Source: a virus (lineage: Duplodnaviria; Caudoviricetes). Taken from it: a stretch of 34,421 nt of DNA. The stretch covers positions 1 to 34,421 of IMG/VR virus record IMGVR_UViG_3300032212_000102, one strand, 5' to 3'. Under the pieces are notes generated by a model. That model did no database searches and was not told the origin of the DNA. It was given only the letters and a program-made list of their open reading frames with translations. Shown piece by piece: positions 1-34,421 of this stretch (positions within the stretch are counted from its first letter, which is position 1; each line of letters starts with the position of its first letter). A program made the translations under genes and the position numbers.

Positions 1-127
1 GATAAAGGCTATTTAAACAGATAGAAGGTAAATAGATATGAGTGTAACGGAACAGGCGGAAGCCGACGACATGCTTCTAAAACAAGCGCGTACCATTAAA
101 GAGCTACAGGACAAGCTATTTATTTTA
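1..127. repeat. Terminal direct repeat, copy 1 (likely assembly overlap of a circular contig)
   Basis: Identical to 34295..34421; 127 bp equals a common maximum assembler k-mer. Confidence 0.9.
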
Positions 128-226
128 GAAGAAAATTACAGGATATTGCACCATTATGCTTTTCGCAGTAATTGTTTATCCGGTGCAGATAACTTCAAGG
201 CCTATAAGGATGGGAAAGATGAGTGA
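38..226 (+). CDS. Hypothetical small phage protein
   Basis: ATG preceded by GAAGGT; overlaps the start of the next gene; coiled-coil-like. Confidence 0.6.
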   Translation: MSVTEQAEADDMLLKQARTIKELQDKLFILEENYRILHHYAFRSNCLSGADNFKAYKDGKDE

Positions 227-434
227 TAAATGGATAAGTGTTAAAGACGGTAAGCCTATGCTTGGTTTTTTACCCGATTCCGGTTCACTGCCCTGCCTTG
301 TTTCTGACGGTGAGTATTGGTGCGAAGGCTCTATGACTGCTATGGGTACTTGGTGTTACGACGAGAGCGTTATAGATGAAGTTCTTTATTTCATGGAGAT
401 TTATTTACCTTCTCCACCAAGCGAGGTTAAGTGA
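219..434 (+). CDS. DUF551-like small phage protein (start revised to 219)
   Basis: MSDKWISVKDGKP...YFMEIYLPSPP matches the WISVxDxxP...LPxPP pattern of DUF551 proteins. Confidence 0.7.
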   Translation: MSDKWISVKDGKPMLGFLPDSGSLPCLVSDGEYWCEGSMTAMGTWCYDESVIDEVLYFMEIYLPSPPSEVK

Positions 435-679
435 TGAGTGAAACTAAAGAAAAGATAATCAAGAATATAAAAGGTAATCCAGAACAATGTGCTAATGCTT
501 TTATAAAATTACAAGGCGAGTTTTTTAATCTTGAACAACAACTCCAAGCATCTCAGGTAGAGAATGAAAGGATGCGAGAGGCGTTAGGGAGAATTGTGAA
601 TAATAGCTGCTCGCTCGCTGCCGACTTCAATAAATGGCCTAGCACTATTGCCAAACAAGCCCTAACACCAAAGGAATGA
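431..679 (+). CDS. Hypothetical coiled-coil phage protein
   Basis: GAGG RBS; GTGA/ATGA overlaps with neighbours; ENERMREAL...IAKQAL ending typical of small phage early genes. Confidence 0.7.
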   Translation: MMSETKEKIIKNIKGNPEQCANAFIKLQGEFFNLEQQLQASQVENERMREALGRIVNNSCSLAADFNKWPSTIAKQALTPKE

Positions 680-999
680 TGATGAACACACAAGATATTA
701 AAAAGCTGGTTGATAAGGCTACTCAAGGTGAGTGGGAGGCGGATAGCTATGGTGTTTTTATTAGCGTATCTGAAACTGAGGCAAAGTCTATTGCTGATGT
801 GGGCAAGCCAGAGGATAGAAAGCTAATAGCCGCCGCCCCAACAATAGCCCATCAATACATAGAGCGTGAAGAAAGGCTGGTTAAATTGATTAATGGTTGG
901 CGCGATAAGGTTAAAGATTTTCATGATGAAGCTTATACGTATTGGCTAGCCGAATGCGCCGATGAATTAGAGACAATACTAAACAGGCGTGATTCTTAA
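676..999 (+). CDS. Ead/Ea22-like protein
   Basis: IKKLVDKATQGEW...LIAAAP pattern; AGGA RBS. Confidence 0.6.
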   Translation: MMMNTQDIKKLVDKATQGEWEADSYGVFISVSETEAKSIADVGKPEDRKLIAAAPTIAHQYIEREERLVKLINGWRDKVKDFHDEAYTYWLAECADELETILNRRDS

Positions 1000-1551
1000 T
1001 TGTTCCACGTACCCGGCCATCGGGTGGTCAATCGGCCCAGGGTTTCCGGGTATAACGGTGGCCTCTCTCGCATGGCCCCAGGGGCTTAATCCTGTTACCT
1101 GGTCTCCTTCTCGGGCAATTCTGTGACCCTTAATCTGACCGGCTATCTCAGCCAGGCCGCCCGAACAGCACCCAGGACAACCGAAAGTAGTCAGCTCATC
1201 CACTTTAAAGCCATAATGAGACCACAGAGAAGCGCCGTAGACGGCCGCAGCGCCGCCCAAACTATGCCCTGTAAAAACCACGGGCAAACTGTTTACGTAC
1301 AGCTCAGACAATACAGGGCGCAATGTGCGCTGGAAATAGCGCCAGAATCCAAAGTGAACCCATTGCTTTAGCTCTCCAGGCTTCCAGGGAAAGGCCAGAA
1401 TGTCATTGGCACCGTCCCAAATACCATTGGTTCCCGCATAAGCAATGACTAATCTACCATCAATTTCTCTTATCAGGACGGACGCATTACCTATTTTAAT
1501 CGTGGGCATATCATAGGCATCAAGGGAGGCCTGGGCCAGCTTGATAGTCAT
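979..1551 (-). CDS. Class 3 lipase / alpha-beta hydrolase
   Basis: VIAYAGT, VHFGF, nucleophile elbow FTGHSLGG, TFGCP, GDQV and C-terminal DH. Confidence 0.9.
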   Translation of the reverse strand: MTIKLAQASLDAYDMPTIKIGNASVLIREIDGRLVIAYAGTNGIWDGANDILAFPWKPGELKQWVHFGFWRYFQRTLRPVLSELYVNSLPVVFTGHSLGGAAAVYGASLWSHYGFKVDELTTFGCPGCCSGGLAEIAGQIKGHRIAREGDQVTGLSPWGHAREATVIPGNPGPIDHPMAGYVEQLRITPV

Positions 1552-1940
1552 TTGACTAGCTCGAAGTGAACCAGGTCCATAAAGGTCTGGTCGTTTAAAT
1601 CATTATCAGAGTCCCAATCCCCTCCCCAACGAACCTCAATACCAAGGCTTGCTGCGACACCTTTCACAATACCGGCAAAATAATAGAACCGCTTTGTATC
1701 GTTCCAATCAATCGGATAAGGACCAGCATCGACCGCCTCGCTGGGCTTCTGGTTGTGTTTGCTATCAGGGTATTTGACCTTGGATTTTCCAGTGCGGTAA
1801 TACTCGTCCTGTTTCTCTTGGCCTCTGAACCCTTCCAGGATTGTGCAATCGTGTATCTGTAGGACGTGGTTAAACACTTCCTGTAAATCATGGTCACAGG
1901 TTAATAGGGCATCCTGAGATTGACGACTAAACTTATTCAT
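1548..1940 (-). CDS. Endolysin, M15-family (L-Ala-D-Glu) peptidase
   Basis: EGFR..EKQ, SKHN...AVD, WGGDW and DLVHFEL zinc-peptidase motifs. Confidence 0.92.
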   Translation of the reverse strand: MNKFSRQSQDALLTCDHDLQEVFNHVLQIHDCTILEGFRGQEKQDEYYRTGKSKVKYPDSKHNQKPSEAVDAGPYPIDWNDTKRFYYFAGIVKGVAASLGIEVRWGGDWDSDNDLNDQTFMDLVHFELVK

Positions 1941-2239
1941 TTATCCATCATCTTGTCGATACGCTCATGAACGTCCTTTATATCGCTGCGCGTATCGTCG
2001 CGGAGATTTTTGTGCAAATTCTCCTGCTTTTCCCCCAGCTCATGTATGTCTCGTCTGAGGCTGCCGAGAGTCTGATTGAATGTGTCGGTTTCAACCGTAT
2101 TTTTCTCCAGGTCATCGACCTTTTTAACTAGCCGCTTACCGTTCCAAACAATCAAACCCATCAGGGCAAACCACACAAACTTTAACCCATCGTATGCGGC
2201 ATGTGCCGCTGTTGCTATCACTGAGCCTGAGCCGTCCAT
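1937..2239 (-). CDS. Putative holin-like membrane protein
   Basis: One hydrophobic segment (FVWFALMGLIVW) then coiled coil; ATGA overlap with the endolysin. Confidence 0.55.
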   Translation of the reverse strand: MDGSGSVIATAAHAAYDGLKFVWFALMGLIVWNGKRLVKKVDDLEKNTVETDTFNQTLGSLRRDIHELGEKQENLHKNLRDDTRSDIKDVHERIDKMMDK

Positions 2240-2249
2240 TTTTTGTTCC

Positions 2250-3614
2250 TTATTGGTATTGAATGTTTATCGAGCCACCGTCGAAATTTCCGCCGCTGAC
2301 CGCCACGCTAAGCTGTGTAAATTCACCAGACAATTCTTTGCGTCCTGTACAGTGAGACACATTAGAGTTTTGCTCGTCGCCTATATTGCCCTCAAGTATC
2401 CAGTGGTTGCCGTCCTCATTTGTCAGGGTTATAGAGCCGTTATAAGTAGGTGTCGCCTTACTTGGTGTAATGGCAAAATACGCCGTAATAGCCAGGCCAA
2501 GCACTTCACAGGTATTAGTGCCCGTAATGGTAGAGGTTCGGCTTGTATAGCCTGACGTTTCAAGACCGCCGCTATCGCCAATAGTGAGCTGTAATCCATT
2601 CGTTGAATCAAGTGAAACCGCGTTAAATGAAATGGTTATTTTCTTAGTTCCAGATGGTGCGCCACTAAAAGTTTTAGAGGTGCCGGATGCTGTGGATTGA
2701 GCTGTATCATTCGTAGGCTTTCCCGCCGTGATGGCTTCACCCGATGCGAGAGCGTATCCAGTACAGCGCCAATCACCGGAGGCGTACTCTGTGAACTCGA
2801 ACTCATCGCCAGCCGAAGTCGTGTAATTTGCAGCACCCGGTATAATTAAATCAGTGGCATGGTGGGTCAGGGTAACGGCATCATCAAAGTGCAGCGTAAT
2901 GACTGTGCCCACTACGCCTGTGGTCGAAATCGAGGTTATTGTGGTGGTGCCGGTCACATCAAAATAATTACCGTCTGCGCCTATAGCGAGCGCAGTAGCT
3001 GAGGCTATGTCTGTGCCTTTGCTTTGCCTTATTGGTTGCGAATTACAGTCAAGCGGGCCGCCTAATTGTGGCGTGACATCCTCGACCAAATTACCAATAG
3101 CACCGGCCGCACCCTCGGGGGTGCCCCATAAAAGCTGAGTCCCGTCAGTGGTCAGGTATTTATCATTAACCAGTATTGGCAAGTTAAGACTACCGGCAGC
3201 CGAGGTCACTTGCGTTTTTAAACACAAATTAGCAATATCTGATTCAACCTGCTGAACCATCATGATTAACTTATCAAGGTCATCATTAAATGATTCGGAT
3301 GCCAGGTCTCCCAGGTTCTGATAGTCGCTGACTCGCTTAACAGCCAGGTCCCGCTCAATGGTAATAATGTCGCCAGCCGCTGCACCCGTTACCAGGACAA
3401 CATCACCGCCACCAGACACGCCAGCATTTGTAACTGTGTAGTTAGTGGTTAGGGTTAAAATATCAGTATCATCGTCAGGGTCTGCGCCTGACAGGGTTTG
3501 ATAGACCTTTAAATCCGCGTCCTCAAATATCTCAAAAGGATAAGCGAACGTGGTTTGTGATGCGCTCGCGGTATATTGAACGCGCGGCGTGGTGTCATTA
3601 ACTAAAAGACTCAC
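2250..3614 (-). CDS. Tail fibre protein with T7 gp17-like N-terminal adaptor
   Basis: PRVQYTASASQTTFAYPF...DLDKLIMMVQQ N-terminus; Thr/Gly/Ser-rich body; last structural gene. Confidence 0.88.
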   Translation of the reverse strand: MSLLVNDTTPRVQYTASASQTTFAYPFEIFEDADLKVYQTLSGADPDDDTDILTLTTNYTVTNAGVSGGGDVVLVTGAAAGDIITIERDLAVKRVSDYQNLGDLASESFNDDLDKLIMMVQQVESDIANLCLKTQVTSAAGSLNLPILVNDKYLTTDGTQLLWGTPEGAAGAIGNLVEDVTPQLGGPLDCNSQPIRQSKGTDIASATALAIGADGNYFDVTGTTTITSISTTGVVGTVITLHFDDAVTLTHHATDLIIPGAANYTTSAGDEFEFTEYASGDWRCTGYALASGEAITAGKPTNDTAQSTASGTSKTFSGAPSGTKKITISFNAVSLDSTNGLQLTIGDSGGLETSGYTSRTSTITGTNTCEVLGLAITAYFAITPSKATPTYNGSITLTNEDGNHWILEGNIGDEQNSNVSHCTGRKELSGEFTQLSVAVSGGNFDGGSINIQYQ

Positions 3615-4123
3615 GATAAACCTCCAAGGCCATGATTATTATGAAACCCAAACTCTAAATTAGCTTTTTCTCTTGCCTCTTTGGCCTTATTTATGTCGCT
3701 AAAATACCCAAGATTTTTTGTTTTTCCTTTTATCTTTATACAAGCAAGCCATTTGTTGGCCTGCTTTGCCCAACTTACACCCAAGACGCCGCTTGTATTA
3801 TTCTTTGCAAGACTTAGATTTTTTTGGTTTTCTTTGCTTGTTACGTTCCTTAAATTAACCCATCTGTTATCGCTTTTAATGTGGTTAATATGGTCAATAT
3901 GCTTAGGCCATTCGCCTGTAACATAGAGCCAAGCCAATCGGTGCGCGGTGTATTTTTTACTATCCACCATTATTTGCGGGTAAAGGTTTTTTTCTTTTTT
4001 GCCAATAATTGCGCCCTTTAATGACCTGGAGGAAGTGGTTACAAGCCTTTTAAATAAACCAGTTTCAGAGTTATATTCAAGCAACTCCATAAGTCTTGTT
4101 TGCGTTAGCTCTTTATCAGACAT
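3611..4123 (-). CDS. HNH homing endonuclease with AP2-like C-terminus
   Basis: AHRLAWLY, IDHINHIKSDNRWVNLR, NTSGVLGVSW, LGYF motifs. Confidence 0.92.
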   Translation of the reverse strand: MSDKELTQTRLMELLEYNSETGLFKRLVTTSSRSLKGAIIGKKEKNLYPQIMVDSKKYTAHRLAWLYVTGEWPKHIDHINHIKSDNRWVNLRNVTSKENQKNLSLAKNNTSGVLGVSWAKQANKWLACIKIKGKTKNLGYFSDINKAKEAREKANLEFGFHNNHGLGGLS

Positions 4124-6909
4124 TATTCATCCTCCAGTAATTCTTGCTGCTCAGGTTCAAGGGCTTCGACGCCAAACATGAGTGATTCTTTTTTAGCTCT
4201 GCGAGTCTGTAGCCTCAATCTCAAATCGTCGTTTTCATCTTCAAGCTCAAGGCGCGCCCACTTGTCGAAATTCTTTTGCACGTCCTTTAGCAAAGTGGCT
4301 TGCATATCAGGAGTGCCATCCTCGTAAATCGGACTGTTTATGGTTGACTCCAGGGCCTGATAAAAGGTCTCGCCTTCGCCGTTCTCTACCGTCTTACGAG
4401 ACAGGACCATCAAATCATAATATTCCCTGGTCGAAAGCTTTACGCCGTCAATACGTCTTGATGGGCGGGTTACTGGAACAGTGCGTGATTCGTTCATTAC
4501 CCGGACCACCTCAAGCTTTACTTCATCGCTGGTCTGAGTCGAATCAGGGAAAGGACTCATGATGCCTAACAAGCTTCCGGCCGGATGATATCTAGGGTCT
4601 CCGTATATATCCAGGTTAGCCGGTACATCATCAATATAACCTGGAAAGCCCGAGTTTCGCTTCATCTTCTCGGTCAAGGTCCAGGCTGTTCGGGCATAAG
4701 GGTCTGATATTTTGCTAATGTCGCGGCGCATACCTGAGAACGGAATTTGTGCCGTTAGCATATTTTGGCCCCATGTTTTTGCATAGCGTCCTGGGTCATC
4801 CATCATATGGGTAAAATCAGCAAGGCCCTGCAAAAAGGTCTTGTTCATGGTGTTTTCAGCAATGGCCGCAATGACGGCTGTAGATATTTCAGTTACGCGC
4901 TCATCATCCGTATCAAGCTCATCATCGCCATAGTTTTGAATTTCCACCATATCGGCAACCGCACCAATAACATAAGCTAGCGGCTCAGCGCGCTGGTAAC
5001 TCTGGTATGTTCTTTTTCCGGTGAACGGGTTTGTGTAAACGATTGAATAAGGCCGCCAGCCTATCGCCTCTAACGCTTCCCGCGCCCGTGGATTGGAAGG
5101 GCCACCGCCAGTAATCTGACCATTAGCGGCATACTGGCTAATAGATGCGGCAGTAAGGCTTCCCATTGAAACGCGAGCAAGGGCCATATCACGGGCTGCA
5201 CCTCCGGCGGCTAAGTCCTGGTGAAATTTACGGGTAAAAACGGCAATCGGGCTGCGCTCTAATATACCCGCCTTAAAGATATTAACAGGCGTACGAATAA
5301 ACGGCGCAATGAATCGAGCGCCTGGTGTTTTGTTAATGGCTTTCTGCCACGCTCTGCCTGTCTCACCTAATGGGTTTTGAAAAGTATTATACAGGGCTGC
5401 GGCCTGGGCTTCATCAATCGCCTGTTGTGGCGGGTTACGCATGAACTCTTGTATAACCTTGGCGGCATCATCAGGGTTTCCTGATAGGGACGTTACCCGG
5501 TCGGCTTCACGGTATGCTTGCCTTGCTAAATCGCCGTTGCGGGCAAAGACTTTAAACATTTCATCAACCGGCAACATAATGCGCTCAGTCGGGAACCGGA
5601 TAATAGTACCCAATAAATCAACCGCCCGGCCCATTGTGCCTGACATTTCCAGGTTATCAGCCGAGATAGCTTTATTCACTGTGCCCTCGAACTTCATCAC
5701 CTGGTCAGATGGCTCGCCTTTCACAAATGCGGTGCGGGCTGCTTTTAAGGCTTGACGCCAGGAGTACATGGCACCATACATATGGGCAGATGCCTCACCG
5801 ACTGCCACGCCTTCCTCGGTCCGCAAGAATCGACCGATACGGGCGGCTACTGCTGTCTCCGCAATATTCATACCCTGGAATAGCGCATTGCCAGACGTGT
5901 TAATAATATGAGTTTTTACGCCAGATAGAATCGAATTAATGAAATTCTCAATCAATGCTGACTGTACTTTTTCCATGCGGGATGATTTGGTTAGCTTATT
6001 AAGGCCTTCGATAGAATCAACATGCTCAAGCTGCTGGGCTGTTTTCATCAAATCATCAGCGCCGCCTGTGGTTTCCACAAGCTCGGCAACACGGGCAATA
6101 TCACGCGGATTGGTGCCGGTCGGGATGCCGAACGCATTTAACGAGCGGCCAGCCTCAGCACGGGCACCCATTAACTGGGCCTGATACTCGCGGTGAAAAT
6201 CAAGCTGGCGCCGAAACTGTAGCTGTTCAATTTGTGACGCCTCACCACCTCTTACTTTTTGAGCTAGGTCAAGGATTCGCTTCGCGCTTGATGCTAGCAC
6301 TTGACGGGATGCCAGGATAACTTCCGGCCCAAAGGCCTCACCGGCCTGACGCCGCAACACGGTTTCAATCACCTCCTCATCAGTCCCAAGCTCATCAGCC
6401 AGGGTCTGCAATTGGTCTCTGGAGATTTTGCCACGGCGCGCCTGGTTAATAGCGCCCTTGTTATCCTCGGCCACCTGACCGATAACCGACTTAATATCAT
6501 CGGTGGTATCAATCTGGTCAAAGTTAATTTGATGGTCATCAAGCTGGTTATAATTCTTAAAGTCCAAATCCAGTACGCTGTCAGCTCGCTCCTGTAATCC
6601 TTCCTGGACCGCCTCTTTTTGAGTGACCTCCTTGGATAGCTCTTTTTTGGTGCGGTATAGCGGGGCTTTTGTAACTGTCTTTTTCCCCAGCTCCTCAGCG
6701 CCTTGCCTAAATAGCTCTTTTAAAAATGGCGTAGCGCCGCCGGCCACCTTTTCCTGTTGGCCGGTCTCAGCAGTGAACGGGGTAGGCTCGACACCTTCCC
6801 GGCTTTCGGGCTGCGCCTCCAGTGGGTCATCAGTTACATTACCCATAATCTGGACCTGAACGCCGTCCTTAAAGTCTGTCTGTGATACTACTCCGCGCTT
6901 ATTTGCCAC
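4123..6909 (-). CDS. Large internal virion (ejection) protein, T7 gp16-analogous, probably the C-terminal portion
   Basis: 928 aa, helical and Ala-rich; INSILSG..TH..N, PFIRTPVNI, GQITGGGP...GWRPYS and NKTFLQG motifs recalled from podophage internal virion proteins; lies before the tail fibre. Confidence 0.75.
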   Translation of the reverse strand: MANKRGVVSQTDFKDGVQVQIMGNVTDDPLEAQPESREGVEPTPFTAETGQQEKVAGGATPFLKELFRQGAEELGKKTVTKAPLYRTKKELSKEVTQKEAVQEGLQERADSVLDLDFKNYNQLDDHQINFDQIDTTDDIKSVIGQVAEDNKGAINQARRGKISRDQLQTLADELGTDEEVIETVLRRQAGEAFGPEVILASRQVLASSAKRILDLAQKVRGGEASQIEQLQFRRQLDFHREYQAQLMGARAEAGRSLNAFGIPTGTNPRDIARVAELVETTGGADDLMKTAQQLEHVDSIEGLNKLTKSSRMEKVQSALIENFINSILSGVKTHIINTSGNALFQGMNIAETAVAARIGRFLRTEEGVAVGEASAHMYGAMYSWRQALKAARTAFVKGEPSDQVMKFEGTVNKAISADNLEMSGTMGRAVDLLGTIIRFPTERIMLPVDEMFKVFARNGDLARQAYREADRVTSLSGNPDDAAKVIQEFMRNPPQQAIDEAQAAALYNTFQNPLGETGRAWQKAINKTPGARFIAPFIRTPVNIFKAGILERSPIAVFTRKFHQDLAAGGAARDMALARVSMGSLTAASISQYAANGQITGGGPSNPRAREALEAIGWRPYSIVYTNPFTGKRTYQSYQRAEPLAYVIGAVADMVEIQNYGDDELDTDDERVTEISTAVIAAIAENTMNKTFLQGLADFTHMMDDPGRYAKTWGQNMLTAQIPFSGMRRDISKISDPYARTAWTLTEKMKRNSGFPGYIDDVPANLDIYGDPRYHPAGSLLGIMSPFPDSTQTSDEVKLEVVRVMNESRTVPVTRPSRRIDGVKLSTREYYDLMVLSRKTVENGEGETFYQALESTINSPIYEDGTPDMQATLLKDVQKNFDKWARLELEDENDDLRLRLQTRRAKKESLMFGVEALEPEQQELLEDE

Positions 6910-7087
6910 GTTGCATCCTCGTTAATAAATCATCACGGCCATCCATAGCCTCAGTTAGCATGATGGTCAACGCCTCACTTGCGGCATCGTCCTGGCTCAT
7001 ACCATCATTTTTTACCAGGTCGCTCATAATTGACTTGGCTTCCTCTCTATCCTCTTTGGATAGTTTTCTAAATGCTTTCGTAATCAT
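6899..7087 (-). CDS. Hypothetical protein
   Basis: GGAG RBS; overlaps both neighbours in the operon. Confidence 0.7.
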   Translation of the reverse strand: MITKAFRKLSKEDREEAKSIMSDLVKNDGMSQDDAASEALTIMLTEAMDGRDDLLTRMQRGK

Positions 7088-7446
7088 ACGGCTCCTGATT
7101 CGTACATAGCCATAATAATAGCTATTAACTCATCATCCTCCTTTTTACGTTTGGCGATAATGCCATCAACACCGTAATAGCCTGGAGTATGCTCATCAAC
7201 CTCCTCAGCCACTTCGACCGGAGTTAAGTGCCTGAACTCCAGCCTGTTGTCATATCTGACCTGGTATCGGTGAATACCTGGGGAAACAGCAGTGACAACC
7301 GGCGTAACATGCCTAAATTCAAGCTTATGACTCGGCGTTACATTGGCCTGTTTGACATAATTAACGGCAGGGGCGGCAACAGCAGTAACAAAGGTCGCTG
7401 CTATCGCGCTAGTTACTAGACCCTTTCTACCCCATCGAATAATCAT
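7084..7446 (-). CDS. Hypothetical protein (start revised to 7446)
   Basis: ATGA overlap with the upstream stop; internal repeat LEFRHVTPV/LEFRHLTPV; C-terminal EDDELIAII. Confidence 0.65.
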   Translation of the reverse strand: MIIRWGRKGLVTSAIAATFVTAVAAPAVNYVKQANVTPSHKLEFRHVTPVVTAVSPGIHRYQVRYDNRLEFRHLTPVEVAEEVDEHTPGYYGVDGIIAKRKKEDDELIAIIMAMYESGAV

Positions 7447-8390
7447 GAGCGTGTAATCACCGAAATAATTGTGTCGTCGCAATCTGTTGCTGAGAATTTA
7501 TAGGTAATTTTATCGCCGTTGGTATCGGCTGCGGTCATGTCAATTTGGTAAACGCCATCGCTGACCTCGGCAATCGTGCCATTAGTGCTGACAAATGCAG
7601 CGCCGTCGATGCTCATTTCACCCGTCACTGTTTTAGATGTGGCTGCGGTATAATGGTCTGAGGTAAGCACCATCGGGAACTCGAAATTGTCACAACCAGC
7701 GTTTTTAACGATGCCAGCAGGTTCTGTTAATGCTGCGATAGACGCCGGTAAAGTCGTTCCGGTATCGACCAGAATATCATCCACAATGCCGTCTATGATG
7801 TCTTGTTTGGCTTCCGTTGCCGCGTTATCAGTGCCGCGCATATCTGTATTGGTGGTTGTGGTCGCTACAAGGGTGACATTATCAATAGCACCCGCTGTGG
7901 TATTGATTGATGCCTCGGCCATACGAGAATCAACTGCGGTCTTGATAGCCCCTAGTCCGTCTGTAGCGTTGGAAAGGTCTGTTTGTATACCATCCACAAC
8001 TGTGTCAACCGTTGCGAGCGCCGCTGCTGTGGCGAGTGCTGCGTCTGTAATAGCAGTATCACATTGAGCGTTTACGTCTGCTGCTGATACGTTCTCAAGT
8101 CCTAAGTCTGCCGTAGTCGGGTCGAAGCTAACAGGCCATACATTAACGGTCTGAGATACCGCTCCTGTTAGAACTTGAGTAAAGGCTACATGGTCGCCGT
8201 TAGTCTCTGCTTGTGCTGGTACGTAAGACCATTGGCCGTTGCCTTCATGGGCAGAAGTGCCTGCACCTGTGCCTTGTGTACCGCCGTCTATAGTGTAGTA
8301 AACGGTTGGGGTTCCGGTAGTGACATCAGAACCATCTGTTGTGCTAATGGCCTGAAATGATACGGTTTGACTTGCTACATTTTTACGCAT
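7443..8390 (-). CDS. Putative virion structural protein with two similar beta-rich end domains
   Basis: N-terminal (KNVASQ...EGNGQWSY...AETNGD) and C-terminal (KNAGCD...VSDGVYQ...ADTNGD) segments resemble each other; Thr/Ala/Asp-rich linker. Confidence 0.65.
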   Translation of the reverse strand: MRKNVASQTVSFQAISTTDGSDVTTGTPTVYYTIDGGTQGTGAGTSAHEGNGQWSYVPAQAETNGDHVAFTQVLTGAVSQTVNVWPVSFDPTTADLGLENVSAADVNAQCDTAITDAALATAAALATVDTVVDGIQTDLSNATDGLGAIKTAVDSRMAEASINTTAGAIDNVTLVATTTTNTDMRGTDNAATEAKQDIIDGIVDDILVDTGTTLPASIAALTEPAGIVKNAGCDNFEFPMVLTSDHYTAATSKTVTGEMSIDGAAFVSTNGTIAEVSDGVYQIDMTAADTNGDKITYKFSATDCDDTIISVITRS

Positions 8391-10024
8391 TAGCTGAAAC
8401 CTTGCATTGATTGTGTAATGGTTGCGTTAGCAGCCCAAAAAGGATTAAAGCCGCTTTCTTCTGCTGCTGCCGCGCCTGCTTCTATGTATTGGGTGTAGGG
8501 TTGCAGGATTTGGTAGGGGTTATGGTTTAGCTCGCGCACCTCTGTGGCACTCAAGCACCTGTCATAAACAACAACTACGGATATGTGATTATTCCAGTGA
8601 TTCTGTTGACCTGTTGAGAACGTAACAGCGCCGATAGTAAGTGTGTCTAGTCCTGAAAAAGTTAAATTTGATGCGTTGGTAGTTGTTCCCCTTGCAGAAC
8701 CGTCATCATAGACCCCGTTAATGTATGCCGTAATGGGCTGGCCCGATTGCTGGACAGAACAGATGCTGTACGGATTTGGTGAGGTGTTGATGGTATAGGC
8801 AGAGTCGACAATGTTGTTATTTGTTCCATCGTTGTTGTTTACTCTAGCATAGCCCGACACCACCCTCCCGAGCGAGACTCGAACATTAGTCGTTGTGCTA
8901 TCCGATAATGTTGCTGCTCTTAAATGAGTGCCGCCTGTTAAAACTTCACTATAAACCTTTGTGAATATAGTAGATTCTGCACCAATATCAAGGGGAATCT
9001 TAAAGTAATCATTGCTGCCGTCAAACTTGAGCTGCCTCTCTCCATCTTTAACTTCTAGGCTGGTGGCCTCTCCTGAATACAGCCTACCAGAAACTGCATC
9101 ATATACGCTATTTATGTGCGGTAAATGAATAATTACCGCAGCCAACCCCTTGCTCAAAGGATTGCCCCAATTAACACCAGCCGGATAATTGGGCTTTCTG
9201 GTATGCCTACGCTTTAGGGGTATAAGATAACTACCTGTGGCGGCTGCTACTGGTACAGATGCCTCTATTAGCTGGGTGTAGGGTTTGTAAACAATATTAG
9301 GGTTTGCGCTTAATGCTAAACCCTCCGCTTCATTAAAAGCTCTGCCGAACAAATGAAGATAAGACATATCCCCATGAAACGAATTACCAAACGCGCCATT
9401 AAAGACTGTACCAATATTCGATTCTTTAAATGATGATGTTGGGGCTGATGTTGACGACCCTGTATTTGTACCGACCTTGACGCCGTTTACATATAAAGCG
9501 GACGCACCTGCGGCATCAACGGTATACACACAGTCGTACCATTTTGACTGAGTAAGATTGTGTGTAATATTATTTACGTTAAATGTACCGACCGCGCAAG
9601 TTAAATCGCCGTTGGTATCTAAAAATATATAAAGCCCGTTAGTGCCGTTCTGGAATCCCCACTCGAAAATGCCAAGCTGGTCGCCCGGGGTTACATCATC
9701 AGCCTTGATGCCAAATGAAACTGTAATCGGAGCGGCGGCATATGTACCAAAGACAGCATTCCACGCATCACCAAATAAATCATCGTTAATGTATTCGGCA
9801 TCAGATGAATCAGAAGATGCGAAATGTGCGCCTATCCCTTTTGTTGTAGCGACTTGCGTTACAGCATTGTTAACCCATACAGGTTTTACTTTACCCTCTG
9901 CCCTTTCTGGTCTGTCGGAAAAAGTATTACTAAACGCATGGCTACGCATTAAGGTAGAGCTATAGTCTAGCTCAGGTTTATTAGGCTTCCTTACATGCCT
10001 ACGCTTTAGGGGTATAAACTCCAT
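8390..10024 (-). CDS. Tandem LamG/concanavalin-like domain protein (putative receptor-binding or decoration protein)
   Basis: Two modules with W..VYT...ALYVNGV / AYINGV and F.G.M...FGRAF / YDRCLS..EV motifs. Confidence 0.85.
   Translation of the reverse strand: MEFIPLKRRHVRKPNKPELDYSSTLMRSHAFSNTFSDRPERAEGKVKPVWVNNAVTQVATTKGIGAHFASSDSSDAEYINDDLFGDAWNAVFGTYAAAPITVSFGIKADDVTPGDQLGIFEWGFQNGTNGLYIFLDTNGDLTCAVGTFNVNNITHNLTQSKWYDCVYTVDAAGASALYVNGVKVGTNTGSSTSAPTSSFKESNIGTVFNGAFGNSFHGDMSYLHLFGRAFNEAEGLALSANPNIVYKPYTQLIEASVPVAAATGSYLIPLKRRHTRKPNYPAGVNWGNPLSKGLAAVIIHLPHINSVYDAVSGRLYSGEATSLEVKDGERQLKFDGSNDYFKIPLDIGAESTIFTKVYSEVLTGGTHLRAATLSDSTTTNVRVSLGRVVSGYARVNNNDGTNNNIVDSAYTINTSPNPYSICSVQQSGQPITAYINGVYDDGSARGTTTNASNLTFSGLDTLTIGAVTFSTGQQNHWNNHISVVVVYDRCLSATEVRELNHNPYQILQPYTQYIEAGAAAAEESGFNPFWAANATITQSMQGFS
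8490..9285. repeat. 13-bp direct repeat TGGGTGTAGGGTT (8490..8502 and 9273..9285) at the C-terminal edge of each LamG module
   Basis: Exact match read from the sequence; encodes PYTQ. Confidence 0.85.
9203..10017. repeat. 23-bp direct repeat ATGCCTACGCTTTAGGGGTATAA (9203..9225 and 9995..10017) at the N-terminal edge of each LamG module
   Basis: Exact match read from the sequence; encodes IPLKRRH. Confidence 0.9.
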
Positions 10025-10134
10025 TAGGCACTCGTAAATTCAACGCCGCGATATTCAAGGTGGTTATTTGTACCTGTTACGTGTAAAGCTGCGCCTGTGC
10101 CTGTGCAAGTTTCTTCTGTGAAATTAGCAAACAT
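10024..10134 (-). pseudogene. 36-aa chimeric remnant ORF (MFANFTEETCTGTG...YRGVEFTSA)
   Basis: Starts 2 nt after the upstream stop and is TAATG-coupled to the LamG gene; its end resembles the end of the 170-aa neighbour. Confidence 0.5.
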
Positions 10135-10136
10135 GG

Positions 10137-10649
10137 TTATGCGCTCGTGTAGGTGATGCCTTGATAAGAGAACAAGCCCGATTGTGCCGCCGCTAACGCG
10201 CCAGTATGGTCGTGAGCAAGGAACAGGCCCCAATAATCAGGCATGATTCCACCAAATAGCTGAGCGATACTAAACGGCTGTATGTAATAAGTAAGACCTG
10301 CTGTTGCAACCGTTACTGATGCAGAGCCGCCAAATCGCAGGCTATTTAATACAGACACATGGCCTAGCGTTTCTGCGCTATCTGTACCATCTAAAACGTC
10401 AATTGCTGTAGTCCCTAAAGATGTATCAGAACCCCACACATAAACATTAATTGTTTGCCCGACTGTTGGGGCTGTTGATGCGTGACCTGTAATACCGTCT
10501 ATGTTAACCAGACAATCCATATAATTATTAGATGAGTTATCAATCTCAGTACATTCCCTGCCTGCCACAAAGGTCGCAGAACCTGCAAGGCTCGATATAT
10601 CGAATGTGATTGCTGTTGCTGCCGTGGTGGTTTGTTTTGTTTCAGCCAT
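10137..10649 (-). CDS. Putative virion structural protein (beta-rich)
   Basis: GAGGG RBS; TAATG coupling; Thr/Ala/Gly-rich. Confidence 0.75.
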   Translation of the reverse strand: MAETKQTTTAATAITFDISSLAGSATFVAGRECTEIDNSSNNYMDCLVNIDGITGHASTAPTVGQTINVYVWGSDTSLGTTAIDVLDGTDSAETLGHVSVLNSLRFGGSASVTVATAGLTYYIQPFSIAQLFGGIMPDYWGLFLAHDHTGALAAAQSGLFSYQGITYTSA

Positions 10650-11083
10650 TATACTACCCTCGCTTGTGTTACATCGCCTTCACGAACTTTAATACCTAGC
10701 TCTTGTGCGCGTGATACTGTGTCGCTACCCATTGAAGTTATTGAGTCTGCCTCTGGTTGAGTAATAAGGCCCGCTGAAACTAAAGCCGATAGACCCAAGT
10801 TAAATGGCTCGACAGTTACATCAATATCAGTAATATGCGGGTTTTCAAACAAAGAAAACACGGCCAGTACAGGCTTGCGTTTGGCCGCACTAGCATCTGC
10901 CTTGGCTTCGATGAAGTCTCCGAGCTTCCCAATACCGCCTAAGTATTTAAGCAGGTCGGATACTTGTACTCGTTTGTTGACGACACGATTGACGGTATTA
11001 AGTGAAGCCGCTGCTTCTGCGTCTGTCATGCCAGCGTAGTTCAACGCTAGCGGGTCGGTCTGTAACTCGTTTTTTAAGCTCAT
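10649..11083 (-). CDS. Hypothetical phage protein
   Basis: GAGG RBS; ELQTDPLALNY...SRAQELG. Confidence 0.75.
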   Translation of the reverse strand: MSLKNELQTDPLALNYAGMTDAEAAASLNTVNRVVNKRVQVSDLLKYLGGIGKLGDFIEAKADASAAKRKPVLAVFSLFENPHITDIDVTVEPFNLGLSALVSAGLITQPEADSITSMGSDTVSRAQELGIKVREGDVTQARVV

Positions 11084-11089
11084 TTAAGG

Positions 11090-11323
11090 CTACCTCAGCT
11101 TATCGTAAATTGGCGTTATTGAGACTATATCACCCTTTTTATCGCGGGTAATGTCGAATCTAATTGGTTTAATCATAAGCATTTTTGCCACTTCGCCCAT
11201 GACTGCCTCATTATGGTTGACGGCCTCGCGCATAGAGGCGATAGCCTGCTCAGCCATACGGGTTGAGTCGTTTTTAGGTTTCTTGGTTAGCGTTTTGAAT
11301 TGTGCTGTGGAAAGCTCTCTCAT
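11090..11323 (-). CDS. Small basic hypothetical protein
   Basis: ATGA overlap with the 721-aa gene; GAGGGG RBS; C-terminal ITRDKKGDIVSI. Confidence 0.7.
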   Translation of the reverse strand: MRELSTAQFKTLTKKPKNDSTRMAEQAIASMREAVNHNEAVMGEVAKMLMIKPIRFDITRDKKGDIVSITPIYDKLR

Positions 11324-13485
11324 AGCAAGCCCCCCTCAAAGTGGTCAATCAGGTCGCTTAGCTCTGTGAAATACTGCTCTGGTTTCTTCCCCTCAAGCAA
11401 GACAAAGGCATCCGGGCCGTCATCATAAAAGAATGATGCAACCTTTTTGCCTTTTTTATTTACTACCTGGTGAGTTTCGTCAGGCGTTTTAGCCTTAATA
11501 AAGTCGAACCTGGAGCCTTTTATCTTACCGGCTCCGGCCCATTTCTTGGCGTCTAGTAATCTCTCACTGGAAACACCACCGGGATTGGCAGCCGCTTCTT
11601 GCTCAGCTCCTCCTCCCGCTCCTTTCTTGCTTTGGCCGCCGTTTCGGGCGAGAACACTACCGCCTTGCCCTTGGCCGATTTCTTTGATGGTTTTCGCTTG
11701 CTCATTAATAACCTCCTTATCATGGAACCTAGTATATAGGGAATCATCGAGAATTTCCAGTTTCCCGCCCTTGCCTGACATTGCAATATGCACTGGTATA
11801 TCGGCATTGTTGTCGAACAGCAAGGCCTCATCGACTAACTTTGCATAATCCTCGAAGGCACCCGAAAATCCCTTGTGTGCGGCCAGCATATCGCCACCTG
11901 GCACAAATCTGTAGCTAGCAAGGCCTCTTGTAACCGCTCTTTTAACGGCTTCCTCGGGGTCCACAGTGACGCCTATCAGCCGTACCTCATAGCCCGCGCT
12001 TTTAAGCTCCTGGATTTTTGTAATACCCTTGGTTTTGTCTCCGAGCGTTACGTCCAGGAGAATATCCGTTTTCTTCGTAATAGCCTCGGCCTGCAATTTC
12101 TTAGCTAAATCACTAGACTCCTCATGAGTTATCTCAGCCGCACGTCCATCGCCAGCCTCGATAATCTGCTTGTACTCAGGGATGGCCTCTTTTATGTCAT
12201 CGGGATTAATCTCCACCACCCCTTTATCTGGAATGTGGCCCTCCTGGCGTAGCATCTTGACAATAGTGCCCTTACCGGATGCGCCACCGCCACCCATGAC
12301 ATAGGCCACCGGATTGCGGTCCGTCACGGTTACGCCTTGGGCAAGCCTTTCATTAACTATATTTTCCCGTATAGCCAGGCGCTCAGGGCTTTTATCACCG
12401 ACCCTGGATTGTAGCAATGGGTCGCCTTCCTGTAATCGCTTCGGTGCGTCCGGCATACCAAAATTAACGGCATTTTCATCTATTGCCTCGTCACCTTGCA
12501 TGATGCGCTTAGCTCTGCCCAGGTCAGTTTCCCGCTGTAGTTTTACGGCTGAGTCTCTGAACTGGTATTGAGTCGGCAATCCTGGCACCTCTGGACCTGT
12601 TGGGAGACCTGTTCCACGTGGAACATCAGGCGCGTCAAGTAAAGCGCCGTCACTTGGCGCTGGTCCGGTTTGCCCTTTCAGGTCATCAGGTGTCACCGGG
12701 CGGCCAATTTCTGTGGTTTTAGGCGTATTAAACCGCTTAAATCTCTGCAATGCCTTCATTGTCATGGCTGCTGAGTGAAAGGCGAGCGCCAGAGTGCTGG
12801 TAATTCCCGTATTTTCTATGATGTTTTTCAGTCTGCCCTCTGAGTCGGTCTCGTTTTGATTGTCGGCAAGCCAATCTATAAACAGGTTATCAACACCCAT
12901 TTCCTTAACAAGCGATGATAATCGCTCCATATGAGGGTCGATGGCTGTGCCTGACGTGATGATTTCTGCGAGTACCGCATTAAAGGTCGTACTGGTTTTG
13001 ACGCCGGATGCAACTGATACCGCCTTTGCGCCTTTCATATACAGGCCAAATGGCGCTATAAACTTGGTCATTTCCTGAGTAATTTTATCCACATTATCTC
13101 GGGGCTGCATTTCCTGGACCATCGCGTTATACCAATCAGGCATTTCGCGCTCCATCCACTCATTAGCCTGGTCGATGTTTTCTTTACCCACGGCAAGCTC
13201 AAGCGTGTTCTCAATGGCACCGGCAAGGCCACCGGCTACGTTTTGAGTGCCGCGCACCGCTGTTTCTGCAATGGCTTTTACTGCGCCATGCATTTCTTCC
13301 CTGGGGTCAGGCTTTTCCTCTGATATTGGTTTTTCAGCAGGTTTTATTTCATCAAGCTCAGTCTGTACCGCTGTTTGACGGTCAATCTCACGCGCTTTAT
13401 CCAGGGATTCTCTCTCCTGGGCAGCCTCAAGCCCGCCCTCAGAGTAGCGTGGATTTGATGCATAGGCCTCATAAGCGTTATTCAT
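11320..13485 (-). CDS. Internal virion protein fused to a zeta-toxin-like P-loop kinase domain
   Basis: Position in the ejection-protein block; Walker A GGGGASGKGT (~aa 398-407), INPDDIK, THEES, LLDVTL, R....RFVP, LFDNN. Confidence 0.85.
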   Translation of the reverse strand: MNNAYEAYASNPRYSEGGLEAAQERESLDKAREIDRQTAVQTELDEIKPAEKPISEEKPDPREEMHGAVKAIAETAVRGTQNVAGGLAGAIENTLELAVGKENIDQANEWMEREMPDWYNAMVQEMQPRDNVDKITQEMTKFIAPFGLYMKGAKAVSVASGVKTSTTFNAVLAEIITSGTAIDPHMERLSSLVKEMGVDNLFIDWLADNQNETDSEGRLKNIIENTGITSTLALAFHSAAMTMKALQRFKRFNTPKTTEIGRPVTPDDLKGQTGPAPSDGALLDAPDVPRGTGLPTGPEVPGLPTQYQFRDSAVKLQRETDLGRAKRIMQGDEAIDENAVNFGMPDAPKRLQEGDPLLQSRVGDKSPERLAIRENIVNERLAQGVTVTDRNPVAYVMGGGGASGKGTIVKMLRQEGHIPDKGVVEINPDDIKEAIPEYKQIIEAGDGRAAEITHEESSDLAKKLQAEAITKKTDILLDVTLGDKTKGITKIQELKSAGYEVRLIGVTVDPEEAVKRAVTRGLASYRFVPGGDMLAAHKGFSGAFEDYAKLVDEALLFDNNADIPVHIAMSGKGGKLEILDDSLYTRFHDKEVINEQAKTIKEIGQGQGGSVLARNGGQSKKGAGGGAEQEAAANPGGVSSERLLDAKKWAGAGKIKGSRFDFIKAKTPDETHQVVNKKGKKVASFFYDDGPDAFVLLEGKKPEQYFTELSDLIDHFEGGLL

Positions 13486-15055
13486 TTTCGAGCCTTTCTA
13501 TTTTGCGCTGGCGTAAATTAAACTGCCTTATATAGTCTTTCGTTTCCTCTGAGCCTAAATCGGCGTTCTCAATCTCCTCGATACTGGTATAAATAACCGT
13601 TTTACCGTCAGAGTCCTTGAACTCAAACTGCTTCTCTTTGGCTTTGTTGAGCTTCTTGGTGCTTACTTCGCCCTTAATCTCTTTAACCAGGTTATCGGCA
13701 ATCTCTGGAGCCTTAACCCTGCGCTCCTCAAGGGGTAGCATGTTGACCTCGTTAAAGTACCTGGTTAATGCCAGGTCGGCTCTGCGAGCATCATCCTGAG
13801 TAACCCTGATACCCTGGACGCCTTTGACAATTCCCAGCGAGGCATTGATGCGGCGCGCTCCTTCGCGGCCCTCCATTGTGCTTCTCCAGTTACTCTTATC
13901 CTCGGTGAGCTTGCGATGCTCATCCAGGATTTGGATTCTGTCGCTCATTTTGAGCCGTTTGTCGGTCATAATTTCTGACTCAGTGAAGCTCAGCAAATCA
14001 GCCTTATAGCCCACCATTGCAACACCATCAGAAAAGGCAGGGCCTTCTGCTTGCGCTGAAATGTAAGTGCGGCCAATCTGAGGGTCGAGCTGGTCATTTC
14101 TTACCATATCCTGGATTCTATCATCGGTTAAATTGCCCGATAACAATAAATCAGTAGCTGTTCGTTCGCCCTGCACCCACCTGGCCGTACGCTCTGCCGC
14201 ATCACGGGCCAGCTCAGCATCCTCGATGGCGTGTGAGTCCTTCATCATCTTGACCATTTCCAGCTCCATCTTTTTACGATATTCCGGGTCACGGTCTCCG
14301 AACTGCTTTTGTTTCTTAAAGTTGTTGATGTATTGAACGGCCTTACCTTCCTGGATGGCTTTCGCCATGCCGCCATAGACGCCAGCATCCTCAATATCGC
14401 GGGTAATGTCCCGGCGCAAAGTCTCGGCTGCTTTAGGGTCCAGCATACCGGCCAGCTCACGGCTATTGGTCAGCGTTATAGCTTTATCGTATGAATTGGC
14501 GGCTATTTCAATTTCACCCTCCTTGGCCGCGTTCATCGACTCGGTTTTGTACAGGTCAACGGCTGTTGATATGGAGGCATCATGCTGCTCGCGCTGGAAA
14601 GTGCGAAGCTCCGAGCTAATCTTAGCGCCTGCTTTTACAATCGCTTGGGCTAGCTCATCCTGAACCAGTGGTTTAATCCTGTCAGGCACCCCTTCCAATA
14701 AGCCCTCGCTATAGGCCTTAGCCTTGGTTTCGTAGGCCACCGGGTCGCGGGCGCTCTCTGACTCAATGCGGCTCAGGTTCTCGAACATATCCAGCTTGAT
14801 AGCAGATACATGCGAGGCTGTAGCGCCTTCATTCCAGGCTCTATCGGCAATGGTATCGCCGTCACGTAATGTGATGACAGTCTTGCCCTGGCCGTCAATC
14901 AGGCCTTTTTCTTTGGCTTTTCTCGCCACTTCCTGGTCGAGCCGGTTTTCCTCTTGCTGCTGAAAGGCAGACAGGCGCTGGGTCAGGCTCTGGAATAGCT
15001 GGGGCGCATTGCTGCGAACCGACTGCTGATTAGTTAGTCTGCTCTGATACCTCAT
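13478..15055 (-). CDS. Internal virion protein (T7 gp15-analogous)
   Basis: 525 aa, helical; position after the gp14-like gene; overlapping start/stop. Confidence 0.65.
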   Translation of the reverse strand: MRYQSRLTNQQSVRSNAPQLFQSLTQRLSAFQQQEENRLDQEVARKAKEKGLIDGQGKTVITLRDGDTIADRAWNEGATASHVSAIKLDMFENLSRIESESARDPVAYETKAKAYSEGLLEGVPDRIKPLVQDELAQAIVKAGAKISSELRTFQREQHDASISTAVDLYKTESMNAAKEGEIEIAANSYDKAITLTNSRELAGMLDPKAAETLRRDITRDIEDAGVYGGMAKAIQEGKAVQYINNFKKQKQFGDRDPEYRKKMELEMVKMMKDSHAIEDAELARDAAERTARWVQGERTATDLLLSGNLTDDRIQDMVRNDQLDPQIGRTYISAQAEGPAFSDGVAMVGYKADLLSFTESEIMTDKRLKMSDRIQILDEHRKLTEDKSNWRSTMEGREGARRINASLGIVKGVQGIRVTQDDARRADLALTRYFNEVNMLPLEERRVKAPEIADNLVKEIKGEVSTKKLNKAKEKQFEFKDSDGKTVIYTSIEEIENADLGSEETKDYIRQFNLRQRKIERLENE

Positions 15056-15663
15056 ACAGTGCCCCGTGCGGTCGTTCTGCTTACAAATCGTGCTGCTTCA
15101 CCGCCTGCGCTCAACAAACTGAACTTGGTCGCATTAGAGGCGTTCTGTTTTAGCTGGTCTATACGGTTGGCCGTATTAAGGGCATCGGTCGACTGGTCCA
15201 GCTCGAAGCGTTCAATATCCTCAAACTGGATGGCCGCCGCACTAGAGCCTTTCTCGAACGTGAAGCCAGATGCACCCGTCCTTACATTTTGTAAAGCTAA
15301 AGCTCTTACCAGGTTACGCTTGCGCTCAATCTGGCGATTTCGGGCATTAAATTGCTCATCTTTGGCCTGCGTCTCCAGGTTTGCTGATTCTGCCTCACCC
15401 TGGAAAAGACGTGATGCAATGCTGGCACCTGCGGCAACATTAGATAAAAGACTGCCGCCGCCGAATAACCCTCCGGCCGTTGCTGCTGCCGTTGCTGCCG
15501 TTGCTGCGCCGACTGTCGTAACAAGGCCTGTGGCCGCTGCTGTAACCGGTAAAGCCGCTGCCGCCGATGTGCCAATAATGGAACCAAAGCCTGCGACCGC
15601 TGGAGCCGCCGCAAATCCCATTTCAATAACAAGGGCTTTTTTAAGATATTTAACCGGATTCAT
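15052..15663 (-). CDS. Internal virion protein (T7 gp14-analogous)
   Basis: Ala/Gly-rich hydrophobic N-terminus, then coiled coil and GASG motif; GAGGA RBS. Confidence 0.75.
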   Translation of the reverse strand: MNPVKYLKKALVIEMGFAAAPAVAGFGSIIGTSAAAALPVTAAATGLVTTVGAATAATAAATAGGLFGGGSLLSNVAAGASIASRLFQGEAESANLETQAKDEQFNARNRQIERKRNLVRALALQNVRTGASGFTFEKGSSAAAIQFEDIERFELDQSTDALNTANRIDQLKQNASNATKFSLLSAGGEAARFVSRTTARGTV

Positions 15664-15676
15664 TGCATATTCCTCG

Positions 15677-15715
15677 TGCTATAATCGGCGCACGGGTGCT
15701 TGAACACCCGGCACC
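15677..15715 (+). promoter_or_regulatory. Extended -10 promoter TGCTATAAT plus leader hairpin for the HNH gene
   Basis: Perfect TGnTATAAT at 15677..15685; CGGGTG-cttgaa-CACCCG stem at 15693..15710; AGGAG RBS follows. Confidence 0.65.
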
Positions 15716-15742
15716 TGACAATGACTTAATAGGAGTAAGCCA

Positions 15743-16249
15743 ATGGCTAAAGATATTATAACCCAAAAGCGTCTTAAGGAATTGCTTAGCTATAACACAG
15801 AAACGGGGCTGTTTACTTGGCTTGTTTCGACCGGAAAAGCCAGAGCAGGGAGTGTCGCCGGAACTACGTCCACCAATGGCTATGTTTATATAACCGCTAA
15901 CGGGACCAGGAGAGGCGCACATAGATTTGCCTGGATGTATGTTTACGGAAAATTTCCTAAAAATGATATTGACCATATTAACCATAATCCCGCTGATAAC
16001 AGGATTTCTAATTTGCGAGAAGTCACTAGAGCTGAAAACATGAGAAACGCATCTTTGAGCAAGGCCAATACTAGCGGCGTAACTGGCGTTGGTTTGTTCA
16101 GGCGAGACAATAAACATCATTCTCAAATAATGATTAATGGCGAGACCATTCATTTGGGCTACTTTGATAACTTCAAAGACGCCGTTGACGCAAGAAAAAA
16201 AGCCGAGATTAAATATAATTTTCATAATAATCATGGTCTTAGGCGCTGA
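15743..16249 (+). CDS. HNH homing endonuclease with AP2-like C-terminus, antisense to the structural operon
   Basis: AHRFAWMY, IDHINHNPADNRISNLR, NTSGVTGV, HLGYF. Confidence 0.92.
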   Translation: MAKDIITQKRLKELLSYNTETGLFTWLVSTGKARAGSVAGTTSTNGYVYITANGTRRGAHRFAWMYVYGKFPKNDIDHINHNPADNRISNLREVTRAENMRNASLSKANTSGVTGVGLFRRDNKHHSQIMINGETIHLGYFDNFKDAVDARKKAEIKYNFHNNHGLRR

Positions 16250-18371
16250 CCTCCAAATCAAGGGCCAGTATCGTCATGGGTACCGGGTCCTCTTGTGTAA
16301 TTGTGACCTGGGCTTTCTGTGACCAGCCATGCAAGTATATCTCGACGGTCTCATCCGATGGAGTGGGCACATCATCAAAAGTATCATCATCGAGCTGCCT
16401 ATCCGGCAATCTCTCGCCGTTCACAAAGACACCAAGCGACTGATAACGGTTGATAGTAGCTCTCACGATGCGCTTTTCCCTGTTAAGGGTCGGGCCATCC
16501 TGAAAACCATCATTAACCGGCATAGTCTTGATAGTCGGGTTAAAATCCAGACCATACTCCAGGGTTTCAGCGTCAGGTGTCCTCTCAAGGGTAAATGAGC
16601 CTCCTGACACCACCGCATTTGGCTGTATAGCGCCACCAAGCTTAACCCGGACCGTTTCACCTTCCAGATGGTCTGCGCCCGTTACAGTGGCGCTGGAGTG
16701 GCTTGCTGAGTAAACGGCCGAATCAGTACAAAGGTCGTCATCCAGTTTTTCCAAATAGTAGACGGTATCGCCATCAATAGTGCGCTCAACCAAAAAATAG
16801 GTGTCAAAATCCAGAACACCGACACGCTTGAACAGTCCGGCCTCAGTGGTCCAGGGACCAGACCAGGCAGCAATTTCTTGTTCACGCAATGTATTAAGGA
16901 CCACCACATCACCAGCCGTATTAACCATGTAAACATAATTTGTTTCTGTGGTTTGAGTGCCTGCCACCGCGTCAATATCGACCGGTGTATTAATTAGATG
17001 GCTGGATAGCTGTGAAACAGAATTAGATACATGAGAGTCCTCAGCAAATGAGAACAGAAACTCACGAAAACCCTGGCCATTTCGCTGAACGTAAAGCGTG
17101 GCACCATCAATCGAGGCCGTTCTGACCGCCGCTGAGCCGTATCTGGTCTGCCTGACCACCGAGAAATTCTCAGGTAATACAGGGGTTGTCGGGATAATGA
17201 ACTCACCGCCCGATGTAAAGATTTCCAGGGTGCGACCTGGCACCACGTTGCGGATTTCGTTCACTTGGTCAGTGTCCAAAGCGCCCACGATGGCCTCATC
17301 AGGCTGTCCTGTGCCTACATTAAAGTTATAAAAGTCATTGGTTACGCTCATCCACAAGCCTTGGGGCCTGCCTTTGGAGCCACCAAATACCATCCGGCCC
17401 TCAAAGAATGTGACGGTAAGCGGCCAGCCTCGGGTAGTCGACCAGGTATCCTCAGCGCCTGAACCAAAATCATATTGCGGAATATTGGTCAAAGGCACGT
17501 CATCAATAACCCATAACCCCTCTGAGGTCGTGTCGCGCACGATTCGTTTAGGGGCTATGTTTTTGTGAGTGATAATCAGGGTATCGGCTGATTGTGTCCA
17601 GTTAATGGTATCAATCTGAGTCGATAGGTACTCAATCGGGAATTGCGCCAGCAATACGTCATCTTTATAGACCAGCATTGAGCCAAATCCACCGCCTCCC
17701 GCAATGGCTATCATGTAATTTTGTTCGGTATTAAACGAAAACGGGATTAACCGGGCATCACTGGCAGCTCTACCGGTGAATAGGCTAAATTCTCCCAGGC
17801 TCATTACCGCCGCGCCCTCATCCTCAGCCAAAGAGCCTCGGCGCACCGCCCAATAGCGGGCACTTATTCCGATATTCCTGCGAAAATCTCTGGCCGTGGT
17901 ATCAATTTCCATTGATGTATTAGGGACCGCGAACCAGGTTGATGCGTCACTACTGTAATAAATGGCAAAATCTGCGGCATTAGACCCAGCCGATAACTTA
18001 ATGCCCACCACGTCAGCAAACTCAATAGTCTGCGCTGTGCCTAAATCATATTGAACCACCATATAATTGGCAGTAGTACCAATAGCTGTAGTGGTGGTTA
18101 GAAGGGTTGAGCTGTCATTGTCGTTGGCGTTAGCAGTAGTGCCACCATTGGGAGCCGTAATAGTTTGACCCGTTACCCGGTCGGACGGAATCTCGATAGC
18201 ATCAATGTATTTCATGCCAGGCCTGCGAGCTGCACCACCCTGGGGCAAACAAAGCGCGTTATCCAGGTTCTCAGCACCGTTGTTATAAGCTCTCACGTCG
18301 ATACGTGCGCCTAATCGGGGGTCGAGAACACCGGCATTAAACGATGATTGTATGCGGCGGATGCGCGGCAT
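16239..18371 (-). CDS. Tail tubular protein B / nozzle (T7 gp12-like)
   Basis: QSSFNAGVLDP..., PQGGAARRPG, GWP..VTFFEGR, EQEIAAWS; 710 aa; follows tubular A. Confidence 0.9.
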   Translation of the reverse strand: MPRIRRIQSSFNAGVLDPRLGARIDVRAYNNGAENLDNALCLPQGGAARRPGMKYIDAIEIPSDRVTGQTITAPNGGTTANANDNDSSTLLTTTTAIGTTANYMVVQYDLGTAQTIEFADVVGIKLSAGSNAADFAIYYSSDASTWFAVPNTSMEIDTTARDFRRNIGISARYWAVRRGSLAEDEGAAVMSLGEFSLFTGRAASDARLIPFSFNTEQNYMIAIAGGGGFGSMLVYKDDVLLAQFPIEYLSTQIDTINWTQSADTLIITHKNIAPKRIVRDTTSEGLWVIDDVPLTNIPQYDFGSGAEDTWSTTRGWPLTVTFFEGRMVFGGSKGRPQGLWMSVTNDFYNFNVGTGQPDEAIVGALDTDQVNEIRNVVPGRTLEIFTSGGEFIIPTTPVLPENFSVVRQTRYGSAAVRTASIDGATLYVQRNGQGFREFLFSFAEDSHVSNSVSQLSSHLINTPVDIDAVAGTQTTETNYVYMVNTAGDVVVLNTLREQEIAAWSGPWTTEAGLFKRVGVLDFDTYFLVERTIDGDTVYYLEKLDDDLCTDSAVYSASHSSATVTGADHLEGETVRVKLGGAIQPNAVVSGGSFTLERTPDAETLEYGLDFNPTIKTMPVNDGFQDGPTLNREKRIVRATINRYQSLGVFVNGERLPDRQLDDDTFDDVPTPSDETVEIYLHGWSQKAQVTITQEDPVPMTILALDLEVSA

Positions 18372-18920
18372 TTATCGGACCTCTAAAAATGGTGCTGATT
18401 CTATCGCGTTATTAGTCCTGCCTTGGCTGTCTCGGTTCTGAGCAACCAGCATTTGAACACCGGCCTTAGCGTCCCAAATCTCGGCCAGGCTTCGATTGTC
18501 CGTAACAGAGACCGCAAACTCGGCGGCCAGTAGGTATTGCATGTATTTGACGAAATAAGGCGGCAAAGTAGACTCATCTGGTTTGAACCAGTAGTCGATT
18601 TCGACCTCCTCCTCATCGGAATAGAGTTTATCCTCGTAAATCTCGAAGGTGCTGCGCGGATAAGTGCGATACACCAGCAATAAGTCACCTGGAAGCTGAA
18701 AGGCGTTTTTCCACTCATTGAGCGGTGAGGCGACTAATTTAGATAATGCGACTTTACCCATAGCAAAACGCCAGGGGTAGGACGTGATGGCGTCCTCGTA
18801 AACAGTGGCATACAGATTCGAGGCGGTCTTTGCCCCGGCACCTGCATCGGTAAATGAGTTGATAGTGCCGTGCCCGATTAACAGCAGGGCATTGGATGAC
18901 ATAGAAATGTCAGTAGCCAT
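18372..18920 (-). CDS. Tail tubular protein A / adaptor (T7 gp11-like)
   Basis: SNALLLIG..I.S, YPWRFA, FQLP.D, LPPYF...LAAE. Confidence 0.88.
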   Translation of the reverse strand: MATDISMSSNALLLIGHGTINSFTDAGAGAKTASNLYATVYEDAITSYPWRFAMGKVALSKLVASPLNEWKNAFQLPGDLLLVYRTYPRSTFEIYEDKLYSDEEEVEIDYWFKPDESTLPPYFVKYMQYLLAAEFAVSVTDNRSLAEIWDAKAGVQMLVAQNRDSQGRTNNAIESAPFLEVR

Positions 18921-18930
18921 ACAAACTCCT

Positions 18931-18956
18931 AAAGATAGGCACCCCCGAAGGGGTGC
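18931..18956 (-). terminator. Hairpin after the capsid genes, probably a partial terminator
   Basis: GCACCCC-TTCG-GGGGTGC then CTATCTTT on the - strand. Confidence 0.65.
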
Positions 18957-18965
18957 GAATCAGTT

Positions 18966-19232
18966 TTAGTCAGTGTCAGTTTCAGTGATGGCTAGGCCGT
19001 CAGAAACGTCCACAACACCAGAGGCGTTAGTTAAAACACTAACAAAGCTGGTGGTCGGGGTTGCTGTATCCACAACAATGATTACGTCACGAACCGTTAA
19101 TAGGTCAGATGCATCATTGAAGTAGGCAGCCGTATTGACAGTAGCGATAGCGTCCGCGCTTGAGTACATCCATAAGCGTGGAGAGCTGCCACCTGGGCCA
19201 ATTTGAGATAATCCAGAAAGTGCAAAAGCCAT
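18966..19232 (-). CDS. Putative minor capsid / decoration protein
   Basis: Directly after the capsid gene; GGAGG RBS; Y.SADAIATV..A.YFN pattern. Confidence 0.7.
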   Translation of the reverse strand: MAFALSGLSQIGPGGSSPRLWMYSSADAIATVNTAAYFNDASDLLTVRDVIIVVDTATPTTSFVSVLTNASGVVDVSDGLAITETDTD

Positions 19233-19241
19233 GATAGCCTC

Positions 19242-20099
19242 CTATGTTTCGTCAGCGTTGACTTGGATTAAACCGGCAGTATCGCGGATAGCTGCGCCAC
19301 ACTTCATCATGCCATTACATAGCCATGAAGTCTTTTGAGCAATCCAGTTTACATCGGTCGTAATGTCGATACCGGTCGCAAGACCCACGGCAGATTTATG
19401 CCATGCGTAACCCTGGCGAACATCACCAGCAGCAACCGTTAGGCCGCCTTCATCACGAGACTCGATAATGTGCCAGTGGAAGCCCATCCAGTAGTCCAGA
19501 GTACCGGTCATCAGTGACTGAACACTGTTGTAATCGGCACTGCCTACCTGAGTTTCTAACAGCATGGCGCGAAGGCCATCAGCAGAAACCATGATGTGAC
19601 GGTCCTGGTCAATAGGAACACCGGCATCGTTAAGCTCTTTCGAGGCTTCGACTACCTTTTCGATGTTCATATTGGTATCAGCACCACCAACCGAAGTGGC
19701 TACGGTCGCACCCGGAGTTGCGTCATCCATCGCGTCGATGATGATTTGCTCCTGACGACGATGCAAAGCGCCAGCGATGGTATTCGCTAGTTCTTCTTTT
19801 TCGTCGAAATTGACCTCAGCCGCGTCAAAAATATCGGTGTATTCTGGAGCGTTCCAGTTACCGAGCGTGGCTGTAACCAGGCTGTGAGAAATGTCCATTG
19901 GGGTAACATCAGCTTGCGAGGCTTTCTGATTCGCAAGGCCTTTGCCCATTGCACGGAATTTGTAGGTATCACCTACTACGTTGTTGCGTTGCGTGACTGC
20001 GTTGACGATGCCGCCATTAGTAGCGCCCATAGTTTGATAGGCATGTTTTACCATGTCGTCAAACTCTGTCGATGCAGCCGCTGAGAGTGTCTTACTCAT
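19242..20099 (-). CDS. Major capsid protein
   Basis: EFDDMVKHAYQ, EYTDIFD...VNFDE, SADYN..., GFHW; between scaffold and tail genes; strong RBS. Confidence 0.9.
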   Translation of the reverse strand: MSKTLSAAASTEFDDMVKHAYQTMGATNGGIVNAVTQRNNVVGDTYKFRAMGKGLANQKASQADVTPMDISHSLVTATLGNWNAPEYTDIFDAAEVNFDEKEELANTIAGALHRRQEQIIIDAMDDATPGATVATSVGGADTNMNIEKVVEASKELNDAGVPIDQDRHIMVSADGLRAMLLETQVGSADYNSVQSLMTGTLDYWMGFHWHIIESRDEGGLTVAAGDVRQGYAWHKSAVGLATGIDITTDVNWIAQKTSWLCNGMMKCGAAIRDTAGLIQVNADET

Positions 20100-20241
20100 A
20101 GCGAGTCTCCTAAAAAGAGTTGATTTGGTTTTTTAGGGTATCTCGCAATAATGCGGGGCCTATATATTACTTACTTCAAGTAACAGGCCGACGAGCGGGT
20201 ATCTGTGTCTTGATTGTTATTGATTAGCCGGGCGGTGTCAA
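20100..20241 (-). promoter_or_regulatory. Putative capsid promoter and structured leader
   Basis: TTGACA(20241..20236)-17-AACAAT; several stems; AGATACCC twice; stem covering the RBS. Confidence 0.5.
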
Positions 20242-20293
20242 TAGGCGTATAATCGGGGTTGGGTAGTTGTGGCTACCACCCTAATCACGGACG

Positions 20294-21028
20294 TTAACCT
20301 ACCACGTTACGCTTTGGCTCGGTGCCAAATAACTTCTCATACATGCGGCTTGTTTCATCACGAAATGCTTTATCAGTCTTGTAGCGTGGGTCATTCATGC
20401 GCTCACGGATTTCTGAGTGCTGCAAGCCAGTATCAACCTCTGACTTGTCTTTCGGCACCTGGAAACCACGGGTTTGCTGAATCAGGGCCTCAATAGCTTT
20501 CACGCCTGCCGCTGTAGTAGTGGCTGCTAATATACCCTGATAGTCCTCCTCCGATAGATTAGCCTTGGCAAAGTCATTGATGTTTTGCAGTCTGGCCTGT
20601 GCATTGTCACCCAGGGCTTTAAGCTCAGATTCACGGTCAGTGCCCATGAGCTGCGACTCATTACCGATATAGCTGTGCAGAATTTGGGTAAATACTTCCT
20701 GTGACATATTGGATTCGCGGGCAATCGTCTGGAAACTCTCCATTAACGGGTCGCCATCTATCCATTCACCTTCCACGCCCTCGGGGAATGAAAGCTCGTA
20801 ATCGCCTTCTGGAGCGCCTACGAAACCGCCAAAGCGTGATTCTAGGTCGGTGTAGGCCTTGGCCTGGTCGGCAACGGATTTATATTTGCTGTCTTTGTAC
20901 CATTCTGGCTTGTCGCCTTCACCCTGTACGCCTTCTGACATATACCAGGGCTGGTTTTCTGTTGTTTCTGTTGTTTCCTCGTTAGGTGTCGCCTCATCGG
21001 CGGCTATCAAAGAATCTGATTCTTCCAT
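20294..21028 (-). CDS. Capsid scaffolding protein
   Basis: Acidic; KPEW..KYKSV.DQAKAY.DLE, GAPE.DYE, MNDPRY..D..FR; before the capsid gene. Confidence 0.85.
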   Translation of the reverse strand: MEESDSLIAADEATPNEETTETTENQPWYMSEGVQGEGDKPEWYKDSKYKSVADQAKAYTDLESRFGGFVGAPEGDYELSFPEGVEGEWIDGDPLMESFQTIARESNMSQEVFTQILHSYIGNESQLMGTDRESELKALGDNAQARLQNINDFAKANLSEEDYQGILAATTTAAGVKAIEALIQQTRGFQVPKDKSEVDTGLQHSEIRERMNDPRYKTDKAFRDETSRMYEKLFGTEPKRNVVG

Positions 21029-21339
21029 TATTTTTCTCCTGTTTCACTGTTATGGATTGCTGCTAGTATGCACCGCACAATGTCATCCTGGCCGCCGCGC
21101 CACACGTCCATGCGCTCAGTGCCTCTCGGGTCTACCTGGGGCCGTTTAATGGTCCAATCCATCAAATAACCCAAAACACGCAAGCCAAGCTCAGAATCCA
21201 GGAATAACTCCCGAAAATCTGAGTTCATGGCCTTTATCTGTTGCTCCTGCTCGCCTCGTATCAGGCCGAACTGAGGATTGTCCAGGTCAAGTGCGCCCCA
21301 GCCTGTAATATCACCCTTTAATTCTGTGACTTTACCCAT
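21028..21339 (-). CDS. Bbp19-like protein
   Basis: LFLDSELGLRVL..L...GQDDIVR.I; between portal and scaffold. Confidence 0.7.
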   Translation of the reverse strand: MGKVTELKGDITGWGALDLDNPQFGLIRGEQEQQIKAMNSDFRELFLDSELGLRVLGYLMDWTIKRPQVDPRGTERMDVWRGGQDDIVRCILAAIHNSETGEK

Positions 21340-21502
21340 GAGTGTCGCCTATTTCTATAGGATGCAAGCTGCCATTTTGAGCCGCTATGAACTCTTCATG
21401 AGTAACCGGAGTAACCGCCCCGGTTTTTGCATTGGCTAGTTTTTTCATGAGTGACATAGCCGCCTCATTGGTTTCATCCACTACAAAGATTATCTCAGCC
21501 AC
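21332..21502 (-). CDS. Hypothetical protein (GTG start revised)
   Basis: GGAGG RBS before the GTG at 21502; overlaps both neighbours. Confidence 0.55.
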   Translation of the reverse strand: MAEIIFVVDETNEAAMSLMKKLANAKTGAVTPVTHEEFIAAQNGSLHPIEIGDTHG

Positions 21503-23015
21503 CTTCTGCCTCCAATTGTGATTGTGCAATGATTTGAGCAACCATCTGAGTGAGGGCTTGCTTGCCTTGCGGGCCTTCATCCTCACGATTTAGCTCAGCA
21601 GGGACACCTAACAACTCACCCATAACGCGAGGGATTTCCTCGACCTTGGCACCACCCATAAAGATTTGAGGACCCAAAGCGCCGCCGATTTCCATCCAGC
21701 GAGTAATATTCTGGATTTCCTCAGCATCCTGGGCACGGGCAAGGGGAGACTCGTAACGGAGCGTGACCTCTTTACCGTCGAGCTTGAAGGGGGCGACTTT
21801 ACCCAGGCGCTGCAAGATATACAGGCCACGTTTAATCAGCTTTTCAAGCAATTCGGTCTGTAAACGGCCAAAGGTCGCCCCTGCCGTCTGAACTAGCTCC
21901 TGTTGTCGGATGCTAATTTCAGTGGCACTTTTTGTCGGGCCTTCAACTGGTCCAAGTTGGTTTGAATATAAGGCGTCATTGATATTGGCGCGAAGGTCGG
22001 CCAGTACAATTTGCGATACATCAATACCTCCTCCTGTGTCCAATCGGCGCAATGTAGGGTTTTCTGTGGCATTGCTAGATACCGGAATCAATGAGTTAGG
22101 CACTAATTGTATAGTATAAGGGTTAATGGCACCATCATTGACGTGGGTATAGATACCGGCAATGTCGATAGCTGCCCGGCGCAATGTGAACTCGACCACC
22201 TTATTGGCCGTCAAAATGTCAGGGAGCGCCTGCATAATCGGACCACGGCCAAGGATTTCACCCGGCATGACTGAGGTTCTGAACACAATCCAGGGACTAA
22301 CTTCCTCCTCACGCTCGACAATGATTTGCATACCGCGCTTAATCATTACCTTGTAGTCATAACCCTTGGTTTCGTTGTTATATATCGTGCCCTCGATGAT
22401 TTTGTGCTTACTGTCAGGCTTGTTTTTGATTTCCTGCTGGACGGTGTGAGGTATCTTGGCATCAGGCCATTTGCGCTCAATCAGTCGGCCTGGTACGTCC
22501 CACTCGCGGAAAACGGTCTCGATAGTCCCATCAGGACCTTCCTCGGGTACGATTTGACTCGCTGGCACCGCTACAATATCAAAGGGCTGGTCGTCATCAC
22601 CCTCCTGGAACAGCAGGGCACCGGTAGAAACACCGGCCTCCAGGATGGCCTCATGGGCTTGAGTCGCCAGGGCTGAGTGGTTAAAGGCGGCAAATAAGGT
22701 ATCAGTAATCTGTTCGAGCAATACCTTGGCCTGTTCCTTTTCCTCATCGGGTATCTCAGAGCCTGGAACGGCTGTGGCCCATTGACGCCAGGGCGGCATA
22801 ATCGTCGCCACCATACGAGAAGCCCACCGCTGCAATCCATTAATGGCCGTGGAGTCATAGACTTCTTCGTTTTTCTTTTGGCCCTCGCGCTGGTTGCTAT
22901 AGAACTCCTCGCGCTGAGGTAGGGCATATTGATAGGCCTGCTGGAGAACATCTATCCACAGAGCCTTACGGGAATTAGCGGCATTGAACCGCTTTAGCAT
23001 CGCCTGTCCGTTCAT
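21495..23015 (-). CDS. Portal (head-tail connector), T7/BPP-1-like
   Basis: YALPQR, YDSTA, GEILGRGP..ALPDI, KSATEI..RQQE, YESPLARAQ. Confidence 0.93.
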   Translation of the reverse strand: MNGQAMLKRFNAANSRKALWIDVLQQAYQYALPQREEFYSNQREGQKKNEEVYDSTAINGLQRWASRMVATIMPPWRQWATAVPGSEIPDEEKEQAKVLLEQITDTLFAAFNHSALATQAHEAILEAGVSTGALLFQEGDDDQPFDIVAVPASQIVPEEGPDGTIETVFREWDVPGRLIERKWPDAKIPHTVQQEIKNKPDSKHKIIEGTIYNNETKGYDYKVMIKRGMQIIVEREEEVSPWIVFRTSVMPGEILGRGPIMQALPDILTANKVVEFTLRRAAIDIAGIYTHVNDGAINPYTIQLVPNSLIPVSSNATENPTLRRLDTGGGIDVSQIVLADLRANINDALYSNQLGPVEGPTKSATEISIRQQELVQTAGATFGRLQTELLEKLIKRGLYILQRLGKVAPFKLDGKEVTLRYESPLARAQDAEEIQNITRWMEIGGALGPQIFMGGAKVEEIPRVMGELLGVPAELNREDEGPQGKQALTQMVAQIIAQSQLEAEGG

Positions 23016-23272
23016 CCTAATGTACCCCTAATACCGCGAACGTCACCCGATATAAGCGAGGCTCGACCAGCAGACAGTCGACGTTGGCGCTTTAAAAGCC
23101 CCTCTTTTCGTGATGGTGTCCTGGGTTTTAACAGGGTTGCAGGTTGTGGCCGAGTAAATTCAACCGGTAAGGCAAGGATTGAGTTATAAATATTGGTTTT
23201 ACCGGGGCCATTCTCAGGCTTTATTCCGGCGCGATTCTGCGCTGTCAGTCTGGCAATAGGCATATCAGGCAC
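23012..23272 (-). CDS. Small basic virion-associated protein (paralogous C-terminus with the upstream gene)
   Basis: Ends GRASLISGDVRGIRGTLG; coupled overlaps. Confidence 0.6.
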   Translation of the reverse strand: MPDMPIARLTAQNRAGIKPENGPGKTNIYNSILALPVEFTRPQPATLLKPRTPSRKEGLLKRQRRLSAGRASLISGDVRGIRGTLG

Positions 23273-23486
23273 CCAGCGTTTCAGATAGGCCTGTTTCCTC
23301 GCCCGATATTAAGGATGCTCGGCCTCGACGCTTACGCTTGAGCGCATTGGTGCGGCTTTCTTCCTCGGATTTCAGCTTTGCCAGCTCATCTTTTTGACGC
23401 TGCTCGGCTTCTGCCTTTTGTCGGATTTCTTCTGGTGAGGGTCCTGCTGGCTTCTTAGGTTTTGAGCCGCCGAATATTTTGCCCAT
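23265..23486 (-). CDS. Small basic virion/tail-assembly protein (T7 gp7.3-like position)
   Basis: MGKIFGGSKPKKP...RRGRASLISG...TLG. Confidence 0.75.
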   Translation of the reverse strand: MGKIFGGSKPKKPAGPSPEEIRQKAEAEQRQKDELAKLKSEEESRTNALKRKRRGRASLISGEETGLSETLGA

Positions 23487-23919
23487 TATGCTTCTCCATG
23501 TGCTTGTATAGTTGATAAGGTGTCGTCACCAAACAGGCACGGATGCCGAGTAGTGACTTCATCGCTTCAACGCAAGTCCACGGCGCGAACAGAGAACGAA
23601 CACGGTATCGCGGCTTTCGCCATGCTTCGACGTATTGCAGATGCGTATAGTCCACGTCTTTCAATACATCATGAATAGTATCGTACTGGTCAAAGGGTAA
23701 CACGTCAAATTCGGTCCATCCAAGCGATAAATCCATTTTAAGCCAGAATAGCCCGTTATATTTGACCGCAGTTACGTGTTTAAAGCCTGGTTTTAGAAAA
23801 TCACTGTACCAGTAGCGGGTGCCGTCATCCTCATAAACGAAGTAATAGCGGGCCTTTGATTGACCTACCAGGTGCCCTGACTCCAGGAGACTGTGATTTA
23901 TTGGGCGGTGAAAGGGCAT
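23455..23919 (-). CDS. Putative permuted papain-like peptidase/amidase
   Basis: His before Cys (PGFKHV ... WTCVE) and TPYQLY; start uncertain. Confidence 0.5.
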   Translation of the reverse strand: MPFHRPINHSLLESGHLVGQSKARYYFVYEDDGTRYWYSDFLKPGFKHVTAVKYNGLFWLKMDLSLGWTEFDVLPFDQYDTIHDVLKDVDYTHLQYVEAWRKPRYRVRSLFAPWTCVEAMKSLLGIRACLVTTPYQLYKHMEKHNGQNIRRLKT

Positions 23920-25226
23920 TAAAAGATATTGAAAGCGTTATTCATGACCACGGGTTGCATGTTGGCCGTCTGGCTATCGAAATACCCTTGCGCGAACTGC
24001 ATAAAGGCATCGGCTGGGTTGCTGGCCCAATCATGGTGAGGTTTTCTCTGGTAAACATCATCCTCGTCATTGTACTTGTAGCGGTAATTGCTCAATCCAT
24101 CCAGGCCTCGCTCCATTCTCAGGCCCCGCTCATCCTGGGCTGTATGGAAATAACACTCTGGAAAGATGTTCCGGGCTAGCTCAATAGCCGTCTGCTTCAC
24201 GCTGATACGTGGCACAATGTTAATCGGCTTCACTCCCAAGGCTATCATCTGCTCTTTGACGTTTTTTTTCATGCCCAGGCGGTCATGGTCGGCATCATGG
24301 GGGAAATAGTGGCGCTCATAGTTATAGTCGAACTTGTTTAGGACCTTGGCGAAGTGTTCCAGCTCCTCAAGCCTGGCCTCGTAGTAATCAATGAACCGAT
24401 ACTCTTTGCCGACTCGCTGCATAAACCAGATACAAGTATGGTCAGAGCGGCCAATATCCCAAAAGGTGCAGACACCAGCGCCTTTAACCACGGGGATATT
24501 CAGCATACGGCTAAATCCCTTCAAATCTTTACGCTTGGCATCCAGTATCTGCTGACCGAATATCGCGCCCTCAGCAAGCTGTTTAAGCTCACCTTCCCAA
24601 ATATGCAGGTATTTCTCAAAGTCACGCTCTTTCATGACCTCCATTTGCTGGCGCAATACCTCGGGGAACCAGGGGTTATCAGCGTATGAAGCCTTAATCA
24701 CTAGGCTGTCCGGTGGCGGTTCATTGGCGACAAATAGCTGGTAAATATGGTCAAACTTAAACCGGGTGTTGAATGATACCCATACCTCTGAACCCTCAGC
24801 ACGGATGGTCGGGTCAATAATGTCCCATGAGCTTTCAGTCAGGCTATGGCCCTCCTCAATCCAGCAAATGTCGATACCTTCCATTGACTTGATTTCCTCG
24901 GGGTTATGCTTCACCCCCAGGAATATGAACTCAGTGCCGTTTATGCCGTATATCCCTTGCTGCTGTACGTCATAGAACGGGGATAGGCCCAGCTTTTCTA
25001 TCTGAATCTTGAGTAATCGGTGAACGGATTGTTTGATGGATTTCTGTAGCTCACGAGTACATAAGATACGCATCGGCTTTTCAGTGCCTCGTATCAGTAG
25101 CTTTCTCGATATTGACCAGGAGCGGGCTGCTGCTCGACCACCATATAGGACCTTGTAGCGATGGTCCTCATCGAGTGGCCGGTATATCTTAGGGAACTTG
25201 GCCTCAATTACAGGGCCTTTAGTCAT
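23919..25226 (-). CDS. terL: Terminase large subunit (PBSX-like)
   Basis: YGGR, CTRELQKSI..SV, IKSMEGID..WIEEG, FWDIG..D, PHHDWASNPADAF; ATG start at 25226 preferred. Confidence 0.95.
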   Translation of the reverse strand: MTKGPVIEAKFPKIYRPLDEDHRYKVLYGGRAAARSWSISRKLLIRGTEKPMRILCTRELQKSIKQSVHRLLKIQIEKLGLSPFYDVQQQGIYGINGTEFIFLGVKHNPEEIKSMEGIDICWIEEGHSLTESSWDIIDPTIRAEGSEVWVSFNTRFKFDHIYQLFVANEPPPDSLVIKASYADNPWFPEVLRQQMEVMKERDFEKYLHIWEGELKQLAEGAIFGQQILDAKRKDLKGFSRMLNIPVVKGAGVCTFWDIGRSDHTCIWFMQRVGKEYRFIDYYEARLEELEHFAKVLNKFDYNYERHYFPHDADHDRLGMKKNVKEQMIALGVKPINIVPRISVKQTAIELARNIFPECYFHTAQDERGLRMERGLDGLSNYRYKYNDEDDVYQRKPHHDWASNPADAFMQFAQGYFDSQTANMQPVVMNNAFNIF

Positions 25227-25389
25227 CTTCAACAAACCTTATTGGGGCCAGCCTGTAATCGCCGTGGTCGCCCTGTCTGAGCTGATACACTCTTAAATCG
25301 GTGGACACGAACACGGTCCCTAAATATTCAATCATCGACACAATAGTTTCGCCGTCTGGAACAGCAATAATACGGTCGGTTTTATTCAT
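25219..25389 (-). CDS. Hypothetical 56-aa protein (not in the ORF track)
   Basis: MNKTDRIIAVPDGE...RFVEDD fills the terS-terL gap and overlaps both. Confidence 0.6.
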   Translation of the reverse strand: MNKTDRIIAVPDGETIVSMIEYLGTVFVSTDLRVYQLRQGDHGDYRLAPIRFVEDD

Positions 25390-25873
25390 ATTTAGTCACA
25401 ATGGCGCTAGGCATGGGGTTATCCGGGTCATTGGCGTGTTGTATGCGTTCGCCATACTTCTTGGGCTTGAGCTTAGCGGCAATGAATTTTCTTGTGTCTA
25501 CCTTTAGCCTGGAGTGTTGAATCTTTACCTGTGACGTAACCATCACCGGCTTTTCATCAACAATGACCGGCACACCATCAACCAGCAACGGCTCTTGGGC
25601 TTCATTATCAGCAATATCAAGCATATCCTCGACCATTAACTCAGCACATTCCTGTTTAGCGGTCTCGTATTGCTGCCTAAATTCATCCTTTTCCCTTAAC
25701 CATCTAAACATTGTGGTCATTGCTGGCATGGTCTCCAGGGCGCAAATAGTTCTCATTGATTGGCCTAGTGCGACCTTCTCACATATTTTATCGGCCAGCC
25801 TATCAGTATAGTCTGTAGGTCTCCCTATTTTCTTTGGGGTCTTTTTCTTAGCGACTTTCTTTTTAGCTACCAT
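25382..25873 (-). CDS. terS: Terminase small subunit (Sf6 gp1-like)
   Basis: GRPTDYT..LADKICE...G.SMR.IC...MP...T.FRWL; LKVDTRK..AAKLKPKKYGE. Confidence 0.92.
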   Translation of the reverse strand: MVAKKKVAKKKTPKKIGRPTDYTDRLADKICEKVALGQSMRTICALETMPAMTTMFRWLREKDEFRQQYETAKQECAELMVEDMLDIADNEAQEPLLVDGVPVIVDEKPVMVTSQVKIQHSRLKVDTRKFIAAKLKPKKYGERIQHANDPDNPMPSAIVTKYE

Positions 25874-26244
25874 ATATAGCGACCGTCTGTTGGTACTGGA
25901 GCGTCATTAAGGGCCTTTTGAGCCTCAAGTAATTTTGATGATTCTCTAAATGCCTTTCTTACTTCTTGGTCGAATGATGTAAATTCTTCAATATAGCCTC
26001 TGCCATAAACCTCTTGCGGCGGCATGCGCTTACCGTCTTTGATTACGCCAGAGCCATTTGCCGCCATATCCTGCCATGCCTTTTCGAATTCGGTATGCTG
26101 CACTAGCTCAGGTGGCGTAAGCTCAGCTTCAAAGCTATTCTTTTCTCCTACAAGCGGCTCCGCACCGGCAGGCCTCATGCAGCCTGGAATTAATGGGGCT
26201 GCGGCTAATCCAGCGAGTAGTTTTAAAAATCCACGTCTTTTCAT
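25867..26244 (-). CDS. Hypothetical protein with a twin-arginine (Tat)-like signal
   Basis: MKRRGFLKLLAGLAAAPLIPGC. Confidence 0.7.
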   Translation of the reverse strand: MKRRGFLKLLAGLAAAPLIPGCMRPAGAEPLVGEKNSFEAELTPPELVQHTEFEKAWQDMAANGSGVIKDGKRMPPQEVYGRGYIEEFTSFDQEVRKAFRESSKLLEAQKALNDAPVPTDGRYIW

Positions 26245-26540
26245 AATTTGAGCCTCTCTTGAGTTAATTCTAGCAGCTTTTCATCAGTATGATAACGCCG
26301 TTCAAATTCTTTCTTGTATGGGTGCCTAGATACACAGTCTTTATTGTTAAGCCCTGCCCGGTGGTGAAATACGCATAATCCTATGGTTTTGTAGTGTGCA
26401 CCTTCCTTTCTGGACCCCTCGATATGATGTATTTCGCACGGGGTAAACACATCCAGAAATAGCCTGCATACGCAACAACCATCGCTGAGTACGTCACTCA
26501 TCCAGGTAGTTTCGCCCTTTGTAGGAGTGCGTCCATTCAT
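26241..26540 (-). CDS. Ref-like (recombination enhancement) HNH nuclease
   Basis: GCCVC..., EIHHI, LCVFHHR, SRHPYK.EFE.RY. Confidence 0.8.
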   Translation of the reverse strand: MNGRTPTKGETTWMSDVLSDGCCVCRLFLDVFTPCEIHHIEGSRKEGAHYKTIGLCVFHHRAGLNNKDCVSRHPYKKEFERRYHTDEKLLELTQERLKL

Positions 26541-26689
26541 GAAACTTGAACCAATATATTAGACGCGACTGCCAGGACCAGCGCCAATATGGCAAGCTCT
26601 CCAGCCCACTGGCTATCATTCAGAGCTAAATATAGCGCCACCATGCTGATAAATAGGGCTGTTAGTGCGAAACCTATGCTTGTCATCAT
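26537..26689 (-). CDS. Small two-TM membrane protein, 50 aa (not in the ORF track)
   Basis: MMTSIGFALTALFISMVALYLAL...LAILALVLAVASNILVQVS; ATGA overlaps at both ends; AGGAG RBS. Confidence 0.65.
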   Translation of the reverse strand: MMTSIGFALTALFISMVALYLALNDSQWAGELAILALVLAVASNILVQVS

Positions 26690-27018
26690 GCGTGACTCCT
26701 ATCAATAGTGCGGTTATTGGCTTGCTGGGTTCGCCACATTTCGATTTTTAATTCAGCCGCTTTCATTTTCCAGCGCAGCTCCTCCTCCAGTGCTACTGCA
26801 ATCTCAATGTCATCCAGTAGCTGTACATAATCTTTATGCGCGTAAGCGTAAGACTCCCGGACGTGCTGAGGCTCTCCGAGCTTCTTATTCATTAGCAGGG
26901 CCTTTTTAGACTTGCGAAACTCCATGAGCTGGATGCGGGTGCCTTTGGCGTTCGCGTGTGCCGTTGCGTTGTCTCTTATCCAGTCGTTGGCCCTTTCTGC
27001 CTGTTCATCCGTAATCAT
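26686..27018 (-). CDS. Conserved helical phage protein (possibly UvsY-like)
   Basis: RESYAYAH.DY...IEMWRTQQAN.R; GGAGG RBS. Confidence 0.65.
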   Translation of the reverse strand: MITDEQAERANDWIRDNATAHANAKGTRIQLMEFRKSKKALLMNKKLGEPQHVRESYAYAHKDYVQLLDDIEIAVALEEELRWKMKAAELKIEMWRTQQANNRTIDRSHA

Positions 27019-27034
27019 TCGTTACCTCCATAAT

Positions 27035-27310
27035 TCAAAACATATCACCAGTATCTTTTTTACTGTAAGACCGTCGAGACTGAGCCACCTCAAATTTTAT
27101 TCCGTTGTAGCCGAACCTGTTTACCGATACCTCACCGGCTCGCCTTATCAACGGGCCTTTCTCAGCTTTTTTCTCTAACCGCTTAAGAGCGTTGTACTGT
27201 TTCTTTGATACGGTTATTTTTTTAAGCTCACTGCCGTTTTTACGATGAAACTCTATCAAACGGTCAATATCGTTTAAAATATCTTCCTCAGTTTGTGAAA
27301 TAGTAGGCAT
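27035..27310 (-). CDS. Hypothetical basic protein
   Basis: TAATG coupling to the upstream gene. Confidence 0.65.
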   Translation of the reverse strand: MPTISQTEEDILNDIDRLIEFHRKNGSELKKITVSKKQYNALKRLEKKAEKGPLIRRAGEVSVNRFGYNGIKFEVAQSRRSYSKKDTGDMF

Positions 27311-27537
27311 TAACTTAACTCATCTATAACATAATCAATTTTTACATTGATACCATTAAGGGCCTCAACGGCATCATCCATTTTTTCACGCAATCCTGAC
27401 TGGTATTCCTCAACGGCTTCGGCTCTTTCTGAATCAATAAGAGCTATACATGATTGCAACAACTTGCTTGTTTCCATATCACCACGAGCATAAGCGGCGC
27501 GCTCAGCATCGTTTATATCTTCAATAGTGTTCATCAA
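27310..27537 (-). CDS. Hypothetical protein
   Basis: GGAGG RBS; coupled in operon. Confidence 0.7.
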   Translation of the reverse strand: MMNTIEDINDAERAAYARGDMETSKLLQSCIALIDSERAEAVEEYQSGLREKMDDAVEALNGINVKIDYVIDELS

Positions 27538-27821
27538 TGACCTCCAATAATAATCCTGCCCTTTTCCTCTCGCATCTTGCTGAGTATCCGGGCCATTTTT
27601 TCCTTCACGAAAGGTGAGCTGGATTTTTCAGCCGCACTCATTTCGATATACATGCACAAATCGCTGAACGCCTTGGCCGTGCTGCCTGCTGACTTGAATA
27701 GCTGGGCCAGCTCTCGCAATACCTCAACACCTAATCGCTCGCTTCCATCCGTGGCAATCAAGTCGATAGCCTCATCAATCATTTTATTGATTTTGTTGGG
27801 GCCAAAGCTTTTGCGCTTCAC
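27534..27821 (-). CDS. Hypothetical protein
   Basis: GTGA overlap with upstream gene; helical. Confidence 0.65.
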   Translation of the reverse strand: MKRKSFGPNKINKMIDEAIDLIATDGSERLGVEVLRELAQLFKSAGSTAKAFSDLCMYIEMSAAEKSSSPFVKEKMARILSKMREEKGRIIIGGH

Positions 27822-28087
27822 TTTTTAGCGACCTTTTTCTTTGTTTGCTTGGCCGGCTTTTCAGGGACGCCTCGCTCTTTGGCCTTTGGCTGTCTTGAAC
27901 CAAGGGCGACAAAGTTATTACCGAGCATACCGCACCGGCCGATGCCATCCAGGCGCTCAACACTACAGGTTCGTTTCTCCTGGCCTGTTACCAGGTTCGG
28001 GTATTTTGATGCTTTGCATAGCGGTTCGGGTTTAACGTCCATAAAGTTATTACAATCCGCGCAAAATTTTGGTTTAGGTTTGTTCAT
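27818..28087 (-). CDS. Cys-rich hypothetical protein
   Basis: CxxC...C...C...R...CG pattern; GAGGA RBS. Confidence 0.7.
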   Translation of the reverse strand: MNKPKPKFCADCNNFMDVKPEPLCKASKYPNLVTGQEKRTCSVERLDGIGRCGMLGNNFVALGSRQPKAKERGVPEKPAKQTKKKVAKK

Positions 28088-28374
28088 GCTGTTCCTCGTA
28101 GTTGGGCTTCGGTTATGTGCTTTGCAGCATCAGGGCTAATCATTATATCCCCAATCCTGCCATGCATTATGTAATTACCTACGTGGCACTGTTCGCCAAA
28201 TTTGTTGGTAACGTCCATCCTGGTAGTTTCGATAACATAGCCATCCTTTCTCAGTATCAGGATAGCGGCTGATAGCCGGTAAACACCGCAAACAGTCCAG
28301 GCCTGTAATGGGTTAATGCGGCCATGCTTTCTCAAATACTCTAAAATTCGCTGTGGTTGCTTTGAAAAACTCAT
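28084..28374 (-). CDS. Winged-HTH DNA-binding protein (HTH_39-like)
   Basis: QRILEYL...I.PLQA...GVYRLSA.I..LRK.GY.IET. Confidence 0.8.
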   Translation of the reverse strand: MSFSKQPQRILEYLRKHGRINPLQAWTVCGVYRLSAAILILRKDGYVIETTRMDVTNKFGEQCHVGNYIMHGRIGDIMISPDAAKHITEAQLRGTA

Positions 28375-28572
28375 TCAATCTCTCCTCATTGTGTAGACTC
28401 CCTGGCTTAACGTGGCGTAACCCTCGCTAACCAGCTCGTCTAAAAATTTCCGTATTGCTTCCATTGGTATATCTAAATCAGTCCAGAAAAATAATCGCGC
28501 CACCGTGACTGGAGCTATTGTGATGTATCTCACAATCATCATTTCATCTGAGCTTATTTCTCCGGTTGCCAT
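28375..28572 (-). CDS. Small winged-helix-like hypothetical protein
   Basis: IRKFLDELVSEGYATLSQGVY; start uncertain. Confidence 0.5.
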   Translation of the reverse strand: MATGEISSDEMMIVRYITIAPVTVARLFFWTDLDIPMEAIRKFLDELVSEGYATLSQGVYTMRRD

Positions 28573-28814
28573 AAACATTCGTCCCACTCCACAGGTTTTG
28601 AGCTTTTTTCCATTTTCTCAAGATAGGTCTCAGCACAAATTAAAAGCGCGTTTGGCAAATCAATTAGGTAACACGGGCTGTCAGTGATTAAAGAATTTAT
28701 CGCGTTAATGCCTAACACCGTAACCTCATGGCCGTCTAAAAGCCTAAGCTCATCCGGCATTTTTCCACCAGGTCGAAATATAACGGTCTCACCTTCTTTG
28801 AAATTGAATTTCAT
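28554..28814 (-). CDS. Hypothetical protein
   Basis: GAGGAG RBS; ends WDECLWQPE. Confidence 0.7.
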   Translation of the reverse strand: MKFNFKEGETVIFRPGGKMPDELRLLDGHEVTVLGINAINSLITDSPCYLIDLPNALLICAETYLEKMEKSSKPVEWDECLWQPEK

Positions 28815-28816
28815 TT

Positions 28817-29161
28817 TTAACTCCTCATTGCCGCTGATATGCGGTCCTTGTAATCAGGGTAAGTTTCACCACGTCTAGGCAAAACACCGAGCTTTTTACC
28901 TTCATCCTCCCATTCTTGATTGGTCCTGGGCATTTTTTTTAGAGGTTCCAGCTTCTCATCCTCCCACCGCTCCCCGTTCATATAAGTAGTTGGTAATGGG
29001 GTAAACTGTTTTTCAACACCAACAAAACGAGTTTCAATATCTGCCATGATAACAACTTTAGTTTTCTTTGGCAAGCTTTCCCATTTCTTTTTAGCTTTTT
29101 TCTTATCCTGTCGCCGTGGGTACTTACTCCAAAAATCATCGAAAGGTATATCATCAATCAT
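28817..29161 (-). CDS. Replication-initiator C-terminal-like protein (start revised to 29161)
   Basis: FDDFWSKYPRR..KKKA...W and PLPTTYMNGERWEDE; GGGAG RBS before the ATG. Confidence 0.7.
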   Translation of the reverse strand: MIDDIPFDDFWSKYPRRQDKKKAKKKWESLPKKTKVVIMADIETRFVGVEKQFTPLPTTYMNGERWEDEKLEPLKKMPRTNQEWEDEGKKLGVLPRRGETYPDYKDRISAAMRS

Positions 29162-29504
29162 GTTTAGCTCCCTTTTCACACTCAAAGTAATAGACCAAAT
29201 CTTTTTCAGATATATAGCCCTCATCATCGCAATATCTGACCTGCCTGTTAATGATTTTATCAGTGACTTGTTTCTCGATTTTTTTTGGTTCCTCCAGGTA
29301 AACCCACCCAATCAGAAAGCCCATCCATTCTTTTTTTCTTTCTGCCCCATCTACTAATATGGTTTTTTTTATCTCCTCCTTATGCGTGTACTCGTTATAA
29401 TCCCATCCTGCCCATATGAACATGACTCCATCATGGTCGATATACCAGCGCCCATCAGGAAAAATATCATGTAACTTTAAACCATCATTATATTTAATTT
29501 CCAT
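29154..29504 (-). CDS. Hypothetical protein
   Basis: AAGGAG RBS; overlaps the next gene. Confidence 0.7.
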   Translation of the reverse strand: MEIKYNDGLKLHDIFPDGRWYIDHDGVMFIWAGWDYNEYTHKEEIKKTILVDGAERKKEWMGFLIGWVYLEEPKKIEKQVTDKIINRQVRYCDDEGYISEKDLVYYFECEKGAKHD

Positions 29505-29715
29505 GTTTAACTCCTTGTTTTTACTATGTTTTAGACAAAATAAAACCCCACTAATTAAGGCATTTAGCTTAGCCTACAGGTGCGCTTTATCAACATATGT
29601 TTATCGACGTTCGGCCTGCACCGTTGTCGAGGCTGGGGTTATACGCTGGCTTTTCACTCACCAGAAACCATGCCCACGCTAGACTTTTCGCAGTCTTTTT
29701 GCGGGACGATAGCTA

Positions 29716-29757
29716 TTGACATATATGCAAATGAGAATGATAATTATAATCATTCGG
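29716..29757 (+). promoter_or_regulatory. Sigma70 promoter overlapped by Fur-box-like sites
   Basis: TTGACA(29716)-17-GATAAT(29739); GAGAATGATAATTATAATC at 29733..29751 is 16/19 to the Fur consensus. Confidence 0.65.
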
Positions 29758-29818
29758 ATTAGCCGCTAAACTATCATCCGATTCGAGGCCACCTTTCTTG
29801 GGTGGCTTCGTTCTTTCT
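29751..29818 (+). ncRNA. Predicted ~65-70-nt two-hairpin antisense sRNA
   Basis: Stem TCGGAT...ATCCGA (29754..29781), then CGAGGCCACC-7nt-GGTGGCTTCG plus TTCTTTCT terminator; no ORF. Confidence 0.55.
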
Positions 29819-29847
29819 AAACTACTTTTTCTTTACTTCTTAATCAA
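29819..29847 (-). promoter_or_regulatory. Putative leftward sigma70 promoter convergent with the sRNA
   Basis: TTGATT-17-TAGTTT on the - strand. Confidence 0.45.
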
Positions 29848-29859
29848 GTTATTTATTCG

Positions 29860-30201
29860 CTACATGTAAAAACTCATATAGTTATAATCTTTGTCGTCTA
29901 CATCTGACCAAATAGCGCCCATAATATCGCCCCAGGCTCTGTAGCTAAAACTGGCATAAGTCCCGTCACTGAAAACAGGCACTCCATCATGGCCGTACTG
30001 GTGTTGTTCGCCAGTGATTCTGATATTAGAGTGAATAACGGCTAGCCGTATTGCTTCTGGATATTTTTTATATTCTGGTTTTACGGTATTAATATAATCT
30101 TTCCAGCGCATACCATTGTCAAACCAGCCGCCCATGCCGCCGAATGATTCTATAAAATCATCCTCAATTTCAGCGTAATCAATCCAGCCGATAACCTTCA
30201 T
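29860..30201 (-). CDS. Hypothetical protein
   Basis: GAGGG RBS; ATGA overlap; ITGEQHQ...SYRAWG.IM. Confidence 0.75.
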   Translation of the reverse strand: MKVIGWIDYAEIEDDFIESFGGMGGWFDNGMRWKDYINTVKPEYKKYPEAIRLAVIHSNIRITGEQHQYGHDGVPVFSDGTYASFSYRAWGDIMGAIWSDVDDKDYNYMSFYM

Positions 30202-30494
30202 TTGCTATCCCTCTTTATAATTTCCAGTATCTCATCAAGACTACACACTATGGCATATTGGCCGCGATACGTTTCCAGTAACTCTTTCTGCCCTGGCTTG
30301 ATGAATGACTCCAATATTTCTCCGGTGCGCTTAGAGCGGCTCTCCTTTCGTTTCAGCTCTATCCAGTAATTCTTGCCGTTGTGACCTATTAGCAGGTCAT
30401 CCATGCCAGTAATAACCGAATACCCCAATTTTCTAAGGGCTTTGACTATCTCTTGCTGGCCGGTATCAGCTCTATCCTTACGCTGACGCGGCAT
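30198..30494 (-). CDS. VRR-NUC-like PD-(D/E)xK nuclease
   Basis: D..Q.EIV.ALR..G.SV...DLLIG...WIELK...Q. Confidence 0.75.
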   Translation of the reverse strand: MPRQRKDRADTGQQEIVKALRKLGYSVITGMDDLLIGHNGKNYWIELKRKESRSKRTGEILESFIKPGQKELLETYRGQYAIVCSLDEILEIIKRDSK

Positions 30495-30500
30495 TTAAAT

Positions 30501-30537
30501 AAAAAACCTGCCCAAGTCGGGGGAGGAGAAGGGCAGG
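30501..30537 (-). terminator. Hairpin with T-tract downstream of the cro-like gene
   Basis: CCTGCCC/GGGCAGG stem with 17-nt loop, then TTTTTT on the - strand. Confidence 0.5.
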
Positions 30538-30601
30538 AAGGTTAGCCAGGCTCAGTATGACCTGACTAACAGAGGAGTGATTTTCTTTTGTTACCACCCC
30601 T

Positions 30602-30823
30602 TTAACTCTTTGGAAATACATCAGGGCGCAGCTCATGAAGCGGGACCTTGTTTTTAGTAGCCGCTTTCACATCACGCACCAAATGAGCGGGAACAGGCAC
30701 GCGGCCATATGCCCAATGCCGGACCGTAGACTCACATCGGTCCACCAGCTCAGCAATAGCGTCAGTCGCTTCCTGGCGGCTATTATGAAACGGATGCTTA
30801 AATAAGTATTCTCTTAAATCCAC
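30602..30823 (-). CDS. Cro/YdaS-like HTH regulator
   Basis: IAELVDRCESTVRHW..GR..VPA...V.LHELRPDVF; AGGAG RBS; first gene of the arm. Confidence 0.82.
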   Translation of the reverse strand: MDLREYLFKHPFHNSRQEATDAIAELVDRCESTVRHWAYGRVPVPAHLVRDVKAATKNKVPLHELRPDVFPKS

Positions 30824-30845
30824 TTTATTCTCCTAAGTTTCAGCA

Positions 30846-30927
30846 ATGATAACTTTGCTAGTATTTTATTGCAAGCATTAATTAATTATCGAATTATGTT
30901 GTAATTTAATTATCATCGTGATAATGT
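30846..30927. promoter_or_regulatory. Divergent early promoters with an operator-like palindrome
   Basis: Leftward TTGCAA-17-TATCAT (30874..30846); rightward TTGTAA-17-TAATGT (30899..30927); ATTATCA-tcg-TGATAAT at 30909..30925. Confidence 0.65.
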
Positions 30928-30952
30928 AGCTATAACAACTGGAGGAAATACT

Positions 30953-31171
30953 ATGGATAAACCTACATTAACTCAAGCCTTTAACTCCTTACAATGGGGC
31001 CATGAGTCTGCCTGTGAGGGCTGCGACTATCTAATTGAGGATAGCCAAGGCGTGGATATAGTTGTCGAGTGCGACTGCAAACACGGCGAGCTTGATTGCT
31101 GTACTGCAGCAAGTATTAAGCTTGATGCCATGCTTGATGATTGGAAGTATGACCAGGAGAACGGGCCATGA
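30953..31171 (+). CDS. Cys-rich acidic hypothetical protein
   Basis: GGAGG RBS; first gene of the + arm. Confidence 0.7.
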   Translation: MDKPTLTQAFNSLQWGHESACEGCDYLIEDSQGVDIVVECDCKHGELDCCTAASIKLDAMLDDWKYDQENGP

Positions 31172-31368
31172 GGTTTGATAATGAGCTACTGGCTGAGGCC
31201 AAGCGCAGAGATAACCGGGAAGTTGAAAAGGCTGAGAATGTAATCGCCTTTATCCTATTTGCATTGCTGACAGCCTCATTAGTGGCCGCAGCGTTCGGGC
31301 AAGGTAAATCAACTAATCCAGGATGCCCGCCAGAATTTAATCAGTATAAAAACCTTATTTGTAAGTAG
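31168..31368 (+). CDS. Small membrane protein
   Basis: One TM segment; AGGAG RBS; ATGA overlap. Confidence 0.65.
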   Translation: MRFDNELLAEAKRRDNREVEKAENVIAFILFALLTASLVAAAFGQGKSTNPGCPPEFNQYKNLICK

Positions 31369-31380
31369 AGGAGAGCAACA

Positions 31381-32154
31381 ATGGGAAAAGAAAAAACCGA
31401 AATAGCCGCCGCTGAGAACCAAGCTGTAACAATGATTGAGCGTATGGCTACAAATCCTGACGTGGATATTGATAAGTTTGAGCGCATCTTGAAAATGAAG
31501 CGTGACGAGGAGGACCGCGAAGCTGAAAAGGAATATACCCGCGCAATGGTCCGAGTCCAGATGAGCCTGCGAGGCGTCACCAGGGATAAACATAACCCGC
31601 AAACAAAGAGCAATTACCCCAGCCTGGAGGCTATGAAAAAAGCCGTAGTCCCCGCCTATACGGCCGAGGGCTTTGCGGTTTCATACGGTGAAGGCGATAC
31701 CGATAAAGAGGGTCATATCAGGGTTACTTGTAAAGTGATGCATTCAGCCGGTCACTCTGAAAACTTCTTTTATGACTGCCCTATTGATGACAAAGGCATT
31801 GCTGGCAAGGTCAATAAAACACCGACCCACGGCAAGGCATCGGCGGTCAGTTACGGCGAACGCTACATATTAAAGCTGATATTTAACGTCACCATTCAGG
31901 ATGAGGATGATGATGGCAATGCCGCAGGCCAAGGCGTCTATGAGGAGCTGATTAGCGATGAGCAATACTCCGCACTTACCGACATAATTAACGGCATTGA
32001 GTCAGATTTTGGCATCAAGGATGTTGAGCTAAACCTCTGCATGTATCTAGGCATCCAAGGGTTAAAACTTCTGCCAGAACGCGGCTATAAAAAAGCGGTT
32101 CACGGCCTTACAACCAAGCGCAATAAACTGGTAGAGCAAAATGATAAAACTTAA
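31381..32154 (+). CDS. ERF-family single-strand annealing protein
   Basis: NP...S.Y..LE, V.C..MHSAGHSE, SAVSYGERY, EDDDGNAA. Confidence 0.9.
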   Translation: MGKEKTEIAAAENQAVTMIERMATNPDVDIDKFERILKMKRDEEDREAEKEYTRAMVRVQMSLRGVTRDKHNPQTKSNYPSLEAMKKAVVPAYTAEGFAVSYGEGDTDKEGHIRVTCKVMHSAGHSENFFYDCPIDDKGIAGKVNKTPTHGKASAVSYGERYILKLIFNVTIQDEDDDGNAAGQGVYEELISDEQYSALTDIINGIESDFGIKDVELNLCMYLGIQGLKLLPERGYKKAVHGLTTKRNKLVEQNDKT

Positions 32155-32761
32155 TGTAGAACAAGGCTCTGACGAGTGGTATCAGGCCAGGCTCGGCATA
32201 CCTACCTCAAGCGCGTTCGATAAAATCATTACTCCTACCGGGAAACTCTCAGCCTCGTCGGTGGATTATCGAAACATATTATTAGCTGAGTACCTGGATG
32301 GACCGCGTGAGTCTTATTCAACCGATGCAATGCTGCGCGGCCAGGAGCTGGAACCAGAGGCCAGACGGCTCTATGAGTTTACTACAGGCAACCAAGTGGA
32401 GCAGGTCGGGTTAGTTTACAAGGATAAAGAAAAGCTTGTGTCATGCTCACCCGATGGCCTGGTAGGCGATGGCGGGATAGAAATAAAATGCCCGCTGGTC
32501 CATACGCACATCGGATACCTGCTCGGCAATGAGCTGCCAAAGAAATATAAACAGCAGGTTCAAGGCTCTCTATGGGTTACAGGTCAAAAGTGGTGGGATT
32601 TTATGAGCTACTTTCCAGGTAAACCGCCTTTAATAGTCAGGGTCGAACGTGATGAGCCATACATCGAGCTGATTGATAAGTGTATGAATACCTTTATCAG
32701 TGAGCTGGTTTTATGTCGCGAGGCGCTGGATAAAATAACCGAAAATAAAAAGGTTGCATGA
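32141..32761 (+). CDS. YqaJ / lambda-exonuclease-family protein
   Basis: QGSDEW..ARLG.PT.S, G.ELEP.AR, SPDGLV...EIKCP, QVQG.LWV...WDF. Confidence 0.93.
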
Positions 32762-32955
32762 TGCTGATACTTTCAAGACGCCGTGGCGAAACGCTATGCA
32801 TTGGCGATGATATTAAAGTTACCGTTATGGAAATAGTCGGCAACCAGGTACGCATCGGAATCAATGCACCGAAAAGCATTGGCGTTCACCGCGAGGAAAT
32901 TTATAAACGGATTCAATCTGAAAAGAATCGAGGCGAGAACTTCGGTAATAAGTAG
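32761..32955 (+). CDS. csrA: Carbon storage regulator CsrA/RsmA homologue
   Basis: MLILSRR.GE.L.IGDDI.VTV....[12 protein letters not shown]...VHREEIY.RI. Confidence 0.95.
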
Positions 32956-32959
32956 TTAA

Positions 32960-33018
32960 TGAGAGGCCCGGCGGCTAACCGCGTTACCCATTCAAGCCTG
33001 TCGCTGGGTCGCTCACCA
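32960..33018 (+). other. Long hairpin ending in CCA
   Basis: TGAGAGGCCCGGCGGC pairs (with G-U) to GTCGCTGGGTCGCTCA, followed by CCATTT. Confidence 0.5.
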
Positions 33019-33041
33019 TTTAAACCAAAAGGAGAAGTAAA

Positions 33042-33569
33042 ATGAAAAAGGTAATCTTAGTATTAACAATCGCATTATTTAGCACTAGCGCGCTAGCTGG
33101 GGAATATTACTACCGGCCGAATAATGTAACCAATAACAAGGCAGTCGGTGTAGGTGTCGGCGTAGCCAAAGCACAAAGCGCGGCAAAGTCTAATTCAACA
33201 TCGAACGCAAACAGCTTTCAGGGCCAGAACCAGCACCAATCTACTCAGCAAGGCAATTCTCAGACGCTGACCTATGAGGATGAGCTGCAAGCCCCTGCTA
33301 TCGGTGGACCAGCATCAGGACCATGTACCGGGTTTAGCGGTGGTGTATCGGTTCCAGGCTTTGGTTTTAATGCTGCGTCAGTAGATGGCGAATGTAACAA
33401 GCGCGAAGCGGCTCGGGTAGCTCATATGCTCGGCCAGCGCGATATTGCGCTCAAGGTCCTAATGTCCCTGGATGCGGTCAAGGCTGTTATGGAAACCCCT
33501 GCCGTGGGTGGTGGTGCCGATGATGGCGTACCGCTGTTCGAGGATGAACTTGTTAGTATTTACGACTAA
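33042..33569 (+). CDS. Secreted protein with Sec signal peptide
   Basis: MKKVILVLTIALFSTSALA-G; Asn/Gln/Ser-rich region; two Cys; AGGAG RBS. Confidence 0.8.
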   Translation: MKKVILVLTIALFSTSALAGEYYYRPNNVTNNKAVGVGVGVAKAQSAAKSNSTSNANSFQGQNQHQSTQQGNSQTLTYEDELQAPAIGGPASGPCTGFSGGVSVPGFGFNAASVDGECNKREAARVAHMLGQRDIALKVLMSLDAVKAVMETPAVGGGADDGVPLFEDELVSIYD

Positions 33570-33575
33570 CTAAAC

Positions 33576-33661
33576 GAGTTTGGATGAAGCTGGCGTATAA
33601 CTTCTCGCGCCATAAGGCAAGATGATAAAAGGTCTTGTATGAAGGCCAGTGGATTCCACCA
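33576..33661 (+). other. Multi-stem structure ending in CACCA
   Basis: GAGTTT/GGATTC closing stem; inner TGGCG/CGCCA and GCAAGAT/GTCTTGT stems; then CACCATTTT. Confidence 0.4.
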
Positions 33662-33685
33662 TTTTAATAACGTATAGGAGAGAGC

Positions 33686-33877
33686 ATGATGGAATTAAAA
33701 CTGAATGATGATGAAGTGCGCGAGGCTCTGAAAAAAGCATTAGAAGTAAAGGTTTCACATATTCTTGGTGAATTAGACCCTGATAATTGTTGGTTTGAAA
33801 TCAGAAGTTCGGCAGGAGAGGTTGAAGATATTGAGACTGTTGAGTTTTGTAGCAGGGTAATAAGCCAACCCCAATAA
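33686..33877 (+). CDS. Hypothetical protein
   Basis: Preceded by repeat copy 1 with AGGAG. Confidence 0.75.
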   Translation: MMELKLNDDEVREALKKALEVKVSHILGELDPDNCWFEIRSSAGEVEDIETVEFCSRVISQPQ

Positions 33878-33893
33878 CGTATAGGAGATAGGA

Positions 33894-34079
33894 ATGAGCC
33901 AACCAGTAAAAATCGAATTTAATCTTATGGATGATTGCGGCGACTCAGTTCAAATGATGAATTTATGGGAGCAAGTATTTAGGCAATACGGGGCGAACCT
34001 GCCGAGGCGTGAAAGCAAAGCGGCTATTGATTGGTTTACTTCTTATGTTAATGCAAACATAGAACAGAATAACGTATAG
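33894..34079 (+). CDS. Hypothetical protein
   Basis: Preceded by repeat copy 2. Confidence 0.75.
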   Translation: MSQPVKIEFNLMDDCGDSVQMMNLWEQVFRQYGANLPRRESKAAIDWFTSYVNANIEQNNV

Positions 34080-34087
34080 GAGAGAGC

Positions 34088-34255
34088 ATGAAAACGCTTT
34101 GGTGGAAAATTAGGTTTGCATATTTTATGTGGCGGCGTACACGTTCATGGAAATCTAATTGGATGATGGCTGGCGCATGGGTAGAGCAAATGGATTGGCA
34201 AGATGAATCACCGCTTGATTGCGTAGATGAAGAATTAAGCTACTGGAGTTATTAA
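34088..34255 (+). CDS. Trp-rich 55-aa hypothetical protein (not in the ORF track)
   Basis: MKTLWWKIRFAYFMWRR...PLDCVDEELSYWSY; preceded by repeat copy 3. Confidence 0.7.
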   Translation: MKTLWWKIRFAYFMWRRTRSWKSNWMMAGAWVEQMDWQDESPLDCVDEELSYWSY

Positions 34256-34294
34256 CCCCAATAACGTAAGAGGGATAGATATGAAACCAGAAAC

Positions 34295-34421
34295 GATAAA
34301 GGCTATTTAAACAGATAGAAGGTAAATAGATATGAGTGTAACGGAACAGGCGGAAGCCGACGACATGCTTCTAAAACAAGCGCGTACCATTAAAGAGCTA
34401 CAGGACAAGCTATTTATTTTA
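34295..34421. repeat. Terminal direct repeat, copy 2
   Basis: Identical to 1..127. Confidence 0.9.

Follow-up and report, generated by a model that had tools for sequence, protein, structure and literature searches.

An ejection-type phage protein with a zeta/AvrRxo1-family kinase domain and a candidate antitoxin gene nested out of frame behind it

In the window, by which we mean the whole 34,421-nt stretch of phage DNA that was analyzed, a 721-aa gene of the internal virion block carries a kinase domain of a toxin family. What is such a domain doing in a virion-type protein, what would it phosphorylate, and is there a gene nearby that could restrain it? The gene is the third after tail tubular protein B, behind the 203-aa and 525-aa genes, in agreement with its described place as third of the internal virion block. 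The features of the locus are as follows:

11320..13485, minus strand: 721-aa gene; carrier, linker, zeta/AvrRxo1-family kinase module, linker with the nested gene, and C-terminal tail
12730..13485, minus strand: helical carrier (aa 1-252), sharing homology with the N-terminal portion of gp16-type internal virion protein D
12484..12729, minus strand: Pro/Gly-rich linker (aa 253-334), not kept among relatives (sequence, alignment)
11674..12483, minus strand: mobile kinase module (aa 335-604) with Lys405, Asp429, His454-Glu456-Ser457, Asp478, Thr480, Arg516/520/526 and His537
11754..11759, minus strand: -35-like hexamer of the putative embedded promoter, 4/6 match
11731..11736, minus strand: -10-like hexamer, 5/6 match, 31 nt upstream of the nested ATG and within the codons of the kinase's last helix
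11711..11719, minus strand: Shine-Dalgarno sequence TAAGGAGGT, 5 nt upstream of the nested ATG
11553..11705, minus strand: nested 50-aa gene, candidate antitoxin, read in frame +1 across host codons 594-645
11320..11550, minus strand: C-terminal tail of the host protein (aa 646-721)
11090..11323, minus strand: 77-aa gene, a member of the structural block, apart from the kinase
4123..6909, minus strand: 928-aa internal virion protein D with a phrog_6651 match; it makes up the C-terminal half of the gp16-type protein, which is split
13478..15055, minus strand: 525-aa second internal virion gene, gp15-like by position, without family match
15052..15663, minus strand: 203-aa first internal virion gene, gp14-like by position, without family match

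Contigs of the one sequencing run that contains this DNA span positions 3500-16500 unbroken at about 52x, without joints or variant letters; this support is not independent, because the run is possibly the source of the record. An assembly chimera, or a recent insertion splitting the ejection gene, was considered and rejected: the contigs are continuous (possibly from the same sample), and the split is common to 3/3 close relatives.

The kinase domain and its ejection-type carrier

The motifs listed in the earlier note are all present in the 721-aa protein and in the order given, namely: GGGGASGKGT at aa 398 (nt 12294-12265), INPDDIK at 426, THEES at 453, LLDVTL at 476, RAVTRG at 516, RFVP at 526 and LFDNN at 556. 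Their assignment to a zeta-family P-loop kinase is borne out by Pfam Zeta_toxin (PF06414), which matches aa 386-549 with an E-value of 1.8e-37 (129 bits against a cut-off of 22.3). The proposed location of the domain was right, while its proposed extent (~11745..12330) was too narrow, the conserved module covering aa 335-604. The structure prediction that had been suggested gave a model with a pLDDT of 95, whose top fold matches are AvrRxo1 (VIA Z 19.9, rmsd 3.3, 237 aligned), zeta (VIA Z 18.6, rmsd 3.5, 220 aligned) and PezT (17.5), followed by the next match at 13.5. The catalytic Asp is present as Asp429, alongside the P-loop Lys405, and both are invariant in 41/41 alignment rows together with His454, Glu456, Arg520 and Arg526. 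The residue directly after the P-loop Lys is Gly406 and not Ser/Thr, with Gly in 30 of the 41 rows and Ser/Thr in 9; in AvrRxo1, a change of the Walker A Thr weakens the enzyme (PMC5491322). As judged from sequence and model, the domain belongs to the zeta/PezT/AvrRxo1 kinase family (PF06414) and is predicted to carry out ATP-dependent phosphotransfer.

The fold matches that follow are polynucleotide kinases (Z 11-13.5), and the module often lies beside ParB-like and methylase domains, both of which would suit a non-toxic domain acting on nucleic-acid ends, whether to heal or shield the incoming DNA in the manner of a polynucleotide kinase or to repair tRNA. We consider this very improbable, given a Z gap of 4-6 to the zeta/AvrRxo1 group, the occurrence of this clade as a domain of secreted toxins, and the expectation that a harmless repair enzyme would need no dedicated partner. 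Other hosts of the module are proteins of 700-6100 aa with ParB-like, lysozyme and methylase domains. In a quick tree of 96 kinase modules, no well-supported set contains this phage's row, and therefore we claim no donor.

The N-terminal region had been described as helical and as part of a virion ejection protein. Both descriptions are supported: the first 252 aa are predicted to be all-helical, and this part is homologous to internal virion protein D, hereafter IVP-D. The carrier profile matches Syn5 gp45 (aa 100-316) and CRP-804 gp34 (aa 160-290); the gene sits between tail tube and fibre genes, and its IVP-D homology extends to cultured podoviruses. A fold search with the carrier gave no match at E up to 0.001. 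The gp16-type protein is not one polypeptide, being split into two genes here and in 3/3 close relatives, and in 68 of the best 150 carrier homologs the carrier is continuous with a counterpart of the 928-aa protein. The 928-aa protein matches phrog_6651 (E 9.4e-36), with 52 phage records, many of them annotated as internal virion protein D. The earlier note had missed this remainder of the ejection protein.

Since the kinase is joined to the N-terminal half of a gp16-type ejection protein that is split in two, it is likely packaged and injected at infection. Other IVP-D proteins (N4 vRNAP, H66 gp60 and the split F116 homolog; Hardies et al. 2016, PMC4819975) likewise host cytoplasm-bound domains and allow a two-gene split, but the cargo here is a toxin-family kinase with a putative nested expression unit of its own. 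Against injection into the cytoplasm, T7 gp16-N remains periplasmic (PMC8954989) and, by analogy, a kinase held in the periplasm would be without ATP; the split N-half might also escape packaging. The only homolog shown in virions is P-SS2 ORF030, which contains the kinase domain (iE 5e-42, 35% identical) and was represented by 96.5 peptides from purified virions (PMC2784084); it is of the MuF type, not an ejection protein, and fails the fixed criteria for a nested gene (see below).

The survey of homologues proposed in the earlier note points to a swappable slot, in that relatives bear ART- or GNAT-like domains instead of the kinase: among the 63 of 150 carrier homologs that were scanned, the slot contains zeta in 3, ART-PolyVal in 9 (3 over the cut-off) and GNAT-like domains in 5 (1 over the cut-off). 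A short amphipathic helix after the cargo forms the C-terminal end of many relatives. When the four kinase-bearing carrier types were compared profile against profile, no significant homology emerged (best probability 8.7%). A word-index search for long fused forms found none, an HMMER search did find them, and the full-length 721-aa protein as query found no viral loci; use of a second carrier alignment as query added one locus (L142), while one carrier alignment had no conserved stretch usable as query.

The 721-aa protein has one enzymatic domain only, and its slot and the module's other hosts fit the polyvalent proteins of Iyer et al. 2017 (PMC5512222). Phage virion proteins with a zeta kinase are already predicted in print, that paper naming a zeta-toxin-like kinase fused to MuF in phages. 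The two descriptions share virion-block proteins, swappable ART, GNAT, ParB, kinase and zeta-like domains, and predicted injection; they differ in that the carrier here, instead of MuF, is one half (the N-terminal one) of a podoviral internal virion protein D that is split, and in that the residues here point away from the cell-wall substrate assumed there.

Likely substrate of the kinase

The earlier note had put UDP-GlcNAc and MurA first among the possible targets, a lead that the residues do not support. In zeta, the UNAG contacts include Thr118, Arg120, Thr128 and Glu100 (PMC3062530). In the HMMER alignment, zeta Glu100, Arg120 and Thr128 correspond to Lys462, Gly482 and Lys490 and are not kept, whereas Asp67 and Thr118 correspond to Asp429 and Thr480; AvrRxo1 has Arg at the latter position. 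The kinase profile aligns with AvrRxo1 over positions 25-249 of 261, with common NPD, HxES and D-x-x-L motifs, and with zeta and PezT over 40-185, both of which are without HxES. By E-value, zeta (4.8e-15) and PezT (1.2e-14) are closer than AvrRxo1 (1.4e-9). Because three of the five zeta UDP-GlcNAc contacts are missing and the HxES of AvrRxo1 is shared, the substrate is more likely an adenine nucleotide, for example NAD; on these residues, we give about even chances to phosphorylation at the 3'-OH of NAD or a related adenine nucleotide and not of UDP-GlcNAc. The NPD, HxES and D-x-x-L motifs may be NAD-binding; we found no literature assigning the HxES of AvrRxo1 to this role.

More distant homologs of the kinase are present in haloarchaeal viruses. 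Haloarchaeal hosts have no peptidoglycan. This counts against a kinase for UDP-GlcNAc or another UDP-sugar that would weaken or stall cell-wall synthesis as zeta/PezT does, with the nested peptide in the role of epsilon (the earlier note; Iyer et al. 2017). The best sequence E-values, the match of Asp429 and Thr480 to zeta Asp67 and Thr118, the first rank of zeta in Foldseek by a slight margin, and the continued use of UDP-sugars by the divergent ng_zeta1 (PMC10532202) all speak for it. Yet the equivalents of Glu100, Arg120 and Thr128 are not kept, HxES is common to AvrRxo1, which does not phosphorylate UNAG, and a few injected copies would be slow to affect the wall. We therefore regard this reading as unlikely.

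Of the known systems, epsilon/zeta and PezAT (UDP-GlcNAc 3'-kinases; PMC3062530) share with the locus the Pfam family, the fold and the equivalents of Lys46, Asp67 and Thr118; they differ in the three contacts named above, in that no epsilon/PezA homolog is present here, and in that the antitoxin candidate here lies after the toxin and not before it. AvrRxo1/AvrRxo2 of Xanthomonas are a 3'-NAD kinase and its inhibitor (PMC5087710, PMC5491322), and the likeness consists of the top fold match, the common motifs, and a small-molecule kinase that is injected there and predicted to be injected here, with a small downstream partner. AvrRxo1 differs in its low identity (17-19%), in having Thr where Gly stands here in Walker A, and in type III secretion as against predicted phage delivery; compared with AvrRxo2, the candidate partner here is half as large, gave no match to it in a weak sequence search, and lies out of frame within the kinase gene.

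A gene nested in the linker behind the kinase

As reported before, the 77-aa gene overlaps the stop of the 721-aa gene by 4 nt. Its tentative assignment as kinase partner fails in both directions: it is kept (48-53% identical) in 3/3 close relatives without the kinase and is absent at 48/48 viral loci with it. We reject it as the antitoxin. No Pfam hit, to epsilon/PezA or otherwise, was obtained for the flanking 525-aa gene, the 77-aa gene or the nested peptide. The earlier statement that no antitoxin is recognizable has nevertheless to be revised, since a conserved candidate, previously overlooked, lies out of frame inside the 721-aa gene itself, in the linker after the kinase.

The nested peptide has a basic N-terminus, a charged helix-like middle and a C-terminal PxVFP-type motif. 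A nested gene is found in 24/40 non-redundant internal modules compared to 106/8706 background windows, and in a held-out metagenome set in 10/17 compared to 56/3029, a background of 1-2%, with none in the +2 frame (0/40 and 0/17); these counts are not independent events, because the loci share ancestry. The fixed criteria are failed by 16/40 and 7/17 internal modules, and 6 of the former 16 pass without the Shine-Dalgarno or start-window rule. Against the gene, the Asn-Glu dipeptide coded AAT-GAx yields ATG by itself. In leave-one-out scoring, 19 of 24 nested peptides score above all 306 decoys. The nested frame's better BLOSUM score at the C-terminal motif (17.1 versus 5.4) was left uncounted, the comparison being biased because the rows are anchored on that motif. 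Among close variants in two groups, silent differences number 1/4, 3/4, 2/4 and 3/6 in the nested frame and fewer in the host frame (0/4, 0/4, 0/4 and 1/6).

A -10 box matching at 5/6 or 6/6 is present at 29/36 nested loci compared to 20/828 background windows and 0/14 copies without the nested gene, and the Tyr codon at this box is TAT in 27/33 cases, compared to 94/239 elsewhere. The putative nested-gene promoter of this phage scores 9/12, a level reached by 4 sites in the region where 3.6 are expected by chance. Small genes wholly inside another frame include lambda Rz1 in Rz and comS in srfAB. In RnlAB, a promoter for the downstream antitoxin lies inside the toxin gene (PMC5535158). The present case differs from all of these in that a structural-protein gene contains all three parts, a putative promoter, a ribosome-binding site and a whole frame, and that these travel with a single enzymatic domain.

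Homologs of the nested gene are separate downstream genes in Frankia and other bacteria. Of 13 small stand-alone genes or tails that lie downstream of C-terminal or bacterial kinase copies, 5 score higher with the nested-peptide profile than every decoy and 8 do not; a 46-aa ORF that follows a stand-alone copy on a Bacillus plasmid scores 4.8 bits, below the decoy maximum of 11.3. The profile also finds 33 small unnamed proteins, two of which are the Frankia genes already in the alignment. The peptide had no match in Pfam, PHROG, Atlas or PDB, and AvrRxo2 was not among the 16 chains found at E up to 10 by the profile, a weak search with a short peptide.

The nested gene is small and travels with the toxin-family kinase, one feature of a type II toxin-antitoxin pair, and the 50-codon frame likely encodes an inhibitor of the kinase, a candidate antitoxin with predicted direct binding and neutralization. 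It could alternatively be real without being an inhibitor, namely: a chaperone, an activator, a packaging aid, or an unrelated early gene travelling along. The peptides resemble neither epsilon, PezA, AvrRxo2 nor any family, are very variable and form two or more subfamilies, and nested genes also lie behind other domains of such proteins (ParB-like). Set against this are the small size and the place directly after a toxin-family domain, which is the antitoxin pattern; the promoter-like box of its own, as for RnlB (PMC5535158); its survival in bacteria, Frankia among them, as a gene of its own downstream of the kinase; and the inhibition of AvrRxo1 by AvrRxo2 (PMC5087710). We hold such a non-inhibitory role to be quite improbable.

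Proposed mechanism and significance

Taken together, we favour, at slightly better than even confidence, an injected zeta/AvrRxo1-family kinase with an adenine-nucleotide substrate and a nested out-of-frame inhibitor gene. The protein would be a product of the late operon and would enter the virion together with the remaining core proteins via its carrier half, a step we think probable, and a few copies of the kinase would reach the cytoplasm, the site of ATP. There, phosphorylation of NAD or a relative could dampen host metabolism or an NAD-using defence in the first minutes. After DNA entry, host sigma-70 polymerase would, with similar probability, express the nested gene without need of the late operon, and its peptide would inhibit the kinase by binding to it; inhibition would end the kinase pulse, and would protect the cell late in infection, at a time of abundant kinase production. 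The module lies between the carrier and the tail or further domains, so that "directly downstream" falls inside the host frame, and through this nesting the toxin, its promoter-like unit and the candidate antitoxin therefore travel together in a single cassette of about 950 bp.

A role in rivalry among phages or lysogens, which has been suggested for MuF toxins, would use the same parts: the kinase would poison non-carrier cells and the nested gene, from its own promoter, would give immunity in the carrier or prophage. We consider it rather unlikely, given that a search of the complete phage genome for tyrosine-type integrases found none and that a toxin stopping a new host for good would stop the phage too. 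It and the favoured injected kinase with a nested inhibitor are not mutually exclusive.

In its most specific form, the favoured reading becomes a timed counter-defence pulse, in which an injected AvrRxo1-like 3'-kinase for NAD (or ADPR/cyclic nucleotides) has its antitoxin transcribed from within its own coding sequence, under a general design whereby each toxic polyvalent domain moves with an annotation-invisible promoter-plus-antitoxin unit in the linker that follows. We offer this form tentatively, as a possibility that is doubtful as a whole. We found no description, in the open-licence literature, of a podoviral ejection protein that bears a zeta kinase and has a partner nested in its gene, and the passages of Iyer et al. 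2017 (PMC5512222) that were consulted describe no nested partner, the word "overlap" being absent from its main text.

The injection of toxic enzymes by polyvalent virion proteins had already been predicted, and the survival of the producing cell had been an open question. A nested promoter-plus-peptide unit would be a concrete answer to it, and would account for the low-complexity linkers behind such domains; the peptide would also be the one reagent required for cloning and assaying these enzymes. Should NAD or a related nucleotide be the acceptor, the virion would deliver interference with NAD-centred anti-phage defence before phage gene expression. More broadly, the nested unit would represent a whole class of small phage genes that gene callers have overlooked.

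Genome setting and the carrier domain

The window is a complete phage genome of 34.4 kb with direct terminal repeats. On the minus strand, the genes run in the order terminase, portal, scaffold, capsid, tail tubular A and tail tubular B, then the 203-, 525-, 721- and 77-aa genes, followed by small and LamG genes, the 928-aa gene, an HNH gene, the tail fibre and the lysis genes. Repressor-like, replication initiator, Erf, YqaJ and CsrA-like genes are also present; no tyrosine integrase was found in the window. The two HNH endonuclease genes stand either side of the internal-virion region.

11320..13485 (-), 721-aa gene: carrier (aa 1-252), linker, kinase module (aa 335-604), linker with nested gene, tail
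11553..11705 (-), nested +1-frame gene
11090..11323 (-), 77-aa gene
4123..6909 (-), 928-aa gene
6899..11083, block of 144-, 170-, 544- (LamG), 315-, 132- and 62-aa genes between the halves of the predicted split ejection gene
15743..16249 (+), HNH gene on the opposite strand, identified by eye only
3611..4123 (-), HNH gene with Pfam HNH_3 and AP2 matches
979..1551 (-), Lipase_3 (alpha/beta hydrolase) gene directly 3' of the endolysin
32758..32955 (+), CsrA-like regulator among the early genes

The 928-aa gene encodes internal virion protein D (phrog_6651; 52 phage records). A HMMER search with aa 1-252 of the 721-aa protein returned 270 proteins; of the best 150, counting the query, 68 carry a match to the 928-aa protein on the same polypeptide, e.g. 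P0018 (1078 aa). The profile of carrier matches, in an 18-protein search, hits Syn5 gp45 at aa 100-316 (iE 2.2e-15) and CRP-804 gp34 at aa 160-290 (2.5e-21); in their C-terminal parts, both proteins are matched by the 928-aa profile. Judged by homology, the carrier corresponds to one half of an ejection protein that is split here, and at this level the ejection-type carrier predicted in the earlier note is supported. Homologs of internal virion protein D are described as hosting cytoplasmic domains and as being split in some cases (Hardies et al. 2016).

The three closest relatives (L001-L003) retain the order 203-525-carrier-77-928, with carriers at 43-59% identity and unrelated tails, one of which gives a weak ART-PolyVal match (E 0.0045). 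The 6899..11083 block, a putative mobile decoration or fibre module, follows the second half of the ejection gene in L001; in L002 and L003, most of it has been replaced. In the cultured Methylophilales phage MEP301 (L056) and Pelagibacter phage HTVC028P (L055), the internal virion protein D region is split otherwise, as gp24/gp23 and gp34/gp33, respectively.

Kinase fold and acceptor

Residues 386-549 match Pfam Zeta_toxin (E 1.8e-37). A search with aa 340-600 returned 33 proteins, of which 29 besides the query align across 98-100% of the region with 39-56% identity; the module so defined (aa 335-604, about 270 aa) extends beyond the Pfam model. The structure that AlphaFold predicts for it (pLDDT 95.4) retrieves zeta (E 1.1e-10) and AvrRxo1 (E 1.4e-10) first in Foldseek, and VIA-align places AvrRxo1 (Z 19.9, rmsd 3.3, 237 aligned), zeta (Z 18.6, rmsd 3.5, 220 aligned) and PezT (Z 17.5, rmsd 3.7, 213 aligned) ahead of polynucleotide kinase (13.5). 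Lys405 corresponds to zeta Lys46 and Asp429 to the catalytic base Asp67, both invariant in 41 of 41 aligned copies. The zeta-type kinase domain proposed earlier is confirmed in both sequence and model. Walker A reads GKG, not GK[ST], in 30 of the 41 copies; since adenylate kinases likewise have a GKG-type Walker A, we do not read this as decay. The kinase fold is also matched by BFVD A0A6J5LTH6, a phage protein of 1134 aa that bears the label anti-CBASS Acb1, which suggests that it combines the kinase with a 2H phosphoesterase.

The earlier note proposed that the kinase stalls envelope synthesis or modifies a nucleotide used by host defence. Zeta contacts UDP-GlcNAc through Asp67, Thr118, Arg120, Thr128 and Glu100 (PMC3062530); in the module, Asp67 and Thr118 are kept, but Arg120, Thr128 and Glu100 are not (Gly482, Lys490 and Lys462, respectively). 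His454-x-Glu456-Ser457 is invariant in the clade, present in AvrRxo1 and absent from zeta and PezT. AvrRxo1 itself retains the ATP-binding residues of zeta, not the UNAG-binding ones, and phosphorylates the 3'-OH of NAD at an acceptor site selective for adenine nucleotides (PMC5087710; PMC5491322). A distant relative of the module is encoded near head genes of haloarchaeal viruses (PMC4284463). Against AvrRxo1, the module profile is aligned from position 25 to 249 of 261, and against zeta from 40 to 185; its E-values are better for zeta (4.8e-15) and PezT (1.2e-14) than for AvrRxo1 (1.4e-9). From these comparisons, we consider the chance that the substrate is an adenine nucleotide to be roughly even, and a UDP-sugar to be an unlikely one.

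A nested gene in the +1 frame

The 77-aa gene, previously a weak candidate partner of the kinase, is kept in three of three relatives without the kinase and present in none of the 48 viral kinase loci, and is ruled out as partner. In bacterial genomes, the kinase clade (43-47% identity) is represented in WXG100-type polymorphic toxins and in Frankia genes, and stand-alone bacterial copies are followed by a small gene. A peptide similar to the product of that small gene is encoded in the +1 frame of the 721-aa gene, from an ATG at 11705 within the Asn594-Glu595 codons to a stop at 11553 (50 aa), with the Shine-Dalgarno sequence TAAGGAGGT 5 nt upstream.

By fixed criteria (ATG or GTG at most 15 nt from the Asn594-Glu595 site, a Shine-Dalgarno word, 45-90 codons), such an ORF is found in 24 of 40 non-redundant internal modules (window included; 8 loci >90% identical and short-match loci dropped), vs. 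106 of 8706 windows from other parts of these genes. No such ORF is seen in the +2 frame (0/40) or in bacterial toxin-type copies (0/5); the latter have Asn-Pro or Asp-Pro at the start site. Relaxed rules add a related ORF in 6 further loci. A held-out metagenome set gives 10/17 vs. 56/3029 background windows; its 65 loci were reduced to 35 by removing 21 duplicates and 9 with short matches, and 17 of the 35 are internal. On leave-one-out, 19 of 24 nested peptides score above every one of the 306 decoy ORFs in the +1 frame. With a profile from nested peptides only, 5 of the 13 separate genes or tails that lie downstream score higher than any decoy, and 8 do not. Among close variants, silent differences are 9/18 in the nested frame vs. 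1/18 in the host frame (four pairs from two groups; three of the pairs are not independent). Since the loci are related by descent, none of these counts represents independent events.

Of 36 loci, picked for the nested ORF and not for the box, 29 have a -10 box 18-45 nt upstream of the nested start, in 22 cases at exactly 31 nt. The box is mostly TATAAT and is formed by Tyr-Asn codons in the last helix of the kinase. By comparison, it occurs in 20 of 828 windows taken from more upstream parts of these domains and in 0 of 14 copies without the nested gene, where the Tyr is kept but the box is not. The Tyr codon at the box is TAT in 27/33 cases vs. 94/239 elsewhere. The promoter-like site of the window, TGGAAA-17-TATACT (11759-11731), scores 9/12, alone no better than chance. 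On this sequence evidence, the nested gene, which the earlier note did not list, is likely the kinase's partner and a candidate antitoxin.

Directly behind the ParB-like (ddrB) domain of proteins that hold the kinase module, there is another family of nested ORFs in the +1 frame (46-68 aa), each with a Shine-Dalgarno but no clear -10 box by eye (L010:8376, L012:8958, L014:9690, L065:3742, L084:3370). Other real-looking nested ORFs occur elsewhere in giant hosts (L010, L019, L026, L078, L085, L110).

In the bacterial polymorphic toxins L061:4545-10316, L066:4059-10342 and L063:4305-10332 (of WXG100_2 type in L061 and L066), the kinase is followed by a 240-aa domain with a Fic-like H-x-x-x-D-G-C-G-K motif by eye and no Pfam match for it. 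An HD_4 (SpoT/Mesh1-like) hydrolase gene follows, which could undo nucleotide phosphorylation, with the small partner after it or fused to the hydrolase C-terminus. On Bacillus mycoides plasmid CP037991.1 (L144:2929-3923), a stand-alone kinase of the wider clade (61 plasmid records, 59 Bacillus) precedes a 46-aa ORF with its own TATAAT and Shine-Dalgarno, missing from the available gene table; the two are a cultured, tractable candidate pair, the ORF not being scored as a nested-peptide homolog.

Cargo exchange and proposed delivery

The survey of homologues for swappable domains suggested earlier did reveal such a slot: 63 carrier homologs with long tails or inserts, out of the best 150 of 270, carry zeta (3), ART-PolyVal (9, 3 over the cut-off) and GNAT-like (5, 1 over the cut-off) cargo, most having no domain match in the tail or insert. 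Conversely, the kinase module is found on several unrelated carriers. Among 48 viral kinase loci, 18 are near podoviral tail/ejection markers, 11 more are in proteins >1800 aa and 19 have neither, several of the latter standing after a portal-sized gene. Such carrier/cargo exchange is the polyvalent-protein pattern. P-SS2 ORF030, a MuF-type protein, holds the kinase domain at 35% identity, and averages 96.5 peptides in purified virions (PMC2784084). By eye, other cargo on the same carrier includes a truncated protein kinase and GNAT (P0004), and RelA/SpoT-like and ParB-like domains (P0006); after its RelA-like part, P0006 has a stretch resembling off-frame translation, possibly another nested gene.

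Zeta-toxin-like kinases fused to MuF in phages are already listed, with cell-wall weakening suggested (Iyer et al. 2017), and the present fusion is a new member of a kind already predicted. Searches of the open-licence literature gave no description of the nested promoter and partner cassette, and Iyer et al. 2017 do not use the word 'overlap' in their main text; supplementary files of that study or subscription papers could describe one. The nearest precedents include AvrRxo1/AvrRxo2, in which AvrRxo2 inhibits AvrRxo1, the small ORFs after MuF toxins (PMC5576092) and RnlAB, with the antitoxin promoter inside rnlA (PMC5535158).

The sequences show the kinase domain with its residues, the homology of the carrier, the exchangeable slot and the nested unit. 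Beyond this, we propose that the 721-aa protein is packaged and ejected, and that the injected kinase would reach the cytoplasm and phosphorylate an adenine nucleotide, with the nested peptide as its inhibitor. Delivery would thereby be timed: the kinase would come first, in few copies from the virion (T7 gp16 has four to six; PMC8954989), the antitoxin would be made as soon as host polymerase reads the phage DNA, and it would already be present when the late operon makes further kinase.
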